NCBI GenBank assembly: GCA_964344235.1 | Contig: CAYFMJ010000001.1 | Span: forward strand, 88,664 to 152,663 | Reading direction: 5' to 3' | Length of the DNA stretch: 64,000 bases | DNA from: an uncultured Methanosarcinales archaeon | GTDB taxonomy: Archaea > Nanobdellota > Nanobdellia > Woesearchaeales > GW2011-AR9 | In this document: piece after piece, positions 1 through 64,000 of the stretch | How positions within the stretch are numbered: position 1 is the first letter of the stretch | Layout: every line of letters starts with the position of its first letter | Notes under the pieces: model-generated | Database searches by the model: none | Told to the model about the DNA's origin: nothing | The model's input: only the letters and a program-made list of their open reading frames with translations | Position numbers and translations under genes: made by a program

Positions 1-26
1 AGTTGATTTTATTAATCACTCATTGA

Positions 27-557
27 GTGAACCAGAAAAGTTCTAAGATGGCTGCTAAGAAAAAGAAAAGTAGTACGAAAAAGAAGAGTATACCTAGAAA
101 GAGAACTACTGCTAAGAAAAAAACAGTCAAAGCAGTAAAAGAGCCAGAATATATGGTGCAAGTATCTGATCCGAAAATGATTCGGAAGGATTTGCTCGAG
201 TCATTACGAGAAGTTATTATCTTTATGCAGGGGTATGAAAAGTTTCGAAGTATGCAACAAGAGAAGGTTGCCTTGTTTACTGCGTTGAAAACAGAGGTTA
301 AAGAGTTACATGCATTAAATGAGAAGTTGCGGAAGAAACTGCCGAAAGGGAAGTTACAACCAGTTACAGCGGAGCAACAACAGAAAAAGAATGTTGAGGA
401 AGCTGTACAGGAGATGCCAGAGGAAGTTCCTGAAGAACATCATGAAGAGCCGGTAGCGGCGCCACCTGCTCCTGAACCAGCAGCACCGCCGAGTGGTTTA
501 GCTGCGTTAGAGTCGCAATTGCAGGATATTGAGCAGCAGTTGCAGAATATTCGGTAA
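27..557 (+). CDS. Hypothetical protein with a Lys-rich basic N-terminal tail and a coiled-coil, Gln/Pro-rich C-terminus
   Basis: Track ORF. The N-terminus is KKKKSSTKKK... low-complexity basic. The middle region has a heptad-like pattern. No recognisable catalytic motif. Confidence 0.4.
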   Translation: MNQKSSKMAAKKKKSSTKKKSIPRKRTTAKKKTVKAVKEPEYMVQVSDPKMIRKDLLESLREVIIFMQGYEKFRSMQQEKVALFTALKTEVKELHALNEKLRKKLPKGKLQPVTAEQQQKKNVEEAVQEMPEEVPEEHHEEPVAAPPAPEPAAPPSGLAALESQLQDIEQQLQNIR

Positions 558-608
558 ATTATATTCTTTATTTACGATTTTATTATATTGTAAAAGTGTT
601 TTGATAGT

Positions 609-1076
609 ATGCACGATGCAACACTCTGTATTCCCCTCGAAGAGGAGCACATTCGTTTAGCAATGAAAAAGCGAGGTTTTGGCGCAGGCCGGTATAATGG
701 ATATGGAGGAAAACCAGAGGCCGGGGAATCTATTGAAGATGCTGCAGTGAGAGAGTTCTATGAAGAGTCTGGTGTAAGAGTTAAGAAAGAGGATTTAGTA
801 AAGGTAGGAGAGGTAGAATTTTACTTTCCCCATAAACCAAACTGGGATCAAAAAGTTCATATCTATACCGTTCGTCAATGGGAGGGGGATTTTGTAGAGA
901 CGGAAGAGATGAGGCCAGGAAGATTTCATCATTCGGAAATTCCATATTCCCAAATGTGGCCGGACGATGAGTTTTGGTTACCACATGTTCTTGCTGGGAA
1001 GTATGTGATGGGGAGTATTGTATTTGGAGAAGGAGATACGATTCTTGAGAATCGGTTGGAGATAAGGGAGAGTTAA
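609..1076 (+). CDS. Nudix hydrolase (MutT/8-oxo-dGTPase-like)
   Basis: Nudix box GGKPEAGESIEDAAVREFYEESG (Gx5Ex7REUxEExGU) in a 155 aa protein. Confidence 0.7.
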   Translation: MHDATLCIPLEEEHIRLAMKKRGFGAGRYNGYGGKPEAGESIEDAAVREFYEESGVRVKKEDLVKVGEVEFYFPHKPNWDQKVHIYTVRQWEGDFVETEEMRPGRFHHSEIPYSQMWPDDEFWLPHVLAGKYVMGSIVFGEGDTILENRLEIRES

Positions 1077-1990
1077 GCACTATACGCATCCATTACTTGT
1101 AATACTACTTGAGGATTTGTTGTTGGAAGAGAGTGTGGTGCGCCTGGAACAACATCGATATCAAGTTCACCCACTACTAATCCCCTAACGATTGGTTCTG
1201 CTTTTGTAGGCACAACCATTGCATCTTTGCTACCATAAATCATGTGGGTTGGAACGTAAAAACCACCTAATTGCTCAGAAACATCAAAGCCAATAGCGAC
1301 CCTACCCATAACATTATTTGCTCTGATTCTATGCCACGGTTGATCTACTATTGTTTTCAGAACTGCCAATTCTGATGCGCCTTCCAATTGTGACTGGTCT
1401 GGATATGATCTTTTTGTTCCTCTTAGCAAATGTCCAAGACCGGTTATTGCAAACCCTGGCCATTCAAGCACATAACGACCAACTTTGTCAAAAAAGTGAT
1501 ACAGAGCAACATTTGGTGCGGTGTCTTTAAAGTTAGGTGCAGTGCAGATACCCGTTAGTTTTGAAGCATTTTTGGTACGAGAAATATAATCAACAGCCGG
1601 CATAAAACCGAAACTTGTTGCAACAAATTCTGGCCTCTCTATACCCTTACGAGCTAAAATCATTTCAAGGTCTTGAGAGTGTCTTTCTAACTCATAAAAT
1701 TCTGGTTTCGTGGGAGCATCAGAATAACCAAAGCCACGTGGGTCAAACGTTAGAGTTGGGTGACCCCTTTCATTCAGGCCCGCTTCTAGTCGTTCAAGGG
1801 AACTATGGTTCATGGAAGATCCAGGACACAATACTACCATTTTCTTGTTCATGCCACTGCCAGAATTTATCCAATAAAATACTTCTACTCCGTCCTCAGC
1901 AACAATTTTTTGATTAGGTTGTTTCATAGAGTGATTTAGGAGGTGGTTTTTATAAGATTTGTGTTTGTAATCATTGTGGAGTGGTTTCAA
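1073..1990 (-). CDS. Alpha/beta-fold hydrolase (proline iminopeptidase/esterase-like)
   Basis: Typical a/b-hydrolase N-terminus (VVLCPGSSMNHSSLERL...FDPRGFGYSD). A nucleophile-elbow-like VATSFG. 305 aa. Confidence 0.6.
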   Translation of the reverse strand: MKPLHNDYKHKSYKNHLLNHSMKQPNQKIVAEDGVEVFYWINSGSGMNKKMVVLCPGSSMNHSSLERLEAGLNERGHPTLTFDPRGFGYSDAPTKPEFYELERHSQDLEMILARKGIERPEFVATSFGFMPAVDYISRTKNASKLTGICTAPNFKDTAPNVALYHFFDKVGRYVLEWPGFAITGLGHLLRGTKRSYPDQSQLEGASELAVLKTIVDQPWHRIRANNVMGRVAIGFDVSEQLGGFYVPTHMIYGSKDAMVVPTKAEPIVRGLVVGELDIDVVPGAPHSLPTTNPQVVLQVMDAYSA

Positions 1991-2038
1991 TTTTATTTTA
2001 GTTACTTTTATAAAATAATCATAGTTGAAATGTTCTAT

Positions 2039-2229
2039 GCGGACGTGCCGGAGAACTCACTTCGTTCGTGCTCCAACAAACGAAGTTTGTCCGGAGTGGT
2101 CAAACGGGACGGTTCGTTTGGCATTACGGTGCCAAGTGAGTCCATACTCAAATGCTAAAACCATTTCCTGATTTAGCGTAGAGCTATCCGTTGGTTTAGT
2201 ACCTACGCAGGTTCGAACCCTGCCGTCCG
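2039..2229 (+). tRNA. Intron-containing tRNA of about 190 nt; identity and anticodon not resolved
   Basis: 5' acceptor gcggacg pairs perfectly with 3' cgtccgc, followed by discriminator a. The T-arm is gcagg-TTCGAAC-cctgc immediately upstream of the 3' acceptor strand. A D-loop-like TGGTCAAA segment is present. The total span is too long for a mature tRNA, implying at least one long intron or non-canonical introns. Confidence 0.5.
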
Positions 2230-2314
2230 CACTTTATTATTGTATTCTTTCTTCTTAATTCAACTTTTAAATTGTAATTTTAGCCACTGGTCACTGGACA
2301 ACCACTAGCAGAGT

Positions 2315-2323
2315 TTATATACA
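2315..2323 (+). promoter_or_regulatory. TATA box (tttatatac) about 33 nt upstream of the LAGLIDADG gene start
   Basis: AT-rich TATA-like octamer at the expected archaeal distance from the ATG at 2357. Confidence 0.35.
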
Positions 2324-2356
2324 AAATCACTTACGAAGTTTCACAGTACCAAGATT

Positions 2357-3112
2357 ATGAATACAAAAATAAATCCGGAGGTTGCAGAGATCCTAGGAGC
2401 CTTTATAGGAGATGGGTGGCTTGAAAGCTCATTAGGTGCGATCTACATTACGGGTGATAAAACTGAGGATAAAGAGTATTATGATGCATTTTTAGGCCCT
2501 TTGTTTAGTGAACACTTTTCTCCCGTCACACCACAGCAATTCCCGTACTGGAATGTATATGGAATTGGTTCTTCTAAGAAAATAGCAATTGAGAAGTGCT
2601 TGAGTCTCGGTTTTCAACCAGGAAGTAAAGCACTCGTTGCAAAAATGCCAGACTTTATTATGAAAACACAAAATGTTGAGGTTAAGAAAGCTATTCTAAG
2701 GGGTATCTTTGACGCTGATGGATGTATATGGTTTGATAGATCAAGAGCCAAGACATCTAACGAATGGAAGAGAAAATATCATTATATTCCAATTATAGAA
2801 ATTTCCTCTTGTTCACAAAATTTATTACAACAAATGAAAGAAATCCTAACTACTTTTGGAATAGAATCACTTATTATACTAAAGAGTAAAGCGGGAAGAA
2901 AATTCAATAGGAATCGACATGATTCTTTCTCTTTAAAAATAAGGAAAATTGACCATGTTAAAAAATGGTTCAGTATTATTGGTTCTAGTAATTCAAGACA
3001 CCAAACGAGGTATGCTGTTTGGAAAAAATTCGGCTTTCTTCCGCCAAGGACAAATATTAACCAAAGAAAGCAAATTTTAGCGGGGAAATTAGATCCTAAG
3101 AGTTTCTATTAA
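2357..3112 (+). CDS. Free-standing double-motif LAGLIDADG homing endonuclease
   Basis: Two LAGLIDADG motifs: ILGAFIGDGWLE and ILRGIFDADGCIW. 251 aa. It has its own TATA box and is not embedded in an intein or an obvious intron. Confidence 0.8.
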   Translation: MNTKINPEVAEILGAFIGDGWLESSLGAIYITGDKTEDKEYYDAFLGPLFSEHFSPVTPQQFPYWNVYGIGSSKKIAIEKCLSLGFQPGSKALVAKMPDFIMKTQNVEVKKAILRGIFDADGCIWFDRSRAKTSNEWKRKYHYIPIIEISSCSQNLLQQMKEILTTFGIESLIILKSKAGRKFNRNRHDSFSLKIRKIDHVKKWFSIIGSSNSRHQTRYAVWKKFGFLPPRTNINQRKQILAGKLDPKSFY

Positions 3113-3147
3113 GTTTCACATAGCTTTTTAAACACCCAAAGTATTCT

Positions 3148-4488
3148 TTGTGGATGCCAATTGAAGTATGCAGCATCGGTGGATTCTCGAAAACAGAAGG
3201 GAATTCCGTTGCGATTAAAGTTGATGATGAAGTTGTTATTCTTGATATGGGTTTAGGGATGGAGTCGTACATCAAGTATCAGGAAGACCGCGAAGATGTC
3301 AAGAGCGAGAAGGATTACAAAGATCTTGTAAAAGTTGGTGCGGTTCCTAATTATAGTTTCATTGCTGATTGGAAAAGCATGGTTAAGGCGATCGTGCCAA
3401 GCCATGGTCACCTCGACCACGTAGGGGCGATTCCGTTTGGTGCGCATTTATTCCCGACTGCCCCCGTGGTGTCAACACCGTATAGTATTGAGGTGCTGAA
3501 AAGTATTTTATGGGATGAGCACATTAAGTTACGGAATGAATTAGTAACGATTCAATTAAATGGTTTGTATAAAGTGTCTGACAAGATTACATTAGAGTTC
3601 ATTAATGTGACACATTCTATTCCACACACGGCAATAATCTGCGTGCATACCCCATATGGCAAGGTGTTATATGCTAATGATTACAAGTTTGATAGACAAC
3701 CAGTGATTGGAAAGAAGCCAAACTTTGCACGGTTGAAAGAGTTAGGAGATGAAGGAGTTGCGTTACTTATTGTGAACTGTTTATATGCGCACGCGCAAAA
3801 GAAAACCCCCTCTGAATCAGTTGCACGACAAATGTTGAAAGATGTGGTGTTGGGAGTAGAGACGGAAGGAAAAGCGATGATTGTGACAACGTTTAGTAGT
3901 CATTTAGCAAGGCTAAAAAGTATCATCGAAATGGGGAGGAAACTAGATCGAAAAATAGTGTTTATTGGTAGGTCGCTGATGAAGTATGTGAAAGCGGCTG
4001 AAAGAATTAATTTGGTTTCGTTTACCAATCAAGTAAAGATGATGAGGCATCGGGATAAAATTGAGCAAACATTAAGGCAAGTACAAAAGAATAAAGGGAA
4101 ATATCTTATTGTCTGTACGGGCCACCAAGGGGAACCGCGAGCGGTGTTATCACGAATAGCTCGAGGGGAGCTGGACTTCAAGTTGAGTCATGGAGATGTT
4201 ATAATATTTAGTTGTCAAGTTATTCCCGTTGAAGTCAGTATCAAAAATCGTGAAAGATTGGAAAAGAGTTTACGCAATTATAATGTAAGAATCTTCAGAG
4301 ATGTCCACGTTTCCGGCCATGGGGCACTGGAAGATCATCGTGATTTATTGGAATTAGTAAAGCCAAAGGAAATTATGCCGATTCACGCCGAGAACGAGAA
4401 AGCGAAGATGCTTGCTGATTTCGCAGCGAAGTTGGGGTATAAGAAAACACATATCATGCAAGATGGTGGGAGAATAGTTGTCAAGTGA
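3148..4488 (+). CDS. Beta-CASP metallo-beta-lactamase ribonuclease (archaeal RNase J / aCPSF2-like)
   Basis: MBL motif HGHLDHVGAIP. About 446 aa, consistent with archaeal RNase J-like beta-CASP proteins. No N-terminal KH domains. Confidence 0.7.
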   Translation: MWMPIEVCSIGGFSKTEGNSVAIKVDDEVVILDMGLGMESYIKYQEDREDVKSEKDYKDLVKVGAVPNYSFIADWKSMVKAIVPSHGHLDHVGAIPFGAHLFPTAPVVSTPYSIEVLKSILWDEHIKLRNELVTIQLNGLYKVSDKITLEFINVTHSIPHTAIICVHTPYGKVLYANDYKFDRQPVIGKKPNFARLKELGDEGVALLIVNCLYAHAQKKTPSESVARQMLKDVVLGVETEGKAMIVTTFSSHLARLKSIIEMGRKLDRKIVFIGRSLMKYVKAAERINLVSFTNQVKMMRHRDKIEQTLRQVQKNKGKYLIVCTGHQGEPRAVLSRIARGELDFKLSHGDVIIFSCQVIPVEVSIKNRERLEKSLRNYNVRIFRDVHVSGHGALEDHRDLLELVKPKEIMPIHAENEKAKMLADFAAKLGYKKTHIMQDGGRIVVK

Positions 4489-4541
4489 TTTATCACCTTT
4501 CGGTGCCGATTTCTCTATGAAACTACTGGACAACAACAAAT

Positions 4542-4550
4542 CTTATAAAT
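4542..4550 (+). promoter_or_regulatory. TATA box (cttataaat) upstream of the PCNA gene
   Basis: Canonical archaeal TATA about 37 nt upstream of the ATG at 4587. A Shine-Dalgarno-like gagggtg follows. Confidence 0.4.
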
Positions 4551-4586
4551 GGTTTTGACTCGGAGAGAGAGTAGAGGGTGTGAATC

Positions 4587-5333
4587 ATGAAATTAGTCTT
4601 AGCAGAACCACGATATTTTAAGGATAGTATTTCTATTGTTTCAGAATTAGTTACGGAGGCGAAGTTTAAGATTGGGAAGGATGGATTAGAGTTAGTGGCG
4701 ATGGATCCCGCGAACGTGGCGATGGTGGTGTTTAAATTATTAAGTAGTTCTTTTACACAGTATGAAGTTTCTGAACCAGAAGAAGTAGCAATTAATTTAG
4801 GGAATTTAAAACAGATTCTGCGAAGGGCGAAGGGTGATGATGTTTTAACCCTTGAAACTACGGAGGATAATAAATTAAAGATTCAGATGAAAAGTGGAAC
4901 GACACGTTCATTTTCAATTCCAACGTTAGAGATTGAGGATAAGGAGCAGCGTGTGCCAGATTTAACATTTCCCATTACAGTTACTATGACTGCAGATATG
5001 CTAGCTGAAGCGGTTGAAGACGTTTCCGTTGTTGCGGAGTCGGTGACGTTTCTGGGAGAGAAGCAACAATTATTAGTGAAAGCAGAAGGGGATTTATCAA
5101 AAGCGTTTATTGAAATTAAGCCGAATGATACGGCTGCCATTGTAGCGGAAGCAGATACCAAGTATAAAGCAAAGTATTCTTTGGAGTATCTGAAGAAAAT
5201 GATTTCCGGTGGGAAGTTAACTGACCAAGTAACTTTACAGTTTAACACGGATTATCCAATGAAGTTAGAATATAAGTTAACGGACAGGTTGTTGTTAAGT
5301 TTTATTCTCGCTCCTCGAGTCGATAATGATTAG
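4587..5333 (+). CDS. pcn: DNA polymerase sliding clamp PCNA
   Basis: 248 aa. The N-terminus MKLVLAEPRYFKDSISIVSELVTEAKFKI...GLELVAMDPANVAMVVFKL matches the archaeal PCNA architecture. Confidence 0.85.
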   Translation: MKLVLAEPRYFKDSISIVSELVTEAKFKIGKDGLELVAMDPANVAMVVFKLLSSSFTQYEVSEPEEVAINLGNLKQILRRAKGDDVLTLETTEDNKLKIQMKSGTTRSFSIPTLEIEDKEQRVPDLTFPITVTMTADMLAEAVEDVSVVAESVTFLGEKQQLLVKAEGDLSKAFIEIKPNDTAAIVAEADTKYKAKYSLEYLKKMISGGKLTDQVTLQFNTDYPMKLEYKLTDRLLLSFILAPRVDND

Positions 5334-5364
5334 ATTTTTATAGTGGCGTTTTTTTAGGGTATTT

Positions 5365-5853
5365 ATGAGTATTACTAGTAAGAATGTTGGAGTCGGCCTA
5401 ATTGTGTTAGGAATCGTGTTAATTAGTATTCTTTCGTTAGTGAAAATTAACTTTGATAGTCAGGCTGTGTTCCTCTGCCAGGCTGTAAGTAACGATCCAG
5501 GAGTTGAGATGGCTGACTGTCCGGCTCATACAAGTAATATCCCTTGGTTAGTTACGGTTGGATTCGGTGTGGCGTTTCTGGTGTTGGCAGCAGGGATTTA
5601 TCTGTTTGTTGCCAGTCGAGGAGTAGTGCAGAAGAGAGAGGTTAGCGTGGTGGATACAAAACACTTTTCTGAAGAAGAGAAACAGATAGTTAGTATTTTG
5701 GCTGAACGGGGTTCAATGTATCAGAGTGACTTGATTAAGGAGACTGGCTTTAGTAAAGTGAAAATAACGAGATTATTAGATAAATTAGAGCATGATGATA
5801 GAATCCTCGAGCGAAAGCGGCGGGGGATGGCGAATATTGTTGTGTTAAAGTGA
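5365..5853 (+). CDS. Membrane-anchored winged-helix (MarR/PadR-like) transcriptional regulator
   Basis: Two N-terminal TM helices, then a cytoplasmic wHTH (QIVSILAERGSMYQSDLIKETGFSKVKITRLLDKLEHDDRILER). Confidence 0.5.
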   Translation: MSITSKNVGVGLIVLGIVLISILSLVKINFDSQAVFLCQAVSNDPGVEMADCPAHTSNIPWLVTVGFGVAFLVLAAGIYLFVASRGVVQKREVSVVDTKHFSEEEKQIVSILAERGSMYQSDLIKETGFSKVKITRLLDKLEHDDRILERKRRGMANIVVLK

Positions 5854-5855
5854 GT

Positions 5856-5871
5856 TTGAAACTAGTTTCAA
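5856..5871. promoter_or_regulatory. 16-bp perfect palindrome TTGAAACTAGTTTCAA, a candidate operator
   Basis: Perfect inverted repeat immediately after the wHTH regulator gene and about 50 nt upstream of the DUF411/CxxC-membrane/permease operon. Confidence 0.3.
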
Positions 5872-5917
5872 CAGTAGATAGTTAAGGTGTTTCTTCCATC
5901 TTTTTCTAACGAGGTTA

Positions 5918-6370
5918 ATGAAAATGAATGGAAAACTGATGATTATTGCTAGTGTAGTGTTGGTACTCTTTCTTGTCGGATGTAACTCTGAAACGGGAAG
6001 CGAAACGAAAGCGGTTGTGTTTAAATCAGCGAGTTGTGGGTGCTGTGGGATTTATGCTGAGTATATGGATCATAAAGGTTTTGATGTGAACGTGGAGACA
6101 ACGGAGTTAATGGGCCAGGTAAAACAGAAATATGACGTGCCATCACATTTGGAAAGTTGTCATACAACTGATGTTGGTGGTTATTTCGTTGAGGGGCATA
6201 TCCCAGTTGAGGCCATTGAGAAGCTGCTTACAGAAAAACCAGAGATTGCGGGAATTGCGATGCCAGGAATGCCTTCGGGAAGTCCGGGAATGCCTGGGCC
6301 AAAGGATGAAATATGGACTATTTATGCAGTGCATCATAATGGAAGTATAAGTGAGTTCATGAAAATTTGA
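5918..6370 (+). CDS. Secreted lipoprotein of the DUF411 family (metal/copper-binding)
   Basis: Lipobox LVGC. SASCGCCGIY, HxxC and Met/Pro-rich GMPSGSPGMPGP motifs are typical of DUF411. Confidence 0.5.
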   Translation: MKMNGKLMIIASVVLVLFLVGCNSETGSETKAVVFKSASCGCCGIYAEYMDHKGFDVNVETTELMGQVKQKYDVPSHLESCHTTDVGGYFVEGHIPVEAIEKLLTEKPEIAGIAMPGMPSGSPGMPGPKDEIWTIYAVHHNGSISEFMKI

Positions 6371-6376
6371 GGTGGG

Positions 6377-6892
6377 ATGATGAAGTTCAAAACAATTTCG
6401 TGGGGTACGTTGTTCTTGTTGTTGCCCTTCTCGGTAAAAGCGCATTGTCCTCTTTGTACAATAGGTGTAGCTGCTGCTGCAGGCGGAGCTGCGTATCTTG
6501 GAGTGCACGTTGCAGTGATTGGGTTGTTTGTTGGGGCATTTGCTGTGTCAACTGGTTGGTGGGCTTCACGGTGGTTGAAGAAGCAATGTGTGCCATTTCA
6601 GAAAACGTTGATTATAGTAGCGGCGTTTTTACTCACTGTAATTCCGATTCTGCCATTGATCGAAAGTTCATATCCTTTGTATATCCCCTGGTTGGGCGTG
6701 TATGGAACAACACTTGTTGTGAATAGTGCTTTGGTAACGAGTCTTTTAGGGGGTTTGGTAGTTGCAGGCGCGCCGTCTTTGAGCAAGAAGATCAGTGGGT
6801 TGCGAGAGGGTAAGATGATTCCATTTCAGGGAGTTTTGTTGACGTTAGCATTGCTCGCTGTTGTAGGGGTGTTGATCCAGGTGGTGATGTAA
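6377..6892 (+). CDS. Polytopic membrane protein with an N-terminal signal peptide and a CxxC (HCPLC) motif
   Basis: Hydrophobic profile. CPLC right after the signal region. Starts 7 nt after the previous gene, so it is in an operon. Confidence 0.4.
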   Translation: MMKFKTISWGTLFLLLPFSVKAHCPLCTIGVAAAAGGAAYLGVHVAVIGLFVGAFAVSTGWWASRWLKKQCVPFQKTLIIVAAFLLTVIPILPLIESSYPLYIPWLGVYGTTLVVNSALVTSLLGGLVVAGAPSLSKKISGLREGKMIPFQGVLLTLALLAVVGVLIQVVM

Positions 6893-7342
6893 ATGGAAGA
6901 GGTCTTTGTTATTTTTGTGAGTATAATTTCACTATTCTTGTTATTGCTAGTGGTTAAACAGTTTTTGCCTCAAAGCATTAAAGAGCGGTTGTGTGTTCTC
7001 TGTGCAGGTGTTTCTCTCACGTGGATTGCTCTGTTAGTGTTTTACTATCTTGGGGTCTTTGAAAGTAAAATATTAATTGCTTTGTTAATGGGAAATACAA
7101 TGCTAGGCATTTTTTACCTTGTTGAGAAGAAAGTGCAAGAAGAGTTGAAAGTGTTTCGGTTGCCGTTCTATCTGACGTTGTTGTTTATTGCAGTTGGGTT
7201 GCTGCAGATACAGGTGTCCTTTGGAGTTGTGGTGTTACTCGGAGCAGTATGGGCTGTGTTTTTAGGTTTGTATTTGTTTAAGCAAAATGCTACAGTACAT
7301 AGGACTGTGAAAAAAATCATTGAATGTTGTAAAAATTGGTAA
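6893..7342 (+). CDS. Small polytopic membrane protein
   Basis: Four predicted TM helices. Starts 1 nt after the upstream stop. Confidence 0.35.
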   Translation: MEEVFVIFVSIISLFLLLLVVKQFLPQSIKERLCVLCAGVSLTWIALLVFYYLGVFESKILIALLMGNTMLGIFYLVEKKVQEELKVFRLPFYLTLLFIAVGLLQIQVSFGVVVLLGAVWAVFLGLYLFKQNATVHRTVKKIIECCKNW

Positions 7343-7373
7343 AGCATAAATAGAAAATAATATTGGTGAGATT

Positions 7374-8384
7374 ATGGGAAGCGATTGTTGTCATACGGGC
7401 GGAGATTGGTATAAAGAGAAGTTCTGGATTGTCACGTTTATTGTGATTGCAGTGTTAGTTGTATCACATCTTGTTCCGTTTTTGAATCCTGTGCTTGATG
7501 CGTTTGTGGATTATCTGCAAATTATCTGGTGGGCGGTGTTGTTAGGGTTGTTTTTAGGTGGCGTAATAGATAGGTTTGTGCCGGATGAATATGTAGCAAA
7601 GTTTTTATCGAAACCAAAAAAAACGACGATTTTTAACGCTGCCATTTTAGGTTTTTTAATGTCGGCATGCAGTCATGGGATTTTAGCTATCGCAATTCAG
7701 TTGTATAAGAAAGGAGCTTCTGTTCCGGCAGTGATTGCGTTTCTGTTAGCATCACCATGGGCGAACTTGCCGATAACGATTCTATTATTTGGATTTTTTG
7801 GGGTGAAAGCGTTGTTGTTAATTGTGGCGGCAGTTATTATTGCAATTATTACGGGGTTTGTCTATCAGTTATTGGATAAAAAAGGCTGGATTGAGAAAGC
7901 GCCAGAAGTTATAATGCGGGATTTTGCGTTGAAAGAAGATGTGAAGAAGCGGTGGCAGAGTTATTCATTTGATTTTAGAAAGGATGTTGGTGGCGTGTTG
8001 AAGGGTATGTGGTCATTAAACAAAATGGTAACGTGGTGGATTTTGCTTGGCATGTTAGCAGCGTCATTTGTAAGAGCATTTGTGCCGACACACCTCTTTC
8101 ACCAATATATGGGTGCAACGTTTCTAGGGATGGTGGTTGTATTAATAGTAGCAACGATTATTGAAGTGTGCTCTGAGGGGAGTAGCCCTTTAGCATTTGA
8201 AATTTATAATCAAACAGGGGCGTTTGGAAATAGTTTTGTGTTCTTAATGGCAGGTGTGGCTACAGATTATACAGAAATTGGTTTGCTATGGAGTAATATC
8301 GGGAAGAAAACGGCATTGTGGTTGCCAGTAATTACTGTACCGCAGATTTTAGTTGTTGGGTACTTGTTGAATGTGTTACTTTAA
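7374..8384 (+). CDS. Two-repeat permease (DUF318/YraQ-like) with an N-terminal CCH metal-binding motif
   Basis: N-terminus MGSDCCHTGGDW. About 8-10 TM helices. Resembles the DUF318 permease family. Confidence 0.5.
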   Translation: MGSDCCHTGGDWYKEKFWIVTFIVIAVLVVSHLVPFLNPVLDAFVDYLQIIWWAVLLGLFLGGVIDRFVPDEYVAKFLSKPKKTTIFNAAILGFLMSACSHGILAIAIQLYKKGASVPAVIAFLLASPWANLPITILLFGFFGVKALLLIVAAVIIAIITGFVYQLLDKKGWIEKAPEVIMRDFALKEDVKKRWQSYSFDFRKDVGGVLKGMWSLNKMVTWWILLGMLAASFVRAFVPTHLFHQYMGATFLGMVVVLIVATIIEVCSEGSSPLAFEIYNQTGAFGNSFVFLMAGVATDYTEIGLLWSNIGKKTALWLPVITVPQILVVGYLLNVLL

Positions 8385-8746
8385 TCAAAATATTCAACGT
8401 CGTCAGAAGTAATGGTGATTTCTTTCGGTGCTGGTTTTGAGTAGGAAGGTTTCGGTTTTTCTTGGGTTGTTGAGGTCGGTGCGTCTTTCATCGTTATGTC
8501 TTTAATTTGCATTGCTTTTTGAAAATTAAAGTTGCCACAATTAATGCAGTTAAAGTATGCTCCAAATTTGCCAACACGTTGTTCTAGCCAGGAACCGCAG
8601 GTGCATTTGATTTCTTCGAATTTGGATTTAACATGTTTTGGGCAGACTTCGATGCCCTGCTCGTTTTTTTGAGTTGCTTGTCCTTGGCAGAATGGGCAAC
8701 GGATGACTTTATAATTTCCGTATTGTTTTTTTGCTTTGAAGCGCAT
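8381..8746 (-). CDS. Zinc-ribbon protein (topoisomerase-type Zn finger)
   Basis: CPFCQG...CPKH and CTCGS...GKFGAYFNCINCGNF resemble topo I C-terminal zinc ribbons. Confidence 0.5.
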   Translation of the reverse strand: MRFKAKKQYGNYKVIRCPFCQGQATQKNEQGIEVCPKHVKSKFEEIKCTCGSWLEQRVGKFGAYFNCINCGNFNFQKAMQIKDITMKDAPTSTTQEKPKPSYSKPAPKEITITSDDVEYFD

Positions 8747-8783
8747 AAGAGAAGAGTTGTTGTTGATTTTATAAAACTAAGGG

Positions 8784-9779
8784 TTACTTCATCTTTTGTA
8801 AGTATAGTTGCAGTTTCTTCCAGATTTTTTCTTTTGTATCTGAATCTATTGAAAGCCTTTGTATCTCTGCTTGCCAATCAACATCAGGAAGTTTAGTGAG
8901 GGTACCTTTAAACGTTCTACCTGCGAGGATTGATTGATGTTCAATCTCTTTAGCCAGTTCAGACCCAAAGAGTTTTGTTGCTTTAAATTTTGAAATGGTG
9001 TTAGCGCCAGATTTTAGTAGTGTTGAAACGTATTCGATTCGGTCTTCCCAAATCCCGCATTGGATATCTAATGTTGGAAATGCAATTCGAAGTTGAGATA
9101 TCCACCATGCTTGTTCTTCCACTGTAGGTTTTTGTGCCTTTTCGAAGGGGGTTCCTGCTTGTGGGATGAGCCCGTAGATGTGAATTTTGTTAATCCCATA
9201 CTTAGTTATGAAGTTTTTTAGTAAGGTAAGGTCCTCTCTTGTTTCACCCATCCCTACAATAAAAGTCATTGCCCTTTGTAGACCCATCTCTTGTGCGTTT
9301 TTAAACATGATTTCGTATGGTTTTAGGGGTTTAGAAGGGCAGACTTGTTTATGGAGTTCTGGATTGATTGTTTCAGTGGAGCCAACAACCCCTTTAATGT
9401 ATGGCTGGTAGCGTTGAAGTAATGGTTTAGCGACGGGTCCAACTGAAAGCCAGATCCTTTCTCCCGTAATTTCTACAGCTGCTTTGAGGAGAAATTCTAA
9501 TTCGTCTGGTTTCAGCACACCTATGCCCCCCGTGAAGAAGCCAATGTCCCAGCCAAGATGTTTAGCAAGAATGAACTCAGCGAGAATAGACTCATTACTC
9601 CTTTTTGTTTCTTTAACAACTTTTTCTTTTGGTTGGGTGCTCATATAACAAAATGTACAGTCTCCAATCATACAACCCCAGCTAAAGAAAATAGCTCTCT
9701 CGAATTTAGTCTCTAGGAGGAAGTTCTGCTTGAAAATAACTTCGGCTTGTTCAATTATTGTTATTGGTATTTGTTCCAT
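8784..9779 (-). CDS. Radical SAM enzyme (BioB/ThiH-like fold)
   Basis: CTFCYMS, a Cx3Cx2C-like cluster motif, near the N-terminus. TIM-barrel-sized at 331 aa. Confidence 0.65.
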   Translation of the reverse strand: MEQIPITIIEQAEVIFKQNFLLETKFERAIFFSWGCMIGDCTFCYMSTQPKEKVVKETKRSNESILAEFILAKHLGWDIGFFTGGIGVLKPDELEFLLKAAVEITGERIWLSVGPVAKPLLQRYQPYIKGVVGSTETINPELHKQVCPSKPLKPYEIMFKNAQEMGLQRAMTFIVGMGETREDLTLLKNFITKYGINKIHIYGLIPQAGTPFEKAQKPTVEEQAWWISQLRIAFPTLDIQCGIWEDRIEYVSTLLKSGANTISKFKATKLFGSELAKEIEHQSILAGRTFKGTLTKLPDVDWQAEIQRLSIDSDTKEKIWKKLQLYLQKMK

Positions 9780-9823
9780 AGGTGTCTATTTTCTTAGATT
9801 TTTTAAAAGAGTGATGGAAGTAA

Positions 9824-10591
9824 TTAGGTTCGTAATTTATAGCCGGTTTTAAAGAGATGGACACAGAGTAGGAAGAAGAATATTGTAAGGATGCTTACCA
9901 ACAGTATGGAATGGGTTAGAGGAACATCTGACACGCCAATGAAGCCGTAGCGGAATCCATCAACCATGTAGAGGATTGGGTTGAATTTTGCAACAGATTG
10001 CCAAATCCCAGGTAACATTTGGATTGAGTAGAACACCCCACCAAGATAGGTTAATGGTGTGATGAGGAATGTTGAAAAGACGCTCATTTGATCAAAGTTC
10101 TCTGCCCAGAGTGCAGTAACGATACCAGCAAAGGCAAACAGGAGAGATGTTGCGATGATAAAGAACAGTAAGAGAAAGAGGTTATGTACTGTTACTGTGG
10201 TGAAGAGTAAACTTACTGCGAGAATGCCAAAACCAACAAGTAACGCACGGATAATCGCCGCTATAGTTAAGCCAGCAATAATTTGCCAGTAGGCAATTGG
10301 AGACACGAGTAATTCTTCTATCCCTCGATGAAACCGTTGGATGTATAATGAGAATGACGTGGAAGCATAGGCACTCATGATAACCCCCATCATTAACAAT
10401 CCAGGAAGAATAAATTCTAGATACGACGTGCCAGCAATTTCTGAAATTCTTGACCCCAATGAGTAACCGAAGATTACAATGAAGAGTGAGGACGTTAAAA
10501 TAGGAGGGATAATGGTTTGTGTCCACACACGGAATGTCCGAGTTACTTCTTTTCGCGTTAATGTCCATAATGCGGTGAGGGTTGAAGTCAT
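9824..10591 (-). CDS. ABC-2 type transporter permease
   Basis: Six TM helices with an ABC-2 family pattern. Overlaps the start of the ATPase gene. Confidence 0.7.
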   Translation of the reverse strand: MTSTLTALWTLTRKEVTRTFRVWTQTIIPPILTSSLFIVIFGYSLGSRISEIAGTSYLEFILPGLLMMGVIMSAYASTSFSLYIQRFHRGIEELLVSPIAYWQIIAGLTIAAIIRALLVGFGILAVSLLFTTVTVHNLFLLLFFIIATSLLFAFAGIVTALWAENFDQMSVFSTFLITPLTYLGGVFYSIQMLPGIWQSVAKFNPILYMVDGFRYGFIGVSDVPLTHSILLVSILTIFFFLLCVHLFKTGYKLRT

Positions 10592-11316
10592 AGGTTTGTT
10601 AGTTCAATGAACACTTCCTCCAATTTTTTATCCTTGCCAGATGATTTTAGAAGATTTTCTTTTGTATCAAGTTTGATTATTTTGCCGTGATTAATTATTG
10701 CGATTCTTTCACATAATGCTTCTGCTTCCTCTAAATAGTGAGTTGTGAGAAGAATTGTTGTGCCTTCTTTGTTGAGTTGCTGCATATATTTCCACATAGT
10801 TTTACGTGTTTCAACATCGACACCGGCAGTTGGTTCATCTAAGATGAGGATTTTTGGTTTGTGCATTAGTGCACGAGCGATCATTAATTTACGTTTCATT
10901 CCCCCCGAGAGAGTTCGGGCCTGTTCGTTGCGCTTTTCCCATAAGTTAAGTGCAGTGAGAACTTCTTTGATTCGATCGTGGCGTTCTTTTGCAGGGATGC
11001 CGAAATAGCCTGCATTAAAGTAAAGAATGTTGTACACTTTTTCAAAGATATCGAAATTAAATTCTTGTGGCACTAATCCGATAAGTGCACGTGCTTCTTT
11101 GTAGTCTTCCGCTACATCTTTCTCAAAGAGTTTTACAGTTCCAGATGTTTTGTTTACTAGTCCAGTAAGAACCCCAATAGCTGTTGTTTTCCCAGCACCG
11201 TTAGGACCTAATAGACCAAAGAATTCTCCTTCGTTAATCTCTAGTGAGATGTTATCAACTGCTTTGGTATTAGGGTATGCTTTTGTGAGGTTTTTGATAG
11301 TGATTGCAGCAGCCAT
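10588..11316 (-). CDS. ABC transporter ATP-binding protein
   Basis: Walker A GPNGAGKTT. Signature LSGGMKRKL. Walker B ILILDEPT. H-loop. Confidence 0.9.
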   Translation of the reverse strand: MAAAITIKNLTKAYPNTKAVDNISLEINEGEFFGLLGPNGAGKTTAIGVLTGLVNKTSGTVKLFEKDVAEDYKEARALIGLVPQEFNFDIFEKVYNILYFNAGYFGIPAKERHDRIKEVLTALNLWEKRNEQARTLSGGMKRKLMIARALMHKPKILILDEPTAGVDVETRKTMWKYMQQLNKEGTTILLTTHYLEEAEALCERIAIINHGKIIKLDTKENLLKSSGKDKKLEEVFIELTNL

Positions 11317-11596
11317 CTGGCGTTGATAAGGGGAAGTTATTTATAGTTTTCGAGAATGGTACGTGTATGCCCCTCTACGCAGAAGGAATTTTATGGTATA
11401 TTGTTCTGTTAGATTGTATTGTTTACAACATTTTTGCATGGACTGGTTGGAGAAACAGAACAACACATTGGATCTCTCAATATTTTCCAATTAACAAATG
11501 GGTAGGGATTTGGTATTTGATTATGGTGTTGTGGTTAGGGTATTCTTTATTACGTATGGATATTATTTTGTTCCAGTGATTTTTGTGTTACAATAA

Positions 11597-11608
11597 TTTT
11601 TATAAATA
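11597..11608 (+). promoter_or_regulatory. TATA box (tttttataaata) upstream of icd
   Basis: About 21 nt upstream of the ATG at 11629. Confidence 0.4.
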
Positions 11609-11628
11609 TTAGATCAGATGTACTAGTT

Positions 11629-12819
11629 ATGGCCAACATTACATTTTCTGAAGGTGCTTGGAACATTCCGAATAATCCGGAGATTGGTTATATTATCGGT
11701 GATGGTATTGGCATTGATGTGACACCCGTAGCAATGCAGGTGTTAAACGCCGCGGTGGAGAAGGTGTATAATGGTGAGAGGAGGATCATGTGGAAAGAGA
11801 TTATTGTAGGAGAGAAAGCGGCAGAACAAGGAAAGGATAATTTAACAGAGGAGGCACTGCGGGAAATTGCGGATGCCAGAGTTGTGTTAAAAGGGCCGTT
11901 AACTACACCTGTTGGTTCTGGGTTTCGGTCACTAAATGTTGCGATTAGACAAAAGTTGGACCTGTATGCTTGTGTTCGCCCAGTAAGATGGTTTGAAGGC
12001 GTCCCTGCGCCAGTGAAGCAGCCGGAGAAATTAGATGTGGTTGTATTTCGAGAAAATACAGAAGATGTCTATGCGGGTATTGAGTTTCAGGAAGGAAGTG
12101 ATGAGGCGAGCGATATGATTGGTTTTTTGTGGGAGAAGGGAAAAGTTGTAAGGGGGGATTCTGGTATTGGGGTAAAGCCAATTAGTATAGCTGGTTCTAA
12201 AAGGTTAGTGAGGGCTGCGGTTAATTATGCATTAAAACACGGAAGAACCTCAGTTACATTAGTGCACAAAGGGAATATTATGAAATTTACTGAAGGTGCA
12301 TTTAAATCATGGGGGTATGAGGTAGCAAAGAAAGAGTTCGCAGATAGTGTTGTGATGGAGGGAGAAGAGGTTGAAGGAAAGATTGTTGTGAAAGATCGAA
12401 TTGCTGATGCGATGTTTCAACAATTATTACTGCGACCCGGGGAATATGATGTCATTGCAACAATGAACCTTAATGGAGATTATTTATCTGATGCGTGCGC
12501 TGCGCAGGTTGGTGGGCTAGGCTTAGCTCCAGGGGCGAATATAAATTATGAGCAAGGGATTGCCGTGTTTGAAGCGACGCACGGAACTGCTCCTAAGTAT
12601 GCAGGACAAGATAAAGTAAACCCAGGATCTGTTATTTTAAGTGGTGTGATGATGTTAGACCATTTAGGCTGGAAAGAGGCAGCAGCATTGGTTGTTAAAG
12701 CAATGACCAAAACAATTCAGCAGAAAAAAGTAACGTATGATTTGGAGCGGCAGATGGAAAGTGCAACACTAGTTTCTAGTTCTGAGTTTGGTAAGGCAAT
12801 TATTGAAAATATGGGTTAA
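11629..12819 (+). CDS. icd: Isocitrate/isopropylmalate dehydrogenase family enzyme, most likely NADP-isocitrate dehydrogenase
   Basis: The N-terminus and length (396 aa) match ICD-type beta-decarboxylating dehydrogenases. GDGIGIDV and [10 protein letters not shown] motifs are present. Confidence 0.75.
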
Positions 12820-12840
12820 AGTTTTTAAAAGAAGCAGGTA

Positions 12841-13356
12841 TTGGAAGAAGCGATGGATGCAAAAAAGATTGGCATGGTTATTTTGGTGGTAAGTATAGCA
12901 CTGTTAGTGGTATTTGTTCTGACGTCACAGAACCTGAGTACAGAAAGTGAACAACTAGGGTGTTTCAGTGATGAAAATTGTCAGCCGGTACAACAGTCTT
13001 TATCCTTGGTGAACGTAGGGTTTGGGTTTTTCGGGTTCATTCTCGCTCTTGGGTTTTACTTAGTATTTTTTTCAAAAGGAAATGAGGCTCTTTTGAATAA
13101 GTTAGAGAGTGAGGGCAAACGAATCGATGGAGAGGAACGGTTTTCTATTCTGTTAATGGGTTTAGATGATTTTGAAAAGAAAGTGGTGCAGGAAGTGAAG
13201 AAGCAGCAAGGCATTACACAAAATACTCTGCGGTTGCGAACAGATATGTCTAAATCGAAGTTAAGTCAGGTGTTGAGTGGCTTAGAGAAGAAAGGATTGG
13301 TTGTTCGGAAACAGCAAGGTAAGACGTTAGCAGTATTTTCTAAGGTTAATTTGTAA
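12841..13356 (+). CDS. Membrane-anchored wHTH regulator, paralogous in architecture to 5365..5853
   Basis: An N-terminal TM, a CxxxxC-containing periplasmic segment, a second TM, then a wHTH (ITQNTLRLRTDMSKSKLSQVLSGLEKKGLVVR). Confidence 0.5.
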   Translation: MEEAMDAKKIGMVILVVSIALLVVFVLTSQNLSTESEQLGCFSDENCQPVQQSLSLVNVGFGFFGFILALGFYLVFFSKGNEALLNKLESEGKRIDGEERFSILLMGLDDFEKKVVQEVKKQQGITQNTLRLRTDMSKSKLSQVLSGLEKKGLVVRKQQGKTLAVFSKVNL

Positions 13357-13362
13357 TCATGA

Positions 13363-13372
13363 ACGTTTAAAC
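13363..13372. promoter_or_regulatory. 10-bp palindrome CGTTTAAACG between the wHTH regulator gene and the dsbA-like gene
   Basis: Perfect palindrome. A further stem gttttgg...ccaaaac lies at about 13397-13428. Confidence 0.25.
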
Positions 13373-13461
13373 GGCTGAATTTTTTGTTTTAAGAGGTTTT
13401 GGTGGTTTGTGTTACGGCCCCAAAACATATATGGTTCTAGGAATTACTATTGTAAAAAACA

Positions 13462-14280
13462 TTGGAGGTTATGATAATGGATCCAGACCAAACGGGAGAA
13501 CAGCCGAAGCATGAGCACCGAGAACACCATGGGCATCATGAACATAAGGTGTCTCCAGTGAAACAGGAAAGTACGAGTTCTTCAAATTCTGAAGGAAAAC
13601 ATAAATTTTTAGTTGGAGCAGCAGTAGTGCAGGTGATTCTTTTGCTATACATTGCTTTCCAAGTTGCAGGCGGCGGAGTTGCTGGCGTTGGTTTAGAAGG
13701 CGGAGCAGTTGTTGACCCTGGCTATGGTGAAGCAGACGTGCCAAGCGCACCAATTGATATGGAGAGTTTAATGGATGACGATGCAATTAAAGGTGACCCA
13801 AATGCACCGGTTACAATCGTAGAGTGGAGTGACTTTGAATGTCCGTTCTGTGCACGGTTTTACTCTGATACTTTGAGCTTAATTGATGAGAAGTATATTC
13901 AAACGGGTAAAGTAAAGTTAGTCTACAGAGATTTCCCACTAAGTTTCCATCCAAACGCACAAAAATCTGCGGAAGCAGCAGAATGTGCAGGAGAACAAGG
14001 GAAGTACTACGAAATGCATGATTTACTGTTTGAGAGAGGCGTTGCAGGTGGTGTAACGTCATATAAGCAGTTTGCACAGCAACTTGGTTTGAACACGGCA
14101 GAGTTTAACACCTGCCTTGATTCCGGAGCAATGGCGTCAGAAGTTCAGAAAGACTTCGCTGATGGTCAAAGAGCAGGCGTTCAGGGAACACCAGGGTTTA
14201 TTGTCAATGGACAATTAATCTCAGGAGCACAGCCATTCCCGGTGTTTGAGCAAGTGATTGAAGCTGCACTACGTGGTTAA
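13462..14280 (+). CDS. DsbA-family thiol:disulfide oxidoreductase (secreted or anchored)
   Basis: An N-terminal TM anchor, then the DsbA CxxC active site WSDFECPFCARFY and C-terminal DsbA-like helices. His-rich N-terminus. Confidence 0.75.
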   Translation: MEVMIMDPDQTGEQPKHEHREHHGHHEHKVSPVKQESTSSSNSEGKHKFLVGAAVVQVILLLYIAFQVAGGGVAGVGLEGGAVVDPGYGEADVPSAPIDMESLMDDDAIKGDPNAPVTIVEWSDFECPFCARFYSDTLSLIDEKYIQTGKVKLVYRDFPLSFHPNAQKSAEAAECAGEQGKYYEMHDLLFERGVAGGVTSYKQFAQQLGLNTAEFNTCLDSGAMASEVQKDFADGQRAGVQGTPGFIVNGQLISGAQPFPVFEQVIEAALRG

Positions 14281-14327
14281 AATCTTTTTTTTCTTTTTTT
14301 AAAATTTTGTTTTAACAGAGGAAGAAT

Positions 14328-14714
14328 ATGGCATTAGATAGACAACAAAAGGCATTTTTGAAGAAATCAATTCCCTTTACGGCATTTATTGGGGGGTTGT
14401 GTTGTTTTATGCCAGTTGTGTTAGTGTTGTTTGGGTTAAGTAGTGTAACATTTGCGGCTTCTCTCTCAGACGTGTTGTATTACGATTACCGATGGGTGTT
14501 TCGGAGTGTTGCGTTGTTGTTGTTATTGGGAGCGTTGGGATGGTATTTTTACAAGAAGGAAGGAGTTTGTACGCTTGATGCGATGAAGAGGAAAAGGAGG
14601 AAGATTATTAACTTTACACTGCTTGTAATAGGGGTAGCAGTGATAGCATATATCATTTGGTTATATGTGATCGTTGAGATTATTGGGTTGTTACTAGGGA
14701 TATGGAATTTGTGA
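14328..14714 (+). CDS. Small membrane protein
   Basis: Three TM helices. Overlaps the next membrane gene, so it is in an operon. Confidence 0.35.
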   Translation: MALDRQQKAFLKKSIPFTAFIGGLCCFMPVVLVLFGLSSVTFAASLSDVLYYDYRWVFRSVALLLLLGALGWYFYKKEGVCTLDAMKRKRRKIINFTLLVIGVAVIAYIIWLYVIVEIIGLLLGIWNL

Positions 14715-15202
14715 AGAATATTGGGTGCGCACTACGGGAAGCGTATAGTGAAAAGAAGTATTATGTTATTAGTATTGGAGTGGCCGTCGTTATTTTTTTG
14801 TTGAATGTGTTAGTACATAATTACAAATTATTGTTTAGTGATGGTTCGTTGTTCTTTTCACTCGTTGTAGGGTTTTGGTATACTGTTTCGCCTATTGCGT
14901 TTTTCTTTTTGCTATTCTTAGCAGTATTTTCTGGAGTTGTAGTGTCGATGAGTTTGTACGTGTTACGAAGGCAGTTTAAGATAGGAGTAGCTGCTGGTTC
15001 CTCAAGTTTTGTGGCAGGATTAATTGCACCTGCTTGCCCATCCTGTGCATTAGGTTTACTCAGTGTGGTTGGATTAGGGGGGGTTGTTGGAATATTGCCG
15101 TTTAAGGGATTAGAATTAGGTTTTCTAGCAGTGGTGGTATTAGGGTGGTCGTTTATCTATCTATCAAAGAAAATAGCCACAACAGTGTGTGAGATCAAAT
15201 AG
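14702..15202 (+). CDS. Membrane protein with an intramembrane CPSC motif; possible DsbB/CcdA-like redox partner
   Basis: AGLIAPACPSCALGLL within a TM region. Five TM helices. Adjacent to the DsbA-like gene. Confidence 0.35.
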   Translation: MEFVKNIGCALREAYSEKKYYVISIGVAVVIFLLNVLVHNYKLLFSDGSLFFSLVVGFWYTVSPIAFFFLLFLAVFSGVVVSMSLYVLRRQFKIGVAAGSSSFVAGLIAPACPSCALGLLSVVGLGGVVGILPFKGLELGFLAVVVLGWSFIYLSKKIATTVCEIK

Positions 15203-15545
15203 GACAGCCACTCTTCTCAGCGAGAACTTCTGGTGTCAATGCGCCGTTCATTCTGGAGCCATCGGCAAATTCCCAAGTAGGGTATGATTGAATACCCTCG
15301 CTCTGGCAGTATTCTGTTTGTGATTGCCCATCAGGTAGAGAACATTCGATGTAGTTTACGTTGTCAAAGCTGTCTCCTAGCATTTTCTTCTGAGCATTGC
15401 AAGCACCACACCAAAACGCCCCGAACATTTTAACGTCATTATCTGTAAGGCATTGTGTTAATGCGTCATATTGTGTGTTTGAACAAGCGCTTAGAACAAA
15501 TAGCGCTGTTATTGCGAGAATGATAACAACGTTTTTAGATTTCAT
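15195..15545 (-). CDS. Secreted thioredoxin/glutaredoxin-fold protein with CGAC
   Basis: Lipobox-like signal sequence, then FGAFWCGACNAQK (thioredoxin CxxC). Confidence 0.6.
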   Translation of the reverse strand: MKSKNVVIILAITALFVLSACSNTQYDALTQCLTDNDVKMFGAFWCGACNAQKKMLGDSFDNVNYIECSLPDGQSQTEYCQSEGIQSYPTWEFADGSRMNGALTPEVLAEKSGCPI

Positions 15546-15601
15546 TTTTGGGAGAAGAGAGTATCCTTATTTAAGATTAATGGAAAAAAGAAAAGAAAAA
15601 A

Positions 15602-16129
15602 TTATTCCACGACGATTTTACCTTTCATGCCCATCGTTGCGTGAGGCTGGCAGACGTAATAGTACGTTCCTGGTTCGTCGAATGAAATTGTTGCTGTCTC
15701 ACCAAAACCAACTTCAAAACCACCGTTAAGAAGAGCTTTTTGGTTTTTGTTCCAGTTTTCTTCTGACACCTGTACAACGTTGTGGGTTGATCCTAGATCA
15801 AATGTTACAGAATCACCAACAGCAATGGTTACTTCATCTGGAGTAAATGTTAAACCTTCAGTTGTGACTTCAACACTAGGGGATTCAGAAGCTGGTTCTT
15901 CGAGAGTTTCTTCAGAGTCTTCTGTTTCCTCTAACTCTTCCGGTTCTTCATCTGTTTCAGTTTCTGGTTCGTCTTCAACAAAGAGTGGTTCTTCCTCTGC
16001 ATCTTCAGAGCTTTCCTCAACTGCTTCATCAGCTTGTGGAAGATCTTCTTCAACGGGTGCTTGCTGTGTGCAGCCAATGACAAGAGCGAGTGCAAGAATC
16101 GCTAATACTACAATCATTAATTTTTTCAT
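15602..16129 (-). CDS. Blue-copper (cupredoxin/plastocyanin-like) lipoprotein
   Basis: Lipobox IGCT. Acidic linker. Type-1 copper ligands: H (THNVV) and YYYVCQPHATMGMKG (C-x2-H-x2-M). Confidence 0.75.
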   Translation of the reverse strand: MKKLMIVVLAILALALVIGCTQQAPVEEDLPQADEAVEESSEDAEEEPLFVEDEPETETDEEPEELEETEDSEETLEEPASESPSVEVTTEGLTFTPDEVTIAVGDSVTFDLGSTHNVVQVSEENWNKNQKALLNGGFEVGFGETATISFDEPGTYYYVCQPHATMGMKGKIVVE

Positions 16130-16184
16130 ATATAATCACCTATGCTATTTATGGAAGAATGGAGGGTTGGGAGATATTTAAAGA

Positions 16185-17048
16185 TTACTCAACACAAGAC
16201 GCTAGATTTTGGTTTATTCGTGATTTGTTGAGTTTCTCTCCAATGAAAACGAGAGTGGATGGTTTATTTTCTGTTTCTTCTAGTTCCCATCTACCGACTA
16301 CGTAGTTAAGAAGAAAGGATTGGTTGTTTATGGTTATATACCCTTTAACACGGAAAATAGAATTGGGTAGGGAGTTAAGGAACTTGGTAAGTTTCGCTTT
16401 GTTGAGAGGTTGTGGTTGAATAAGGTGGGTTTCCATGTGATGATGGTGTTCTGATTTTGTGATGTGTTGATGAGTCGCTTCAATGCCAAGGAGAATGTTG
16501 AGGTCTATCTTGCAGTGATCTGTTTCAATAATTGGTGCTTTTAGGTTAATGGTTTTGATGATTTTTTTCACTTGCTCTGTTTCTTCTCTTTTAAGTAAAT
16601 CTATTTTGTTTAGCAGTAGAAGATCTGCGGTTTCAATCTGGATCTTGGCAGAACCCTTAACGTCTGGAAAGCGGTTTGTGATATCTGCATCAACAACGGT
16701 AATGACGGCGTCAAGCGTGATGTTAGGGATGTCAGAGATGTCAACAACTAAATTGTCTGCTTCCGCTATACCTGTTGTTTCGATGATAATTGTGTCAGGG
16801 GAGTAGAGTTCAATGATTTCCTGCAGTCCTGCTTCTAATTCTCCTTGTAAAGAGCAGCATACACAACCTTCAAGTAGTTCTTTCACTGCAATAGTATCAT
16901 GTTTAATCACTTCTGTATCGATGCCAACTTCCCCAAACTCGTTCATAAGAACAGCGATTTTTTTGTCTGTGTGTTTGAGAATGTGTTTTAGTAGAGTCGT
17001 TTTACCAGCACCGAGGTAGCCCGAGAGGAGGATTAAAGGGGTTTTCAT
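16185..17048 (-). CDS. COG0523/CobW-family G3E GTPase metallochaperone
   Basis: P-loop GYLGAGKTT. GCVCCS metal-binding motif. His-stretch SEHHHH. A C-terminal CobW_C-like domain. Confidence 0.8.
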   Translation of the reverse strand: MKTPLILLSGYLGAGKTTLLKHILKHTDKKIAVLMNEFGEVGIDTEVIKHDTIAVKELLEGCVCCSLQGELEAGLQEIIELYSPDTIIIETTGIAEADNLVVDISDIPNITLDAVITVVDADITNRFPDVKGSAKIQIETADLLLLNKIDLLKREETEQVKKIIKTINLKAPIIETDHCKIDLNILLGIEATHQHITKSEHHHHMETHLIQPQPLNKAKLTKFLNSLPNSIFRVKGYITINNQSFLLNYVVGRWELEETENKPSTLVFIGEKLNKSRINQNLASCVE

Positions 17049-17461
17049 TGTTGTTGTAATAGTAGTTCTTTAATTTTTGTACTTTTATGTTTATGTGGTT
17101 TGTAGGGTTTTGCTCTCAAAACTTTCGGGTAAAGATGAAGAGGGAGAAGTTTCTCAGAAAGTTGTTTCTCTGTGATAGGATGATCATATCCTAAGAGAAT
17201 GATGTCTGGTTTCTTTTCTTCAATTATTTTGAAATGGTTGTCGTGATGTCCTAACGTGGCTTCATCCACTATTTGCAGGCTTTTGACAAGTTTCAGTCGC
17301 TCCTGCTCGTCAAAGATGGTTTCTTTTTGTTGGTCTGTTTTTGTTTTATCTCTTGCTACTACTACAACAAGTTTGTCAGCGTGTTGTTTCGCTTGCTGGA
17401 AGTAGTCGAGGTGTCCGAGGTGGAGTACATCGAATGTTCCAAAACACATTACGCTAGTCAT
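17045..17461 (-). CDS. Cytidylyltransferase-fold nucleotidyltransferase (archaeal PPAT/RibL-like)
   Basis: (H/T)xGH motif CFGTFDVLHLGH. 138 aa. Confidence 0.6.
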   Translation of the reverse strand: MTSVMCFGTFDVLHLGHLDYFQQAKQHADKLVVVVARDKTKTDQQKETIFDEQERLKLVKSLQIVDEATLGHHDNHFKIIEEKKPDIILLGYDHPITEKQLSEKLLPLHLYPKVLRAKPYKPHKHKSTKIKELLLQQQ

Positions 17462-18032
17462 TTTGAGCTATAAACCGCAGTAATAACGCTACTGTACGGT
17501 CCTCTTTAATCTGTTTGTTCAAACACATTTGTTCAACTTCATCAAACGTTTTCCACGTTGGTTCAATGATCTCGCCATGATCGAGATGTTGGCCTTTTGG
17601 ATGCTCTTCAAATTCTTCAATACGAAAGCAGAATAAATCCCAACGCATCGTTGCACCACAAGTAGATGTGTGGATATGTTTTACTTTCTTTGCAACGATT
17701 CCTGCTTCCTCTAAACATTCGGTAATGATTCTCTTTTCAGCAGCCTGTTCAATGTATTCTTGACCTTTCTCTAATGCTTCCTCATATTCGTCAAGTGTTT
17801 CGAATACTTTTCCACCAGGAATGCGATAATCATACCCCTTCTGGGCTGGCCGGTATTCATGAATCATAAGAATTTTGTTGTCTTTTACGATAAGAGCTCT
17901 TGTTCCAGGAGAACGATACGCCCATTCGTATTCTAGTGTTCGTGTCGGTTCTTTCATTAATTGTCTGCGAACACCTACTATTTTACCAGAATACACTTCT
18001 TTAGGTTCTTCTAAAGGAATTGGTTTAGTCAT
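17454..18032 (-). CDS. Nudix hydrolase (ADP-ribose pyrophosphatase-like)
   Basis: GGKVFE...AAEKRIITECLEEAGI Nudix-like box with an insertion. Confidence 0.55.
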   Translation of the reverse strand: MTKPIPLEEPKEVYSGKIVGVRRQLMKEPTRTLEYEWAYRSPGTRALIVKDNKILMIHEYRPAQKGYDYRIPGGKVFETLDEYEEALEKGQEYIEQAAEKRIITECLEEAGIVAKKVKHIHTSTCGATMRWDLFCFRIEEFEEHPKGQHLDHGEIIEPTWKTFDEVEQMCLNKQIKEDRTVALLLRFIAQND

Positions 18033-18034
18033 TT

Positions 18035-18283
18035 TTATTCTCCTCTTATCCTGTAGGCGTCAACAACTTCGCCGTTACGGAAGACAACGACCCCTCTGTC
18101 TGCAACCCCCTCGTATAACAATACTCTATCTTCTTCAACAACGTTTAGAAGACCAGGAATATTAACAGTTTTTGTTCTCTTGCCAACTTGTAAATCGATT
18201 GTGGTGGAGTAAGGCCAATTTTCACAACCGATAACAGTTCCATCAATTGTGTGTAATGCTATCCCGTGTCCTGCAAATGTCAT
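18035..18283 (-). CDS. Small beta-rich hypothetical protein
   Basis: 82 aa. Starts 3 nt after the upstream AsnB-Dph6 gene. No diagnostic motif. Confidence 0.3.
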   Translation of the reverse strand: MTFAGHGIALHTIDGTVIGCENWPYSTTIDLQVGKRTKTVNIPGLLNVVEEDRVLLYEGVADRGVVVFRNGEVVDAYRIRGE

Positions 18284-20334
18284 TTTTCTATTAATTCTGC
18301 CTCGCCAATTATTAATTTTCCGGAATGTTTTGAGTCCATAACTTTCTGTGTTCTTACAAGTTTAATTTTCTTGTGAAATAATGGGGCGTCTAATACCAGC
18401 GACTCAAATTCTCCGCCTTCCCCAGCAATGTTTAGAAATTGTTTTGCTTGGAGTTCTTGGAGAATTTCTTCATTAATTTCTTTACCTAACCACGATTCAT
18501 CCAAACCATCAGCTGCAACTGCTGTAATGATAACGTGGAAACCGCGTTGTATTACCTCTTTCATATGCTGCTCTTGGGATTTATGCCACAGGGGGGAGAA
18601 TATTTTTAATCCTAAGTTGTCACAAATCTTCTCTATTCTATCTCTCTGATATGTTGAGAATAAAGCGCCGGAGACGACACCTTCAATTTTGTGTTGTTCT
18701 TTTGCAATTTTTAATGCTGCTTCTAAATCTGCCAATTCTTTCTCTTTCTCACCTTTCGTAGGTACCTGAACGAGAGGAAGGCCCATTGCCTCTGCTTGGA
18801 GTTGAACTAGCTCTGTACCTGCAGATTGAAACATGTAAGAATATTCATTCTCCGATTTCAGATTGATTAGGCAGGTTAATTCATAATTTTGCTGATGCAT
18901 AATGTGTGCAGCGGAGAGTGAATCTTTACCTGAGGAGAAGAGAACACCAAGTTTCACGTTATGGGTAGGATAGAATTGTCGGAGGTATTGTGATTTTGAT
19001 TGTTTGTGTTGTTTTGCTAATTTGCCAAGTGCATTGTCTATTCTTGAACCGTATTGCGCTGCGGTTTTTTTACGATATGAGAATTGTTCTAGAATCCCTG
19101 AGTTGAGTGCGATGTCTCGTAGAATAATTTTTGTTGCTCCCCCATTTATTTTGTGTTGTGTTGGAATTTTAAGTGCGTAGTTGATGAGAGAGTGGTCTAA
19201 GAATGGTAGACGTAACTCTAGGTTATTATCCATCGTAAGAACATCGTCCCGGTAAAGGTCGCGTTCGTACATCTTTCGTAAGCCGGAAACACATTCCTGG
19301 TTAATGTTAGAGGATTTTTTATGACGCTCATAGCCGGCAAAGATTTCTTCACTTCCTAAGCCAGAGAAGATTACTTTACAGCCATCTTCTTTCGCTAGTT
19401 CACTCGCTAAGTAGAATGTTAACGCTACACCGACTTTCACAACGTTAGAGTCTTCGATTAAAGGAACTATTTTCTGGAGGTATTGGGGGAGGTCTTCCTG
19501 TTTTATGGTTTTGATTTTAAGATCAAGATTAAGTTCTTTCGCTACGTTTTGCGCTGCTGCTAAATCGGAAGGTGTGGCGGTGTCTGTGTCGAGAACAGCT
19601 GTGTAACAGGTGAAGTCATAGCCTTTTGTTTTGAAGTAATGTGCTAAGAACGTGGAGTCTATCCCGCCGGAGAAGAGAAGGCCGAATTTTTTATTTGGGA
19701 TGCGTTTCTGAATTGCATTGTGTAGTAATTGTTTTGTTGTTTGTTTTATGTTTTCATAATTATCTGTGTGTTCTGGTGTGTATTCAAAGAATGGTCTTTT
19801 TGTGATTGTCAGCTTTTTGTTTTTGACATCGTATGTGAGGATGCTGCGAGGGTTTAATTCGACAATATCAATGTAACCGAGTTTCTCTAATGCTTTCTTT
19901 TCTGATGCAAAGGCGAAAGAGTCGTTGTTGTATGCGTACCATAATGGTTTCACGCCAAGAATATCTCGAGCGAGTGTGATTGAGTTATTATTGTAATAGG
20001 CAAACGCAAAGACGCCATCAAGTTCTTCTATTTTTTCTGTATTAAATTTGTCAAGAAAATGAAGAAGAAGTTCGGCATCGTTTTGTGTGTTTAGGTTGTA
20101 TTTTGTATTCATTTCTTCCCAGTTATAGATTTCGCAGTTTGCAGTGAGGGTTCCTCCATTCTGAATTGGTTGAGGGATATGATTAATAACCGCATGCAAG
20201 GTATGGCCAAGAACGCCGTTTGGTAATTGAGTGATTTGAGAACCATCTTTTCCCCGATTTTTGAGGATGTCAAGAGCGGCAGCTACATGTTCCTTTGCTT
20301 GTACATGGTTAAAGACGCCAACGATGCCACACAT
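18280..20334 (-). CDS. Tri-domain fusion: class-II glutamine amidotransferase plus asparagine-synthetase-like PP-loop plus Dph6-like (diphthine-ammonia ligase, PF01902-type) PP-loop domain
   Basis: N-terminus MCGIVG (Ntn Cys). First PP-loop FSGGIDSTF at about aa 215. Second PP-loop VLFSSGKDS at about aa 455, followed by the Dph6/MJ0570 hallmarks SGALFSTYQRDRIE...PLW...GGEFESLVLDAP. Confidence 0.7.
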   Translation of the reverse strand: MCGIVGVFNHVQAKEHVAAALDILKNRGKDGSQITQLPNGVLGHTLHAVINHIPQPIQNGGTLTANCEIYNWEEMNTKYNLNTQNDAELLLHFLDKFNTEKIEELDGVFAFAYYNNNSITLARDILGVKPLWYAYNNDSFAFASEKKALEKLGYIDIVELNPRSILTYDVKNKKLTITKRPFFEYTPEHTDNYENIKQTTKQLLHNAIQKRIPNKKFGLLFSGGIDSTFLAHYFKTKGYDFTCYTAVLDTDTATPSDLAAAQNVAKELNLDLKIKTIKQEDLPQYLQKIVPLIEDSNVVKVGVALTFYLASELAKEDGCKVIFSGLGSEEIFAGYERHKKSSNINQECVSGLRKMYERDLYRDDVLTMDNNLELRLPFLDHSLINYALKIPTQHKINGGATKIILRDIALNSGILEQFSYRKKTAAQYGSRIDNALGKLAKQHKQSKSQYLRQFYPTHNVKLGVLFSSGKDSLSAAHIMHQQNYELTCLINLKSENEYSYMFQSAGTELVQLQAEAMGLPLVQVPTKGEKEKELADLEAALKIAKEQHKIEGVVSGALFSTYQRDRIEKICDNLGLKIFSPLWHKSQEQHMKEVIQRGFHVIITAVAADGLDESWLGKEINEEILQELQAKQFLNIAGEGGEFESLVLDAPLFHKKIKLVRTQKVMDSKHSGKLIIGEAELIEK

Positions 20335-20449
20335 AAGTGGTTAATTTGGTAGTATTTTTATAAAATTATGGGGTTGTTGCAAAGGAAGAAGCACAATCTA
20401 TAGGTCCAATGACACATAAGGATATAAGTTAAATTGATATCCAGAAAAT

Positions 20450-20680
20450 ATGAGTGAAAGACTTGAAGAAACAGCATTTAGAATGTTTATGGAACAAAGA
20501 GGCACTACTTTTTCTGGCGACCTGAAAGATACGACCCTGTATCAAGGGTTTGTTGCTGGGTTTTATGGGCGAGCAGAAGACAGAAAAAGAGAAGTTCTGA
20601 AACAAACTGCTGAAAGTGCAGAGTATGTAATGGCATATTTCGTTGGAGAGATAGAAGGTCGAAATCACAGGGGTTGTTAG
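20450..20680 (+). CDS. Possible small conserved hypothetical protein (76 aa)
   Basis: Non-low-complexity ORF in an otherwise empty 350-nt intergenic gap. No homology recognisable by eye. Confidence 0.2.
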   Translation: MSERLEETAFRMFMEQRGTTFSGDLKDTTLYQGFVAGFYGRAEDRKREVLKQTAESAEYVMAYFVGEIEGRNHRGC

Positions 20681-20683
20681 AAC

Positions 20684-21781
20684 TTAATCAAGATGAATCT
20701 CTAACACGTCTTTATCTTTCAATGCATGTTTCAACATAACTCGCTGTGCAGGATGCTTTGCTGACTTGCCCCATACTCTTGCAAACTTGAAACGTTTGAC
20801 AAAATCTTTATGTGTTTTATTGCAAACATCTCGAATCGTAGAATTACGAGGGATGATTAACGGCTCTTTCATGTCTGCTTCTTTACGAGGTTCTTTCATG
20901 TAAATACGGATGAAGTCAAGTTTTTTGAAGATCTTTTCACGTAATTCTTTAATTCCTAAATCCTCATGTGTGCTAATTACTAAATCTGCGTTCAATTCTT
21001 TTTTGACTTTTGCAACTTGACCTGCTGTTGCTAAATCTGCTTTGGTGATACAAGTAATAGCAGGGACGTATTTCTTTTGACTGCCTAAGCAGTCAATGAA
21101 GTCATCAATGTCGATGGGGGAGCGAATAAGCACTTCTGCATTAACAATCTTAAATTGTTGCATGACTTTCCTGATGGTTTCATCGTCTGTACCAATTTCA
21201 ACGGTTTTACCAATATGGATTCCGCCCTGTCCTTTTTTCTTAATGTACACTTCTGGTTTAGTTTTATTCACCCGTATATTCGATTCCCATACTTCCCGCA
21301 GAATTGCTTGGTAATGTTCAGGAGTTGTGACGTCGACTACTATTAACACTAAATCGGCGTTTTGGATAACGGCGAGCACTTCTTTTCCTCTTCCTCTACC
21401 GGATGCGGCACCAGAAACTATTCCGGGAACGTCAAGAATTTGAATTTTTGCTTGTTTATATTCCATCATTCCCGGAACAACGGAAAGAGTGGTGAATGCA
21501 TAGGCACCGACCTCTGAGTCAGCTCCTGTTAATTTGTTAAGGAGGGTTGATTTTCCTGCTGAAGGAAATCCGAGCAATAAGACGGTTCCATCACCCGATT
21601 TTCGGACAGAATAGCCGTGGTCTGATCTTCCTGTTTTTTTAGAAACACGAGATTCTTGTTTTTGCTTCAGTTGGGCAATTTTCGCTTTAAGAATTCCAAT
21701 ATGGCCTTGCGTTGCTTTGTTATATTTGGTTTTTTTTATCTCGTCCTGGATTTCTTTGATTTGTTTATTATAATCGACCAT
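20684..21781 (-). CDS. DRG-family (Obg-like) GTP-binding protein with a C-terminal TGS domain
   Basis: N-terminal coiled-coil MVDYNKQIKEIQDEIKKTKYNKATQ. G1 GFPSAGKST. G3 DVPG. TGS-like C-terminus. Confidence 0.8.
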   Translation of the reverse strand: MVDYNKQIKEIQDEIKKTKYNKATQGHIGILKAKIAQLKQKQESRVSKKTGRSDHGYSVRKSGDGTVLLLGFPSAGKSTLLNKLTGADSEVGAYAFTTLSVVPGMMEYKQAKIQILDVPGIVSGAASGRGRGKEVLAVIQNADLVLIVVDVTTPEHYQAILREVWESNIRVNKTKPEVYIKKKGQGGIHIGKTVEIGTDDETIRKVMQQFKIVNAEVLIRSPIDIDDFIDCLGSQKKYVPAITCITKADLATAGQVAKVKKELNADLVISTHEDLGIKELREKIFKKLDFIRIYMKEPRKEADMKEPLIIPRNSTIRDVCNKTHKDFVKRFKFARVWGKSAKHPAQRVMLKHALKDKDVLEIHLD

Positions 21782-21846
21782 GCACTATTACTTTCCTCAG
21801 CGCTTTTTAAGGTTTCTGAGATTTGCGAGGGAATTAAGTCAGTTTC

Positions 21847-21931
21847 GGCGAGTGGGGCACGGCGCGATTATGGTGTCTTATTCGAACATTTTATTCTTGG
21901 ACACCATGCGCCCCATTTGGCGCCACTCGCC
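21847..21931. ncRNA. Structured RNA-like element, copy 1 of 2 (unknown family)
   Basis: Nested helices: ggcgagtgg/ccactcgcc, ggcgc/gcgcc and atggtgtc/gacaccat. Conserved unpaired GCAC, GATT and CCATTTGGC. Same architecture as 55211..55301, with compensatory changes. Confidence 0.4.
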
Positions 21932-21994
21932 TTCTCGACTCAATAAAAAAGTGTTTTCGTAATGTTTATAAAATCGTGAGCAGAATAGAAGAGA

Positions 21995-22546
21995 ATGGTC
22001 AATGCGACAGCAGTCGGAGGGGTTGTAGAGACAGCGCAGTCCTACTTTTACTCAATTATCATTGGAATTGTGATTCTGTTAATTGGTTTTGGCGCGGGAG
22101 TATTAGCGAAAAGAATCGTCCACAGGGTTCTGCGAGAAATTGAGTTGAATAAGATTATGAGTAAAGTGGGAATGCGTCATAATTTAGAGCGAACGATTAG
22201 TATTGTTATCTCGTATCTTATTTACATCGTAACGATTATCATCTTTTTGAAGCAGTTTGGTGTGATTCCCATCTACATTGTGTATCTCATTGTGGGAGCA
22301 ATTCTCATGTTAATGGCATTAACATTTATTGTAGGTTTGAAAGATGTTATCCCGAATTTTGTGGCATGGGTATTGTTGCAGAGAAAGGGTAAGATTAAGG
22401 AAGGGTATCATGTTAACGTTAGGGAGATTTATGGCGTTGTAGAAAGGGTTGGTTTTTTAGAAACAGAAATTAAGACAGATAATAATGATATTTTATATGT
22501 GCCAAATTCGTTATTTTTGAAATCGAAGTTTAGAGTAAGGAAGTGA
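21995..22546 (+). CDS. MscS-like small mechanosensitive channel protein (short form)
   Basis: Three TM helices, then a beta-domain-like VNVREIYGVVERVGFLETEIKTDNNDILYVPNSLF. Confidence 0.5.
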   Translation: MVNATAVGGVVETAQSYFYSIIIGIVILLIGFGAGVLAKRIVHRVLREIELNKIMSKVGMRHNLERTISIVISYLIYIVTIIIFLKQFGVIPIYIVYLIVGAILMLMALTFIVGLKDVIPNFVAWVLLQRKGKIKEGYHVNVREIYGVVERVGFLETEIKTDNNDILYVPNSLFLKSKFRVRK

Positions 22547-22786
22547 TTACTTCGCACTCTCTAACATGCTGATAACATCCCACACTTGTGTTCTATTATA
22601 AGAAGGCATGTCGATGTTGTTTAAATCTTCTAATTCCATCAACGCTTTCTCGATAGGAAGTTCAACATCACTGGAAAGAATTGTAATAACACTGGCTGCT
22701 TTTTCTTTAAATCGTTTGCAACAGTCTGGTTCTTCTTTTAATTCGCTGAGGTACTCAATGACTTCAGTCACTTGTTGTTTGTTCAT
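22547..22786 (-). CDS. UPF0147-family small alpha-helical protein
   Basis: The C-terminal NIDMPSYNRTQVWDVISMLE matches the NMPxHxRTQIWxI hallmark of UPF0147 as recalled. Confidence 0.5.
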   Translation of the reverse strand: MNKQQVTEVIEYLSELKEEPDCCKRFKEKAASVITILSSDVELPIEKALMELEDLNNIDMPSYNRTQVWDVISMLESAK

Positions 22787-23108
22787 CGTTGTTCTCTTCC
22801 TGTAATTCTTTCATAACTTCTTTCTGTAAGGATTCCATTTGCTCTTTGAGTTTATCCTCTTGTGAAGCGAAGTTTTTCAAATGGATCTCTGCAACGTCTT
22901 TCTTTTCCTGGAGATCTTTTGAAAGGTCTTCTTTAGAAGCGGCAATCATCATTTTGCCAAGAATCTTATAACTTTTATCGGTTGTTTTTATTTCAGTCAA
23001 TGCTGAGTTTAATTCTGTTAATTGTGATTCAATTTGTTGTTTTTGCATAGAGATGGAGTGAAGGTTTTGCTGCAGGAGTTGTAGTTGGTTTACCTTATCT
23101 GATGTCAT
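22764..23108 (-). CDS. pfdB: Prefoldin beta subunit
   Basis: 114 aa coiled-coil protein. NQLQLLQQNL...QKQQIESQL pattern. Conserved gene neighbourhood with rpoP and L37ae. Confidence 0.6.
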   Translation of the reverse strand: MTSDKVNQLQLLQQNLHSISMQKQQIESQLTELNSALTEIKTTDKSYKILGKMMIAASKEDLSKDLQEKKDVAEIHLKNFASQEDKLKEQMESLQKEVMKELQEENNDEQTTSD

Positions 23109-23117
23109 TTTTAAGAA

Positions 23118-23252
23118 TTAACGTGCTTTTACTTTGTTAACGGTTCTCCGATCTTTATAGAGGATCTTACCGCCACAGTAGGGGCATCTAATTTTAGTAC
23201 GAGTGTACTCGTCCTCTACTTTCTTTCCACAGTCAAAACAAACGTAATACAT
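23118..23252 (-). CDS. rpoP: DNA-directed RNA polymerase subunit P (RpoP/Rpb12)
   Basis: Not in the ORF track because it is under 60 aa. Manual translation gives MYYVCFDCGKKVEDEYTRTKIRCPYCGGKILYKDRRTVNKVKAR with CxxC...CxxC. Immediately downstream of L37ae. Confidence 0.75.
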   Translation of the reverse strand: MYYVCFDCGKKVEDEYTRTKIRCPYCGGKILYKDRRTVNKVKAR

Positions 23253-23253
23253 T

Positions 23254-23451
23254 TTATTTGGGTTTATAGGCTTTGCCAGCAAATTTAATGCCGGTTTTTT
23301 TACAGATCCAGATACCTAAGGAAAGTCGTTTTACTGTTGGTTTATTACAGAACGGGCTTTTGTACTTTTTTCGCTGCTGTGCTTCAATAGCGCCGAATTT
23401 CTTCTTAGGTTTTCGCCCGTACCGAGCTCCGAATCGTTTTGTTGATTTCAT
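23254..23451 (-). CDS. rpl37ae: Ribosomal protein L37ae (L43e)
   Basis: MKSTKRFGARYGRK... and GIWICKKTGIKFAGKAYKP align to L37ae. Only 2 of the 4 Zn-ribbon cysteines are retained. Confidence 0.8.
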   Translation of the reverse strand: MKSTKRFGARYGRKPKKKFGAIEAQQRKKYKSPFCNKPTVKRLSLGIWICKKTGIKFAGKAYKPK

Positions 23452-23464
23452 GTTGTTAGTATAA

Positions 23465-23571
23465 TGGTGGGGCCGCCCAGATTTGAACTGGGGTCTAAGC
23501 GTCCCAAACGCCCAATGCTAGATTGCTCCTAGCGACTTGTGTCTTGCTAGACCAAGCTACACTACGGCCCC
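23465..23571 (-). tRNA. Intron-containing tRNA with genomically encoded CCA; tentatively tRNA-Pro (anticodon UGG)
   Basis: Minus strand. Acceptor ggggccg/cggcccc, discriminator A, then CCA. T-arm cccag-TTCAAAT-ctggg. Candidate anticodon arm gggcg-tttGGGa... read as loop uuUGGga. About 30 extra nt lie between the D-region and the anticodon stem, which is a non-canonical intron position. Confidence 0.55.
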
Positions 23572-23630
23572 GTAGCGTCTTTATAAATGTTATGCTGAAA
23601 AAGGAGTAATTTAAAAGGTTTGTGGTTGAA

Positions 23631-24668
23631 TTAGAACTGTTTGATTATAATGAGGGATTTGGGTGCTCTAGTGAGAATTGTCAGTTTATTGGTCCAAACA
23701 ACGGTATCTTCGATTCGTAAGCCGATTTTATTCTTGATGTAAATGCCGGGTTCTATAGTAAATGGAACATTCTTTTCTACTTTCGCTGGTTGGGAAAAGA
23801 ATGGATCTTCATGGACTTCAATTCCGATTCCATGCCCCAGAGAGTGGATGAAGTATTTCGCGTGTTTTTTTAGTGTATTTCTTGCTGTTGTGTCGAGTTC
23901 CTTCAAAGAAATTTTTGGTTTGATTGCTTTAATTGCTGAAGTTTGTGCATTGAGTAAGAGGTTGTAGAGCATTTTTTGTTCTTCATTGGGAGTGCCTAAA
24001 AATATACACCGCGTCATGTCAGCACAGTAGTTTTTGTAGCGTGCGCCGAAGTCAACAAGGAGGAAACCGCGTTTTAGTGTGTCTGTAGAGGTAATGTGAT
24101 GAGGAGTGGCAGCGTTTGTGTGGGTTGCAGCTATTGTGGGGAAGGCTAAAGAAGCGCCTTTGGATTTGATGTGTCCTTCCAGGAAGAACGCAACGTCTTG
24201 CTCTGTTTTGAGCGTTTTCTTGGGGAGTTCTTTTACTAAGGCATTGAAAGCTGATGTGGTGATGGAGCAGGCTTTTGCGATTAATTGTAATTCCTTCGCA
24301 GTTTTTTGTTTTCTTAATGCATTGAGCTGCTTTGAAATATCAACAAATTTGGCTTTGGGGAATATTTTCTTTGCTTTGTCAAGCTGTTGGACTGTAAGAG
24401 AAGTCTTGTTAATGCCAACTTTCTTGGTGGTTTTACTGGTAATTGTTTTTTCAAAAGTTTTATCGAGAGTTTTGATCTTGATGTTCTTTAATCGTGGCTT
24501 TTTGTCTAATTTTGAGATGTAGAGTTTTGCTGATTTGGGAGTGATGAGGAGATAGCCGTGGGATGGTTCCATTTGAGTGAAGTAGGTGATTGTTGGATCA
24601 GGCGCCACGAAGAATGTTGTTTGGATTCTGTTCTTTTTGAGGAATCTCTGGAATTGTAAGAGTTTCAT
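23631..24668 (-). CDS. M24-family metallopeptidase (Xaa-Pro aminopeptidase/prolidase-like)
   Basis: Pita-bread fold motifs: HSLGHGIGIEVHEDP, a DxxR metal ligand, and an N-terminal creatinase-like domain. Confidence 0.75.
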   Translation of the reverse strand: MKLLQFQRFLKKNRIQTTFFVAPDPTITYFTQMEPSHGYLLITPKSAKLYISKLDKKPRLKNIKIKTLDKTFEKTITSKTTKKVGINKTSLTVQQLDKAKKIFPKAKFVDISKQLNALRKQKTAKELQLIAKACSITTSAFNALVKELPKKTLKTEQDVAFFLEGHIKSKGASLAFPTIAATHTNAATPHHITSTDTLKRGFLLVDFGARYKNYCADMTRCIFLGTPNEEQKMLYNLLLNAQTSAIKAIKPKISLKELDTTARNTLKKHAKYFIHSLGHGIGIEVHEDPFFSQPAKVEKNVPFTIEPGIYIKNKIGLRIEDTVVWTNKLTILTRAPKSLIIIKQF

Positions 24669-24745
24669 GAGGAAAATAAAATCAACAGTGTAATTAAATC
24701 TTATGCCTCCATAATCATTATAAACCTCAAAAATATGCTTTTTCT

Positions 24746-25948
24746 ATGCAAAAAGCGGTGTTGAAGAATGGATTAAAGGTTTTGTACCACCATAAACAGG
24801 GGAATGCGGTAGTGATTCAGGTAATGGTACATGTAGGGAGTAATAGAGAAACACCTAAAGAGCGAGGGATTTCCCACTTCCTTGAACACATTCTGTTTGA
24901 AGGAACTATAAAGAGGCCGACGAATGAATTGATTTCAAATGAAATTGAGAAGATTGGCGGCGAGTTTAATGCGTACACCGCAAATGAAAGGACATGTTTC
25001 TACATTAAAGTTCTGCAGAAGCATTTTGGAAAAGCAGTAGAGATCTTATCAGATATTTTACATAATTCATTATTTGATGAGGATCATATCAAGAAAGAGA
25101 AGCGGATTGTGTTAAAAGAGATTGATATGGTGTATGATGAACCAACGTACTATCAATGGATTTTATTACAGCAGAGTTTGTTTTCAAAACACCCATGTAG
25201 GGTTCCAACGTATGGAGATAGGAAAGTTATTGCCAATTTAACACGGCAGCAGGTGATTGATTATTTTGAGAAATATTACTTATCTAATAACATGACTGTT
25301 TCGATTGTAGGAGATGTGAAGCAGTGGAAACAGAAGATTGCAAAGAACTTTACGCTGCCGCAAGGGAAAGTCCCTGCTAGGAAAAGGATAGTGGAACCTG
25401 CTGCGAAACGGAACGTTGTTAAGAGAGAGAAGAGGAAAACTCTCAATACGTATAGTATTCTTGGTTTTAAGACTGTTCCCAGAAATCATCCCGATAGTCC
25501 GGTGTTGGAAGTGATTAATGGTATTTTAGGAAGAGGGCAGAGTGGCAAGATCTTTATTGAAGTGCGAAGTAAGAGAGGATTAGCGTATGAAGTTGGAACA
25601 CAGAATGTGGCGGAGATTAATTATGGTTATTTTGCTGTGTATTCAACCGTTGCAAAGGCAAAGGTTCGGTTGGTGAGAGATTTGGTGTTGAAAGAAATTG
25701 GGAAGTTATCTGCTGTAACGGAACAAGAAGTAAAAGAGGCGAAGACGTTTATTGAAGGGAGTTTCCTATTAGGAATGGATGATGCGCAGAAGTTGGCAGA
25801 TCAATTATTATTCTGGTCGCAAGTTGAGGATGCGGCACTTATGACGAAGTTTTTAGCAAGAATAAAGAAAGTTACGGTTGCTGATGTGAAGAGAGTGGTG
25901 AAGAAGTATTTTAAGAATTATACACACGTTGTGATTGAAGGGAAGTGA
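24746..25948 (+). CDS. M16-family zinc peptidase (pitrilysin/insulinase-like)
   Basis: Inverted zincin motif HFLEHILFEGT (HxxEH), and a downstream E. Confidence 0.75.
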   Translation: MQKAVLKNGLKVLYHHKQGNAVVIQVMVHVGSNRETPKERGISHFLEHILFEGTIKRPTNELISNEIEKIGGEFNAYTANERTCFYIKVLQKHFGKAVEILSDILHNSLFDEDHIKKEKRIVLKEIDMVYDEPTYYQWILLQQSLFSKHPCRVPTYGDRKVIANLTRQQVIDYFEKYYLSNNMTVSIVGDVKQWKQKIAKNFTLPQGKVPARKRIVEPAAKRNVVKREKRKTLNTYSILGFKTVPRNHPDSPVLEVINGILGRGQSGKIFIEVRSKRGLAYEVGTQNVAEINYGYFAVYSTVAKAKVRLVRDLVLKEIGKLSAVTEQEVKEAKTFIEGSFLLGMDDAQKLADQLLFWSQVEDAALMTKFLARIKKVTVADVKRVVKKYFKNYTHVVIEGK

Positions 25949-26888
25949 TTTTAATCCCGTTACTGTAGGCGGTTGCTAAAAAATCTAAGTTATCTATTGT
26001 GAATGTTTCTTTTAGTTTAAACCATTTTTCAAATATGCCAAAGGAAACTGGTTGGTCATTTATGTTAAAGTTTGCGTGGAAAAAGCTAGCATCTTCTAAG
26101 CAAACCGTTAGGAATGTTTCTTGCAAGATTGCGTCTCTGCAAGCTCCTTCTGTTCCTAGAAGGAATAATTCGTTTTGTGTAAGAGTTGGCACGTTAGAGA
26201 TATCAGATACTGGACCCGTGATGTAGTACTGAGGGGTGTATTCCAATGATGTGCTGGCTGCGTTGTTTTGTTGCGTGCTATCTGTTACCGTGCCAGAAAC
26301 CGAAAGAGTAAAGGAATGTGTCCCTTCCCCTAATGTAGGTAGGGTGAGTTGAAGGTCGTTGTAGATTGTTCCTGCAACTCGAAGTGTATGTTTTGGTTCT
26401 AATTGATAGAAGAAAATGCTGCCTTTGGTTTTTTCTTGTTGCAATTTTTGTGACGTGTCAACTGTTGAAATTTTTCCCGTGAAAATGTCAAGAGCTTGAG
26501 GGAAATCCTCGTATGGGGCACCTGATGCTGGATGGATGGTTAATGGTATTAATTGATTATTTCTTTCAATGATATTTAGTATGTCGATTGTTCTCTGAGC
26601 GTCCCTACCAATAACATCAGATGTTAAGGTTACACGAAAATTGCCAATTGCCGGGGCAGAGCCTTCATTCGTTATTGCAAAATTTATTTGTAAAGGCGTA
26701 GCAGGAGAGAAGTGTTTCGTACCCGAGGTTGTTGTGAAAGTATGGGGAAGCTGGTTGATCTCAAAGGACGTGATTGAGACGTCTGGGGTTCCTTCATAGA
26801 TATTTTGTAAATTGTATAGTTGATCTGGAAACTCTTGCGCTAGGGCCAGAGGGATTAGTACCAACAGGAAGAGGAGATATTTTTTCAT
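25911..26888 (-). CDS. Secreted hypothetical protein
   Basis: N-terminal signal peptide MKKYLLFLLVLIPLALA. Thr/Ser-rich and beta-rich. Confidence 0.4.
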   Translation of the reverse strand: MKKYLLFLLVLIPLALAQEFPDQLYNLQNIYEGTPDVSITSFEINQLPHTFTTTSGTKHFSPATPLQINFAITNEGSAPAIGNFRVTLTSDVIGRDAQRTIDILNIIERNNQLIPLTIHPASGAPYEDFPQALDIFTGKISTVDTSQKLQQEKTKGSIFFYQLEPKHTLRVAGTIYNDLQLTLPTLGEGTHSFTLSVSGTVTDSTQQNNAASTSLEYTPQYYITGPVSDISNVPTLTQNELFLLGTEGACRDAILQETFLTVCLEDASFFHANFNINDQPVSFGIFEKWFKLKETFTIDNLDFLATAYSNGIKITSLQSQRVYNS

Positions 26889-27958
26889 CGTGTGACGTTA
26901 AAAGATTGGACTTTCTTCAAGAGTTGTGCAGCTTTTTTGTTTTTCTTAAAATGTTGACGTGTCGGTTCAAGTAGCTGGTTGATAGCAGCTGCAACGCCTG
27001 TTTTAAGGTCGATTGATTTCAATGTTCCTTTCTTGAAAGCGGTTTCTAATTCTTCGTACGATTTGAATGAGAGGTTACCACCGTATTTTTCAGGACGTTC
27101 TATGTTTAGTGTCGGTAGTTTCTCAAAGACAATGTGTTTTGCGTATTCTAATACAGGATTGTCTTCAACAACACCGTCAATGCTATGTGCTTTCTTGAAT
27201 TTTCTTCTGACATCGTCTTCGGAATCGGTCATGAAGATAGCTGTGTTTGGTTTGGATTTACTCATTTTCATAGCGATCTTTCTGTCTGCACCTTGCAAAT
27301 TAGTTTGAGAGAATTGTAATCCTAACAACATATGGTGGTGTAAAGCAATTGGTTTTTTATGGCCGAGTTTAGGGAAAATATCACGAGCAAGCATGTTTAC
27401 TTTTCTTTGGTCTAGTCCTAATTGAGCGATGTCTGCTTTCAGATGAATAATATCGGCTGCTTGCATGAGCGGGTAGAGTATCTGTGCAGAAGGATTGGAA
27501 GCGGATTCTTCCCGTCCCATAATTTGGCCGCATCGTAGAACGCGTTGTACAGTTGCTGATGTTGATAGTTGTAAAACTGTCTGCCAGTAGCCCGGTTCTT
27601 TGACTAAATCAGACGCCCAGATGAATTCAACGTTCTTTGTGTCTAACCCACAGGATTTCCAGACTTCGATAAAGTATTCACCAACGGTTTGGATCTTTTT
27701 GATGTCTCCACCCATTTTATTGTTGATCATGGCATGCCAGTCCGCTACGAGCATTTTGAATTTGATGCCAGTACTAGTTAGCTTGTTAACGGTAATTGCT
27801 CGGAGAAGCCCCTGCGCGATGTGAATCTGACCAGACGGTTCGAAGCCGTCGTAAGCAATGGGAGTTTTTTTTGATTTGAGAAGTGATTCAAGCTCTGCTT
27901 CGGTGATGATTTCTTCCCCAACTTGTTTGATGAGGGAGAGTTTTTCTGTAGAGTTCAT
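26885..27958 (-). CDS. tyrS: Tyrosyl-tRNA synthetase (archaeal type)
   Basis: Class I motifs: a HIGH-like AYDGFEPSGQIHIAQG, and KMSKS. Confidence 0.8.
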   Translation of the reverse strand: MNSTEKLSLIKQVGEEIITEAELESLLKSKKTPIAYDGFEPSGQIHIAQGLLRAITVNKLTSTGIKFKMLVADWHAMINNKMGGDIKKIQTVGEYFIEVWKSCGLDTKNVEFIWASDLVKEPGYWQTVLQLSTSATVQRVLRCGQIMGREESASNPSAQILYPLMQAADIIHLKADIAQLGLDQRKVNMLARDIFPKLGHKKPIALHHHMLLGLQFSQTNLQGADRKIAMKMSKSKPNTAIFMTDSEDDVRRKFKKAHSIDGVVEDNPVLEYAKHIVFEKLPTLNIERPEKYGGNLSFKSYEELETAFKKGTLKSIDLKTGVAAAINQLLEPTRQHFKKNKKAAQLLKKVQSFNVTR

Positions 27959-28014
27959 GACTTATAGGAAAGAAGATGTGTTTAAAAAATTAATTGAAAA
28001 AAAGAAAAGAAAAT

Positions 28015-28815
28015 TTAGCCATTAATACAGAATTGCGCTGCTTTTATCCCACCAGCATAAGCCTGATAGATTATGTTGGATAACGTAAGCGAACTTCCAT
28101 CAGCGAGGTTGACTGTTTCGCCCTCCATAACACTGACTTCCTCCCCGTTAATAACCAAATCAACAGACTTTATACCACCAGCATATGCTTGGTACAGTAA
28201 ATCGTCAAACACAACTTCGTAACTTTTTGAACCTGTTGTATAGGTATCTGATTCGCCTAGTTGAAGAGTTTCATCAATATCACATGGTCCCACGCAGTCA
28301 TACTCTATATCAAAATCGTTTTGAGTTGGATCTGACGCACTAGCGAAAGGGTAACTAACTCCTTCAATCTTAAGTGTAAAGTCAACTTCGCCACTTGGGT
28401 CAACAGAATACTCGTATGTTTCGCCGTTTTTGTAGTTTTTGAATTTTATTTTTGGAGATGTTGCAGTTTGCTTGTCGGCACCTTTGTATTCGAAAGGTGT
28501 GCCCCCCAACATGAATGTATCCTTCTTTTCAAAAACGTCTCCACATTCTGCTTCAAATGCTTTCTGAGCAGCTGAGACATCGTCTTTTAACTCTTTAATT
28601 ATGTCTACTGCCTTAGAAACCCTTTCGTAACAAGCACTTAAGCCATAACTTGCTTCACCTACCAGAGCAGAGTCTTCTTCTACTCCTTCACCAACAAGTT
28701 CATCAAAATCCTCACCTACCGCTTGTTCAGAAGCAGTTTCTTGAGCACAACCAACAATTAGGACTAGACCAATCAATAAAATGCTAAAAATTAATATTTT
28801 CTTCATTGTAAACAC
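28015..28815 (-). CDS. Secreted lipoprotein with an internal tandem repeat (YQAYAGGIK...)
   Basis: Lipobox IVGCAQ. An acidic linker. A duplicated about 25-aa C-terminal module. Confidence 0.4.
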   Translation of the reverse strand: MFTMKKILIFSILLIGLVLIVGCAQETASEQAVGEDFDELVGEGVEEDSALVGEASYGLSACYERVSKAVDIIKELKDDVSAAQKAFEAECGDVFEKKDTFMLGGTPFEYKGADKQTATSPKIKFKNYKNGETYEYSVDPSGEVDFTLKIEGVSYPFASASDPTQNDFDIEYDCVGPCDIDETLQLGESDTYTTGSKSYEVVFDDLLYQAYAGGIKSVDLVINGEEVSVMEGETVNLADGSSLTLSNIIYQAYAGGIKAAQFCING

Positions 28816-28913
28816 CTCATTTTAATTTTCTCTTGAAGGAAAAAGGACTATATAAAGTTAATTATAACAAAAAATTAGCAAAATATAAAAAATAGGGTTA
28901 TTCTGAAGAGGGT

Positions 28914-29540
28914 ATGAAAGTTATCCTATTCGATTTTTGGGGAACCTTGGTACAAAACGGCGTATGGAGTCCGATTAAACAAGTTAAAAATATCTTGCAA
29001 ATAGATTTACCTTTCTCTGACTATGTTGTGAGAATGGAAAGAGCGATGATGACTAAACCGTTTGCGTCATTACGAGAAGCATTTGAGGCTGTGTGTGAAG
29101 AATTTGAGATCAACGCGCCGGAAGACGTAATGGAAGAACTTATTGGGATGTGGAATAAGAGTTGGATGTTAGCGAAGCCATTTTATGAAACAGTTGAGGT
29201 TCTGCAGGCATTGAAGGAAAAGTATACGGTTGTATTAGTATCAAATACAGATTGTATTTCTGTGAAACGAGTGTTAGAGAAATTTGAGTTAGAACAGCAT
29301 TTTCACCAGATGTTTTTATCATGTGAGGTAGGGATGATTAAGACAGATGAAGCATTCTTGGAGCATGTGTTGAAAGAAATTGGTGTAGAGAAGGAAGATT
29401 GTTTATTGGTAGGAGATAGTTTACAGAGTGATGTAAAAGCGGCGGAGAATGCAGGTATCAAAGCAATGCTGGTTGATCGTAGGGGTACGAGAGAGTACTC
29501 ACAAAAGATTAAAAGCTTGTGGGAGTTACTTACGCTATGA
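28914..29540 (+). CDS. HAD-superfamily hydrolase
   Basis: Motif I LFDFWGTLV (DxDGT-like). Motif III/IV region VGDSLQSD. Confidence 0.6.
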   Translation: MKVILFDFWGTLVQNGVWSPIKQVKNILQIDLPFSDYVVRMERAMMTKPFASLREAFEAVCEEFEINAPEDVMEELIGMWNKSWMLAKPFYETVEVLQALKEKYTVVLVSNTDCISVKRVLEKFELEQHFHQMFLSCEVGMIKTDEAFLEHVLKEIGVEKEDCLLVGDSLQSDVKAAENAGIKAMLVDRRGTREYSQKIKSLWELLTL

Positions 29541-30427
29541 TTGACGTTTTATTTTTAGGAACCGGCTGTATGCAGCCTACGAAAACGAGGAACCATGCCG
29601 GGGTTTTATTGCAGTATAAGAAAGAGCAGATTCTATTCGATTGTGGAGAAGCTATTCAAAGACAGATGCGCCATGCAGGCGTGAAACCGGCGAAAACTAC
29701 GAGATTATGTATTAGTCATTGGCATGGAGACCACGTATTTGGTATTCCGGGATTGTTAAGTTCAATGGGGGCCGATCAGTTTGCAAGCAAGTTGGAGATT
29801 TATGGGCCGAAAGGAACGAAAGCGTATATGAATCACATCTTAAAGTGGTTTGCGGCGAAGGATATTATTCCATTTACAGTGCATGAAGTCTCGAAAGGGA
29901 TTATTTTTGAGGGCGATGATTTTTATGTAGAAGTGGAACCGTTGAAACATTCCGTGCCGTGTATTGGGTTTCGGTTTGTAGAGAAAGATAGGCGGAGAAT
30001 TAACGTTAGTAAGGCGAAGAAGTTAGGTTTAGCAGGCCCGGTGTTAGGGAAGTTGCAGAAAGGTAAGAATGTTGTTGTTGATGGTAAGAAAATTCTTGCA
30101 GATGATGTGACATATGTTGTAGAAGGGAAGAGTGTGAGTTATGTTACTGATACGATGGAGTGTAATGGTGCTGATAAGTTGGCCAGAGGAACAGATGTGT
30201 TGATTTTAGAGGGAACGTTGTTAGATAATTTACGGAAAAATGCAATTAAGTCGAAGCATCTTACGGTGAAACAAGCAGCGTTAATTGCTTCCAGAAATGA
30301 AGCGAAGAAGTTAGTGATAACACATATTAGCCAGCGGTATAAGAGTTCTGCAGATATTGTCAGTGAAGCGAGAGATCATTTTGATAACACTATTGTAGCG
30401 GAAGATTTTATGAGGTTGAAGGTTTAG
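29519..30427 (+). CDS. rnz: Ribonuclease Z (tRNA 3' endonuclease)
   Basis: MBL motif ISHWHGDH. The N-terminus FLGTG... matches the short-form RNase Z. 302 aa. Confidence 0.8.
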   Translation: MGVTYAMIDVLFLGTGCMQPTKTRNHAGVLLQYKKEQILFDCGEAIQRQMRHAGVKPAKTTRLCISHWHGDHVFGIPGLLSSMGADQFASKLEIYGPKGTKAYMNHILKWFAAKDIIPFTVHEVSKGIIFEGDDFYVEVEPLKHSVPCIGFRFVEKDRRRINVSKAKKLGLAGPVLGKLQKGKNVVVDGKKILADDVTYVVEGKSVSYVTDTMECNGADKLARGTDVLILEGTLLDNLRKNAIKSKHLTVKQAALIASRNEAKKLVITHISQRYKSSADIVSEARDHFDNTIVAEDFMRLKV

Positions 30428-30428
30428 T

Positions 30429-30842
30429 TTGAAATCGGCAAAGGCTAAAGGTAGCAGGGCAGAGAGAGAGTTAGTAGCATTCTTTAATGAACATGGTTGG
30501 AGCTGTCTCAGAGCTGCAGGAAGCGGTAGTAGTAAATATCCGGCCCCAGATATTCTTGCAGGAAATGCGATTAGAAGAGTAGCGATTGAGTGTAAAGTGA
30601 CGAAGGATGAGAAAAAGTATATTCCGAATGCTGAGATTGAGCAGTTGAATACGTTTGCCAAGAATTTTGGAGCAGAAGCGTGGATTGGTGTGAAATTAGG
30701 GAGCAATGAGTGGTTTTTTCTGATGCCAGAGGATGCAGAAAAAACAGCAGGGTCACACGTTATTTCGCTGAAAATTGCCCGTTTGAGAGGCCTACGTAAA
30801 GAAGAATTACTTGGAAATAGTAGCAATGACCGAAACATTTAA
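30429..30842 (+). CDS. hjc: Holliday junction resolvase Hjc
   Basis: KGSRAERELVAFFNEHGW...RAAGSG...DILAGN...IECK, an Hjc-type nuclease fold with E/D/K catalytic residues. 137 aa. Confidence 0.8.
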   Translation: MKSAKAKGSRAERELVAFFNEHGWSCLRAAGSGSSKYPAPDILAGNAIRRVAIECKVTKDEKKYIPNAEIEQLNTFAKNFGAEAWIGVKLGSNEWFFLMPEDAEKTAGSHVISLKIARLRGLRKEELLGNSSNDRNI

Positions 30843-30866
30843 AAGGGCAAATATACGGGTAAGGGT

Positions 30867-31676
30867 ATGCGCCTTACTCAGAAAAAAACTATTGAAATTC
30901 TTGTAGATATTATTGGTGAAGCAGGGACTAACCTGATTGAGGAGTTAATTGGAAAAGAGAATGTTTCTGAGTTTGATTTGGCAAAGAGAACCAAAAAAGA
31001 CATCAAAGTGGTTCGAAAGATGTTATACATGTTGTATAACCATAACCTTGTTGGTTTTACGAGAAAGAAGGATAAGCAGAAAGGTTGGTATATCTATTAT
31101 TGGACACTTCTACCAGAAAGTATCAAGTTTAGTTATTTCAAAACGAAGAGGGATTTGTTAGAGCGATTAAAAGCGCAGCTTGATGCGGAGCAGGAAGAAT
31201 TATTTTTCGTTTGTCCAAATGATTGTGTGAGGTTAACGTTTGATCAGGGAATGGATTTTGAGTTTCACTGCCCGGAGTGTGGGGAGTTGATTCACCAAGA
31301 TGATGGTGAGAAGCGAAAAGCAGATCTGCAGAAGAAGATTGCTAAGTTAGAAGAAGAAGTGAAAACGTTATTAGAACACCGGAAAGCTCGAAGGAAGAGA
31401 ATTAAGGAGAAGAAGGAAGTTGTAAAAGCGAAGAGTAAAGTTGCAACGAGGAAAAAGGCTGTGAAGAAACCAGCGAAAAAGAAAGTTGTTAAGAAAGCTG
31501 CAACGAAGAAGAAGAGTTCTGCAAAGAAAAAAGAAGTAAAAAAGGTGACGAAGAAAAAAACGGCAGTGAAAAAGAAGGCTGCGGTGAAGAAAAAAGTAGT
31601 TGCGTCTCGAAAGAAAGCTGCGAAAAAACCAGCGAAAAAAGTTGCTAAAAAGAAAGCGACAAAAAAGAAAAAATAG
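30867..31676 (+). CDS. tfe: Transcription factor E (TFIIE-alpha homologue) with a long Lys/Ala-rich C-terminal tail
   Basis: N-terminal winged helix. Zn ribbon FVCPNDCVRLTFDQGMDFEFHCPECGEL. Then about 100 aa of KKPAKKKVVKK repeats. Confidence 0.7.
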   Translation: MRLTQKKTIEILVDIIGEAGTNLIEELIGKENVSEFDLAKRTKKDIKVVRKMLYMLYNHNLVGFTRKKDKQKGWYIYYWTLLPESIKFSYFKTKRDLLERLKAQLDAEQEELFFVCPNDCVRLTFDQGMDFEFHCPECGELIHQDDGEKRKADLQKKIAKLEEEVKTLLEHRKARRKRIKEKKEVVKAKSKVATRKKAVKKPAKKKVVKKAATKKKSSAKKKEVKKVTKKKTAVKKKAAVKKKVVASRKKAAKKPAKKVAKKKATKKKK

Positions 31677-31711
31677 AGCTGGAAAGTTTATATAATTCTA
31701 CATCTCTGGGA

Positions 31712-34213
31712 TTGATTATGGCAGTTTCAGTGCAAAATTGCTCCCGAACCATGTTGTTCTTAGTGTTTGGAATTTTACTAGCTACTGTTGCGTCTGCAAG
31801 TCCAAGTGTGCAGATTAATGAGTTAATGGCGATTAATGATAATTTTGATGTTGAGGATAATGGAAAGTCTCCAGATTGGTTTGAATTGTATAATTATGGT
31901 GAAGATAGTGTTGATTTAAAGGAATTTTATGTAAGTGATACTAAAAATAATATGATAAAGTTTCAAATTCAAGAAGAAGTTATTATTCCCCCGAAGGGAT
32001 ATCATGTTCTTGTAGCCGATGGGAAAAAAGGATACAACCATGTGGGGTTTAAATTAGGTGGGGATGGAGAGGAGTTATTACTTACTGCACCAGACGGAGA
32101 GACAATTATTGATTCTGTTGATTTTCCAAAGCAAGTTGCAGATGTTTCATATGGTAGAAGTATGGATGGGGGGATTTGGGGTTTTCTGGAGGAAGCAACG
32201 CCGGGAGAAGGAAATAGCGCTGTGTTGAAACTGAGCGAGTCGGATGAACCTTTCTTGAGTCACAAAGCTGGATTTTACGATGAAGCTATTGAATTAAAAG
32301 TTAGCTCTGTTGGAAACGTTTATTATACAACTGATGGGACCACGCCAAAGCAAAAAGAGGAGGACTTATACACTGAACCAATTGTGATTGACGAAACCAC
32401 AACGATTAGGATTATGGTGGTGGAAGAGGGGAGCCTTCCATCTAAAGTGGTGACAAGAACCTATTTCATTAATGAAGAATTTACACTCCCGGTTGTATCA
32501 TTTGTTTCCAACCCAGACAATTTCTTTAATGAGAATGACGGCTTGTTTAAACAATGGAGTGAGGAAGAAGCTGAAACTGTTGAGCCAGAGGAACATGCAC
32601 TTCATATGGAATATTTTGATGACGCATCGTTAGAATTCAAAATGACTGTTGATGCAAAGACCCATGGGTTTCATTCAAAGATTGATCCTGGCCCAATACC
32701 AAGAGCGTTTAGAATTTATGCAAGGGAAAAATATGGGCAGGACCGCATAGAGTATCCTTTGTTTGGAGAAGCATCCCTGCCAAGTTATAAACGAGTAGTC
32801 TTTCGGCCAGCGAGCGAGGATAAAATTTCAAACAGTGGAACACATTTTAGAGACCCGCTAGTGCATTCGATTGCTGAAAACATGGCTGTTGACACACAGG
32901 CGTATTCTCCAGTTATTGTGTTTATTAATGGCGAATATTGGGGGATCTATAACATAAGAGAGAGGTTGGATAAATATTACGTTTCTGATCATTATGGTGT
33001 TGAGCCAGAGGAAGTTAAGATAGCAGAAGGACAAGCCCCCCTTATGGGTCCAACAGAGGTGAATCCAACAGAAGAGGATTATGAAAAATGGATTAAAGAA
33101 AAGAAAAATCAAGCTGCAGTGGAGTATGGTTCCTTGTTTCTTGAAATTACAAACATGAAGTCCGATTCTCCAGAATTTGTCACGTTTGTGGAATCTTCTT
33201 TGGATGTGGATAGTCTTTTTGATTGGCATGCTTTACAGTTGTATAGCCATAACAATGATTGGGTGCACAACAGCAAGCGGTGGAAGGCCAGTGGGTTGTG
33301 GAAGTTTATGGTTTTTGACACGGATTCCAGTTTCGGTTTGCATTCAATCGGAATTGACAAAAATAATTTAGATCATTTCTTTAAAACGCCCAAGGAAGGT
33401 AATTACTATACTTCTATCTTTCCAACAATTATGAAGAATGACGCATTGCGAGAGAGGTTTTTGGTGCGGTTTGCTGATTTATTGAATAGTGATTTTAGAG
33501 AGGAAACCGTAGATAAAAAAATAGATTTCTTTGTTGAGTTGCTTGAGCCGGAAGTTGGCAAACATATTGCAAAATGGATTCCGGAAGATTCAGGCAATTG
33601 GCTTTGGACAAATAGTGTTGAAGAGCTGAGGCAATATGTTGACGGGCGGACCGAAGAGTTGTATGGATTTTTTGATGAATATTTTGAGGAGATTGATGGT
33701 ACGCACCCCGTTTCGGTGGGTGTTGAGTGTGGTGGGGAAGTACATGTTAATTCGATAATTGTTCAGGACGGGTTTGAAGGAGACGTTTTTAATATTTTGC
33801 AGTTTACGCCAAAGAACTTTGAAACGGAAGATTTTACCTCCATCAAAATACAGTCGAAGATCGATAAGCTGTGGTTGCAAGAGAAAGGATTAGTGAAGGA
33901 CGATGTTTCTATGTTCCGACATATTACGGAATGGGTTGAATTACCAACAACGATTTTGGAAGAAGATGGTTCTTTTGTATACTATGAATCGCAGACACCG
34001 GGCTTTAGTTATTTTATTATTGGGTCTAAGGAAAGGGTGGAGAGTCTAGAGGGGGAGGAAGAAGAGGCTACAGCAGATGAAGAAAGGGTGGAAGAAGATG
34101 TAGTTAATGTTGTGAAAAAAGCTTATGTGTATGAACCATGGCAGGGTTTAGTTGCTTTCGTTATACTGATCACAATTGTGTTCTTAGTAGCATACAACAA
34201 AAGAAGAAAGTGA
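31712..34213 (+). CDS. Secreted lamin-tail-domain (LTD) plus CotH-family protein with a C-terminal TM anchor
   Basis: Signal peptide. LTD signature INELMAINDN...DWFELYN. CotH-like core HFRDP...FINGEYWGIYNIRERLDKYY. Acidic stalk. C-terminal TM plus KRRK. Confidence 0.65.
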   Translation: MIMAVSVQNCSRTMLFLVFGILLATVASASPSVQINELMAINDNFDVEDNGKSPDWFELYNYGEDSVDLKEFYVSDTKNNMIKFQIQEEVIIPPKGYHVLVADGKKGYNHVGFKLGGDGEELLLTAPDGETIIDSVDFPKQVADVSYGRSMDGGIWGFLEEATPGEGNSAVLKLSESDEPFLSHKAGFYDEAIELKVSSVGNVYYTTDGTTPKQKEEDLYTEPIVIDETTTIRIMVVEEGSLPSKVVTRTYFINEEFTLPVVSFVSNPDNFFNENDGLFKQWSEEEAETVEPEEHALHMEYFDDASLEFKMTVDAKTHGFHSKIDPGPIPRAFRIYAREKYGQDRIEYPLFGEASLPSYKRVVFRPASEDKISNSGTHFRDPLVHSIAENMAVDTQAYSPVIVFINGEYWGIYNIRERLDKYYVSDHYGVEPEEVKIAEGQAPLMGPTEVNPTEEDYEKWIKEKKNQAAVEYGSLFLEITNMKSDSPEFVTFVESSLDVDSLFDWHALQLYSHNNDWVHNSKRWKASGLWKFMVFDTDSSFGLHSIGIDKNNLDHFFKTPKEGNYYTSIFPTIMKNDALRERFLVRFADLLNSDFREETVDKKIDFFVELLEPEVGKHIAKWIPEDSGNWLWTNSVEELRQYVDGRTEELYGFFDEYFEEIDGTHPVSVGVECGGEVHVNSIIVQDGFEGDVFNILQFTPKNFETEDFTSIKIQSKIDKLWLQEKGLVKDDVSMFRHITEWVELPTTILEEDGSFVYYESQTPGFSYFIIGSKERVESLEGEEEEATADEERVEEDVVNVVKKAYVYEPWQGLVAFVILITIVFLVAYNKRRK

Positions 34214-34233
34214 CAAAGAAAAATAAATAAAAT

Positions 34234-34473
34234 TTAACGGCGACGCCGTCGTGTTGTTTTTTTAGTGGTTCTTGAAGAACTTCGTTTTTTCCCTAACATT
34301 CTCTCGATTGCTTTCTCTTCTTTCAACACTTGGTTCGTCATTTTTTGAATGTTTAGTTCCATGCTTGCAACACGTCGCTCTAAGAGAATTAATACTCGTA
34401 GTGAATAAACGATTGCGGCAAGTGTACCGATGATTACAGCAAGAATGACTTCAGCTAATTCTAACCCTGGCAT
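34234..34473 (-). CDS. Small membrane protein with a type-IV-pilin-like N-terminus and a basic C-terminal tail
   Basis: MPG|LELAEVILAVIIGTLAAIV resembles a class III signal peptide with Glu at +5. The C-terminus is KKRSSSRTTKKTTRRRRR. Confidence 0.3.
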   Translation of the reverse strand: MPGLELAEVILAVIIGTLAAIVYSLRVLILLERRVASMELNIQKMTNQVLKEEKAIERMLGKKRSSSRTTKKTTRRRRR

Positions 34474-34582
34474 TGTATGACACCTCTTTTAATGATGAGT
34501 TGAATGAGTGTTCTGTAGTATATAAACGTTGCGGAAAAATTGAGAGTAAACATTTATAAAATGCGTCAGAAAAAGAGGAAGT

Positions 34583-34990
34583 ATGGATGCATACGAAGCG
34601 TTGTTGAAGAAAGCAGAAGAAGAGTTGCCAGAGACAGTTCATGGTTCAGAGCGATTTACTATTGAGAAAGTTCGAGGGCATATTGAAGGAAACAAAACGG
34701 TTCTTGTTAATTTGAAAAAAATTGCAAAAGATTTAGGGAGAGATGAGAACCACTTGTTGAAATATCTATTGAGGGAGTTAGCAACACCGGGAAAATATGT
34801 TCGAGGGAGAACTATTTTCGGAACAAAAGTTGCGGCATTAAAGATTAATAAGAAAATTAAGAAATATGCAAGTGAGTTTGTGTTCTGCTCAGAGTGTAGC
34901 AAGCCTGACACTTCATTAACTGAGGAAAAAGGAGTAATTTATCTGAAGTGTCAGGCCTGTGGGGCGAAGAAGCCAGTAAAAAACATTTAA
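34583..34990 (+). CDS. eif2b: Translation initiation factor aIF2 beta subunit
   Basis: C-terminal zinc ribbon CSECSKPDT...CQACGAKKPV, with length and order typical of aIF2-beta. Confidence 0.8.
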   Translation: MDAYEALLKKAEEELPETVHGSERFTIEKVRGHIEGNKTVLVNLKKIAKDLGRDENHLLKYLLRELATPGKYVRGRTIFGTKVAALKINKKIKKYASEFVFCSECSKPDTSLTEEKGVIYLKCQACGAKKPVKNI

Positions 34991-34991
34991 G

Positions 34992-35291
34992 ATGGTGTTA
35001 ATTGTTGCTGAAAAAAAAGGACCACATGGTGTGTTGTTAGTTGTTACGGATAAAGATATTTTAGGGAAGATTTTTTCTGAAGGCAATGTGCAATTGGATT
35101 TAACGAAGCAGTTTTATGAAGGAAAAGAGAGAAGTGCTGAAGAGATTGCGCAACTATTTGGGAAAGCACGTGATATTCACTTTACTGGCAAAGAGGCCGT
35201 AGCGTTAGGTGTAGAGAAAGATTTAATTGATTCTGATAGGATATTGTATGTAGAAGGCGTCCCACATGCTGAAGTGGCTATTGGTGATTAA
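34992..35291 (+). CDS. Small conserved hypothetical protein (DUF424-like), translationally coupled to aIF2-beta
   Basis: Starts 2 nt after the aIF2-beta stop. 99 aa. No motif identified. Confidence 0.35.
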   Translation: MVLIVAEKKGPHGVLLVVTDKDILGKIFSEGNVQLDLTKQFYEGKERSAEEIAQLFGKARDIHFTGKEAVALGVEKDLIDSDRILYVEGVPHAEVAIGD

Positions 35292-38200
35292 CCCATAAAA
35301 GAACCCAAACCAACTTGCTTATCTTTTTCCCTACCGAAAACGGTGTCAACTTGCATTTCTAAGATTTCTAACGTTTGTTTAAGATAGGGAGAAAAGTCAT
35401 ATTTCTTTGCTAGCTCTAAGGAAGGACCAAGGTATTTAATCACAGAACCGTGGGAGATGGTAAAGATAATTTTGCCATTACAAGAAGTACACCTACCGGA
35501 AAGTGGAGGTCTTCTGAATTTGGAGTTACAGCTAACACAGCGGAAACCTTGCATGGAAAATTTCCGTAAGTTACCTTTGATATCTTTCAGAAAGTGTTTT
35601 TGGATAACTAACCGGGCAACGTCACCCATATCAACTGCGCGAACTTTTTGGGCAATATCCATTTGACCAAATAATTTTTCAGTCATCGAGGGAACGGTTT
35701 TATACGCAGAACATTGAACCCCTTTGTTGATGTTATCAACAAAATGAGTATAACCCATTTGCTCATACTGTAATTCTGTTCCTAGTCTATCGCCGATTTG
35801 TTCCACCTTTTTCTGCTCCTCTCCATACTTCACTTCCCACGGATTTTTCATCTCTAACGATGCTTCATACAGTTCAAGAGGGTATTTCCAGACAACGTCA
35901 ACACCGTGCACTTGATCGTCAACCTCTGCTGGGTTAAGAACAGAGGTAAGAACTAACGGTGCGTCCATTGTTTTTGCGCCTCTTCTATCAGGTAGGTATT
36001 GTCGTGAAAAATTGAGGAGAGCATCCATTAGCAACATCACGCATGCTTCATCGCCATCGCAATCCCTTCTCATGCCAGCGTGATAGAGAGGATGAGTAAT
36101 AAGGCCCTGTGTTTCGGAAGAGCCAATTATTCTCCCAACTAGGCCCGCTGAAATGTGTGGTGCTAACCCAATCACGAGATGACCAGCGAGGTCTTCTTCT
36201 TTCGTGATGTTGTAATATCTCTTTTGTCCATATAATTTTACAAGTAATTCATCAACAAAATTCGCAACACGGCTAAGAACTTTCGGTGCGGATTCTTCCA
36301 ACGAATCAAAACCAGGCAGGATAACATCTTGTGGAAACATTTCGAGGACTTGATTTGGGCCTGTTAATTCTTTACCGTGAATGTCTTTATGATACCCGAG
36401 TTCTTTGAGTTTTTCAATGGATGTTTTGATTTCTTTTGGTTTGAAGTGTGTTAAAGGGAGTTCTGTACAATCATAGCGAGTGGTCCCATCTTTGTTAACG
36501 TAGACACGATGTTTTGCCCGTAGTATTCCTTTGGAGAGATGTTCTACAACATGATCTTTGTTTGATGTTCCACGAACGCCTTTGATTAAATCGGGGAGGA
36601 GATTTTCTTTGATTAGTTTCTGGGCATGGTCAAGATAGTATTTTATGTCAATGTCACGTGTTTTAAATGATCTTGTTGGACCGTGACGGCAGGTTTCTTT
36701 ATCAACATCACCGCAAAAGCGACAATGATATTTCTGCTCGCAGTCTTTACTACACTTTTCGCAGACAGCATACACTGTTTCGGAATCGCAGGAAGTGCAA
36801 TAGAATAAAGGGAACGTGCTGCGTACTTTGCCTGCTTTCAACGCTGATTGAAAACTTCGGAGTCTATCTCCCTCGTCACCAACAGGAAACATCACTTGGG
36901 GAGAACCAGTCATGTGGCGCATTTTCGCTTTTTCTGGCCGGCCCATTCGTGCTCCAATAAATGTGCCTGCTTTATCTCTAAGAGTTGTATTACCAAGAAA
37001 ATTAATTACTTCTAATCCATTTTTCTCTGCGACAGTTTCGGAGGAGAGAGTGATTTTCTCCAGGCCTTCTTGGTCTTTGACATCAAAACAAAATGCGAGG
37101 ATTGTTGCTTCTTTCCGTTCTATAACTACATTTTCTTTACTGATAACTTGGTGGGGGATTCCCAATTCTTCTAGAATGCGCTTAGCTCTTGTATGGTGTT
37201 CATTTTGTTGGTTTAGGGGAACAATTATTTTTTTAATGCCTTTTTCGTCGATTTTTATTTTACCTTCTTGCAGCCATTGTTTCACGGTGAGGAGATCTTT
37301 TCCAGAAACAAGCGACCAATAAAAAGTGTAATCTGAGTGTAGTGGAACTGAGAAGGTTTTGCTTATTGTTAGTGCTTCTTCCCACGTTGGCTTTTGAGTC
37401 AAAGGTTTACGAGTGAGGTGGTCAAGACGTTCTGCAGTAATGTTTGTTTCTTTGGCTGCTTTTGCAAGAGGTTCTTGTTCAAAGCGAGTGTTGATTGCTT
37501 TCTCTACTTCTAACGCCCACCATTCTGGGCAATAACCAACTGGAACAAGAGAATGACCGTTCTCTGAGAAGTCTCCATAATTGAAGAGTATGTCGCCAAG
37601 GAAAAGGATCTCTTTAATTTTGGGAAAGTATTGTTTCGCTTCTTGTTCTGTGTTTAATTGTATGACAGAGCCATCTTCTAATGAAACGATGGGGCCATCA
37701 ATCGTTTCGCAGACCATTACTGTCGCTGCTTTTCCGGGTCTCTCAACTTTGAGTTGTGTGCCAATGGCAATGTATTTGTTCAGTACGACAAGAGTTGCGG
37801 GACTAAGAGCACAGGCAGAGAAGCCTGAGTTTCGCGTTCTACCGTAACGTAAACGGAATCCTCCGACGGCAAGAGGGTGAGTTAAGATTGGTCTACCTGC
37901 AACTAGATCCATGATGAATGTGTTGTTTGCTTTAACTTGTTTTTTCGCTGGTTCGTCATCTTTTTTCTCTTTCTTACTGCCGTGAGACGCGTGAATTCTT
38001 TCTTTCAGTGCGAGAAAGTCAGCAAGCCATTCCCATTCTAAATCAAAATCTTTTCCCCATTTCGATAATCGTTTCCATAATTTTGGCGCTTTTTGTGACA
38101 AACCTTCTGCTAATACTAACGCAACACCACCACGGATAAGGTTGGTGTCGATTCTTGGGAGGTCTTTGTAGTTTGATACTTCAAATTTTTCTGTAGGGTC

Positions 38201-38896
38201 ACCGTCAACTTCCACAGGAAGATGGGAGAGGAGAAATTTGAGTTCATCGTCAGAGGGATGGTATTGTAAGTTAGTAATACGTTCGTGGTAATCATGCACC
38301 TCGGCATTGTAACGGTTAATTTCAACTTCTTCCGGGTCGTAGGTAGCATAGCCCATTTTTACTCGTACATAATCGGCAAGAATTACCGAGGTAGAAGAAG
38401 CTGTTCCTCCTGCTGCTCTAATTGGCCCGGCATATTGCAGGGCAAAGTATTCTTTGCCATCTTTTCGTTTTTTGATTTTTAACCCAATAAACCCTTCAAG
38501 GGGAGCGGAAACAATACCGAGTGTAAGGTAGGCGAAGCCAACTCTAATACCTACTTCCATTGCTTCTTGTTTTGTTTCAAATGTACAGAAGGTTTGTTTG
38601 GCAACTTCTTCAGCAATTTTAAAACCAACTCGCCAATCTAGCTGGCCGTATTCTTGTTCAAGTTCAAGAATTCGTTCTGGGATTTTTGTACTCTCAATTT
38701 GTGGAGCAGCTACTGAGATAAGTCCTACAACACGTTCTGCCATGTTTTTTGCTACAGGAATTGGTACTGTTTTCTCTGGGTCAAGGCCTTTTTGGCGGGC
38801 TTTCGCAGCGAGGTTATAGCAATCTTTAACAGTAGTGTCTATTGATTTGAAATATTTCTGCATGGTGGGGGTTGCTGCGACGTCCATTTTATCCAA
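35288..38896 (-). CDS. polD2: DNA polymerase D large (catalytic) subunit DP2
   Basis: 1202 aa. Cys clusters (CPEWW..., CTSCDS...CEKCS, CRFCGD...CRHG). Overlaps DP1 in the operon. No intein. Confidence 0.9.
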   Translation of the reverse strand: MDKMDVAATPTMQKYFKSIDTTVKDCYNLAAKARQKGLDPEKTVPIPVAKNMAERVVGLISVAAPQIESTKIPERILELEQEYGQLDWRVGFKIAEEVAKQTFCTFETKQEAMEVGIRVGFAYLTLGIVSAPLEGFIGLKIKKRKDGKEYFALQYAGPIRAAGGTASSTSVILADYVRVKMGYATYDPEEVEINRYNAEVHDYHERITNLQYHPSDDELKFLLSHLPVEVDGDPTEKFEVSNYKDLPRIDTNLIRGGVALVLAEGLSQKAPKLWKRLSKWGKDFDLEWEWLADFLALKERIHASHGSKKEKKDDEPAKKQVKANNTFIMDLVAGRPILTHPLAVGGFRLRYGRTRNSGFSACALSPATLVVLNKYIAIGTQLKVERPGKAATVMVCETIDGPIVSLEDGSVIQLNTEQEAKQYFPKIKEILFLGDILFNYGDFSENGHSLVPVGYCPEWWALEVEKAINTRFEQEPLAKAAKETNITAERLDHLTRKPLTQKPTWEEALTISKTFSVPLHSDYTFYWSLVSGKDLLTVKQWLQEGKIKIDEKGIKKIIVPLNQQNEHHTRAKRILEELGIPHQVISKENVVIERKEATILAFCFDVKDQEGLEKITLSSETVAEKNGLEVINFLGNTTLRDKAGTFIGARMGRPEKAKMRHMTGSPQVMFPVGDEGDRLRSFQSALKAGKVRSTFPLFYCTSCDSETVYAVCEKCSKDCEQKYHCRFCGDVDKETCRHGPTRSFKTRDIDIKYYLDHAQKLIKENLLPDLIKGVRGTSNKDHVVEHLSKGILRAKHRVYVNKDGTTRYDCTELPLTHFKPKEIKTSIEKLKELGYHKDIHGKELTGPNQVLEMFPQDVILPGFDSLEESAPKVLSRVANFVDELLVKLYGQKRYYNITKEEDLAGHLVIGLAPHISAGLVGRIIGSSETQGLITHPLYHAGMRRDCDGDEACVMLLMDALLNFSRQYLPDRRGAKTMDAPLVLTSVLNPAEVDDQVHGVDVVWKYPLELYEASLEMKNPWEVKYGEEQKKVEQIGDRLGTELQYEQMGYTHFVDNINKGVQCSAYKTVPSMTEKLFGQMDIAQKVRAVDMGDVARLVIQKHFLKDIKGNLRKFSMQGFRCVSCNSKFRRPPLSGRCTSCNGKIIFTISHGSVIKYLGPSLELAKKYDFSPYLKQTLEILEMQVDTVFGREKDKQVGLGSFMG

Positions 38897-40613
38897 AGCG
38901 TAGTACTTTCACCTCTCTCGTTTTAAGGTTGACTGCTGGTACTCTTGATGGTTCGGGATCGTGACCGAGCTTTTCCTGAAAGGAAGTCATGCCCTGCCAA
39001 CAACTACCACAAATCATTGTGACCCCTTTGTAGTTAGCAACAGTAGAATAATGAATGTGACCCGTAATAAGGAAATCCGGGATCTGTTTGATTAGCAATG
39101 GATCTTCTTTGTGGGAAGGGTAGTAAGGCGTTGATTTAAATGAGGGAGCGAGGTGCCTGCGTTTAAGAAGAAATTTCATAATTAAATCAGAGCGGTGATA
39201 ACCTCCGTTCATTCGAATTGATTCAACATTAGCAACATAGTAGTCAAAACTGAAGCCGTGGTATAATAAAATGTTGAAGCCTTCGAAGTCTTTTGTTTTG
39301 CCGATATTAACGTAGGAAGGATTTGTAACGAGAGTGGCATTTGGGAGATCAAATAACGTGGGAGCAAATTTCTGGTAAAAAACAGGTTGAGGTTCTGCTA
39401 AATGAACCATGTCATGATTTCCAGGGCACATAATGATTTGTTTATCTTGCGGAATCTGTTTCATTAATCGGGCGAATTCCGCATATTGTTCTTTGATATC
39501 TGTAATGTCAAGTTCCTGTTCGTGAGAGGGGTAGATACCAACACCATCGACTAAGTCCCCAGCAATGATAATATATTTTGTTTTCCTCGCAATGTCACGT
39601 TGTTCTTCATTTCCTGCTTCTCCACGAACCCAACGGAGGAAACGGTTAAAGTCGTCAGTGAGAAAATATCTTGAACCAACGTGAATATCGGAAAGGAAGA
39701 TTGCATATTCTTCTTTGGGGCCTTTTTTCATTTCGTTATGACTAGGGATGTCTGGCCAGATGATATTGTCAGCAAAAATTATTTTATCTCCTGTTGTGCC
39801 AGAAACGCCAATCACTTCATCAACGACGAGATCTTTTGCTAGAGGATACAGTTCACGATTGTTTTTTGAGACGAATACTTTGATTCTACCTGTAGGGTCT
39901 TCTATTGTTATCATAATATTGCCATTTCGTGTTTCACCAATCTCTTCGACTACCCCAATAACTGCTGCTGATTCACGTTCTTTTTTGTGAAGCACACGAG
40001 AAATACTGGCGGTTGATTGTAATTCACGATGATTACGGAGAATGCTTTCCAAGAAGCGGTAGCGGGAAGTGAAAAAGTTTGTGAAGTCTCTGATAGTGTA
40101 TTTATGTGGAATGTTTTCGTAGGATAGGATGACCGTTACTGCAGAGGTGGTTGAGAGTGAAGAGGAGAGAGAGGTGGTTTGTTGTAGCGCTTCAATATTT
40201 TTTTCAGGCTGAATAATCATGGCTTCTGTTTCGAAGGAAGTTGCTGGCGTGTCTTCAGCAAGTGCTGTTTCAAGGCTTGAGATTTCTGTTGTCGGTTGTT
40301 GTATTTTTGAAGGGATTTTAAGAAGTAAGGATGATTTACTTGTTTCTTGTAAATGGGATTGGTACAGTTCGTCATCTCGTTCTTTTTCTGCATCAACACG
40401 AAGTTTATCTGTTTCATACCAATCAATAAGTGTTCCTTGTTGATTAAGGATGACTGAGTAATCGGAGTTAAGGACGAGTAGGTCTGCTTCGGATTCAATT
40501 TTTTCGAAGAGAGATTCGTCAAAGTTATCAAGCATTTCTTGGTTTAACAAAATACCCTTCTCAAAGAGTTGTTCAATCAGTTCCTGTTTTTTCTTTGATA
40601 ATTCTTCTGGCAT
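38889..40613 (-). CDS. polD1: DNA polymerase D small (exonuclease) subunit DP1
   Basis: Calcineurin-like phosphoesterase motifs: IAGDLVDGVG, GNHD and HIHY. 574 aa. Confidence 0.9.
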   Translation of the reverse strand: MPEELSKKKQELIEQLFEKGILLNQEMLDNFDESLFEKIESEADLLVLNSDYSVILNQQGTLIDWYETDKLRVDAEKERDDELYQSHLQETSKSSLLLKIPSKIQQPTTEISSLETALAEDTPATSFETEAMIIQPEKNIEALQQTTSLSSSLSTTSAVTVILSYENIPHKYTIRDFTNFFTSRYRFLESILRNHRELQSTASISRVLHKKERESAAVIGVVEEIGETRNGNIMITIEDPTGRIKVFVSKNNRELYPLAKDLVVDEVIGVSGTTGDKIIFADNIIWPDIPSHNEMKKGPKEEYAIFLSDIHVGSRYFLTDDFNRFLRWVRGEAGNEEQRDIARKTKYIIIAGDLVDGVGIYPSHEQELDITDIKEQYAEFARLMKQIPQDKQIIMCPGNHDMVHLAEPQPVFYQKFAPTLFDLPNATLVTNPSYVNIGKTKDFEGFNILLYHGFSFDYYVANVESIRMNGGYHRSDLIMKFLLKRRHLAPSFKSTPYYPSHKEDPLLIKQIPDFLITGHIHYSTVANYKGVTMICGSCWQGMTSFQEKLGHDPEPSRVPAVNLKTREVKVLRFG

Positions 40614-40647
40614 TGTAGTTTTTGCAGTTTGTTAATTTGTTTTGGTT

Positions 40648-41850
40648 TTATGTGATCTGTAATGATTTTTCCAATAGTTCTCTCAGTTTTATAGTGAGGT
40701 TTTCTTCTAGAGGGCAGGTGATTTCTCGCGTTCTGCCATAACGACCTTTGGAAATTATTTTGGCGTTAATGATACCGAGCATGTCAAGTTCCGCTAGAAT
40801 GTCTGAGATCCGTCTCTGTGTAAGAACGTTGAAACTTGCTTTTTTACAAATAGAAGAGTACACATCATAAATTTCCCCCGTAAAAAAGCGACGTTTCTCG
40901 GGAGCGATAAGAAGTATTGAATAGAGAACTGTCTGAAATTGTTTTGGTTGACCTAAAGCTGCGCTTACGATTTTATCTGACTCTACTTTTTGTTCGGCTT
41001 CGTCAAGATGTTGGATTTCAATATTCGAAGAACCTTTGCGCTCAGCTAATTCTCCGGCAACTCGAAGTAGATCTATCGAGCGACGAACATCACCATGTTC
41101 ACGAGCGGCGTAGGCAGAGCATTTTTCGATGACTCCTACTTGAATAACGCTCTCTTGAAACGCTATAGCAGACCGTTTACGGAGAATATCTTGAATTTGG
41201 AGTGCATTATATGGAGGGAAGATAACTTCTTCCTCTGATAATGAAGATTTAACCCGAGGATCGAGGTTTTCTGCAAAAATGAGGTTGTTGGAAATCCCAA
41301 TAAGACAAATTTGCGAGCGACGAAGCTCCGCGTTGATTCTTGTTAAGTTATAGAGAATCTCATCCCCTATTTTTTTTGTTAGTTGATCGATTTCATCAAG
41401 TACAAGAAGAACAATTTGTTCTTGTTGATCAAGTAATTGGTAGAATGTACTATAGACTTCATCAGTGGGTAAGCCTGTTGAGGGAACTTCTTTACCAAAT
41501 TCTTTGATTAATTGGGCGAGTAAGCGGTATTCAGTATCGGCAACCCTTTTTAATTTGCAGTTGAGGTAGATTGGTTTAAGAGGAACTCTATTTTTTTCTG
41601 CTATCTCTGCCATGGAAGTGAGAATATGTTTCATAGAAAGGGTTTTGCCCGTTCCTGTTTTGCCATAAATGAAAAGGTTAGAAGGGCGTTCCATCCTCAA
41701 AGCTGGAGCAAGAATATTCGCGACCTCCTGAATTTGTTCTTCTCGAAAAAGAACGTTATCAGGCATATAGGATGAAAGAAGAGCTGATTTATCGTTGAAC
41801 AGAGAATCCTTTGCTAGAAAGTTTTCGAAAAAGTTACCTATTTGTACCAT
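40648..41850 (-). CDS. cdc6: Orc1/Cdc6 replication initiator
   Basis: AAA+ Walker A GKTGTGKT. Walker B LVLDEID. C-terminal winged helix. Adjacent to the AT-rich origin. Confidence 0.9.
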   Translation of the reverse strand: MVQIGNFFENFLAKDSLFNDKSALLSSYMPDNVLFREEQIQEVANILAPALRMERPSNLFIYGKTGTGKTLSMKHILTSMAEIAEKNRVPLKPIYLNCKLKRVADTEYRLLAQLIKEFGKEVPSTGLPTDEVYSTFYQLLDQQEQIVLLVLDEIDQLTKKIGDEILYNLTRINAELRRSQICLIGISNNLIFAENLDPRVKSSLSEEEVIFPPYNALQIQDILRKRSAIAFQESVIQVGVIEKCSAYAAREHGDVRRSIDLLRVAGELAERKGSSNIEIQHLDEAEQKVESDKIVSAALGQPKQFQTVLYSILLIAPEKRRFFTGEIYDVYSSICKKASFNVLTQRRISDILAELDMLGIINAKIISKGRYGRTREITCPLEENLTIKLRELLEKSLQIT

Positions 41851-42539
41851 ATAATCCCCTCGTTTTTTGCTAAATGTGGTAAGCGAATACCAGGAACCCC
41901 CTTATTTCCTGTGGAAACTTGTATTCTGCTTTTGTTTTGGGTAACAATTTTTCATGAATGATGTGTAGTGTTACCCAAATGAGTGTATTGGTGTTACCAA
42001 GACACCTTAATTTCTTATGGAAGTAGTTTAAATAGTTATTGCTGGATTAATGAGTAGTAACTAATAGGTGTTCTTGAAAATATTTTTTAGGAAAATTGTT
42101 TTTGAGTTAACGGAATTTGTTGTTGTGTTGTTCTTTTTGCTTTATTTTTTATCATTTATTTGTTATTTTATTGTTATAATTATATATTATATTATTATTT
42201 TCAATATAGAAATAATATAATAATAATAGAGAGCAAAGTGCTTGAATGAAAATTGAATTTTGTTTTTTGTTGTTGTAGTTGAGTTTCCATGTGAAATTAT
42301 TTCATTTATTATTATTATTGTTTAAGGTATGTAATAGTAGTAGTAGGGACGTGTATTATGCAACAAACAAACAGTCTGATTTTTTTCAAAATTACATTTT
42401 CCATAAGAAATGAAGGGGTGCTGCTTACTACACTAGCGTTTTCTACGACTATTTCTCTTTGTAGTGTAGGCAGACGGACTTTTTCTACTGAGTTTAGTAT
42501 ATAAAAACATTTAAATAGTTTTAAGAGGGTATTTCCAGC
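41851..42539. other. Chromosomal replication origin (oriC): mini-ORB boxes flanking an AT-rich DNA unwinding element
   Basis: ORB-like TTCCTGTGGAAAC at 41905-41918. Inverted pair tttcttatggaag (42011-42023) and ttccataagaaa (42397-42410). An 80-85% AT tract with tta/tag triplet runs at 42121-42340. Directly upstream of orc1/cdc6. Confidence 0.65.
42497..42509 (+). promoter_or_regulatory. TATA box (agtatataaaaac) for the 42540 gene
   Basis: About 30 nt upstream of the ATG. Confidence 0.35.
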
Positions 42540-43400
42540 ATGGTTCTTGAATCATTATTTAATCCATTTACTGTTAAGAAACGCCCACTCCATATGTTTG
42601 GAGCTGGTTTTCTGTATGCAGTTGTTGCATTATTTCTTTCATACTTTGTGTTTAGAGAAGGTGCAGGGCTATTAATGGTGTTTCTGATAGTGATGGCGAC
42701 ATTGCCAACGTTGTATCAAACTATTAAGAATGAAGAGGAGTTAGATTTACAACTTGAGGGGGAATGGAGATTGTTAAAGGAGCATACGAAAGTACTTGTG
42801 TTTTTTATGTTTCTGTTTTTAGGAATTACTGCAGCATTAGCGATGGCGTATGTGTTCCTACCACAGGGAATGATTGATGGAGTGTTTCATTTACAACAGG
42901 AAGCAATTGTTAGTGTGAATCAGCAAGTACAGGGGGTAGCAGAAGTTACAGGGGATATTACAAAGTTTGGTTTATTTGGGAAAATTTTTTTGAATAACAT
43001 TAAAGTTCTCTTTTTCTGTTTGATTTTTTCGTTTTTGTATGGAACAGGCGCGATATTTATCTTAACGTGGAATGCTTCAGTGATAGCGGCAGCAATGGGG
43101 AATGTTGTAAAAGCAAAGATTGGGGCAGCGGGAGCGATGGTTGGTTTTGGCGGTATTGCGACATATTTTAGTGCAGCTGCGTTTAGTTTCTTTCGGTATA
43201 TGACGCATGGTTTGTTGGAGATTGCAGCGTATTTTGTCGCTGGTTTAGCAGGGGGAATTATTTCTATAGCGTTGATTAAACATAACTTGAAAGAGGAGAA
43301 AGTGTTAGTTGATGCAGTTGATTTAGTGTTAATAAGCTTGGGTTTACTTGTAGTAGCGGGAGTTGTAGAAGTCTATGTTACTCCTCTGTTGTTTGCTTAG
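42540..43400 (+). CDS. Polytopic membrane protein (SpoIIM/DUF95-like)
   Basis: About 6 TM helices. Resembles stage II sporulation protein M-family membrane proteins. Confidence 0.35.
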   Translation: MVLESLFNPFTVKKRPLHMFGAGFLYAVVALFLSYFVFREGAGLLMVFLIVMATLPTLYQTIKNEEELDLQLEGEWRLLKEHTKVLVFFMFLFLGITAALAMAYVFLPQGMIDGVFHLQQEAIVSVNQQVQGVAEVTGDITKFGLFGKIFLNNIKVLFFCLIFSFLYGTGAIFILTWNASVIAAAMGNVVKAKIGAAGAMVGFGGIATYFSAAAFSFFRYMTHGLLEIAAYFVAGLAGGIISIALIKHNLKEEKVLVDAVDLVLISLGLLVVAGVVEVYVTPLLFA

Positions 43401-44083
43401 AGAACTTTGACTTTACCAGGTTGGTTTTGGAAGATGTCTCCTTTCTCTAACATTTTTTCAAGCATCTTTTCTGTATCTGGCACTGTAGATTCAGCAATAA
43501 CGGTTTCTATTAACACTCCCTCTCCTTCGTCGAGCGTTTCAATAAGTTTTGCAATTTTTTCAAATGGCGGAATGTTTTCCGCTGGTTCTTGAATAATCTC
43601 TACGGAGGGTGTTGGTTTGGGAGTTTGTTGGGAAGGTTCCTCTGCTGTTTCTTTAGGAGGTTCTGTTACTTGTGTTGTTTGCTGTGTTGGCATTGTTTTT
43701 TGTAATTCCAATGAACGTAACTTTAACCATAAAGGATCAAGTTTTTTGATAATTTCTGGAGAAAGGTACTTTTCTTCGTTATATACTCTTACTTTCCCAA
43801 CAGCAAGTACGATGCTTCCAACAGTAAGGGCATCAAAGTGTTTGTTTTCCTCAAAAGAACGCGCAGTAAGAGTCGAGGTTCCGTCATCTAGAAGGAATGT
43901 TGTTATGGTTCCTGCTTTTTCTTTCTGGACAATTGTTGCAATAATATTAACACGGTATAATTTTTCACTGGTTTCTGTTAAAAGGTAATTATGTTCTTCC
44001 GCTTCCTGGACAAACGTTCCTGCCGTAATGTTCCGAATAGTTGTTTTACATGCAACGTGCCTTCTATATTTTGTTGTTTCCAT
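43397..44083 (-). CDS. OB-fold plus C-terminal winged-helix protein (RPA32/Stn1-like), translationally coupled to MCM
   Basis: Central OB-like beta region (YRVNIIATIVQKEK...VLAVGKVRVY). An acidic/Pro-rich linker. A C-terminal wH-like segment. Its start shares a nucleotide with the MCM stop. Confidence 0.45.
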   Translation of the reverse strand: METTKYRRHVACKTTIRNITAGTFVQEAEEHNYLLTETSEKLYRVNIIATIVQKEKAGTITTFLLDDGTSTLTARSFEENKHFDALTVGSIVLAVGKVRVYNEEKYLSPEIIKKLDPLWLKLRSLELQKTMPTQQTTQVTEPPKETAEEPSQQTPKPTPSVEIIQEPAENIPPFEKIAKLIETLDEGEGVLIETVIAESTVPDTEKMLEKMLEKGDIFQNQPGKVKVL

Positions 44084-46104
44084 TATAACCGCTGGATAAA
44101 GCCCCTCTTTGGTTCGAAGATGTCACCGGAGCGCCGAAGTTTTTCAAGCAATTCTTCAACTTTATCTTGTGGGATGTTTTTTTCTTGCGCTGCTTCGATG
44201 ATGTTTTCAACAGGAATAATTTTACTGGATAATTGCTCTTCCATCGCACTAATAATTTCTTTAATAGAACTAATACCTCCTCGTTGCGTAGCAGTGATTC
44301 TGCTGCTTAGTCTATCGATATCAATTTGTCCAGTTTCGGAATCTTTGGCAATTTGATTTAAACAATAGTCAACAAGCTCAATGGCTTTCTGTGCATCAAC
44401 TTTTGTTACTTTTTGTGCCAAGCGAATTTTGGCAGCAGCTTCAGCTAGTCTAACGAGCCCTTCCAATTGACGGGCGGTAATAGGAATACTTTTGACTCCA
44501 CTTTCATCTGAAATTCCAGAGTTACGCATTTTAACATAGTATTCTTTAATCTCTTCGATTGCTTCGTCAGTAATTTGTGGTTGAATTCTCTGACGAACAT
44601 AGGAAAAATATTTTCGTAGTAGCTCCGTTGGAATTTCAGACATACCTTTCTCAGGGTTTTTGTGTAGGCCAAGAATAAACGAAGCGGTTCGTTCATCTTT
44701 TTCCCGACTCGGCATGTCTTTTACTGGAAAAATGAGGTCAAACCGGTTAATTAATGTTGGAGGAAGGTTAATTTGGTTGGCAATTAAGTCGTAGGGGTCA
44801 AACCGGCCAAACTTTGGATTTGCTGCAGCAATAACAGTGGTTTCACAGCGTAAAGTTGCTTGGATATTTGCTTTAGAAACGCTCACGGTTTGCTGCTCTA
44901 ATGCTTCGTGTAGGGCGGAACGATCCTCTTTGGTCATTTTATCCATCTCATCAATAACTGCAAAGCCTTTATTTGCTAATACTAATGTTCCTGCTTCTAA
45001 ACTCCAGCCACCAAGGAATTCATCTTTGACGACACTTGCTGTTAGACCGGCAGCAGTTGCGCCTTTTCCTGAAGTGAACCTCGCTTTTGGAGCAACTTTT
45101 GTGATTCGTTTAAGAAGTTGTGATTTCCCTGAACCAGGATCTCCGATCAGAAGTACGTGCATATCCCCTCTTGTAATGACACCATCAGGACGGACTTTCC
45201 GACAACCACCTGCTAGTTGTAAAACAAGCGCTTCTTTGATTTTATCGTGCCCATAAATGGAAGGGGCGATGCTGGAAGAGATCATGTTAAGTGGATTTTC
45301 ACCGGCAGCAATTTCTTTGATTTGTTCCAAGTCTTTGTCAGAAATTTTCATATCAACGGAATCATCTTGCACTGGTTCAACGAAATTAGATTCCAAGATT
45401 AAATCGTATTTTGTTGCTTTCCCTCCAGAACGGAGAGTGATGGGAACTTCAGTTACCCAGCCGGAAAGAATAACTCTCGACCCAGGACTTGATTTCCGTT
45501 CTGAAATTGGAGACACAAGATCATCTTTAAGGAAGACGTTGATCCGTTTAGGTTGTGCTCCGTCTAACTCATCCGGTGCTTCTTCTAGCACTAAACCTTG
45601 GCCGTCAACAAGTTCTTTTGAAATTTCTTTGAACTTTCCTTTTCTACCGCAGCCACATCGTGTTGGTTCTTTGTATTTCTGATCTAACTGCAGGACGTTA
45701 AGAATATTACCGCAGGAAGGGCATTCAAACTTGGCAGCGGTTACATGGGGCCGTACATTAGATTTTTGCCGGACAATGCCTTCCATCCAGACAAATTTTT
45801 CAAGATGTTTACTTCGCACCTCGCTAATCAAAATTTTCTGTGACTCTGGCAGGTTTTTGAGCCTGACTGTGAATTTAGTGATTTTTTTTGGAAGGTCAAA
45901 TTCTTTGACTGCTATCTCTGCTGCTTTAAGAAGTTCTTGTGGGGCTTCCAGGAGTTCGTCTGTGATGTCGGGGTTGAATTTAAGAAGTTCTGCAAAGTCT
46001 AATACTAAATATGTTTGGCCTTTACGAACTGCTTCAAGAAGTTGTGGATGATAATTTTGTTCGATAAATTCTCTAAATACTTTAATTTGTTCGTCGACGT
46101 CCAC
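44083..46104 (-). CDS. mcm: MCM replicative helicase
   Basis: Zn finger CPSCGN...CGCG. Walker A GDPGSGKS. Walker B IDEMDKM. Arginine finger region. 673 aa, no intein. Confidence 0.9.
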   Translation of the reverse strand: MDVDEQIKVFREFIEQNYHPQLLEAVRKGQTYLVLDFAELLKFNPDITDELLEAPQELLKAAEIAVKEFDLPKKITKFTVRLKNLPESQKILISEVRSKHLEKFVWMEGIVRQKSNVRPHVTAAKFECPSCGNILNVLQLDQKYKEPTRCGCGRKGKFKEISKELVDGQGLVLEEAPDELDGAQPKRINVFLKDDLVSPISERKSSPGSRVILSGWVTEVPITLRSGGKATKYDLILESNFVEPVQDDSVDMKISDKDLEQIKEIAAGENPLNMISSSIAPSIYGHDKIKEALVLQLAGGCRKVRPDGVITRGDMHVLLIGDPGSGKSQLLKRITKVAPKARFTSGKGATAAGLTASVVKDEFLGGWSLEAGTLVLANKGFAVIDEMDKMTKEDRSALHEALEQQTVSVSKANIQATLRCETTVIAAANPKFGRFDPYDLIANQINLPPTLINRFDLIFPVKDMPSREKDERTASFILGLHKNPEKGMSEIPTELLRKYFSYVRQRIQPQITDEAIEEIKEYYVKMRNSGISDESGVKSIPITARQLEGLVRLAEAAAKIRLAQKVTKVDAQKAIELVDYCLNQIAKDSETGQIDIDRLSSRITATQRGGISSIKEIISAMEEQLSSKIIPVENIIEAAQEKNIPQDKVEELLEKLRRSGDIFEPKRGFIQRL

Positions 46105-46217
46105 GTAAACCCCCCTTACTTTTGTTGTATTCTACCAAAAAATAGATTATTTAAAGATTTAGGTGGTATTTCAGAAGGGTTTTTATTGGAAAAAATAAGA
46201 ATGAAAAAATAAGAAAT

Positions 46218-46775
46218 CTATTTGTTAAGAACTTTCTTGAGGTTTTCGATTAATTGATCAGTTGCTTCGTGCACCGCTTCCTCAGTCTTTGTTCCAGTAC
46301 AGACGATTTTTCCATTACTGAATAAGAGGAATGTTGCGTTTGTTCCCCGTAACTTGTGTACTAAACCAGGGAATTGTTCTGGTTCGTATTCCGTGTTTGG
46401 TAGCTTTAAACCAAGCACGTTTAAGTTAAGATCCATACCAATACTACCGGACGCTACAATGTTTTGCACAGTGATTTCTGGTTTAATAGTTACAGTGATG
46501 TCTAATTTTTTAAGACTTCGAATGATACTCTGGATACTTCTATCGACATCAGCTAGGGTTCTTGCTCCTGTACAGACAACTTTTCCGCTGGAGAAGATTA
46601 ATGCAGACGTTTTTGGGTCTTTAATTCGTAGTACAAGCCCAGGAAATTGTTCTGGGTTGTATTCTGTGTTGGGCAGCGTTGCCGCCATTTTTTCTAATGG
46701 AATATCTTTTTCTAGTCCTGTGGATACTACGATGTTTACAATACGAATATTTTTCTTTGCAGCTTTCTTTGCCAT
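46218..46775 (-). CDS. tbp: TATA-box binding protein
   Basis: Two TBP repeats (VNIVVSTGLEKDIPLEKMA... and QNIVASGSIGMDLNLNVL...). 185 aa. Confidence 0.9.
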   Translation of the reverse strand: MAKKAAKKNIRIVNIVVSTGLEKDIPLEKMAATLPNTEYNPEQFPGLVLRIKDPKTSALIFSSGKVVCTGARTLADVDRSIQSIIRSLKKLDITVTIKPEITVQNIVASGSIGMDLNLNVLGLKLPNTEYEPEQFPGLVHKLRGTNATFLLFSNGKIVCTGTKTEEAVHEATDQLIENLKKVLNK

Positions 46776-46803
46776 AATACATTCCCCCTATACCCTCTAA
46801 TTT

Positions 46804-46848
46804 TGTTTATAAATGAACGCTGCTTTTTAAATGTTGCCTTTATAAATC
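46804..46848. promoter_or_regulatory. Divergent promoter region with TATA boxes for tbp (minus) and the THUMP gene (plus)
   Basis: tgtttataaatg (46804-46815) and ctttataaatc (46838-46848). Confidence 0.35.
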
Positions 46849-46901
46849 GATGATTTGGGTTTGTGAGAATCTTTTTAAAGTAGGTGTAGAAGAAGTATAG
46901 G

Positions 46902-47675
46902 ATGGAGTATACACATTTATTGCTACGATATGGAGAGATTTTTCTAAAAGGAAAGAATCGGAAAATCTTTGAGAAGCGGTTAGCGAAGAATATTAATTCT
47001 ATTACTGCCCATAGGCCAAAGGCAATGCGTTCTAGGATGTTTATGGAATATTTTGAAGAACATGAGGCGCTGAAGAGAGTATTTGGATTATTATCCTATT
47101 CCCCTGCGGTATTGGTGGAAAAAGCTGTCGAAGTTATTAAGAAAGAGGTGTTGAGATTTTTGAAGAATACTGGTGGAAAAACGTTTAAGATTGAGACAAA
47201 ACGATCTGATAAGTCTTTTCCGATACAATCTCCCGATTTTAATAGGCAAGTAGGGAAGTATGTTGAGAAGAATAGTCCTTTGACGTTTGATTTTTCTAAG
47301 TCCGATGTGGTTTTACAGATTGAAATTAATCAAGAAGGCGCGTTTTTGTTTTCTGAGGTTGTTGATTGTGTAGGTGGCTTGCCAACGGGCGTTGAAGGGA
47401 GTGCTGGATTGTTGGTTTCAGATGAGAATTCTATATTGGCAGGGTTATTGATGATGAAACGAGGGGTTTCAGTGTTTCCCTTTGGTACAGGAGATATTTC
47501 GCTGTTGCAGCAGTATAGTCCTGATGCGTTAACGTTGCGGGAAGAGAATGTCTGTGATGTTATGGTAGTTGGGGATTTATTTGGTTCTGGGAACTCGTAT
47601 GAAGGAGTTGTATTGAAACCGTTAGTTGGGTATTCTAAGAAAGGAGTGAGGGAAGAGTTGAAGAAGTATAGTTAG
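46902..47675 (+). CDS. ThiI-like THUMP-domain protein with a degenerate, truncated PP-loop
   Basis: ThiI-type N-terminus LLLRYGEIFLKGKNRKIFEKRL. The position where SGGxDS is expected reads SDENS, and the protein ends after about 90 aa of the PP-loop domain. Confidence 0.55.
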   Translation: MEYTHLLLRYGEIFLKGKNRKIFEKRLAKNINSITAHRPKAMRSRMFMEYFEEHEALKRVFGLLSYSPAVLVEKAVEVIKKEVLRFLKNTGGKTFKIETKRSDKSFPIQSPDFNRQVGKYVEKNSPLTFDFSKSDVVLQIEINQEGAFLFSEVVDCVGGLPTGVEGSAGLLVSDENSILAGLLMMKRGVSVFPFGTGDISLLQQYSPDALTLREENVCDVMVVGDLFGSGNSYEGVVLKPLVGYSKKGVREELKKYS

Positions 47676-48640
47676 TTGCCTACGTATTTTGAGTAGATAG
47701 AAAGTGCTTCTTCTTTTGAATCTGCTTTTATGAGTGCACGACCGTCTTTGAAGAGAGTGATATTTTTGAAGTGAAGTGCAATTGAGCCGTGTTGCACGTT
47801 GTCGATTTTTTCTAAGCGTTGTTTTACTTTTTCTAGGTTGATTGGTTTTCCTAACACTTGAAACCTGCCCGCACTACAGAAGCGTGTTACTCGCTGTTCA
47901 GGTTGTTCAAGATATTTGAAATCGTGTTCTTTCATTTTGTTAATTGTTAATTTTTTAATGGAAATGTTTTTTGTATCAACATAATGTAATGTTGGTTCAA
48001 CTGTTTGTTCTGTGATTATTCTAATTGCAAATTCAGTTTGTAATGAAGCAATTATGGTAGTGATTGTGTTTAATACGCCAACGGTATCACAGGTATCTAA
48101 ACCAGGCGTTTCTGTGATGAAATCTCTTATTGAAATTGTATTGGGAATGATGGGGAGAACGTAGCCAGATGTTTTGATAGCAGCGGCATAAATCCAAGGT
48201 TTGTTCTTTTTCCGAGAGTAATCGTCAATTAAGAACTTCGTTTGTAAGTTATCTGTACAATCGAGGATAAGGTTGTAGTTGTCTAGTACAGAAATATTTT
48301 GATTGTTAAGATGAAGGGTTTCTGACGTTATTTTTATGGTTGAATTAATTGCTTGTAATGTTTGTTTTGCGACGTGTGCTTTACTTTTGTTGATGTCGGC
48401 TTCGGTGAATACTGTTTGTCGTTGGAGGTTAGATTCTTCTACCAAGTCTCTATCAATGAGGAGAAGTGTACCAACACCTGCGCGTGCCAATAAGTCTGCA
48501 CAAACAGTACCAAGAGCGCCAACGCCTATAATGGCTACTTTAGCGTTGTTTATCTTTTGTTGGTTTTCTTTTCCCAGTACTAATTCTTGTCGTGCGTATC
48601 TCATTGTGCTAATTGTTGTTGTAATGTACAAGCGTTGCAA
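47672..48640 (-). CDS. E1-like ThiF/MoeB/UbaA family adenylyltransferase
   Basis: Rossmann motif IIGVGALGTVCADLLARAGVG...LIDRD. About 100 aa of extra C-terminal domain. Confidence 0.75.
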   Translation of the reverse strand: MQRLYITTTISTMRYARQELVLGKENQQKINNAKVAIIGVGALGTVCADLLARAGVGTLLLIDRDLVEESNLQRQTVFTEADINKSKAHVAKQTLQAINSTIKITSETLHLNNQNISVLDNYNLILDCTDNLQTKFLIDDYSRKKNKPWIYAAAIKTSGYVLPIIPNTISIRDFITETPGLDTCDTVGVLNTITTIIASLQTEFAIRIITEQTVEPTLHYVDTKNISIKKLTINKMKEHDFKYLEQPEQRVTRFCSAGRFQVLGKPINLEKVKQRLEKIDNVQHGSIALHFKNITLFKDGRALIKADSKEEALSIYSKYVGN

Positions 48641-49533
48641 GTTTCCCTGTTTGCAGGTTCGTTACATTGTTGACATTTCCCAATTGCTTGGCCTTTCTCG
48701 GTTTCTTTTAGATGTGGTGTTAATGCTAAGAACGAATGAATGATACCTTGTTTCGTACCTTTGTATTTTTGCTCGAGGTTGTTAAGAAGTTCCTGCACAT
48801 CGTGGCGGAAACCTTGTCGGGAATAAGGGCATTCGGTGTAGAGGATTTTCCAGCCTTTCAATAGAGTGTATAGGCGAACTTCCTTTTCAGAACACATGTA
48901 TAGTGGTTTGACTCTTTGCACAAAATCGTTTTGTTCGTTGATGCCAGATTTTGGGCCAATTCTGCCGGCTAATTTGGTGTTGGCTTTGAACATGTTCATT
49001 AAGATAACTTGCGCTTCGTCATCGAGGTTATGGCCAGTAATGATTTTTGTTGCGCCTAATTTTCGAGAATATTTATTGAGAATATATCGCCTCCATACTC
49101 CGCAAATATTACATGGTTTCTTTTTTGTACCTTTGTTAATAATTGGGAATGCGTTGTCTAATGTAGAGCCGAATTCTTCTTTGTTTGAGATTATGTGTAA
49201 CTCGGTGTTGTGGTCGTTGCAGAAAGCTTTGAGATCTTCAAGTGTTTTTTCTCTGTACTCTGCAATTCCTTCATCAACTGCTAGTGCGAATACCAGGGTT
49301 GTTTTTGGGTAGTTATATTTTGCAAGGTATTTCTTTGTGAGGTACAGAACGGTAAGAGAATCTTTGCCGCCAGAGGTTGCGATACAGATTTTTTTGTCAT
49401 TTCTGTCAATAAGATGGAATTTGTTGAAGGTTTTGAAGACTTTCTCTTCGAAATAGGTGATGAAATGATTTTTACACAAAGGTCCATGCTGTTGTTCAAT
49501 GACAGCTTTTAAGTTACATTTACTGCATTGCAT
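48601..49533 (-). CDS. ncsA: NcsA/Ncs6/TtuA-family tRNA thiolation PP-loop ATPase
   Basis: N-terminal Zn finger CSKCN...C. PP-loop IATSGGKDS. CxxC clusters (CNICG and C-terminal CQQCNE...CNAC). Confidence 0.8.
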   Translation of the reverse strand: MQCSKCNLKAVIEQQHGPLCKNHFITYFEEKVFKTFNKFHLIDRNDKKICIATSGGKDSLTVLYLTKKYLAKYNYPKTTLVFALAVDEGIAEYREKTLEDLKAFCNDHNTELHIISNKEEFGSTLDNAFPIINKGTKKKPCNICGVWRRYILNKYSRKLGATKIITGHNLDDEAQVILMNMFKANTKLAGRIGPKSGINEQNDFVQRVKPLYMCSEKEVRLYTLLKGWKILYTECPYSRQGFRHDVQELLNNLEQKYKGTKQGIIHSFLALTPHLKETEKGQAIGKCQQCNEPANRETCNACTLQQQLAQ

Positions 49534-49736
49534 TAACCGCCGGAAATGACACTGAGAATTTCAATAGTATCTTGATCATGTAATTGATCATCAGATGTTA
49601 GAACTTCGTTGTTTTTTGTTATGAGAACAGTTTCTTCGTTTATGTTTAGTTGTTGTAGAAGTTCAGCTACTGTCGTTTTGTCAAAGCTGATGTGGTTTGT
49701 TGTTTGTTCTCGTTCGTCTACTATTGTTAGGTGCAT
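49533..49736 (-). CDS. Ubiquitin-like small archaeal modifier / sulfur carrier (SAMP, ThiS/MoaD fold) ending in Gly-Gly
   Basis: 67 aa. C-terminus ...ILSVISGG. First gene of the SAMP-NcsA-E1 operon, and its stop overlaps the ncsA start. Confidence 0.6.
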   Translation of the reverse strand: MHLTIVDEREQTTNHISFDKTTVAELLQQLNINEETVLITKNNEVLTSDDQLHDQDTIEILSVISGG

Positions 49737-49828
49737 TCTTTCCTCCCCTGAGTCCGCTAATCGGGCCGAGGTTTGTAAGGGTTAATTTAGGGGTGGTTTT
49801 TTAAATATCTTCTGTATAATATAGGTTT

Positions 49829-50311
49829 ATGGAGAATATTGTGTTGAAGGAAGGTCTTGGGGGAGATTTTGGTAGTTCTAAGCTCGTTTCTTTGATTGAA
49901 GGCAAAACGAAAAAAGAATTACTGTCTAATTTGAAAATAAATAAAGGAAAAACAACAGTTTATAGGGCTTTGAGTGAGGAGATGTTACGGTTTGCTTTGG
50001 AAAGAACTGATGTTGATATTGTGTTGGGAATGGAGGGTATTCATTACAAAGATCACACACATTACCCTCGTGGCGGTTTGGATCAGATTACAAGTAAAAT
50101 TGCTGCTGCGAAAGGTAAGACTATTGGGTTTTCGTTTGCGGATATTTTGCGTTCGAAAGATAGAGGAAGATTATTGGGTAGAATGATGTTGAATATTCGG
50201 TTGTGTAAGAAGTATAATGTCAAAATGGTGTTTAGTTCATTTGCCTCTTCAAAATCGGAGATGCGAAGTACAAAAGATTTGGAAGCATTTTGGCGCATTC
50301 TTTCTCGGTAG
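49829..50311 (+). CDS. RNase P protein subunit Rpp30-like (short)
   Basis: PHP/TIM-barrel-like pattern (VDIVLGMEGIHYKDH...IGFSFADIL...KMVFSSFASS). 160 aa, which is shorter than typical Rpp30. Confidence 0.45.
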   Translation: MENIVLKEGLGGDFGSSKLVSLIEGKTKKELLSNLKINKGKTTVYRALSEEMLRFALERTDVDIVLGMEGIHYKDHTHYPRGGLDQITSKIAAAKGKTIGFSFADILRSKDRGRLLGRMMLNIRLCKKYNVKMVFSSFASSKSEMRSTKDLEAFWRILSR

Positions 50312-50358
50312 CGTTAATAACATTTATAAACAATGGTTGTTTGTTTTTGAGTATACTT

Positions 50359-53300
50359 ATGGTGGAGAAAAAAAGAGGTTTAGTTTTAGTAGTCTTTGTT
50401 GCTTTTCTAGTAGTGATGAGCGTGGGTGTTTTAGGTGTTCCTGACAAGAATACAGATGCTTTTCCAACCATTGGACACCGGGCCGATTTAGGTTATGAAT
50501 ATGATCAGGGTTGTGGTTCTTATGATGTTGACGATTGCCCGCAAGGTGACACTTACAAGCTAGATGAAGATCACAGTACCTGTTCTGCATCAGGAAGCGA
50601 TTTGTCTCCTTTATTCGATGCCTGTAAAATTTTTTTTGTCGATAAAGATGAGGGAAATGATGATGGGGGGTTTGGGCTAGCAGATGAGGGTTATATTCTA
50701 GACTCAGTTGGCTACGAAAAACTTGGCCTTCACAGCTATGAGAAAGTCTGTGGGCAAGAAGGAGACCATGATAATGATGGGGTTGAGGGGCTAAAAGGAG
50801 CGAAGTTTAAAGCAGCTGATAATACTGCATATATTTGTGGAAATAACCTGGGAGAACCAAATAAATGGTATAAATGTACTTCAGAGACGCTTGACACTGT
50901 AACATGGGCAAACGGTGACTTATATAATTGTACTTTCAGTGCTAGTACTGGCTTTCCAACTTGGAAAAACGAAGGAGGGGATACGGACTTTGATACTTTT
51001 GCTCAAGAGGTAGATTGTAAAGATAACCCCCCGAGTGGATCCTGTTTAAACCTGGCACCAGAAGATTGTGCAAGCTCTCCTGAAAATTATGAATGCCCAC
51101 AGTGTATTAACCCTGATGCGCCTGAGGTATGTGGAGATGGCAAAAACAATGATTGCAATGAAGCGACTTCTGATAACTGTCATGATAATCAGGCAGCATG
51201 TGAGGCACTTGACACGGCAGTTGGTTGGAATATTCATGATGAGAAATATGCTTGGCAACAAACGGGAAGCGAGGGAGCCGGTTTCTGTTGTGGATTCAGT
51301 GGAAGTGGTGATGGTAATGTAGGGGAGGTGTCGGAGAGTATTGGTGGCACTAACAAGCTATGTGTGAATAAAGAATATACCACAACAAACGGAGAGATTT
51401 CATCAAGTGAGACCGAAGGAGTTGAGTGTAGTGGATCTGGGTGGTGTTTAGTGAGCGCAGTTGTTGGGTCTAAGTTTCAGATATACACTATTGCAGAACC
51501 GGAAAAAGAACCTTATGATGTTGTTTCCAATGGAGATAATTGGTATGAATGTAGTAGCAGCTACCATGAACCTCTGCTACCGGAAGATACAGGTGTAAGG
51601 ACAAAGGCTAATGCGTTTTACTGCTTCGATGAGGGAAATCATTGGAGTTGGGCTGAATGTCCTTTAGGGGAAGAGGGTGAAGTTGAAAGCGAGAATAGCG
51701 GTACGACTAAAATTAGGCACAAAGGAGATGGATTATATCAGCTGTTTCCAACAAATGATAAAAACCAGTTTGGAGTTTTGGTAGATGCAAAGGATCCAAT
51801 TTACACAAGTTTGTATAGTGAGGATTTCTTGTTAGATTTTAGCGGATATAACCAATTGAATTTTATGATTCAGTTTCTGAGTGAAGTAACCCTGCCAGCT
51901 GATGTTAAGGTGCAAATTTATGGTTCTGATGATGAGCTGAAATGGCAAGGGAATGTTCTTGGCTTTAGTACTAATAATCCTGTGCTAGTTGCAGATACGT
52001 TCTTTCATGTGCAAGTTCCCATTGCTCCGTTTAAAGATGTTGAGAAAGTTCTGATAGAGAGTATTGGCGACTTCAATCATATTGAGGTGAAGAATATTTA
52101 TATGAGTGTCCAGGGAGAGCAACCCTACTTGTGTTCGGCAAAGCAATCAAACCAACCACAACAACCAGCATGGTTGACGAATGCAGATGACATTATTGAA
52201 AATACATTGATTACTGGAGAAAATATTTGTAATGAGTTGTATGGTGGCTGGTTAGGAGATGAAGTAGATGATGTCGAAAGAAGGTGTTGTGGTGATGATG
52301 TGGGGGAATATTATGCTGGCCCAGGAAAGAACGGTTGTTGGAATTCTGAAGTTGTTGTAGGTGGGGGAACAATGATGAATGCTCAAGTTGAGGTTACGTC
52401 ACAATATTCAACAGTTGGAGAGGTTGAGGGTGTAGCAGTGAGAACTGTTACATTTGAGTGGGACTATGCAACGCCTTCAGAGGATCCGGTGACTCTTACG
52501 GATGCTGAGTGTAAGCAATATACAAAAGAGCACAATTGTCCTATTGGCTGTAAGTGGGTAGCTGATTACGGGGTTGGATGTATTGCATTAAATGCAGATG
52601 CGATTATTGCTGCACCAACTTCAGGCGTTAATACGCAAGAAGCTTCAATTGAGATTGAGTATGATGGCTCTACTGTTTCGCCGAAGTCTATCACACTGAA
52701 AGAATTGGGGTTTGAGGTTGAGGGTGTTGAATCAGGAGAGTTATCTATAAACACGGGAATCGAACTCTTCATTGCTGGCTCTTTTCAAGATCACGGTGAT
52801 GAATTCGAGTTTTTCTCTGAGAGCGATTATATTTTAGGAAATAATCAGTTTGAAGTTGGCGATTTTAAAGATATTAGCTTTTCCTTTGTTCATGATGATA
52901 ACTACTATGAAAATAATAAAGAAACGGTGAAGAAGCTTGTTGTTGGTACTCAACCAGAGGAAATGATGAAAACGTATTCGTGCTCTCAAGCGGCGTGTAC
53001 GTTCCCAATTCCGGGGTTTCCACCGTATACTATCAGTAACCCGTTCCCTGATTTATATGAGATATATTTTGTTGATGGACCAGGAATTGATGATAGACAT
53101 CCAATTGATAAGAATGGAAAGACGTTTGATCAGGTAGGGAATGTTGAAGTCACAAAGGTTGCACAGCAAGTTGTGCTTGTTAATAGTGATACAGAGCATC
53201 AATTTTATGGTTGTGCGCCTTCGCAAACGTTAATTAACAGTATTCCTACAGAAGATCAAGATAGTTTCACTGCATTAAGCCATTGCGCGGTGAAAGCAGA

Positions 53301-55209
53301 TAGGTTTTGTTCATTTAGTTACACGGAGGATGGCGTGACAACAATTAATTCGTGGAGTGACGATGCTTTAGAACATGTTGGGTATGAAGCGTTAGAAGAT
53401 GATCCGAAGGAGTTGGAGGGTTTGCATAATTTACAATTGAAAACACTGCCTACTAACGAACAAGAGATAATTCCACCTACGGATAGAAATTGGTCGACAA
53501 CTGCTTTCCCAGGACAGAATATTTTACCAAATGCGTTGTTTGAAATTGATAGTCAAGGAAGTGTGAAAAGAATTGCCCATTGGGTTGTTATTGATAGTGA
53601 AGGGTTAGAAGTTTCGAATGTTAATGCGAAACATATCCCTTTTGATGATCCAGAGAGGGTAGAGTTGGGAGGTGGAGAGATTCTAAGATCTTCTAGGATA
53701 GCACTGCCGCAAGGTGTTGATGAAACAATGGCGTTATCGCATGAGGGAGAAGGGGTGAAAGAGAGTGTTATTTTAGTTGATGGTGAAGGGGATATTGATA
53801 TTGTAAATGATGGAGAGTTCTCTACAGACGGTGCAGGGTATGTGGTAATTGAATTTACAGGACCTGGAAGTGTGGCACAACCGATCTTACAATTTGTCGA
53901 TGAAGATTTTGAACCTGTTGCATTCCATTATGATGGGGAAAAACAAAAAGTGCAAGAAAATTTTCAGGAACGTGCAGGAGTAGCATGTTGCCCACAGGAT
54001 TGGTGCTGGAATGGGTATACATGTGCAGAGCCGATGAGTGAAAATACCTTCGCAGCAGAGTTACTGCCAGATAATAGAACGTATAGGTGTGTAGGGGGAG
54101 AGTGGACAGAGCTGCCTGTAAAGAGAGATTGGAACGTGGCAGGATTTGGGTTTTGCGAACAAAAGGATCAGTGTTTCGTGACAAGTTCGTTAATGGGTGG
54201 CGATAATACTGCTGAGGCGATTGACTTTTACAATGGGAATTATCCAACCTGTGTTGACGATGGAGAGTTTATTTTCGACCATTACTGTGATGCCGGTAAT
54301 TGGACTTCACGAACGAAGTTTATTGCATCGGAGTTATTAGATGCGATTGGTGAGACAGATGAATATGCACTGTATTGTGATTCGTTTGAGAAAGTTCTTC
54401 CACAATTAGATGGGCATGATTTATTGTTTAGTGGGGAGTTGGTAGCGGATGCAGAAGTGGTTGGTTCAATTAGTGACCAGTTAGGGGGAGTGGAACCAGA
54501 ACAGACGTTTATACAGGTGTGCTTTGAGAATGTGAATAATAATGAACGAGGTAGAGAGTTAGTACCAACAGACCAGAATAAATGTGTGAATAATGTCTGT
54601 GTGTTGCAGTATAAACAGGGTGGAAAGAATAAAGTAGCGTTTGCAGCGTCTTTGAATCCGGCAGAGAACTCTTTCTTGACAGCGTTTGATATTCCAGCAG
54701 GAGAGGTAGCAACGTTATGTGGTGGTGAAGGGTTTAATGATTGTAATGTTGACCTAGCAGGGGACTTTTGGTATTCAGAAGAGTTAGATGCGTTTGTGTA
54801 TGGGAAAGATGGAATAGATTTAGATACAGGGTTCTTTGGAGGAATTCTGGATTTCTTTAGTGGTTTATTTGGTAATGGTATTGCGGAAGAGAATACGGAT
54901 TTTATTGCACAAGCGGAGAATTATCGAGATGTATATGTGTTGCAGCATGAGAATAAATTGGTTCGAGCGATTAAAGAGCAGCAAGGTCAGAAAGAGATTC
55001 TAGTAGCGGAGTTTGAAGGGTTTCAATCGCCAGTGTGTGAGTACGTGGAGAATGTTGGGTTGCCTGAGAAGCCAGCGTTTGAAGGGGCAACGAGCGTGGA
55101 TTTGGTGTGTAGTAGTGAGGAAGGCGTGCAGAAGTTTGAATTAGTTGATGATACGGATGTGTTCTGGGATCGGTTTGCGGGAAGGTTGAGGCCGCAAGAG
55201 AGTAGTTAG
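50359..55209 (+). CDS. Giant (about 1616 aa) Cys-rich secreted/surface protein
   Basis: The track ORF is 50290..55209. The likely true start is the ATG at 50359, followed by a signal anchor LVLVVFVAFLVVMSVGVLG. Acidic, with many Cys including CCG motifs (GFCCGFSG, RRCCGDD, VACCPQDWCW). No C-terminal anchor. Confidence 0.6.
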   Translation: MVEKKRGLVLVVFVAFLVVMSVGVLGVPDKNTDAFPTIGHRADLGYEYDQGCGSYDVDDCPQGDTYKLDEDHSTCSASGSDLSPLFDACKIFFVDKDEGNDDGGFGLADEGYILDSVGYEKLGLHSYEKVCGQEGDHDNDGVEGLKGAKFKAADNTAYICGNNLGEPNKWYKCTSETLDTVTWANGDLYNCTFSASTGFPTWKNEGGDTDFDTFAQEVDCKDNPPSGSCLNLAPEDCASSPENYECPQCINPDAPEVCGDGKNNDCNEATSDNCHDNQAACEALDTAVGWNIHDEKYAWQQTGSEGAGFCCGFSGSGDGNVGEVSESIGGTNKLCVNKEYTTTNGEISSSETEGVECSGSGWCLVSAVVGSKFQIYTIAEPEKEPYDVVSNGDNWYECSSSYHEPLLPEDTGVRTKANAFYCFDEGNHWSWAECPLGEEGEVESENSGTTKIRHKGDGLYQLFPTNDKNQFGVLVDAKDPIYTSLYSEDFLLDFSGYNQLNFMIQFLSEVTLPADVKVQIYGSDDELKWQGNVLGFSTNNPVLVADTFFHVQVPIAPFKDVEKVLIESIGDFNHIEVKNIYMSVQGEQPYLCSAKQSNQPQQPAWLTNADDIIENTLITGENICNELYGGWLGDEVDDVERRCCGDDVGEYYAGPGKNGCWNSEVVVGGGTMMNAQVEVTSQYSTVGEVEGVAVRTVTFEWDYATPSEDPVTLTDAECKQYTKEHNCPIGCKWVADYGVGCIALNADAIIAAPTSGVNTQEASIEIEYDGSTVSPKSITLKELGFEVEGVESGELSINTGIELFIAGSFQDHGDEFEFFSESDYILGNNQFEVGDFKDISFSFVHDDNYYENNKETVKKLVVGTQPEEMMKTYSCSQAACTFPIPGFPPYTISNPFPDLYEIYFVDGPGIDDRHPIDKNGKTFDQVGNVEVTKVAQQVVLVNSDTEHQFYGCAPSQTLINSIPTEDQDSFTALSHCAVKADRFCSFSYTEDGVTTINSWSDDALEHVGYEALEDDPKELEGLHNLQLKTLPTNEQEIIPPTDRNWSTTAFPGQNILPNALFEIDSQGSVKRIAHWVVIDSEGLEVSNVNAKHIPFDDPERVELGGGEILRSSRIALPQGVDETMALSHEGEGVKESVILVDGEGDIDIVNDGEFSTDGAGYVVIEFTGPGSVAQPILQFVDEDFEPVAFHYDGEKQKVQENFQERAGVACCPQDWCWNGYTCAEPMSENTFAAELLPDNRTYRCVGGEWTELPVKRDWNVAGFGFCEQKDQCFVTSSLMGGDNTAEAIDFYNGNYPTCVDDGEFIFDHYCDAGNWTSRTKFIASELLDAIGETDEYALYCDSFEKVLPQLDGHDLLFSGELVADAEVVGSISDQLGGVEPEQTFIQVCFENVNNNERGRELVPTDQNKCVNNVCVLQYKQGGKNKVAFAASLNPAENSFLTAFDIPAGEVATLCGGEGFNDCNVDLAGDFWYSEELDAFVYGKDGIDLDTGFFGGILDFFSGLFGNGIAEENTDFIAQAENYRDVYVLQHENKLVRAIKEQQGQKEILVAEFEGFQSPVCEYVENVGLPEKPAFEGATSVDLVCSSEEGVQKFELVDDTDVFWDRFAGRLRPQESS

Positions 55210-55210
55210 A

Positions 55211-55301
55211 ATATGTCCCGCTTGCACGGCACGATTACGGTGACTTCTTGAATCTTTTTTATCTACGCCACCGTGTGCCTCCATTGGCAAAGCGGACATA
55301 T
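55211..55301. ncRNA. Structured RNA-like element, copy 2 of 2
   Basis: Helices atatgtcc(c)gctt/aagcggacatat, ggcac/gtgcc and acggtg/caccgt. Conserved GCAC, GATT and CCATTGGC. Lies 50 nt upstream of the 855-aa gene. Confidence 0.4.
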
Positions 55302-55352
55302 CCTATCACGAAAGTAATTAATTTTATAAGATAGAAGTGATTAGGTGTTTCT

Positions 55353-57920
55353 ATGAAAAGAGGGCAGATAACTGTGTTTATTATAGTTGGTATTATTGTG
55401 TTATTTGTCTTTCTGTTGCTGATTCAGTTAAGTAGTTCATTTGAAAAAGAACAGTTGGAACAGCAGCAAGAGGGGATTCTTACCAAAGCATTCTATAAAG
55501 AGGGGTTACGGTTGTTTGTAGAGGATTGCTTAGAAGATGAATTATCAAACGGTTTAGTGTTATTGGGCAAGCAAGGAAGATTATGGGATGAAGGTGGTGG
55601 AGTATTGGGGTTTGAGAATGGCGTAACAGGTGTGCAATTCGGTGAAGATCAAGTGTTTTATGGAATTACACGAGAAGATCATGAGTTACCTGAAGCATAT
55701 CCTTGTGATGAACATACAGGGGAGGAGCCAGCGTTTTGTCAATATGGTTATCCCAATATCTCGGTAGGCTTTGGAGAGAAGTCGTTATTTACAACAGAAC
55801 ATTTACAGGAAGATTTAACACGTTATGTTTCCATTAAGACTGTTGAGTGTGTTGATTCTTTTGTGAAAGAAAATGTTTCGCAAAGCGCAGTATTGGTGAC
55901 GGAGAAACCAGAGGTAAGCGTTACATTATTGCCACAGGGAATTCCTGTTCAGGTTGATTATCCAATTCGCTTTTCGGTTGGAGGGGAGGAGTTTTTTTCA
56001 TTAGCATCGTTTGATTTCTTTTACCCTTCAGAGTTTGGTAGATTTGTGCAGAAAGCAGCAGTGTTTCCGATGAAGTGGGATCAGCTGTTTGTCGATTTTG
56101 ATTACAGTGAAGAAGTGTTTATTGATGAGAAATTTACGTACGGGTCTGTAAAGGAGATAGGGGAATGTGAGGGGGTAGTGGGTGAGTACTTCTGCGAAAG
56201 AGCATTGTCGCCATATACTGGAGGAATTCCTGTGCAAATGAAGAAAGATGAGGTTGCGGGTGATACCGTGTTTACGTTTTCGTATCCGTGGAGTAGCGTG
56301 ATTGCGTCTTCTGTTGATGTTATTGATGTACCACAAGATAGCATGTATCGCTTTAGAATTGCACGGCAAAACAGGCCGCCAGCATTGGAGTATGAAGAGA
56401 GGTTAAGTTGTATTAGTGAAGAGTATGATTATTTAGTAATTAAAGGAAGTCAGAATTATGATGAAGTAGAGATTAGTTTAGATGCAATGGACCCAGATGA
56501 AGATGAAGAGTTAGTGTATAGTTTTGAATCTTCATTGAGTGGTGTTGTGGAAGGAAATACGTTTACTGTTTCTGGCGAGGCTTTGCCCGATGAAACAGGA
56601 GTGTATGATGTTGTAGGAAGTGTTGAGGACGAACATGGTTTGGTGGATTCGCAGAGAATTAGAGTGTTGGTGGATAGAGATGTGGGGGCAGAGTTGTCAC
56701 TACACATGCCGTATGATTTAGGAGAAAGAGGCTTGTATGAAGAGATTTATAGTCCTGAAAATGGATATATTGTGTCGGTGGAAGATCCGATATTTTTTGA
56801 CGTGCAAATGCCGTTGAAGAGTGCAGGAGCGACGTTTGAAGAGACGACATTGACGTACACAGGGGATGAAGAATTTGTATTTACGCTGTCTGAGTTAAGT
56901 GACTTTGGTGGAGGTGGGTGTTTCAGTTTTCCTGGGTTTTTGCTTGGAAAATGTGGTGATGAGGAAGGTTTAGGATTTTATGGCGAGTATGTTGTAAGTG
57001 ATGCTGGCACGGTTGATGATACTTCAAAAATATGGAATTGGAAAACGTGGTTGAATGACCCTAGCAATGTGAAACCGAAAACAATGCCAACAAACTTCTT
57101 TAAAGAGGTTAAGGGGGGGGAAGATTTAATCTTAGATGTTGATGTGAGTTATTGTAGTGAAGAGTTGGATATCCCTGAAATAACGATTCCCCTGAATGTG
57201 GTTGAATGTTTACCACATAAGAATGCAGATCATCCATTTCCGTACCCATACCATACTGTTAAAGTTGATCCAGAAACGGGTGAGAGAAGTGAAGAGGAGA
57301 TTAATCCATTTTTAGCAGAGCATGCCTGTTGTGGGAATTTCGAGTATAAGAAACCAGAGGAAGTTTGTTATGAAAGTCTGCCAGAGCAAGGCTGTTTTGG
57401 TTTAGCATCTGATGATTTGGTATTATTATCGGATGGAAATACTGATTTAGAAGATCTTGCAGGGTATATTGTGGAAGAGAGAGTAGAGAAAGCATATTGT
57501 ACCGGAGACCGAGGGAATGTATGTGGTGAAGGAAACTTTGAGAGTGTTATTGTCGATGGGGGAAAATGTGGAAATAGAGAAGCGTATGGGGGCACGTGTA
57601 ATAAGGTGCATGGTTATTGTGAGGACCTGGACCCGTGGAGTATTAATGAGGAGGAGAAAGCATGGTGTAATGGGCCAGTTGGTTGTGGGACAACAACGAG
57701 TGTTTGTACAACGTCTATTGTGTATACTGGCTCTGTGCCAAATGTTTTTGCGGGTGGCAACGTTGAAAATACTATTCAAGCAAATAATCAAGATTTTCAA
57801 TGTGGTGGATGCACGTTTGAAGGCCAACAATGTTTCTTGTTGTTCAGTGGAGTGCCTGCAACGTGTAATAAACTTGGAGCGGGCGTGTTTGAATGTGGTG
57901 GCGGAGGTAAAGGGGGATGA
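55353..57920 (+). CDS. Large (855 aa) N-terminally anchored Cys-rich surface protein with a cadherin-like domain
   Basis: N-terminal TM. A cadherin-like beta-sandwich signature (DPDEDEELVYSF...GVYDVVGSVEDEHGLVDSQRIRVLVD). A Cys-rich C-terminal region with ACCGNFEY. Confidence 0.6.
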   Translation: MKRGQITVFIIVGIIVLFVFLLLIQLSSSFEKEQLEQQQEGILTKAFYKEGLRLFVEDCLEDELSNGLVLLGKQGRLWDEGGGVLGFENGVTGVQFGEDQVFYGITREDHELPEAYPCDEHTGEEPAFCQYGYPNISVGFGEKSLFTTEHLQEDLTRYVSIKTVECVDSFVKENVSQSAVLVTEKPEVSVTLLPQGIPVQVDYPIRFSVGGEEFFSLASFDFFYPSEFGRFVQKAAVFPMKWDQLFVDFDYSEEVFIDEKFTYGSVKEIGECEGVVGEYFCERALSPYTGGIPVQMKKDEVAGDTVFTFSYPWSSVIASSVDVIDVPQDSMYRFRIARQNRPPALEYEERLSCISEEYDYLVIKGSQNYDEVEISLDAMDPDEDEELVYSFESSLSGVVEGNTFTVSGEALPDETGVYDVVGSVEDEHGLVDSQRIRVLVDRDVGAELSLHMPYDLGERGLYEEIYSPENGYIVSVEDPIFFDVQMPLKSAGATFEETTLTYTGDEEFVFTLSELSDFGGGGCFSFPGFLLGKCGDEEGLGFYGEYVVSDAGTVDDTSKIWNWKTWLNDPSNVKPKTMPTNFFKEVKGGEDLILDVDVSYCSEELDIPEITIPLNVVECLPHKNADHPFPYPYHTVKVDPETGERSEEEINPFLAEHACCGNFEYKKPEEVCYESLPEQGCFGLASDDLVLLSDGNTDLEDLAGYIVEERVEKAYCTGDRGNVCGEGNFESVIVDGGKCGNREAYGGTCNKVHGYCEDLDPWSINEEEKAWCNGPVGCGTTTSVCTTSIVYTGSVPNVFAGGNVENTIQANNQDFQCGGCTFEGQQCFLLFSGVPATCNKLGAGVFECGGGGKGG

Positions 57921-58987
57921 GAGCAGCCCTTATTCTCTTTTTGGTTTTTCTTTTCGTTCCTTTTGTGCTAGCAGATTCGGGGTGTTTTGTGTTTCAGGAT
58001 AGTGCACTGTATTGTGTTGAAGTTTCAGAGGAAGAAGCGGAGCAGGAATGTGGCTTCTTTGATAATTGTGATATTGTGGAGGTATTTTTAGAAGGAAGTA
58101 GTTGTGATAAGCATAGTGTGCCGGAATGTGAAACAGTGCTGTGTAAAAGTACTTGTTCGGAAGAGTTTTTAGGCACGTGTCTGGGTGGGAGAGTTCCAAT
58201 CGGAGAAGAAGGGCAGTGGTGTTCACCTGGTTGTTGTTCTTTCGAGGATAATTGTGGGTTTGAGCAGAGTGGGTGGTTATGTAATGTGAACGCACAGAAT
58301 AAGGGTGTTACTGAGTTTTCCTATAGTACTTTGTTGGGGGAAGCAGGTTGTCAATCGTTATGCCAACAGGATGATGTGACGAAGAATAGTTTATTGGGGC
58401 CAGTGAAGTTTAAAACGGAATCAATTAAGCCACTTGTTCCGCCGCCTGTAGCGGTTGCTGTGGGTGAAGGAAGTAGTGATGCTGGGGAGGATATTAATAC
58501 TGGTTCTTCGTTGCTTGGTTCAGTGCTGTTTTGGGTTTTGCTATTGTTGATTGGGTTGTTTGTAGCGTATTATTTTCACTCAAAGCGGTTTGTGAATTGG
58601 AAAGATCTCTTTGATTGGATTTTAGGGAAGGGGCAGGAAGAGCGAGAGGTTGTTGTGAAGGAAAAGGGTAAAGATGTGCCTGTGCGGGTTTCCGTACCGG
58701 AACATTCAGAGCGTGTTAAACGATTGCATGCGAAAAGAAAACATAAAGTTCACAAGCAGGAACGGGAAGAGTTTTTAGCAGAACATGGGCTAAGTGTTGG
58801 AGATGAATCCGTACAAAAATTACAACGATTTGTAGAGAAACATGTTGCTAGTAGGCCATTATTTCATAATTTGGATCATTTAGTTGAAAAACGGCAGGAA
58901 CATCTCGCAAAAACTGTGAAAAAGCCGGTGCGTAAGGCAAGGAAAAAAGATATTTTTGAAGAGTTGCGGAAGATGGCAAGAAAATAG
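57917..58987 (+). CDS. Cys-rich secreted protein with a C-terminal TM anchor and a Lys-rich cytoplasmic tail
   Basis: Signal peptide. An about 100-aa Cys-rich module that is shared with the N-terminus of the next giant gene. TM (VLFWVLLLLIGLFVAYYF). A basic tail. ATGA start/stop overlap with the upstream gene. Confidence 0.6.
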   Translation: MRAALILFLVFLFVPFVLADSGCFVFQDSALYCVEVSEEEAEQECGFFDNCDIVEVFLEGSSCDKHSVPECETVLCKSTCSEEFLGTCLGGRVPIGEEGQWCSPGCCSFEDNCGFEQSGWLCNVNAQNKGVTEFSYSTLLGEAGCQSLCQQDDVTKNSLLGPVKFKTESIKPLVPPPVAVAVGEGSSDAGEDINTGSSLLGSVLFWVLLLLIGLFVAYYFHSKRFVNWKDLFDWILGKGQEEREVVVKEKGKDVPVRVSVPEHSERVKRLHAKRKHKVHKQEREEFLAEHGLSVGDESVQKLQRFVEKHVASRPLFHNLDHLVEKRQEHLAKTVKKPVRKARKKDIFEELRKMARK

Positions 58988-59053
58988 TGCGTTTCTTCCA
59001 CGGTAGGCAGCTACAAACATTTATAAACGGCAACTGTTTCTTGTAGACGTAGA

Positions 59054-62000
59054 TATGATGTGTAAAAAAAGGGGTTTCATATTAGTAGTTTTAGCTTTGT
59101 TTTTAGTAGTTCTTTCTAGTTTCGTTTTTGCAGAATCTTCAGGATGCTATGTTTATGCTTCGGGAAGTTCTGATTTATATTGTGTAGAGAATGTGTTAGA
59201 AAGTGCAGCAACAGCTGATTGTAATCTATTTGGGGATTGTGATATTAATGAAGCGTTCTTGGAGAATACAGCGTGTTCTTCCGTAGCAGCGTGTGAGGTT
59301 GTAACGTGTAATGTTGATTGTCAGGATAGGACGTTAGGGAAATGCCAGGAATTGGGAGAAGAATTATACGGGGTTCCAGGAGAAGCGGTACCGTTTGAGG
59401 AGTATGATGCAATCTGTAGCCCCGGATGTTGTGTTTTAACATCTCCAGGCGGTGATCAGACGTGCCAACCGAATTTACCGTTACAATGTGATGATTTGGC
59501 AACAAAAAAGGGGTTTGATATGAGTTTCCTGCCAGGGGTTGTAGGTGCTTCCTGTATTAACAGTTGTGGAGCAGATGTGGAGAAAGGAAATTTAGTGGTT
59601 ACAGTTGTTAATGATGAGGGTGATGGTGTTGTGGCGAGTGTTTCGCTGGTTGGTTTTACTGAAATTGCAGAATCAAAAGGAAACGGCGTATATGAATTTA
59701 GTGAATTAACTCCATCAACGTATGTAGTGAAAGTTTCAGCTGCAGGATTTGGTAGTGAAAGTGTCTCTGTGATTGTGGAGGGGGAGGTTACGGAAGTTAG
59801 TGTGGTGTTAAGTCCAGTTGAGGGTGTTGGTTCTATTTCTGGAGTTGTGAATGGAGAAGGAGAGCCGTTGAGTGGGGCAACGGTCTTTGTGCAGGGAGGA
59901 GGAATTGAGGAAATTGCAACGACTTTAGGAAATGGTGCGTTTAGTTTTGATAACTTGGAAGCAGGAAGTTATGTGGTGACGGCAAGTAAAGTTGGTTATA
60001 AGAGTTTGTCACAGCCAGTGTTGCTGCAGGAAGGTGCTGAGAAAGTATTAACGTTTGATTTAGAGGAAACGTCATTAGAAGGAGTTACCGTTACAGCGTT
60101 TGTAGAAGGGAATGCACAACCTGGGGTTTCAGTGTTTGTGGATGGGAAGTTTAAAGGGAAAACAAAATTTCAAACGGATGGTAGTTTATTCATTCCGTTT
60201 TTGGAAGAGGGAGAGCATACGTTCTTTGCAACATTTCAAGGAGTGTATGAATCTGGGGAAGAAGTGTTTGAAGTGGAAGGTGGAGAGGAGCAAGAATTTG
60301 AGCTATTTCTGAAGAAAACGTTTGGTGAATGTAGTTTTGGACAGCCAAATGACCATAAAAATGTTGAAGTGTTTGCGTTGGAACATGTGTTGGGGAAGGA
60401 ACAAGTAGGGTTGGTGTGGGAGACACCGTGTCCAGAAGTGGTAAGTTATTTGGTTGAGAAACAGGAAGTTGGTAGTGAAGCGGTTGAACAGATGTCGTTT
60501 TCTATTGGCCAGACAGAGTATATTGATGCAGATGTGGAATGGGGAACATCATATGTGTACAGAATAAAAGCGTATTATGTTGACGGCTCTTCTCCGCGTT
60601 ATTCAGAGCAGTGGAATGAACAGACCATTGTGATGGGAAGTGCGGAGTGTGAGAATGGGTTCTTTGAGACAGGTGCAGGGCATTCGTTTTGTCAAGCCGG
60701 TAGTGAGAATAAGAAGACGGTTTTTACGTGTAGTGCGGAGAATCAAGTTATTCCGCAGCAGCAATGTGCAGATGCTCCGGGAGAGTTGTTTTATTGCAGT
60801 CCAATTATAGAGTTCACAGCGGGTTGTAAGAGCGATAGTGCATGTTCCTTAGCAGGAACACCGTTTGGGTTGTTTAGCACAGAAGAAAGTTGTTATGGAG
60901 TAGAGGCGAGTGCGGCAGTTAGCGGAGGGGCAGCGAATTATTGTTATTACGATGCAGCTGCGGTTGAGGTTAGTACTGTTGTTAACCAGTGTGTAAGTTG
61001 TGCAAATGTGGAAAGCTGTTTCGATTATCAAAGCGAAGATGCGTGTGGCGTTAACTCCTGCTTAAGTGAAGTGTGTAAGTGGGTTGAGGGAGCGTCTTCT
61101 CCAGAGTTAGTTGATTACAGTTTATTTTATTCCAGTTATAATGAGGAATCGCTGTTTGTTGGAGAGGAAACGGGGGCGGGTTATTGTGTGCCGGAGGAGA
61201 AATATGAAGAAACAGATGCCTGTGGTTTATGTAGCGCAGGTTCAACGTTATTTGAAAATTATTACTGTACTGCTGATGTCTGTTCCAATTTAGGGGCGTG
61301 TTATTCTGAGAATAGTTTGAGTGAGTGTAATGAGTGTCAGGAAGTTCCAACAGGAAGTGTTAGTTGTGAGACCTACGTAACGGAGCAGGAATGTAACGGT
61401 GTAGGTGGCAGTAGTAAGGATGCATATGAACGAATCACGCGATCTGCAGATAGTTGCAGTTGGGGTGCATGTGTCTGGGAAGGATTAGAGAATGGAGCAG
61501 GGCAATGTGTGAAAGATGGTGACGCTGATGGGGCAAATGATTGTTTAACAATCCCGCAAGGGGGAAATGCGGCAGCTTGTAGAGCTGACGTAACACCACC
61601 AAGTACTTCACTGAGTGCAGCGGAAACGGCAATTGTTTCAATTGGAAAACCAGAGTTAACGTTTGTGGGAGATGACTCTTCAGAGAAGTTGTTACAGCAA
61701 AATCAATTAGGGGAGTTGTGGTATTGTGTTACGCCGCTGGGAGTGGACACCTGTACCAGTGAGCATTTTGAAGTTGTTCCGTATTCTGGTAATTTAATTA
61801 CAGAAGAGTTGGTAATTGATGTTACTGATTCAGATTTCTTTGCAGATGGTGTTGCGGGTGAGACATATTTACTAAAGTTCTTTTCGAAAGATATTTACTC
61901 AAACCAGGAAGATGTACAGGAAGTGTATATTTACGCAGATTTAGTGTTACCGTCGTTTACGATTGGTGATGAAATTACAATAAATGGTGATGTGGCAGAT

Positions 62001-64000
62001 CTAACGGTGTTCTTAGAGGATCTGAATGAACCAGTAAGTTGTACATTTACATTGGAGCCGATTATTGGGTTTGAAAGTGTGAAGACGGTTACAGTTCCAC
62101 GAGATGCACAGGTGAAGTCAGCGACGTTTACTGGTTTACAGGGAGTAAGTTATGACTTAAGCGTTGAATGTGAAGATGATTTTGCAAATGTTCATAGTGA
62201 AAGTAAGAAGTATGTGTTTAATTATGATCAATCCATTTCTTTAATTAATCCGCCGTTCTTAGGAGCGATTGCCCAGAATGCTGTGCAGTTTGAAGTGTCT
62301 ACCGTCGTTGCGTCACAATGTGAGTTGTATGAAACCGCAACCAATACGTTGTTGGGCGTATTTGCAACGAATGAAGAAGGGAAAAGTCATTTAACAGAAC
62401 CAGTTGGTGGATTATTTGAGGGAGAGTATGCAGCGGAACATAAAGTTCGATGTGTTGAGGATTTATCGGGAAAGGAAGCGGAAGCGTATTTCCATTTCTT
62501 TGTTGATTTTACACCCCCACAAACATTGATTACCTTACAGGAAGGAAGTCATGTTGCTTCTCCTACAGAGTATGGGTGGGAGGTGTCGTTTATTGACAGT
62601 GCTGATGTGAGCTTTGTGTGTGATGCCGGAAATGGTGGATTTGCCTGTGATGAGACGCTGTATTGTTTGGGAGAAGGATGCGAATTAGCATCTAGCCCAG
62701 GGTATGTTACCTATGAAGCGCCGTTTACTGTTACTGAGACAACGGAAATTTGTTATTACTCAACTGATATTGGCAATACACCATTTCCGTTTGTGACTTG
62801 TGGAGATATTTTAGTTGAGGGAGCTGGTGTGACGTTAGAGAAACCAACGCCATACATGTTTGTTGGAGAAGTATGGGGTGTGAGTAATGAACCGGTGTTT
62901 GAGTGGCAATTCTTTACCAAAGTGCCAACACAGGAATGTGCGTTTGACTTTACTGAGAATATTGATGTTGAAACGATTGAACCGTTTAAGAAATTGCAAA
63001 ATGTTGGGGGGAAATATCTGTTTGAAGGATTCCCTGGCGAGGTGATTAGTGCGTATGGAAGTGCTGGTGGCGTGAAGACGTTATATGTGCAGTGTGCGAA
63101 TGCGTTTGAATTAGTAGGAAGTCCACAGAAGATGCATTTGGAATATGATCCTACAGCGCCTTCGATTTTGAGTGTGGGGGCGGAGCCAAATCCTGTGCTT
63201 GAGGGAATTACAGTATTGTTAAGTGTGGAAACGGATGATAAGTCAGTGTGTAAGTACAGCGACGTTTCTAACGGTGGTGGTAGCAAGGAATATCAAACCA
63301 TGGAATTTTCATTTCCGGGAGAGGAAGAAGGAGTGATGTATATTGGTCATGAAGATATTTTCTGGTTAAGTGTAACCCAGCCACAGCAGGAATTTACGAT
63401 TGCAGTGCAATGTATGAACGGGGCGGGAGATTTATCAGAGGTTGAGGAGATAGGGTTCTTTGTGGATTATACTGCTTTGGGAAGTATCTTGTCGTTGTTA
63501 CCTGATGGATATACAGCTGCGACGAATGTTACGCTGCAAGCAGAGACGAGTAAAACAGGTTGGTGTGAATATAAAGTTGATGAAGAGTATATTGTGTTTG
63601 CTGAAACAACTGGAAAGACACACTCTCAACCAATTGGCGCTGCTGATGAAGGGGAGTATATTTTCCCGGTACAATGTACAATGGGTGACCATACAGTGCC
63701 TGGCGTGATTGATTTTGTGGTTGATAGAACCGCTCCAGTGATCTCGGAAGTGGAGGATTATACATATAGTTGTGGTGCTGATGAGTTAAGTGTGATGGTG
63801 TATTCCGATGAAGAAAATATTAGTCAGTACTTCTATGATGTGTTTGAGAAAGGAAGCAAGTTTGTAGGAACAAATGGCTCTTCCGTGGCAAGTGGTTCGT
63901 TGTTAAGTGATACAGTAAGTGGAGAGCTACCATTAAAGATTCCAACTGATGATTTAGAAGAGAATAAAAGTTATTTTGTGAAAGTGGGTGCGATTGACGC
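59054..64000 (+). CDS. Giant Cys-rich secreted protein (over 1640 aa, 3' end beyond the window) with tandem CarboxypepD_reg-like beta-sandwich domains
   Basis: Signal peptide MMCKKRGFILVVLALFLVVLSSFVFA. The N-terminal Cys module is paralogous to the 57917 gene (SGCYVYASGSSDLYCVEN...CDINEAFLE). Repeated G.V.D..G.P..GA.V.....T...G.Y.F..L..G.Y.V.A.K.GY domains at about 59580-60300. No complete ORF appears in the track for this span, consistent with one ORF running off the window end. Confidence 0.6.

Follow-up and report, generated by a model that had tools for sequence, protein, structure and literature searches.

Our results make it probable that one region of the window, as we call the whole 64-kb stretch of DNA analysed here, combines two linked and mechanistically separate things, a tRNA-Leu(CAA) gene with three introns and a selfish, dispensable, free-standing LAGLIDADG endonuclease cassette directed at the gene for this tRNA. 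How the tRNA and its introns are built, the family and fold of the protein, and the adjacency of its gene to tRNA-Leu(CAA) are established (Table 1). All sequences from relatives with which the window was compared come from metagenome assemblies; the individual loci are designated by L numbers.

Table 1 Features of the tRNA-Leu(CAA) and endonuclease region, in window coordinates
Feature	Position	Strand	Remarks
TATA-like box TTTTATAAAA of the tRNA-Leu gene	2006..2015	+	about 28 nt 5' of tRNA position 1; putative promoter
Exon 1	2039..2053	+	tRNA positions 1-15 (5' strands of acceptor and D-stem, first part of D-loop)
Intron 1	2054..2096	+	43 nt, position 15/16; hand parse compared with the MFE fold; absent in L006 and other orthologues
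Exon 2	2097..2112	+	remaining D-arm, position 26, anticodon-stem positions 27-30
Intron 2	2113..2145	+	33 nt, non-canonical position 30/31
Exon 3	2146..2152	+	position 31 and anticodon-loop positions 32-37 (ACUCAAA); anticodon CAA
Intron 3	2153..2185	+	33 nt, canonical position 37/38
Exon 4	2186..2231	+	position 38, anticodon-stem 3' strand, variable arm, T-arm, acceptor 3' strand, discriminator A
Conserved non-coding block 5' of the endonuclease ORF	2257..2353	+	CCACTGGTCA (2284-2293), TATA-like TTTATATA (2314-2321), AAATCACTTAC..GTTTCA
Free-standing double-motif LAGLIDADG homing endonuclease gene	2357..3112	+	251 aa; first-ATG ORF
Spacer to RNase J	3113..3153	+	RNase J TATA-like box CTTTTTAAAC; free of relic tRNA fragments

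A tRNA-Leu(CAA) gene interrupted by three introns

The tRNA-Leu(CAA) gene is 193 nt long (2039-2231) and is interrupted by three bulge-helix-bulge (BHB) introns. The acceptor stem, GCGGACG (2039-2045) with CGTCCGC (2224-2230), has no mismatch, A2231 is the discriminator, the T-arm reads GCAGG-TTCGAAC-CCTGC, and exon 4 contains a long variable arm, GGTTTAGTACC, whereas CCA is not encoded. The perfect acceptor complementarity over 7 bp and the canonical T-arm had already been pointed out in an earlier note on this DNA, and both are seen in the sequence; that note gave the gene as 2039-2229, with a start that holds and an end that lies 2 nt short of the true one. It had also supposed either one very long intron or several introns, and it is several, with a cloverleaf that forms only after their removal. 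A TATA-like sequence, TTTATAAAA, is also located 5' of the orthologous tRNA in L006, L093, L095, L111 and L132.

Removal of the three intron segments listed in Table 1 leaves an 84-nt tRNA-Leu(CAA) with a clean cloverleaf, and ARAGORN, a tRNA predictor of the kind named as a check in the earlier note, accepts it. When intron 1 or intron 2 was retained, the call was distorted or lost (with intron 1 retained, no tRNA was reported). Spliced alignment to intron-less orthologues, which is independent of ARAGORN, yielded the same three introns, and the fold of the pre-tRNA was better than those of 200 out of 200 shuffled sequences (z = -4.07). In the unspliced window, this tRNA-Leu was missed by ARAGORN in default mode, by ARAGORN with anticodon-loop introns allowed, and by Rfam in both gathering and E-value modes, and ARAGORN at relaxed thresholds returned more than 100 meaningless calls. 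Default tools miss both tRNAs of the 64-kb window. Brute-force enumeration of anticodon arms composed of three exons produced 932 candidates, which were rejected except for ACGGA-CUCAAAA-UCCGU, the only one that fits both the BHB geometry and the orthologues. On this sequence evidence, the archaeal splicing endonuclease and ligase presumably remove the three introns and thereby produce an ordinary type-II tRNA of 84 nt.

The motifs at the exon-intron junctions differ in how closely they follow the BHB scheme. In introns 1 and 2, a hand parse that agrees with the MFE fold gives perfect central 4-bp helices with flanking 3-nt bulges and no outer helix. The central helix of intron 1 is formed by CCGG (2048-2051) and CCGG (2091-2094), with the bulges AGA and AGU and the outer helix missing (HBh' type). 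Its inner helix is the hairpin that the earlier note had described as cttcgtt/aacgaag within the 5' region of the tRNA; the hairpin is real, and it comprises 8 bp (ACTTCGTT/AACGAAGT) instead of the 7 bp given there. The junction of intron 1 is fixed by L006, L093, L100 and L111, which read GCCGGAGTGGTCAAAC without a break, and, as the exact cut is ambiguous within the repeated CCGGAG, position 15/16 was assigned from the BHB geometry. The CCGGAG...CCGGAG repeat of this intron resembles 13-17-nt 5' duplications present in L007 and L142.

Intron 2 has GGAC (2107-2110) and GUCC (2140-2143) as its central helix, the bulges GGU and AUA, and an inner hairpin of 11 bp. Homologues of this 30/31 intron were found in nine alleles, in which 100% of cells show a paired central helix and one change is compensatory; sliding the partner strand as a control reduced pairing to just 9-67%. 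The motif of intron 3 is relaxed, with CUC/GAG pairs and an A.A opposition as the fourth pair (three of four pairs formed), and an inner helix GCUAAA/UUUAGC. Homologues of intron 3, also 33 nt long (TGCTAAAACCATTTCC...), occur in L006, L124, L133, L132 and L113, and intron-less alleles read CTCAAAATCC, which favours a 37/38 junction (A38) over 38/39.

Multi-intron tRNA genes with non-canonical BHB introns are known from Thermoproteales, Korarchaeota and ARMAN/DPANN (reviewed in PMC4090602), and splicing endonucleases of broad specificity have been described (PMC5829648). The genes covered by that review carry up to three introns with relaxed HBh' motifs outside position 37/38 and are missed by standard tRNA finders, as is the case here; they differ from the window gene in nothing essential, and tRNA-Leu(CAA) of the window is a further member of this group.

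A survey of 31 alleles of tRNA-Leu(CAA) revealed that relatives make the same mature tRNA from other intron combinations, or from none. The mature sequence of the window is identical to that of L006 (84/84), which has an intron in the T-loop in place of intron 1, and is nearly identical to those of the intron-less alleles L100, L138 and L111; L101 is intron-less as well. In L010, L011 and L167 there is only an intron in the anticodon loop (37/38 region), and alleles without the endonuclease gene carry from zero to three introns of the same kinds. The intron content at tRNA-Leu is thus highly dynamic even among close relatives.

A free-standing LAGLIDADG endonuclease gene downstream of the tRNA

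The open reading frame behind the tRNA begins 125 nt past the discriminator base and ends 41 nt before RNase J, so that the earlier note was right to place it close behind the tRNA 3' end, although at a distance of 128 nt. It encodes two LAGLIDADG motifs, LGAFIGDG at 2393-2416 (Asp19 at 2411-2413) and LRGIFDADG at 2696-2722 (Asp119 and Asp121), and matches Pfam LAGLIDADG_3 (PF14528) with 37.9 bits, above the cut-off of 22.5 (E = 2.2e-9). Among 29 homologues, D119 and D121 are invariant and D19 is conserved in at least 90%. The AF2 model of the protein (pLDDT 96, pTM 0.92) has the tandem alpha-beta-beta-alpha-beta-beta-alpha fold that forms a DNA-binding saddle, and Foldseek matched it to I-Tsp061I (TM 0.75 on the target), I-DmoI (about 0.7), PI-SceI and PI-PfuI. 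A profile search of the PDB likewise returned intein and intron LAGLIDADG enzymes. Homing endonucleases of the LAGLIDADG type make site-specific double-strand cuts in targets of about 18-22 bp and leave 4-nt 3' overhangs. By its sequence and predicted fold, the protein is an intact LAGLIDADG endonuclease, and it presumably cleaves DNA.

We classified the gene as free-standing because it has its own start, stop and TATA box and lies between a complete tRNA and RNase J. The earlier note had arrived at the same description, namely a double-motif LAGLIDADG ORF with its own TATA-like box that is located in neither an intron nor an intein, and this is borne out by the two motifs, the Pfam match and TTTATATA, as well as by the finding that the ORF is embedded in no larger ORF, intein or intron.

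The conserved non-coding block upstream of the ORF is presumed to be a promoter and short 5' UTR that travel with the endonuclease gene. An nhmmer profile of the block found it only just 5' of endonuclease ORFs, in the window, L006, L090, L111, L043 and L049, and weakly in L039, L052, L019 and L044. Its 10-mer CCACTGGTCA occurs once in the window. A derivation of this part of the block from a decayed copy of the tRNA D-loop (GGAGTGGTCAAAC) was considered and rejected, because L043 has the block in addition to a separate, clear relic of a tRNA 5' end.

The endonuclease family is linked to tRNA genes and apparently not to their introns

All 15 homologues with at least 38% identity and readable DNA adjoin tRNA-Leu(CAA), on either side of it, so the tRNA and the ORF are functionally linked and not chance neighbours. 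In the window, L006-L011, L090, L111, L166 and L167, tRNA-Leu(CAA) is situated 70-170 nt 5' of the ORF, whereas the ORF of L012-L014 and L168 extends into the tRNA-Leu(CAA) 5' end. Where the endonuclease gene follows the tRNA, it is always the first gene behind it. For the superfamily as a whole, a tRNA marks the end of 31 of 75 endonuclease ORFs, as against 24 of 386 ORFs of other kinds (odds ratio 10.6, p = 1e-13), and the stop codon of such ORFs often coincides with tRNA positions 8-10 (TAG). The superfamily is DPANN-wide, its members are placed against tRNA genes, and the clade of the window is specific for tRNA-Leu(CAA). None of the members turned up within an intron of a tRNA or rRNA. 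A scan of viral contigs, in which 68 LAGLIDADG loci gave zero tRNA calls, detected only distant relatives with no tRNA linkage and hence provides no evidence of viral carriage of the family.

The earlier note had suggested that the endonuclease escaped from, or targets, the tRNA intron locus. Such a link through the introns is not supported, in view of L111, which has an intact gene beside an intron-less tRNA-Leu(CAA), of L010, L011 and L167, whose only intron is in the anticodon loop, of the endonuclease-free alleles with zero to three introns, and of the superfamily relatives that adjoin many intron-less tRNAs. The comparison of the 31 alleles also led us to reject the idea that introns are required to protect the tRNA from the neighbouring endonuclease. 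The link therefore appears, from these sequence comparisons, to run to the tRNA gene, and we infer that the introns have no part in it and that the target of the endonuclease lies in the tRNA-Leu gene. A remote origin of the family by escape from an intron may nevertheless be envisaged.

The variable arm (TGGCTTAGTGCCTAC) is a candidate for this target, as some weak associations suggest. Within the RNase J clade, it departs from the consensus in 5/5 alleles of carriers against 4/21 of non-carriers (p = 0.002, a value that ignores kinship), and four different variants occur among the carriers. The association falls to p = 0.075 when alleles with the same acceptor-stem background are compared. 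L095 and L100, which have no endonuclease gene and possible footprints of its loss, have a consensus variable arm.

Presence, absence, decay and exchange at the tRNA-Leu/RNase J locus

At the locus between tRNA-Leu and RNase J, about 20 distinct alleles without the endonuclease gene stand against six carriers, namely the window, L006, L008 and L009 from an earlier scan and L111 and L090 from a scan based on RNase J. The carriers are scattered across the RNase J tree. In endonuclease-free alleles, the TATA-like box of RNase J lies directly behind the tRNA trailer. The copy in L090, the sole decayed copy seen, has an internal deletion and a frameshift that has left the conserved C-terminus in another frame. 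The flanks of L111 are about 90% identical to those of L132, L113 and L109, in which the gene is absent, and L111 differs from these three as one block that extends from the TATA box of the tRNA to the TATA box of RNase J and comprises the tRNA allele together with the endonuclease gene. The polymorphism in presence at one locus, the decayed copy, the exchange of a segment and the relic described below are direct observations.

In L166, a 35-nt relic of a different tRNA-Leu allele, of a type distinct from the complete tRNA of the same locus, is located 15 nt past the stop codon (p < 0.003), and at the stop codon of L006 there is a relic of 17 nt (p = 0.06). No significant tRNA relic was detected 3' of the stop codon in the window, L007-L010, L090, L111 or L167. 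Since the window contains no relic fragment, the model of a mobile cassette rests on the relatives. The relic of L166 could also be what a deletion left of a downstream tRNA that was once complete, and not the mark of a cut site. Duplicated tRNA 5' ends located 5' of the endonuclease ORFs were significant in 5/30 loci, and since some of these are whole neighbouring tRNA genes, a 5' relic is no general rule.

The acceptor sequence GCGGACG is found in 5/5 carrier alleles of the RNase J clade compared with 8/21 non-carriers (p = 0.04, a value that ignores shared ancestry), which, like the block in L111 and the relic type in L166, may point to co-conversion of flanking markers. Identities of the endonuclease (65/61/53/57%) run roughly parallel to those of RNase J (71/62/55/53%), and because the divergence of the endonuclease follows that of RNase J, much of the pattern can be accounted for by long vertical residence and repeated loss, with no need for recent homing.

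In the reading that we favour, the enzyme would cut the tRNA-Leu(CAA) gene region in genomes without the endonuclease gene, and the break would be repaired from the carrier allele, so that the endonuclease gene and the neighbouring tRNA allele, itself resistant, would be copied together. We propose that the cassette needs no intron or intein to be harmless because it brings a working copy of the tRNA and sits outside the mature tRNA. A displaced piece of the old tRNA may stay behind as a relic and decay later, and in the window it would be gone.

Alternative explanations

The protein might instead be a domesticated LAGLIDADG host factor, either a DNA-binding protein like WhiA that regulates the tRNA/RNase J locus or a chaperone of the maturase kind that assists folding or splicing of the multi-intron pre-tRNA. 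The order of a coiled-coil gene, tRNA-Leu, the endonuclease gene, RNase J and PCNA is kept where RNase J is only 53-71% identical, with parallel divergence of the endonuclease; the C-terminal helical extension is well conserved, and Foldseek also matched WhiA (E = 5e-7) and the bI3 maturase. By hand count, moreover, 6/9 alleles with the endonuclease gene contain the 30/31 intron, compared with 3/21 without it. We nevertheless consider domestication, which the earlier note had raised as well, to be unlikely, since the gene is missing from most relatives at the locus, even at about 90% flank identity, and its copy in L090 is frameshifted. WhiA and pure maturases have lost the catalytic Asp residues, both of which are retained here, an intact gene stands beside an intron-less tRNA in L111, and superfamily members adjoin many intron-less tRNAs.

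Quite unlikely, in our view, is a collaborative form of homing in which the endonuclease would cut intron-less tRNA-Leu at an intron site such as 30/31, the BHB intron would protect the resident allele, and both would spread together. Such a process would fit the rapid change of tRNA-Leu intron content among close relatives and the enrichment of the 30/31 intron in carriers (the window, L006, L007, L008, L009 and L090, and also L166 and L168). That enrichment would equally result from simple linkage of a hitch-hiking tRNA allele, and its statistics ignore shared ancestry. The intron is, besides, absent from L010, L011 and L167 and from L111 with its intact gene, and L094, L095 and L140 have it without the endonuclease gene. 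A remnant of an integrase-type element or genomic island at an att site in the tRNA 3' end, with the LAGLIDADG gene as cargo, is very improbable, as is a chance neighbour in an intergenic hot spot of variation. What lies between tRNA-Leu and RNase J does vary, with unrelated small genes in other relatives (a CxxC protein, a 71-aa ORF or an acetyltransferase-like ORF), and in L100 the tRNA 3' end is directly repeated over 13 nt. However, no integrase or recombinase was found, the insert is a single gene of about 0.9 kb with its own conserved upstream block, its place directly behind the tRNA is invariable, the family adjoins tRNA-Leu(CAA) at every readable locus, and chance is excluded by the superfamily-wide enrichment.

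Comparison with known mobile endonucleases

The closest parallels are SegB of phage T4, a GIY-YIG enzyme, and other Seg/Mob enzymes, which are free-standing, are encoded among or beside tRNA genes and vary in presence between relatives; SegB spreads by cutting the allele that lacks its gene, and the flanking tRNA region is co-converted (PMC2330249). The window shares with them a free-standing gene beside a tRNA and a patchy presence, and by analogy the patterns in L111 and L166 suggest co-conversion here too. It differs in that the enzyme is of the LAGLIDADG and not the GIY-YIG type, resides in archaeal chromosomes and not in a phage, and is a nuclease predicted from its sequence. It is also part of an entire superfamily, with a single tRNA identity per clade and with ORFs that are often physically fused to the tRNA 5' end.

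As for the protein itself, archaeal monomeric LAGLIDADG and intein enzymes are its best sequence and structure matches, with an identity of only 15-19%. I-DmoI, I-Tsp061I and I-PorI from BHB introns of rRNA and intein domains such as those of PI-PfuI and Tli VMA have the same fold, two motifs per chain and the catalytic acidic residues. In contrast to the window gene, which is free-standing beside a tRNA, they reside within an rRNA intron or an intein and are rendered harmless by splicing, and the window protein has about 50 additional C-terminal residues.

Mobile endonuclease ORFs of mitochondria, for example at atp6 of Allomyces, insert at gene ends together with a replacement terminus and leave the old terminus as a pseudogene. 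A cassette in which an endonuclease comes with a substitute copy of its target, while a displaced relic lies 3' of it (L166, L006), may be analogous; the target there is a protein-coding organelle gene, and we take this likeness only as a lead.

In cyanophage S-PM2, the free-standing endonuclease F-CphI and the psbA group I intron have been proposed to cooperate in collaborative homing (PMC6083498). The free-standing endonuclease gene beside an intron-containing gene makes this the model nearest to the idea of the earlier note; there, the intron interrupts the target and co-occurs with the endonuclease, unlike in L111, L010, L011 and the alleles with introns only. A model in which mobile elements disrupt tRNA genes was put forward for Caldiarchaeum subterraneum (Sugahara et al. 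2012, PMC3293823), which resembles the present case in the population heterogeneity at one tRNA locus, in the element between a tRNA fragment and a complete tRNA, and in the gain and loss of introns at the locus. The element there measures 1.8 kb, encodes a DNA recombinase and is like an integrating plasmid, whereas here the LAGLIDADG gene is the sole cargo and tRNAs of many identities throughout DPANN show the pattern again.

Implications for DPANN archaea

The tRNA-adjoining endonuclease genes in DPANN form a large group that is apparently undescribed; in a search that covered mainly open-access literature, we found no published account of tRNA-linked free-standing LAGLIDADG genes in archaea. 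A much broader reading is conceivable, and we put it forward as speculative and rather doubtful: DPANN, and possibly some CPR bacteria, would contain a large undescribed class of tRNA-gene-homing endonuclease cassettes that are harmless because they carry a replacement part or a whole copy of the tRNA, and that directly drive tRNA disruption and intron gain. Some of these cassettes would have their ORF fused to tRNA position +1 and take U8-A9-G10 for the stop codon. Fragments of tRNA 5' or 3' ends and short tandem duplications would be the traces of insertion, co-conversion and decay, and some of them could turn into non-canonical BHB introns.

Homing endonucleases are thought to need a splicing host, that is, an intron or intein, or, in phages, an intergenic niche beside the target gene. 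Genes for tRNAs are among the most conserved short genomic sequences, and in the smallest archaeal genomes each gene is expected to pay its way. It is in these genomes that we find a chromosomal, cellular LAGLIDADG lineage apparently specialised on tRNA genes, and the tRNA sets of DPANN are under-called by default tools. If cleavage of tRNA genes is confirmed, the cassette carrying a replacement tRNA would represent a new homing strategy, dozens of natural meganucleases with predictable targets in tRNA genes would become available, and the old idea that mobile elements fragment archaeal tRNA genes and fill them with introns would gain a concrete agent.

An intron-rich tRNA-Leu(CAA) gene and its neighbour

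The stretch at 2039-2231 contains a perfect 7-bp acceptor stem, discriminator A, a long variable arm and a canonical T-arm (GCAGG-TTCGAAC-CCTGC), and its predicted RNA fold was better than those of 200 of 200 shuffled sequences (z = -4.07). A permissive Rfam scan identified no tRNA in 1950-2350. Introns were parsed by the archaeal bulge-helix-bulge (BHB) rule, which calls for a 4-bp central helix between two 3-nt bulges, with cleavage following the second base of each bulge. This yielded three introns, the first two lacking the outer helix (HBh' type); the inner helix of intron 1 is the hairpin described in the earlier note. Excision of the three segments left an 84-nt tRNA-Leu(CAA) with a valid cloverleaf that ARAGORN accepted, and detection was lost when intron 1 was retained. 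The comparative evidence is decisive, since a splice-aware alignment made without the BHB rule returned the same three introns and relatives possess matching mature tRNAs. The mature tRNA is identical to that of the related locus L006, in which intron 1 is absent and a T-loop intron is found in its place, and nearly identical to the intron-less alleles of L100, L101, L138 and L111.

Features of the tRNA-Leu(CAA) locus (window positions)
Feature	Position	Length	Site	Characteristics
Intron 1	2054-2096	43 nt	15/16	CCGG/CCGG central helix; bulges AGA, AGU
Intron 2	2113-2145	33 nt	30/31	GGAC/GUCC central helix; bulges GGU, AUA; 11-bp inner hairpin
Intron 3	2153-2185	33 nt	37/38 (canonical)	Relaxed central helix, CUC/GAG paired
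TATA-like box of endonuclease ORF	2314-2321
LAGLIDADG ORF	2357-3112	251 aa		Pfam LAGLIDADG_3 match above threshold
RNase J	3154-4488			Archaeal housekeeping gene
PCNA	4587-5333			Archaeal housekeeping gene

The intron content of this gene is highly fluid among relatives: alleles carry anything from none to three introns, located in the D-arm, at 30/31, at 37/38 or in the T-loop, and at least five different sites are used overall. The 30/31 intron occurs in nine alleles, and pairing of its central helix holds in 100% of cells and includes one compensatory change, compared with 9-67% when one strand was slid. The extra T-loop intron (23-48 nt) follows GGTTCGAA in L006 (3828-3875) and at equivalent positions in L008, L009, L117 and L125. 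This tRNA-Leu(CAA) is an ordinary, if extreme, multi-intron archaeal tRNA and adds a new member to a class already known. In several loci the first 13-22 nt of a tRNA are duplicated, in tandem or dispersed, upstream of the functional copy: L007 (~3580-3650 and ~4860-4940; GAGGGGATGCCGGAG...GCGGGGATGCCGGAG), L142 (~3755-3825; an exact 17-nt repeat), L043 (3764-3779) and L013 (~3600-3625). Intron 1 of the window (CCGGAG...CCGGAG) looks like a decayed duplication of this kind, which hints that D-arm introns may arise from tRNA 5' duplications.

A second hidden tRNA lies on the minus strand at 23468-23571, where ARAGORN with introns miscalls Ala(cgc). Removal of about 28 nt from its D-arm region, flanked by repeated TCTAGCA, gave tRNA-Pro(UGG) in most trial excisions, and its 3' CCA appears to be encoded. 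No other convincing tRNA candidate was found in the 64 kb; one more match to the acceptor/T-arm pattern occurs at 30877-30970. Neither of the two tRNAs is called by default ARAGORN or by Rfam at the gathering threshold, which give no tRNA in the whole 64 kb.

The window has a G+C content of 40%, and around the locus its housekeeping genes also include those for a NUDIX protein and an alpha/beta hydrolase. The endonuclease ORF has its own TATA-like box and lies in no larger gene, intron or intein; the earlier note was correct in describing an intron-containing tRNA followed by a free-standing LAGLIDADG ORF. The exact protein is encoded on metagenome contigs of up to 413 kb, and homologues are annotated as Woesearchaeota, Nanoarchaeota or Pacearchaeota, which makes the source a DPANN archaeon. 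About 50 full-length homologues (240-270 aa) show 38-69% identity, and an alignment of 29 homologues revealed motif residues G18, D19, G20 and D119, D121, G122 to be invariant or nearly so. An exhaustive search with E-value limits of 1e-3, 1e-10 and 1e-30 yielded 1115, 328 and 26 clusters, respectively, mostly of free-standing size. The AF2 model is very confident (pLDDT 96), and its best superpositions are with I-Tsp061I and I-DmoI, both encoded in archaeal introns, and with the endonuclease domains of inteins; WhiA and the bI3 maturase rank lower. A non-coding block upstream of the ORF (2257-2353, core CCACTGGTCA at 2284-2293), which includes the TATA box, is conserved at the DNA level even in L043 and L049, loci at other tRNAs where protein identity is just 28-37%. 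The CACTGG element in it, 15-25 nt upstream of the TATA box, could be an operator.

The endonuclease family adjoins tRNA genes

Among genomic loci, the six closest (L006-L011, 47-65% identity) resemble the window in having a same-strand tRNA-Leu(CAA) 70-170 nt upstream of the endonuclease gene, and L090, L111, L166 and L167 share this arrangement. In the next clade (L012-L014 and L168, 38-42% identity) the tRNA lies downstream and the ORF runs directly into it; the last codons of the L012 and L013 ORFs come from the acceptor stem, and their stop codon (TAG) is tRNA positions 8-10. All 15 readable loci of the family therefore adjoin tRNA-Leu(CAA), and the link of the endonuclease is to the tRNA gene.

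Adjacency extends to a wider superfamily (24-33% identity) from DPANN and a small number of CPR-labelled MAGs. Of 75 superfamily endonuclease ORFs, 31 end against or within a tRNA gene, compared with 24 of 386 other ORFs in the same loci (odds ratio 10.6, p = 1e-13). The adjoining tRNAs are Thr, His, Ile, Ser, Arg, Trp, Ala, Asn, Gly and Leu. No tRNA was called in a control set of 68 viral loci whose LAGLIDADG genes are distantly related. Many members overlap the tRNA 5' end by exactly 10 nt (L012 4726-4735, L013 4411-4420, L024, L025, L043, L070 and others), the acceptor stem encoding the last 2-3 codons and U8-A9-G10 the TAG stop, and RNase P cleavage of a co-transcript would therefore strip the mRNA of its stop codon. 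Members in L063, L070, L072 and L075 abut tRNA-Ser(CGA) in contigs binned as bacteria (Taylorbacteria, Paceibacterota, Pseudomonadales and Gammaproteobacteria), meaning that either CPR bacteria truly harbour the superfamily or DPANN contigs were mis-binned.

Distribution, decay and relics

A metagenome scan with RNase J as query gave 80 related loci. In many, RNase J begins 45-90 nt past tRNA-Leu(CAA) and there is no endonuclease gene (L091, L093, L095/097, L117, L122, L124, L133, L136/137 and L142). In others the interval is a variable hot spot (L094, L100, L101, L104, L111, L115, L126 and L143) filled by unrelated small genes that differ among relatives, among them a CxxC protein gene (123 aa), a hydrophobic ORF of 71 aa, an ORF resembling acetyltransferases and one of 399 aa; the endonuclease gene, where present, is always the first after the tRNA. 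Only L090 and L111 of the 80 carry it, and carriers are scattered across the RNase J tree.

The L090 gene is decayed by a frameshift and an internal deletion. DNA flanking the L111 locus is ~90% identical to that of the non-carriers L132, L113 and L109; identity breaks off just past the TATA box of the tRNA and returns at that of RNase J, and therefore the whole block differs, comprising a tRNA allele, the endonuclease gene and a CxxC ORF in L111 and a tRNA allele with a 37/38 intron and a 71-aa ORF in the others. In L166 a complete tRNA-Leu(CAA) with a GCGGACG acceptor precedes the endonuclease gene, and 15 nt past the stop codon lies a 35-nt relic, TAGTGCCTACGCAGGTTCGAGCCCTGCCACCCACA, that exactly matches the 3' end of the GTGGGTG-type non-carrier alleles L142, L143 and L101. 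The usual trailer and RNase J come after this relic; a shorter one is located at the stop codon in L006 (p = 0.06). In the non-carrier L100 (2594-2690) a direct repeat of 13 nt, CTGCCGTCCGCAC, copies the 3' end of tRNA-Leu 66 nt beyond that gene and may be the footprint of a lost insertion. Decay, block difference, relics and repeat are what the life cycle of a homing endonuclease, and a cassette taking the place of the resident tRNA, would be expected to leave, and the gene is optional, with signs of mobility. Endonuclease identity between pairs of loci roughly follows that of RNase J, which speaks against recent mobility; long residence and frequent loss must explain part of the pattern.

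In L062 (3801-4770, a MAG labelled Nitrososphaerota), a complete tRNA is followed by an opposite-strand LAGLIDADG ORF and then by a second T-arm and acceptor 3' strand with the same CGCCGGC sequence, which ARAGORN reads as a single tRNA with an 837-nt intron. This looks like the relic pattern in another phylum.

Candidate target and the tRNA introns

Within the RNase J clade, a 15-nt variable-arm segment, TGGCTTAGTGCCTAC, is exactly kept in 17 of 21 non-carrier alleles, whereas each of the five carriers has it altered. Four distinct variants occur among these carriers, and in two of them the stem is changed on both sides in a compensatory way (GGT..ACC, shared by the window and L006, and AGC..GCT, found in L111). 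This association (p = 0.002) weakens to p = 0.075 within the GCGGACG acceptor background, both values being uncorrected for phylogeny. The L166 relic starts inside this segment. A cleavage target centred on the variable loop, to which resident alleles would be immune by substitution, is a tentative and somewhat doubtful prediction from these alignments; however, L095 and L100 fit it awkwardly, and the L166 relic boundary may be a deletion end-point.

The intron-centred reading in the earlier note was only partly supported. Intron content fails to predict the endonuclease gene, because L111 has an intact gene beside an intron-less tRNA and every intron type occurs in non-carrier alleles. The 30/31 intron is commoner in carriers (6/9 versus 3/21 non-carriers), an excess for which linkage and shared ancestry suffice. 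The F-CphI collaborative-homing model, defined by an intron that interrupts the endonuclease target and co-occurs with the gene, does not hold up on that defining point here.

The closest functional analogue of the window endonuclease is SegB of phage T4, which lies free-standing within a tRNA cluster and causes that region to be inherited preferentially (PMC2330249); I-DmoI and I-Tsp061I are closest in structure, and closest in cassette logic is an element of Caldiarchaeum that carries a recombinase and interrupts tRNA-Thr (PMC3293823). Searches of largely open-access literature gave no published report of tRNA-linked free-standing LAGLIDADG genes in archaea. The endonuclease belongs to a widespread, tRNA-associated and apparently undescribed lineage that merits experimental follow-up.

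Follow-up and report, generated by a model that had tools for sequence, protein, structure and literature searches.

Within the 64,000-nt stretch of DNA analysed here (the window), from the genome of a tiny DPANN archaeon, lies an envelope gene island for copper and extracytoplasmic cysteine chemistry that is real and widely conserved: comparison with about 110 related loci places it across Woese-, Pace- and Nanoarchaeota. The initial annotation had proposed such a thiol-redox and copper island, and every gene that it listed is present where it was placed. All of its domain calls were confirmed by Pfam, NCBIfam and PDB searches, namely a DUF411-type lipoprotein, a CCH-motif DUF318 permease, a DsbA-family protein with an intact CPFC site, a secreted thioredoxin-like CGAC protein, a type-1 copper cupredoxin lipoprotein and a COG0523 GTPase with GCVCCS and a His stretch. 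The genes fall into sub-cluster 1 (5365-8384) and sub-cluster 2 (12841-16129), each headed by one of two paralogous membrane-tethered regulators, and all functions given below are inferred from sequence and genomic context.

5365..5853, + strand: reg1, membrane-tethered wHTH regulator (Pfam DUF7343, 3.4e-11)
5856..5871, no strand: operator palindrome TTGAAACTAGTTTCAA, 3' of reg1 and 5' of the DUF411 gene, unique in the window
5918..6370, + strand: CopG-like DUF411 lipoprotein (PF04214, 1e-24; CGCC motif; lipobox LVGC)
6377..6892, + strand: HCPLC membrane protein with signal peptide, of an uncharacterised family; HCPLC at the mature N-terminus, facing outward
6893..7342, + strand: five-TM CVLC protein, of an uncharacterised family; CxxC at the cytoplasmic start of TM2, C-terminal ECCKNW
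7374..8384, + strand: ArsP_1 (DUF318) permease (PF03773, 1e-35; N-terminal DCCH)
8784..9779, - strand: BioB-like radical SAM protein (PRK06267), the island's recurrent neighbour
12841..13356, + strand: reg2, membrane-tethered wHTH regulator paralogous to reg1 (Pfam DUF7343, 6e-8; MarR_2, 2e-6)
13359..13367, + strand: conserved ATGAACGTT box, just 3' of reg2
13462..14280, + strand: DsbA-family oxidoreductase (Pfam Thioredoxin_4, 2e-35; DSBA, 2e-21)
14328..14714, + strand: MerT-family three-TM protein (PF02411, full-length match at 6.6e-5, under the gathering score)
14702..15202, + strand: CPSC-family membrane protein, candidate DsbA partner; four TM, N-in/C-in
15195..15545, - strand: Trx-like lipoprotein (CGAC; PDB 3KP8/3KP9, 1.5e-15)
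15602..16129, - strand: type-1 (amicyanin/plastocyanin-like) blue copper lipoprotein (PF00127 Copper-bind, 6e-18)
16185..17048, - strand: COG0523 metallochaperone GTPase (cobW, 4e-48, plus CobW_C; GCVCCS, His run)

The DUF411 lipoprotein of sub-cluster 1 also matches PDB 6WIS with its motifs aligned (4.8e-21). Behind it stand two of the three Cys-motif membrane proteins of the island, the HCPLC and CVLC proteins, neither of which has a match in Pfam or NCBIfam; in seven homologues of the former AHCPLCT is invariant, and their genes always lie beside a DUF411 or CVLC gene. Among named families, SO_0444 (Cu/Zn efflux) and SaoE are nearest to the permease; the NCBIfam SO_0444 match (1.4e-36) falls under its curated cut-off. 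Sub-cluster 1 would handle copper through its CopG-like lipoprotein, the HCPLC protein that faces outward, the CVLC protein with its four cysteines on the cytoplasmic side and the ArsP-type permease. Known CopG, CupA and ArsP/SO_0444 systems are a close parallel, given that 5918 is a clear CopG homologue by its 6WIS match, CupA-like domains occur in related islands and 7374 belongs to ArsP_1; here, however, CopG takes an archaeal lipoprotein form, the window holds no CopA and the permease scores below the cut-offs of the named subfamilies.

In both regulators, which had been described as membrane-anchored and standing ahead of the two sub-clusters, a DUF7343/MarR domain indeed follows two TM segments. 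The order in reg1 is TM, extracytoplasmic loop with C-x13-C, TM and cytoplasmic DUF7343/MarR domain, with the loop cysteine pair kept in 58/58 homologues; the loop motif of reg2 is C-F-x4-C, and reg2 is found upstream of the DsbA or CPSC gene in many related loci. Two perfect palindromes had also been reported, and both exist. The first, a 16-mer, is the window's only perfect palindrome of at least 14 nt and, judged by its recurrence and position, is a conserved operator in many genomes: related loci contain 37 copies of its core TGAAACTAGTTTCA / GTAGAACTAGTTCTAC, of which about 29 are intergenic and directly upstream of island genes, and the operator stands ahead of DsbA in 9 loci and ahead of copper genes in other loci. 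The second, the 10-mer CGTTTAAACG, is at chance level, given that it is one of 38 such palindromes in the window. It overlaps the conserved ATGAACGTT box. This box occurs 21 times in 928 kb of related loci, and 16 of these copies fall in the 180 nt that follow a regulator; such zones account for 1.1% of the sequence. Each sensor is followed by a conserved box of its own, the TGAAACTAGTTTCA palindrome for reg1 and ATGAACGTT for reg2, to which it presumably binds. With two TM segments, an external cysteine pair and a cytoplasmic wHTH, both are predicted one-component sensors, and external copper or thiol oxidation, perceived through the cysteine pair, is the putative signal. ToxR/CadC-type one-component regulators likewise have a membrane-tethered DNA-binding domain, and an external cysteine pair that could report disulfide status, but reg1 and reg2 differ in their two TM segments, C-terminal DUF7343/MarR-type wHTH and archaeal host.

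The DsbA-family protein of sub-cluster 2 combines CPFC with Thr-cisPro, a second cysteine pair and a His-rich cytoplasmic tail, and its true start is probably the ATG at 13471. The earlier reading had depended on a signal or anchor, and an N-terminal TM anchor was found. The closest solved relatives of this DsbA are oxidases, Corynebacterium diphtheriae MdbA (4PWP, 3e-25) and BdbD, with ScsC further away (7e-9). The MerT-family protein has CC in TM1 and one cysteine in a cytoplasmic loop; most of its 136 homologues have a PF02411 match on record, and its gene lies between DsbA and CPSC in this lineage only, without DsbA linkage elsewhere. Homologous to the VKOR Trx domain of Synechococcus (3KP8), the Trx-like lipoprotein is found near the CPSC gene in 11 related loci, directly adjacent in most, and one related locus (L026) has a homologue fused to VKOR. 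The blue copper protein has H...C-x2-H-x2-M ligands, a lipobox and an acidic linker, and its NCBIfam plastocyanin and halocyanin matches are under their cut-offs. The COG0523 gene adjoins a cupredoxin gene in only one locus (L027) outside the source organism, a weak link to the island.

The third Cys-motif membrane protein, at 14702, belongs to an undescribed family (CPSC) that has no entry in Pfam, NCBIfam or the PDB, comprises 1,393 clusters at 50% identity and is almost always encoded beside DsbA, sometimes fused to it. Of its four TM segments the third holds the CxxC, midway along a hydrophobic stretch of 31 residues. The protein also has a PFxGxE loop on the outside and a C-terminal cysteine in the cytoplasm, and K+R counts place the N-terminus, loop 89-100 and the C-terminus on the cytoplasmic side. 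The CxxC and a cysteine about 50 residues downstream are present in 83/83 diverse members, among which no Met or His ligands are conserved beyond the three cysteines, and the family has no conserved external cysteine pair of the kind found in DsbB and VKOR. The AF2 model is moderate (pLDDT 72) and poor around the CxxC. Neither modelled Cys-motif membrane protein resembles DsbB, VKOR or CcdA in fold, no homology of the CPSC family to CcdA/DsbD was detected and hhalign gave none to the MerT-like protein.

CPSC-family genes were found in 24 genome loci and 80 metagenome loci. A DsbA gene lies within 150 nt of 71/124 of them and within 2.5 kb of 27 more, usually on the same strand with stop and start overlapping. 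The pair is also found by itself among ribosomal genes, and together with copper genes it recurs in differing gene orders among members down to about 25-30% identity. Neighbours recurring near the family are CopA, DsbD_TM-cupredoxin, DUF411, the HCPLC and CVLC families, p214, DUF302 and ArsR. In three clusters (P0131, P0135 and P0183) a CPSC core continues through a linker and a TM into DsbA, the P0131 fusion being identical in three independent samples, and P0082 and L017 carry CPSC-cupredoxin domain fusions. A 150-aa CPSC paralogue invariably has a membrane-anchored CupA homologue as its neighbour (2MRY, 2e-6, C...CxMxM aligned). A CupA-like cupredoxin domain of this kind is joined in L005 to DsbD_TM, the canonical reductant transporter, and in an HMA-DsbD_TM-cupredoxin fusion a single polypeptide also includes a Cu-binding domain in the cytoplasm. 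True DsbB or VKOR shares an operon or cluster with the CPSC family in 13 related loci. The operon of L038 reads CPSC-DsbA-DsbB, and VKOR stands at the cluster head in five loci. No cytoplasmic thioredoxin or thioredoxin-reductase gene was consistently linked.

The initial annotation had read the locus as a dedicated disulfide-forming and copper-handling module, possibly serving giant Cys-rich surface proteins. The conserved thiol-redox and copper island stands, but the expected membrane DsbB/VKOR-like partner was not found: the window holds no DsbB, VKOR or CcdA homologue, and the profile searches proposed for ORFs 6377, 14328 and 14702 gave only the sub-threshold MerT match of 14328. The Cys-rich ORFs at 50.3-64 kb have 58, 28, 16 and 68 cysteines (the last ORF is incomplete at the window end), all even and thus compatible with such service. 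They are physically apart from the island, which is linked and co-regulated with copper genes, and 0.96 Mb of related loci hold no giant Cys-rich gene beside it; hence service to these proteins stays speculation.

We tentatively favour, at a probability of about 45%, an envelope regulon linking copper handling with extracytoplasmic thiol chemistry in the manner of bacterial Scs/Cue systems but through mostly undescribed families, with CPSC as the thiol relay of DsbA. Sub-cluster 2 would supply a membrane-anchored DsbA (CPFC) with CPSC as the membrane partner dedicated to it, a MerT-family protein, a VKOR-type Trx lipoprotein and a blue copper protein. CPSC may act as a transmembrane thiol-disulfide relay from the cytoplasmic C-terminal cysteine through the mid-membrane CxxC to the CxxC of DsbA, most likely moving reducing power outward as CcdA, DsbD and ScsB do, which would keep the copper-binding cysteines of DsbA-like and CupA-like proteins working during copper or oxidative stress. 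Copper induces the Dsb-like Scs proteins, which bind Cu(I) and coexist with canonical Dsb systems (PMC10907172), and the cysteines of CupA require a reductant of unknown identity (PMC5646241). Like the Scs systems of Salmonella, Proteus and Caulobacter (ScsB, ScsC, ScsD), the island has a DsbA-like (Thioredoxin_4) protein with a dedicated membrane partner, and a further Trx protein anchored by membrane or lipid; it is linked to copper genes and co-regulated with them, and it coexists with canonical Dsb enzymes (PMC10907172, PMC3322552). Unlike them, it has an unrelated four-TM partner and no DsbD/ScsB homologue, a DsbA nearer MdbA and BdbD than ScsC, and membrane-tethered wHTH regulators instead of CpxRA, in a single-membrane archaeal host. 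CcdA/DsbD transporters share with CPSC the membrane-embedded, Pro-preceded redox cysteines, an external Trx-fold partner and, in L005, the CupA-like fusion partner, but have six to eight TM segments instead of four and one cysteine in each of two repeats instead of a CxxC in a single helix, and homology is undetectable. Several observations count against a reductive relay: the DsbA is closest to oxidases, the neighbouring Trx lipoprotein is of the oxidative VKOR-partner type, the CPSC model is moderate, CcdA/DsbD homology was not detected and thioredoxin genes are not consistently linked. Moreover, a futile cycle would result in L038 and the five VKOR-headed loci if one DsbA were both reduced and re-oxidised there.

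The oxidase-like DsbA and VKOR-partner lipoprotein fit the oxidative-folding machine first proposed. In it CPSC would join DsbB and VKOR, as their functional analogue, in a third type of membrane enzyme that re-oxidises DsbA; it would make the disulfides of exported Cys-rich proteins, the giant surface proteins among them, with copper, through the cupredoxin, as a possible electron sink in a quinone-poor DPANN cell. Given that the window lacks DsbB and VKOR, CPSC is the only local candidate DsbA partner; it shares the four-TM, N-in/C-in topology of DsbB, its gene adjoins DsbA as those of small four-TM CxxC proteins do in DsbA-DsbB and DsbA(MdbA)-VKOR pairs, its DsbA fusions parallel natural VKOR-Trx fusions, the Trx domain of VKOR has a homologue in lipoprotein 15195 and the giant ORFs have even cysteine counts. 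We nevertheless consider this reading unlikely. CPSC resembles DsbB and VKOR neither in sequence nor in fold, its cysteines are mid-membrane and cytoplasmic (including the conserved third) with no external shuttle pair, a second oxidase would be redundant in the 13 loci that encode a true DsbB or VKOR, a thiol-only relay to the cytoplasm would run thermodynamically uphill, and related islands lack neighbouring giant Cys-rich genes. A disulfide generator fits the position of the cysteines and the co-occurrence with DsbB/VKOR no better than a reductive or copper-protective relay does. MerT, MerC and MerF also combine a membrane-embedded cysteine pair with a cytoplasmic cysteine, a design that CPSC matches, down to an external CxxC partner corresponding to MerP. 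CPSC and MerT-family proteins could thus pass a thiophilic ion, most plausibly Cu(I), by ligand exchange and without electron transfer, between an external CxxC/CxMxM binder (DsbA-like or CupA-like) and cytoplasmic cysteines, for cupredoxin metallation or detoxification. The MerT-family gene between DsbA and CPSC, the pairing and fusion of CPSC with CupA-like Cu(I) chaperone domains, the cytoplasmic Cu-binding domain of the HMA-DsbD_TM-cupredoxin fusion, the setting of the island among copper genes, whose operator it shares, and the tight Cu(I) binding of ScsC-type DsbA proteins (PMC8900818) all point this way. We hold it to be improbable, given that the dominant partner is a DsbA with the redox-enzyme signature CPFC and Thr-cisPro, CPSC is not homologous to MerT and has no conserved Met/His ligands, the MerT-family gene is not DsbA-linked elsewhere, and MerR, MerP and MerA are missing from a context of copper and Dsb genes, not mercury.

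Juxtaposition by shared ancestry among close relatives, with incidental cysteine motifs and no functional island, is strongly disfavoured. Interspersed IDH, ABC-2 transporter and other housekeeping genes, syntenic in close relatives, and the COG0523-cupredoxin link in just one other locus would fit it, but not the recurrence of the DsbA-CPSC pair and copper genes at low identity in different orders, the DsbA-CPSC fusions or the common operator before several island genes. The IDH, the ABC-2 transporter and a Zn-ribbon protein lie inside the 12-kb span without an evident island role. Homologues of the radical SAM gene at 8784 follow reg1 in L004 and L005 and are found inside the island in L018, L027 and L006.

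The thiol-redox and copper island proposed in the initial annotation consists of two sub-clusters, and each of the domains named there was borne out by Pfam, NCBIfam and PDB-sequence searches. Three ORFs (6377, 6893 and 14702, named by their start in the window) are without any Pfam or NCBIfam match, and their families are referred to here as HCPLC, CVLC and CPSC.

Features of the island, with positions in the window
Sub-cluster 1
5365, + strand: regulator reg1
5918, + strand: DUF411 lipoprotein
6377, + strand: HCPLC-family membrane protein
6893-7342, + strand: CVLC-family membrane protein (CVLC...ECCKNW)
7374, + strand: ArsP_1 permease
Between the sub-clusters
Zn-ribbon protein, BioB-like radical SAM protein (8784-9779), ABC-2 transporter and IDH
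Sub-cluster 2
12841, + strand: regulator reg2
13462, + strand: DsbA
14328-14714, + strand: MerT-like protein
14702-15202, + strand: CPSC-family membrane protein
15195, - strand, convergent: thioredoxin (Trx) lipoprotein
15602, - strand, convergent: cupredoxin lipoprotein
16185, - strand, convergent: COG0523 protein

At the window flanks are genes for a PCNA of archaeal type and an RNase J-like protein. Island-gene homologues bear the names Woesearchaeota, Pacearchaeota or Nanoarchaeota, which places the host among the DPANN archaea, and metagenome runs ERR22818xx hold genes identical to those of the window. Related contigs (loci with L numbers below) were reached through homologues of ORFs 14702 and 6893, with one genome scan giving 24 loci and one metagenome scan (CAAC subgroup alignment A4) giving 80. 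Neighbouring genes were annotated by phmmer and all-against-all clustering, and counted over 106 clustered sequence sets comprising the related loci and the window segment.

Recurrent neighbours in the related loci
DsbA: 89 of 106 sets
DUF7343 regulators: 48 loci
DUF3105-like protein with C2H2 finger: 28 loci
Unnamed four-TM (transmembrane) protein: 17 loci
ArsR: 15 loci
VKOR-type Trx: 12 loci
Met-rich membrane protein: 10 loci
Secreted Cys-rich protein p214: 9 loci
DUF302 and DsbB: 8 loci each
DUF411 and HCPLC family: 7 loci each
VKOR and CVLC family: 5 loci each
CopA and HMA-DsbD_TM-cupredoxin fusions: recurrent, with no separate count because their clusters merged with the CPSC cluster through fusion proteins

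Nearly all of these neighbours occur within one + strand array in L039, and with their recurrence this shows that the island is a genuine supra-operonic arrangement of DPANN genomes. Neither CopA nor p214 was found in the window itself. The C2H2 protein, often located between or beside DsbA and CPSC (L061 5404-5964 and 27 other loci), has its zinc finger in the cytoplasm and, beyond a single TM segment, an external domain with weak resemblance to DUF3105. The BioB-like radical SAM protein (PRK06267) is also found repeatedly within the island (L005 2353-3414; L027 7246-8301; L018 4745-5809) and directly follows reg1 in L004/L005. A DoxX-like identity assigned by eye to a neighbouring membrane family was not confirmed by Pfam. 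In L026 a classical VKOR-Trx fusion (10874-11701) lies immediately 3' of a gene of the CPSC family, and DsbA is absent from the flank. At L038 5953-7908 a CPSC-family gene, DsbA and DsbB (PF02600), the last two with overlapping ORFs, apparently form an operon; here a classical oxidase is co-encoded with the new partner family.

ORF 13462 matches Thioredoxin_4 (122.7 bits) and DSBA (77.2 bits) in Pfam over its full length and past both cut-offs, and an alignment to 4PWP spans residues 109-271. The active site CPFC occupies residues 127-130 and GTP precedes the final strand, with CPFC present in 77 of 90 homologues and GTP in 76 of 90; the closest solved relatives are MdbA and BdbD. The extracytoplasmic location assumed in the initial annotation agrees with the single N-terminal hydrophobic segment that follows a charged His-rich tail. 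The protein has the fold, CxxC and cis-Pro loop of a DsbA-family member and, as judged by sequence, the location as well. The cytoplasmic tail (13462-13600; HEHREHHGHHEH) may bind metal. Its His-richness is not shared by the tail of the L002 homologue, which was the only one compared, and the database gene call starts DsbA at a downstream ATG as opposed to the TTG of the window ORF.

A membrane DsbB/VKOR homologue, which the disulfide-forming module initially suggested would lead one to expect, was not found in the window by Pfam or phmmer, nor was one of CcdA. There is no DsbB (PF02600) homologue among the window ORFs and no VKOR (PF07884), given that phmmer with the L002 VKOR and the L026 VKOR-Trx matched only the Trx part, at 15195. 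ORFs 14702, 14328, 6377 and 6893 have no Pfam match to CcdA/DsbD_TM (PF02683), and phmmer with the L005 DsbD_TM was also empty. The 15195 protein, first described as a secreted thioredoxin, is indeed homologous to the Trx part of a VKOR fusion from Synechococcus (3KP8, 1.5e-15).

The CPSC family has no entry in Pfam-A, NCBIfam or PDB, and we found no description of it, or of the tethered regulators, in the searchable literature. A word-indexed search returned 37 relatives, and profile searching across 1.84 billion representatives yielded no fewer than 1,393 clusters (50% identity) at E <= 1e-3, 543 of them at <= 1e-10. In Pfam and NCBIfam, 83 diverse members gave nothing above noise, and the profile matches no PDB sequence. 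All 83 contain a CxxC, most often CAAC, with Pro before it and a Gly-rich helix after; each also has a PFxGxE loop on the outside and, some 50 residues past the CxxC, a further Cys. About a quarter carry a C-terminal CxxC. Counts of K+R assign both termini and loop 89-100 to the cell interior, which predicts four TM segments in an N-in, C-in topology and puts the CxxC in the middle of a 31-residue hydrophobic segment. In three clusters the CPSC core is naturally fused, through a basic linker and a single TM segment, to a DsbA domain. This layout fixes the C-terminal Cys as cytoplasmic, and one such fusion recurs unchanged in three samples that were assembled independently. Further members carry a fused cupredoxin domain or Cys/Met-rich domain. 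DsbA lies <=150 nt from 71 of 124 CPSC-family genes and within 2.5 kb of 27 more, and in a distant archaeon the CPSC-DsbA pair stands alone among ribosomal genes. This adjacency, together with the fusions, shows that the CPSC family is a dedicated DsbA partner.

A 150-aa CPSC paralogue always adjoins a membrane-anchored homologue (2MRY/4F2E at 2e-6, C...CxMxM aligned) of CupA, the Cu(I) chaperone of pneumococci. The short paralogue (CPLC) and the CupA-like cupredoxin with C...CSMGM (L079 6533-7383; L074 6529-7376; L036 7347-7760, 8961-9410) look like a separate copper-chaperone module. A small CPSC-family relative with a CPIC motif follows a membrane protein, MsrQ/ferric-reductase-like by eye, in L009 (4108-5219). 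In L112 (1637-4075) the CPSC-DsbA fusion gene P0131 is divergent from a gene for the methionine sulfoxide reductase MsrB (SelR), with one small ORF between, a neighbourhood that suggests an oxidative-damage context.

What the CPSC family does for DsbA we infer, and the reading ranked first, with a probability of about 0.45, is a reductive role similar to that of CcdA/ScsB. The protein has no external shuttle Cys pair, its Cys extend from the cytoplasmic side to mid-membrane, and a CupA-like domain is a fusion partner common to the CPSC family and DsbD_TM. A true DsbB or VKOR within the same cluster at 13 loci, the CPSC-DsbA-DsbB operon of L038 among them, argues for the same role. Support also comes from the Scs precedent, in which Cu-induced Dsb-like proteins are found alongside canonical Dsb systems (PMC10907172), and from the Cys of CupA, which require a reductant of unidentified nature (PMC5646241). 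Scs combines the DsbD-class reductase ScsB with ScsC, and the window has no DsbD-class protein; the island is therefore at most Scs-like in its working and not an Scs member.

The CPSC protein could instead be the oxidase partner of DsbA, a doubtful second choice that is consistent with the closeness of the window DsbA to MdbA and BdbD and with a window devoid of DsbB, VKOR and DsbD_TM. The Trx lipoprotein, of the VKOR-partner type and with an L026 homologue fused to VKOR beside a CPSC gene, points in the same direction. A more far-reaching proposal, which we consider rather unlikely, is that CPSC/CAAC proteins would constitute a third, quinone-independent class of DsbA-recycling membrane enzymes after DsbB and VKOR, which in quinone-poor DPANN would either make disulfides, with an electron sink in the cytoplasm or based on copper, or stand in for CcdA/DsbD as a minimal enzyme of four TM segments, and that the tethered Cys-pair regulators would be the first archaeal extracytoplasmic redox/copper sensors. 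Improbable, and ranked third for CPSC, is a Mer-like Cu(I) relay: the MerT-family gene does sit between DsbA and CPSC, but it is unlinked to DsbA in other genomes, and hhalign detects no homology between the CPSC and MerT-like families (nor a significant match of CPSC to the L005 CHSVC protein).

The MerT-like ORF 14328 itself scores 23.4 bits against the MerT model (PF02411; cut-off 32.9) over its full length, and PF02411 is recorded for most of its homologues. It has CC at 25-26 in TM1 and one cytoplasmic-loop Cys (81), compared with a pair in MerT. The family shows 55-75% identity across DPANN and some haloarchaea and has no mer operon, with no MerR, MerP or MerA in the window, L119 or L120. 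In L119 the gene is beside those of rubrerythrin and a CxxCxxCC protein.

Sub-cluster 1 is best read as copper handling. ORF 5918 is a CopG/DUF411 member (PF04214, 86.4 bits) that aligns with the solved DUF411 structure 6WIS at 4.8e-21, and its CxCC, SCHT and PGMPxGSPGM are conserved there and in 7 homologues. ORF 7374 belongs to the ArsP_1 superfamily alone, being below the curated NCBIfam equivalog cut-offs of its nearest models, SO_0444 Cu/Zn efflux and SaoE (126 bits versus 300 and 119 versus 325). The HCPLC family keeps AHCPLCT where signal peptidase is predicted to cut, which would give mature 6377 an outward-facing HCxxC at its N-terminus. The CVLC family (n = 19) has invariant C34, C37, C145, C146 and W149, and its AF2 model is good (pLDDT 86) and resembles neither DsbB nor VKOR; charge distribution suggests that all four Cys are at the cytoplasmic face. 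The L005 array runs CopA, reg1, radical SAM, HMA-DsbD_TM-cupredoxin, p214, DUF411 and then the HCPLC and CVLC families. The C-terminal (L/I)xECC(K/R) of the CVLC family also terminates an unrelated soluble helical protein (L036 2727-3221; L061 11532-12026), which replaces the CVLC gene after the HCPLC gene in some loci. In sub-cluster 2, ORF 15602 is a type-1 cupredoxin (PF00127, 65.6 bits) with ligands H...C-x2-H-x2-M (STH...YVCQPHATM), and ORF 16185 is a COG0523 protein by its cobW (163.7 bits) and CobW_C (52.4 bits) domains, with GCVCCS.

The 58 regulator homologues have Cys in the loop between two TM segments, as one pair in 51 and two pairs in 7. Both palindromes reported after the regulators exist, and the 16-mer after reg1 (5856-5871) alone is unusual in the window. 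Palindromes of the TGAAACTAGTTTCA or GTAGAACTAGTTCTAC type, whose window copy is ahead of the DUF411 gene, number 37 across the 928 kb of related loci, and approximately 29 of them are intergenic, directly upstream of island genes. The genes so preceded are those of p214 (7), DsbA (9), the DsbD_TM-cupredoxin, the Met-rich protein and the regulators. In several lineages this first operator is common to DsbA and the copper genes, which are therefore probably co-regulated. The second palindrome, the 10-nt CGTTTAAACG after reg2, was rejected as an operator, being one of 38 such in the window with 0 occurrences in related loci; the conserved element that overlaps it (13359-13367) is ATGAACGTT. This element occurs 21 times in the 928 kb, and 16 of the sites fall directly 3' of a regulator, mostly one of reg2 type, a zone covering 1.1% of the sequence. 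It is often followed after about 55 nt by GTTCAGAC, the core of which is its reverse complement.

DPANN archaea have tiny genomes, no respiratory quinones and very Cys-rich exported proteins, and the island bears on the open question of extracytoplasmic cysteine chemistry in cells without such quinones. To our knowledge, bacterial pathogens with their Scs systems were hitherto the main known case of coupling between copper and Dsb systems. The genetic coupling of copper homeostasis and Dsb-type chemistry here extends to archaea: the kind of system, a DsbA and membrane partner coupled to copper, is already known and its components are new, namely the large CPSC family, several more Cys-motif families and a tethered regulator pair with defined putative operators.

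The giant Cys-rich proteins that the island was suggested to serve are encoded 35 kb away by four consecutive + strand ORFs (50290-64000) of 1639, 855, 356 and >1664 aa. They contain 58, 28, 16 and 68 Cys (3.3-4.5%), even counts that would fit disulfide bonding, and Pfam domains (CarboxypepD_reg, fn3) are found only in the last. No physical linkage of island and giant Cys-rich genes was found in related loci, and just one large ORF near an island there approaches such a Cys content (817 aa, 2.9% Cys, L015). Across the window (1-64000) almost every 2-kb bin has a positive GC skew, the single exception being -0.007, and the skew reaches 0.3-0.44 where genes are on the + strand; the nearly monotonic rise of the cumulative skew suggests a strong G-over-C loading of coding strands.

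What the first reader, a model, noticed from the sequence alone, without database searches (positions are those of the whole stretch)
18280..20334. Fusion of glutamine amidotransferase/AsnB with a Dph6-like diphthine-ammonia ligase domain
A single 684-aa ORF carries an Ntn-type GATase (MCGIVG), an AsnB-like PP-loop (FSGGIDST) and a complete second PP-loop domain with the MJ0570/Dph6 hallmarks (SSGKDS, ...PLW, GGEFESLVLDAP). Known Dph6 enzymes use free ammonium. Fusion to a GATase suggests a glutamine-dependent, ammonia-channelling diphthamide synthetase, or another amidation of that family. This architecture does not correspond to the separately encoded archaeal Dph6 homologues I am aware of.
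Basis: partly seen in the sequence, partly recalled or inferred. Interest (0 to 1): 0.65.

Follow-up and report, generated by a model that had tools for sequence, protein, structure and literature searches.

The report
Known archaeal AsnB-like–Dph6 fusion enzyme
The 684-residue gene is a real three-domain archaeal diphthamide synthetase (amidotransferase domain, asparagine-synthetase-like ATP domain, Dph6 domain), but this fusion and the idea that it uses glutamine were published in 2012 and it occurs in hundreds of archaeal genomes, so what remains open is the role of the middle domain.

Summary
Window 18280-20334 (- strand) is one uninterrupted 684-aa ORF. It holds a class-II (Ntn) amidotransferase domain (residues 1-190), an AsnB-type PP-loop domain (196-455) and a complete Dph6 domain (461-684). 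The Dph6 part scores above the curated TIGR03679 cut-off and carries all Dph6 signature residues.

It is not a chimera. At least 315 full-length relatives share the architecture. They come from Woesearchaeota and other DPANN archaea, Nanohaloarchaea, Methanolobus/Methanohalophilus isolates and ANME lineages.

It is not new. De Crécy-Lagard et al. 2012 described this fusion and proposed glutamine-derived NH3 supply. NCBI already names these proteins diphthine--ammonia ligase.

What I add:
- The AsnB-like module is not a canonical asparagine synthetase. The essential Glu348 is never Glu in 395 relatives, the TTxRAS motif is lost, and about 90 C-terminal residues are missing.
- The glutamine-binding Arg49 is replaced by Leu.
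- A well-populated clade lacks the amidotransferase domain, and another has lost its catalytic residues. Both keep the AsnB-type PP-loop fused to Dph6.

The best reading is a Dph6 with a dedicated, optional ammonia-supply module. The role of the middle PP-loop domain remains open. Interest is low to moderate.

The parts
18280..20334 (-). Whole gene, 684 codons plus stop: GATase, AsnB-type PP-loop and Dph6 domains in one protein
   Evidence: the ORF listing. Pfam and NCBIfam domain hits. 100% coverage by more than 120 orthologue clusters. AF2 model with pLDDT 94.4 and pTM 0.90.
19765..20334 (-). Class-II (Ntn) glutamine-amidotransferase-like domain, residues 1-190. Cys2 nucleophile (20329-20331), NCE 66-68 and Asp86 are present. 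Leu46 (20197-20199) replaces E. coli AsnB Arg49.
   Evidence: PF13537 and PF13522. Alignment to E. coli AsnB. Foldseek match to 1ct9 and 6gq3.
18970..19749 (-). AsnB-type PP-loop (ATP pyrophosphatase) domain, residues 196-455. SGGIDS 222-227 (19654-19671), Lys402 and Lys423 are kept. The TTxRAS motif is VKVGVA, Glu348 is Leu326 (19357-19359), and about 90 C-terminal AsnB residues are absent.
   Evidence: PF00733. NF006949 covers profile positions 1-472 of 554 and scores below its cut-off. Residue tables.
18955..18969 (-). Short linker of about 5 residues (456-460) between the AsnB-type domain and the first strand of the Dph6 domain
   Evidence: Domain limits. AF2 secondary structure shows helix 447-452 followed by strand 461-465.
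18283..18954 (-). Dph6 (diphthine--ammonia ligase) domain, residues 461-684. PP-loop SSGKDS 467-472 (18919-18936), SY 499-500, GEKEKE 528-533, YQ 562-563, PLW 581-583 and GEGGEFE 638-644 (18403-18423).
   Evidence: PF01902 4e-61. TIGR03679 265 bits against a cut-off of 197. phmmer to PH1257 and PF0828 at 1e-53. Foldseek TM 0.93, rmsd 1.4 Å to 3rk1.
20353..20364 (-). TATA-box-like TTTATAAAAATA ending 18 nt upstream of the ATG. It suggests the gene has its own archaeal promoter and a very short or absent leader (inference only).
   Evidence: Upstream sequence read directly.

Best explanation
The gene encodes the organism's diphthine--ammonia ligase (Dph6), the enzyme that finishes diphthamide on archaeal EF2, built as a three-domain protein.

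Shown: the domain order GATase, AsnB-type PP-loop, Dph6; intact Dph6 motifs; conservation of the architecture across many archaea.

Inferred with high confidence: the C-terminal domain adenylates the diphthine carboxylate with ATP and amidates it, as yeast Dph6 does with ammonium.

Inferred with moderate confidence: the N-terminal Cys-nucleophile amidotransferase hydrolyses an amide donor. Glutamine is the likely donor, although the usual carboxylate-binding Arg is missing. The NH3 is released into the AsnB-type tunnel, so amidation of diphthine does not depend on free NH3.

The AsnB-type PP-loop domain no longer makes asparagine. It has lost the essential Glu348, the TTxRAS motif, Lys376 and the C-terminal region. 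It is still an ATP-binding domain packed rigidly against Dph6. It most likely couples or relays ammonia to the Dph6 site, and possibly senses ATP.

The GATase is an accessory. Sister clades have deleted or inactivated it and presumably use free NH3.
For: Dph6 identity:
- TIGR03679 scores above its equivalog cut-off. The paralogous DUF71 families PAB0415 and TTX_0299 score far below theirs.
- All residues listed as Dph6-specific in PMC3541065 (PF0828 S44, Y45, E78, Y103, Q104, A149, E183, E186, E188) are present in the alignment.
- Most of them are invariant or nearly invariant among 74 fusions.
- The fold matches PF0828 with TM 0.93.
- In the complete genomes of M. mahii and M. zhilinae, which carry the fusion, only one DUF71 homologue exists. 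There the fusion must be the Dph6.

Functional coupling:
- The fusion is conserved from DPANN archaea to Methanosarcinales and ANME.
- The linker is about 5 residues.
- AF2 gives pTM 0.90 for the three domains and 0.85 for a GATase-less relative.

The GATase is probably active and coupled to the middle domain:
- Cys1 is present in 309 of 315 fusions, Asn74 in 314, Asp98 in 315.
- The interface and tunnel-gate equivalents of human Glu-414, Arg-416 and Asp-405 (query E373, R375, D364) are at least 86% conserved when a GATase is present. They are relaxed to 13-40% in GATase-less proteins (residue roles from PMC6748925 and PMC11615228).

Not an Asn synthetase:
- The Glu348 position is never Glu in 395 relatives.
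- Human E364A and E364Q are inactive and T336I is nearly inactive. The family carries Leu and Val at those positions.
- The AsnB model PRK09431 scores 228 bits against a cut-off of 499.
Against: - Arg49 (human Arg-48), the residue that contacts the glutamine substrate, is Leu in 310 of 315 fusions. Glutamine use is not assured.
- GATase-less proteins (44 sequences; loci L002-L006 have no GATase gene within 8 kb) and proteins with a dead GATase (ANME-1-like loci) keep the AsnB-type PP-loop, Lys402/Lys423 and the AAQYGS motif fully conserved. A mere ammonia conduit should decay once the GATase is gone, so the middle domain probably has an ATP-dependent role of its own.
- Stand-alone GATase+AsnB-like proteins of the same subfamily exist without a neighbouring Dph6 gene.
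- I could not inspect model coordinates. No tunnel from the AsnB-type site to the Dph6 site has been shown.
- No biochemical data exist for any member.
Confidence: 0.55

Rival explanations
1. Two-PP-loop enzyme. The AsnB-type domain is a catalytically active, obligate partner of Dph6 with its own ATP-dependent reaction. That reaction could be adenylation or amidation of a carboxylate other than aspartate, possibly on EF2 or on the diphthine precursor, or a substrate-handling step. The GATase is an optional add-on.
For: - In 44 GATase-less proteins the PP-loop Ser and Asp and Lys429 are 44/44 and Lys449 is 42/44.
- The AAQYGS motif is kept at 87-100%.
- Overall conservation of the middle domain in GATase-less proteins (0.51) equals that in full fusions (0.50-0.51).
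- Two of the three acidic residues that bind the substrate's amino group in ASNS are kept (D351 as D/E, D384), and so is Arg387. The Glu that contacts the alpha-carboxylate is replaced by a hydrophobic residue.
- The same subfamily exists as stand-alone GATase+PP-loop proteins.
Against: - No second amidation or adenylation step is known in archaeal diphthamide synthesis (Dph2, Dph5, Dph6; PMC6143161).
- The Dph6 domain already has every residue needed for the known reaction.
- No candidate substrate is indicated by gene neighbourhood.
Confidence: 0.25
2. Plain bifunctional protein. A genuine, if divergent, glutamine-dependent asparagine synthetase is fused to Dph6 with no ammonia transfer between them.
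For: - TIGR01536 (asparagine synthase, glutamine-hydrolysing) is matched just above its cut-off, 279 against 267 bits.
- Cys1, Asn74, Asp98, the PP-loop, Lys429, Lys449, Asp384 and Arg387 are conserved.
- The fold matches AsnB with TM 0.80.
- JGI annotates some members as asparagine synthase.
Against: - Glu348 is never present. The corresponding human E364A and E364Q variants are inactive, and T336I is nearly inactive.
- Arg49 is lost, the C-terminal ~90 residues are absent, and PRK09431 scores far below its cut-off.
- Repeated loss or inactivation of the GATase while the PP-loop-Dph6 unit is kept, and conservation of the fusion across distant archaea, argue for a functional link.
Confidence: 0.12
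3. Assembly or annotation artefact: two adjacent genes joined by a sequencing or assembly error.
For: None found. The source is a metagenome-type archaeal contig, so the question was worth asking.
Against: - The reading frame is continuous.
- 315 three-domain relatives come from independent assemblies, including cultured Methanolobus bombayensis DSM 7082 and a complete Nanosalina chromosome.
- The junction is conserved and short.
Confidence: 0.01

Closest known systems
AsnB-DUF71 fusion proteins of Methanohalophilus mahii, Methanosalsum zhilinae and Ca. Nanosalinarum (de Crécy-Lagard et al. 2012, Biol Direct 7:32)
   Same: They have the same three-domain order (GAT-II, Asn_synthase PP-loop, DUF71/Dph6) and the same proposed role of NH3 supply from glutamine. 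Methanosarcinales and Nanohaloarchaea members retrieved here (L029-L034, L059, L070, L080) align over residues 1-651 to 1-684 at 43-48% identity. They share Leu at the Arg49 position and a non-Glu residue at the Glu348 position.
   Different: The window protein is a Woesearchaeota-type orthologue. At the Glu348 position it has Leu, where the Methanolobus group has Ser. None of these proteins has been characterised biochemically.
Stand-alone archaeal Dph6 (Pyrococcus PF0828, PDB 3RJZ/3RK0/3RK1; PH1257, PDB 2D13)
   Same: Residues 461-684 match at 1e-53, 40-45% identity, TM 0.93 and rmsd 1.4-1.6 Å. The PP-loop and all Dph6 signature residues are present.
   Different: The Pyrococcus proteins are about 220-237 aa long with no N-terminal modules.
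Yeast Dph6 (YLR143W)
   Same: It has a DUF71 catalytic domain and performs ATP-dependent amidation of diphthine, with ammonium as the nitrogen source (PMC5354562). It is also fused to a module proposed to relate to NH3 (two RidA/YjgF-like domains; PMC3541065).
   Different: The accessory domains in yeast are C-terminal and unrelated to AsnB.
Asparagine synthetase B (E. coli AsnB, PDB 1CT9; human ASNS, PDB 6GQ3)
   Same: Residues 1-455 have the same two-domain fold (TM 0.76-0.80). Shared features are the Cys1 nucleophile, Asn74/Glu76/Asp98, the SGGxDS PP-loop, Lys429/Lys449 and the interface residues Glu-414 and Arg-416.
   Different: Arg49 is Leu, Gly75 is Cys, TTIRAS is VKVGVA, Glu348 is Leu and Lys376 is Gly. 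About 90 C-terminal residues are missing, and PRK09431 scores below its cut-off.
AsnB-fold enzymes with other acceptors (beta-lactam synthetase 1JGT/1MBZ, carbapenam synthetase 1Q15, TsnB9 7YLZ)
   Same: They share the GATase-like plus PP-loop fold and show that the AsnB scaffold is reused for other acyl-adenylate chemistry.
   Different: Identity is only 15-20%. Beta-lactam synthetase and carbapenam synthetase have dead GATase domains (from my own knowledge, not tested here). None of them is fused to Dph6.

Membership tests
Dph6 / diphthine--ammonia ligase (PF01902 + PF28410; TIGR03679) | Profile match above the curated cut-off, and better than the paralogous DUF71 subfamilies | tested here: met
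   TIGR03679 scores 265.4 bits against a cut-off of 197.3. PAB0415_fam scores 73.5 against 250 and TTX_0299 31.5 against 250. PF01902 matches at 4e-61.
Dph6 / diphthine--ammonia ligase (PF01902 + PF28410; TIGR03679) | PP-loop (SGGKDS-type) and the Dph6-specific residues S44, Y45, E78, Y103, Q104, A149, E183, E186, E188 (PF0828 numbering, PMC3541065) | tested here: met
   SSGKDS 467-472, S499/Y500, E533, Y562/Q563, Ala at the A149 position, and E639/E642/E644. Most are invariant or nearly invariant in 74 fusions; Y500 and the A149-equivalent Ala are in neither conservation list.
Dph6 / diphthine--ammonia ligase (PF01902 + PF28410; TIGR03679) | Fold of PF0828/PH1257 | tested here: met
   Foldseek gives TM (target-normalised) 0.93-0.94 and rmsd 1.4-1.6 Å.
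Dph6 / diphthine--ammonia ligase (PF01902 + PF28410; TIGR03679) | Genome also encodes Dph2, Dph5 and an EF2 with the target His, and this is the only Dph6 | tested here: inconclusive
   None of these genes is among the window's ORFs scanned between positions 27 and 50311. The rest of the genome is not available. In M. mahii and M. zhilinae the fusion is the only DUF71 homologue.
Dph6 / diphthine--ammonia ligase (PF01902 + PF28410; TIGR03679) | ATP-dependent amidation of diphthine on EF2 | not testable with these tools
   This needs biochemistry.
Asparagine synthetase B (glutamine-hydrolysing; TIGR01536 / PRK09431) | Profile match above the curated cut-off | tested here: inconclusive
   TIGR01536 scores 279.3 against 267.1, so it barely passes. 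NF006949 (PRK09431) scores 227.8 against 499, so it fails.
Asparagine synthetase B (glutamine-hydrolysing; TIGR01536 / PRK09431) | Synthetase-site Glu348 (human Glu-364), required for activity | tested here: not met
   The window protein has Leu326. No Glu is found at this position in 395 relatives. Human E364A and E364Q are inactive (PMC6748925).
Asparagine synthetase B (glutamine-hydrolysing; TIGR01536 / PRK09431) | TTxRAS motif (E. coli 321-326; human Thr-336...Arg-339) | tested here: not met
   The motif is VKVGVA at 299-304. Human T336I almost abolishes activity.
Asparagine synthetase B (glutamine-hydrolysing; TIGR01536 / PRK09431) | PP-loop SGGxDS and Lys449 (human Lys-466) | tested here: met
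   SGGIDS 222-227 and Lys423 are present. Lys449 is conserved in 306 of 315 fusions.
Asparagine synthetase B (glutamine-hydrolysing; TIGR01536 / PRK09431) | Full-length C-terminal domain (about 553 aa protein) | tested here: not met
   The AsnB-like part ends at about residue 455 and matches profile positions 1-472 of 554.
Class-II (Ntn) glutamine amidotransferase domain | N-terminal Cys nucleophile directly after Met, the oxyanion Asn74/residue 75 backbone, and Asp98 | tested here: met
   The protein starts MCGIVG. N66, E68 and D86 are present. Cys1 is found in 309 of 315 fusions, Asn74 in 314 and Asp98 in 315.
Class-II (Ntn) glutamine amidotransferase domain | Arg that binds the glutamine substrate (AsnB Arg49, human Arg-48) | tested here: not met
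   The window protein has Leu46, in the motif GHTLH aligned to AHERL. Leu is found in 310 of 315 fusions and is followed by a nearly invariant His. The role of Arg-48 is taken from PMC6748925.

The most novel reading that the evidence does not exclude
In a large set of archaea, diphthamide is finished by a two-PP-loop enzyme. A neofunctionalised AsnB-type adenylating domain that cannot make asparagine is an obligate, catalytically active partner of Dph6. It is retained even where the amidotransferase domain has been deleted or inactivated. It would carry out an as yet unknown ATP-dependent step, or activate or hand over the substrate, rather than simply relaying glutamine-derived ammonia.
Probability: 0.25. 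Interest if true: 0.55.

Novelty: already known. Interest (0 to 1): 0.3.

Why it matters
Diphthamide on EF2 helps maintain translational fidelity, and its last step has only been reconstituted with the yeast enzyme and free ammonium. If the archaeal fusion channels glutamine-derived NH3 to a protein-bound carboxylate, it would be an amidotransferase acting on a macromolecular acceptor through two stacked PP-loop domains. That would answer the question a reviewer of the 2012 paper raised: which PP-loop domain uses the NH3, and what does the AsnB-like domain do.

The residue-level results here sharpen that question and give a clear mutational plan. The results are the missing Glu348 and Arg49, the GATase-less and dead-GATase clades, and the selective relaxation of GATase-interface residues. 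The architecture and the basic hypothesis are already published and annotated, so the finding itself is not a discovery.

Tried and rejected
- Assembly chimera: rejected.
- Operon or neighbourhood link to diphthamide genes: none. An all-against-all comparison of ORFs in 79 loci found only lineage-specific synteny, with a DRG GTPase upstream and a RibL-like gene downstream. No dph2, dph5 or EF2 gene lies among the window's ORFs scanned between positions 27 and 50311.
- The 82-aa ORF that overlaps the gene's stop codon (18035-18283) has no Pfam hit and no homologue in any related locus, so it is not part of the system.
- The search with the apparent stand-alone AsnB-like protein P0151 was uninformative because that entry is a contig-end partial of a fusion. 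P0338 is also cut by a contig end. Genuine stand-alone forms had to be verified one by one.
- The listing of cluster members returned almost no names for divergent members.
- The afdb50 fold library was unavailable.
Only pLDDT and pTM could be used.
- A neighbour-joining tree of the PP-loop+Dph6 region was star-like. It shows only that GATase-less forms occur in several places, with two small clades.
- Rfam and tRNA scans of the window found nothing.
- Literature searches for any biochemical study of a glutamine-dependent Dph6 found none beyond the 2012 paper.
Full report
**1. Observation**

The window holds a single ATG-started ORF at 18280..20334 on the minus strand. It is 684 aa long and begins MCGIVG. 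Base composition there (G+C 0.395) is the same as in the rest of the window.

Pfam finds three domains:
- GATase_7/GATase_6, residues 41-150.
- Asn_synthase, residues 201-343 plus a second stretch (4e-42).
- Diphthami_syn_2, residues 461-669 (4e-61).

NCBIfam gives TIGR03679 'Dph6_archaeal' at 265 bits (cut-off 197) and TIGR01536 'asn_synth_AEB' at 279 bits (cut-off 267). The AsnB model PRK09431 reaches only 228 of the 499 bits required, and the match stops at profile position 472 of 554.

**2. Not a chimera, and not rare**

The identical protein is already in public collections on a 412-kb contig. More than 120 clusters at 62-73% identity cover the whole query with the same domain set. They are mostly named 'diphthine--ammonia ligase' from Candidatus Woesearchaeota or Nanoarchaeota MAGs.

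A search of 1.8 billion cluster representatives gave diverse full-length relatives down to about 31% identity. The 79 loci kept include:
- Woesearchaeota, Nanoarchaeota, Iainarchaeia/Diapherotrites and Altiarchaeota.
- Nanohaloarchaea, including Nanosalina J07AB43 and the complete chromosome of Nanosalina VS9-1.
- The cultured Methanolobus bombayensis DSM 7082, other Methanolobus, Methanohalophilus sp. RSK and Methanomethylovorans.
- ANME-3, ANME-1/Methanophagales and Syntrophoarchaeum.

Each locus has exactly one gene with these domains. The window itself is archaeal. It encodes PCNA, PolD DP1/DP2, Cdc6/Orc1, MCM, TBP, TFE, Hjc and aIF2-beta.

**3. Already described**

De Crécy-Lagard et al. 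2012 (PMC3541065) identified DUF71/PF01902 as Dph6. [quoted passage not shown] They proposed that the GAT-II domain provides NH3 to both PP-loop domains.

One reviewer of that paper asked which PP-loop domain uses the NH3 and what the AsnB-like PP-loop catalyses. Their Table S1 lists a single DUF71 homologue in M. mahii and M. zhilinae, so there the fusion is the only Dph6.

I found no later paper that tests the idea. Yeast Dph6 is reported to use ATP and ammonium (PMC5354562).

**4. The Dph6 domain is complete**

Residues 462-682 align to Pyrococcus PH1257 and PF0828 at 1e-53. The residues given as Dph6-specific in the 2012 paper all have their counterparts: S499/Y500, E533, Y562/Q563, Ala at the A149 position, and E639/E642/E644. 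Most are invariant or nearly invariant in 74 fusions. In the AF2 model this domain superposes on PF0828 with TM 0.93 and rmsd 1.4 Å.

**5. The AsnB-like module is not an ordinary asparagine synthetase**

I aligned the family to E. coli AsnB (taken from NC_000913) and counted residues in 315 three-domain, 36 GATase+PP-loop and 44 PP-loop+Dph6 proteins.

Kept:
- Cys1 (309 of 315), Asn74 (314), Glu76 (311) and Asp98 (315).
- The PP-loop Ser and Asp, Asp384 and Arg387.
- Lys429 (313) and Lys449 (306).

Changed throughout the family:
- Arg49 is Leu (310 of 315), followed by a nearly invariant His.
- Gly75 is mostly Cys.
- TTIRAS is V-K-V-G-V-A.
- Glu348 is Leu or another non-acidic residue, with no Glu in 395 sequences.
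- Lys376 is Gly.
- The last ~90 residues of AsnB are absent.

The same holds in every lineage among the 79 genome loci.

The roles of these residues come from work on human ASNS:
- Arg-48 is the residue placed to contact glutamine.
- Glu-364 (E. coli Glu348) is required, since E364A and E364Q are inactive.
- T336I almost abolishes activity.
- Lys-466 is essential (PMC6748925).
- Ser-362 and Glu-364 lie at the synthetase end of the ammonia tunnel.
- Asp-405, Glu-414 and Arg-142 form the gate network (PMC11615228).

The module therefore looks like an AsnB scaffold that still binds ATP and still has a nucleophilic GATase. It has lost the residues needed to make beta-aspartyl-AMP and the usual glutamine carboxylate anchor.

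**6. Variants that bear on the mechanism**

(a) A clade of about 28 clusters (P0166, P0373-P0398; 465-501 aa), plus scattered others, has only the AsnB-type PP-loop and Dph6 domains. In loci L002-L006 the upstream gene is divergent, and no GATase gene lies within 8 kb. Six or seven further cases appear among the species genomes.

(b) An ANME-1-like group keeps the GATase fold but has Thr, Tyr or Ser for Cys1, Asp for Asn74 and Ser for Asp98.

(c) Stand-alone GATase+PP-loop proteins of the same subfamily are real. They end at a stop codon inside contigs and have no Dph6 gene nearby.

(d) Comparing conservation classes gives a clear split. The equivalents of the GATase-interface residues (query E373 = human Glu-414, R375 = Arg-416, D364 = Asp-405, plus K300 and R211) are 86-100% conserved where a GATase is present. 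They fall to 13-40% in GATase-less proteins. The PP-loop, Lys402, Arg406 and the AAQYGS motif stay at 87-100%. Mean conservation of the middle domain is the same in both classes (0.50-0.51).

From this I infer two things. In the window's class the GATase is functionally coupled to the middle domain, as in AsnB. The middle domain also has a selected, ATP-site-dependent role that does not depend on the GATase.

**7. Structure prediction**

With a 74-sequence alignment, AF2 gives mean pLDDT 94.4 and pTM 0.90 for the 684 residues. A helix at 447-452 runs almost directly into the first Dph6 strand at 461-465. A GATase-less relative gives pLDDT 92.5 and pTM 0.85. This points to a rigid arrangement of the domains.

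No PDB entry covers all three domains.

**8. Context**

In close relatives the gene order is DRG-type GTPase, then the fusion gene, then a RibL-like cytidylyltransferase. In the window an 82-aa ORF and a NUDIX gene (17454-18283) are inserted between the fusion gene and the RibL-like gene, and they have no counterpart elsewhere. No diphthamide-related neighbour is conserved. A TATA-like TTTATAAAAATA lies 18 nt upstream of the ATG.

**9. Conclusion**

The protein is a member of an already described and widely annotated family of three-domain archaeal Dph6 enzymes.

The most likely mechanism is ATP-dependent amidation of diphthine by the C-terminal domain. NH3 would be supplied by the N-terminal amidotransferase through the AsnB-type domain, which no longer makes asparagine. 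Confidence in the Dph6 role is high. Confidence in glutamine-derived NH3 delivery to the Dph6 site is moderate.

The main rival is that the middle PP-loop domain has a catalytic role of its own (about 0.25). Novelty: already known. Interest: about 0.3.

Noticed in passing
window 17454-18283 (- strand): An 82-aa ORF (18035-18283) has its ATG overlapping the stop codon of the Dph6 fusion gene by 4 nt. It has no Pfam hit. Together with a NUDIX gene (17454-18032) it sits between the fusion gene and the RibL-like gene. Close relatives have the RibL-like gene directly downstream, and neither inserted ORF has a homologue in 79 related loci, so this looks like a lineage-specific insertion.
   Followed up: partly
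window 20684-21781 (- strand); loci L013-L019, L051, L066, L084; L019:40-3153: A DRG-type (TGS-domain) GTPase lies just upstream of the fusion gene in the window. In about ten Woesearchaeota-type loci it lies upstream on the same strand, usually immediately upstream. In L019 it is fused in frame to the Dph6 fusion as a 1037-aa ORF that lacks the first ~36 GATase residues, including Cys1. This may be a real four-domain protein or a MAG error.
   Followed up: partly
loci L002-L006, L076, L079, L082, L083, L085, L087; proteins P0166, P0373-P0398: A well-populated Woesearchaeota clade encodes AsnB-type PP-loop + Dph6 proteins of 465-501 aa with no GATase domain and no GATase gene nearby. I did not find this architecture mentioned in the passages of the 2012 paper that I read.
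   Followed up: yes
loci L052, L054, L057, L061, L062, L068, L069 (ANME-1/Methanophagales-like and 'Halobacteria' MAGs): These three-domain proteins have a degenerate GATase domain. Cys1 is Thr, Tyr or Ser in four of them, Asn74 is Asp, and Asp98 is Ser in five (a gap in the other two). The two PP-loop domains stay intact.
   Followed up: partly
window 41851-42539, next to Cdc6/Orc1 (40648-41850, -): This AT-rich intergenic region has 37-nt inverted repeats (41986-42022 and 42399-42435, containing TTCCATAAGAAAT) flanking 376 nt. G+C of the 42-44 kb bin is 0.347. PolD DP1/DP2 lie on one side and MCM (44083-46104) lies nearby. It looks like an archaeal replication origin with ORB-like elements.
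   Followed up: partly
window 50290-55209, 55353-57920, 57917-58987 and about 59007 to the window end (+ strand): This is a run of very large ORFs: 1639 aa, 855 aa, 356 aa, and one of at least 1664 aa that runs off the window. They lie in a region of strong positive GC skew. I did not examine them.
   Followed up: no
window 31712-34213 (+): An 833-aa protein combines a lamin-tail domain, Fn3-associated/CHB_HEX_C domains and a CotH kinase domain. This is an unusual combination for a DPANN archaeon.
   Followed up: no
window 46902-49533: This cluster holds a THUMP/ThiI-ferredoxin-like protein, a ThiF-family E1-like protein and a PP-loop ATP_bind_3 protein. It looks like a tRNA thiolation module.
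   Followed up: no
window 2357-3112 (+): A free-standing LAGLIDADG_3 homing-endonuclease-like ORF of 251 aa lies upstream of an RNase J-like gene.
   Followed up: no
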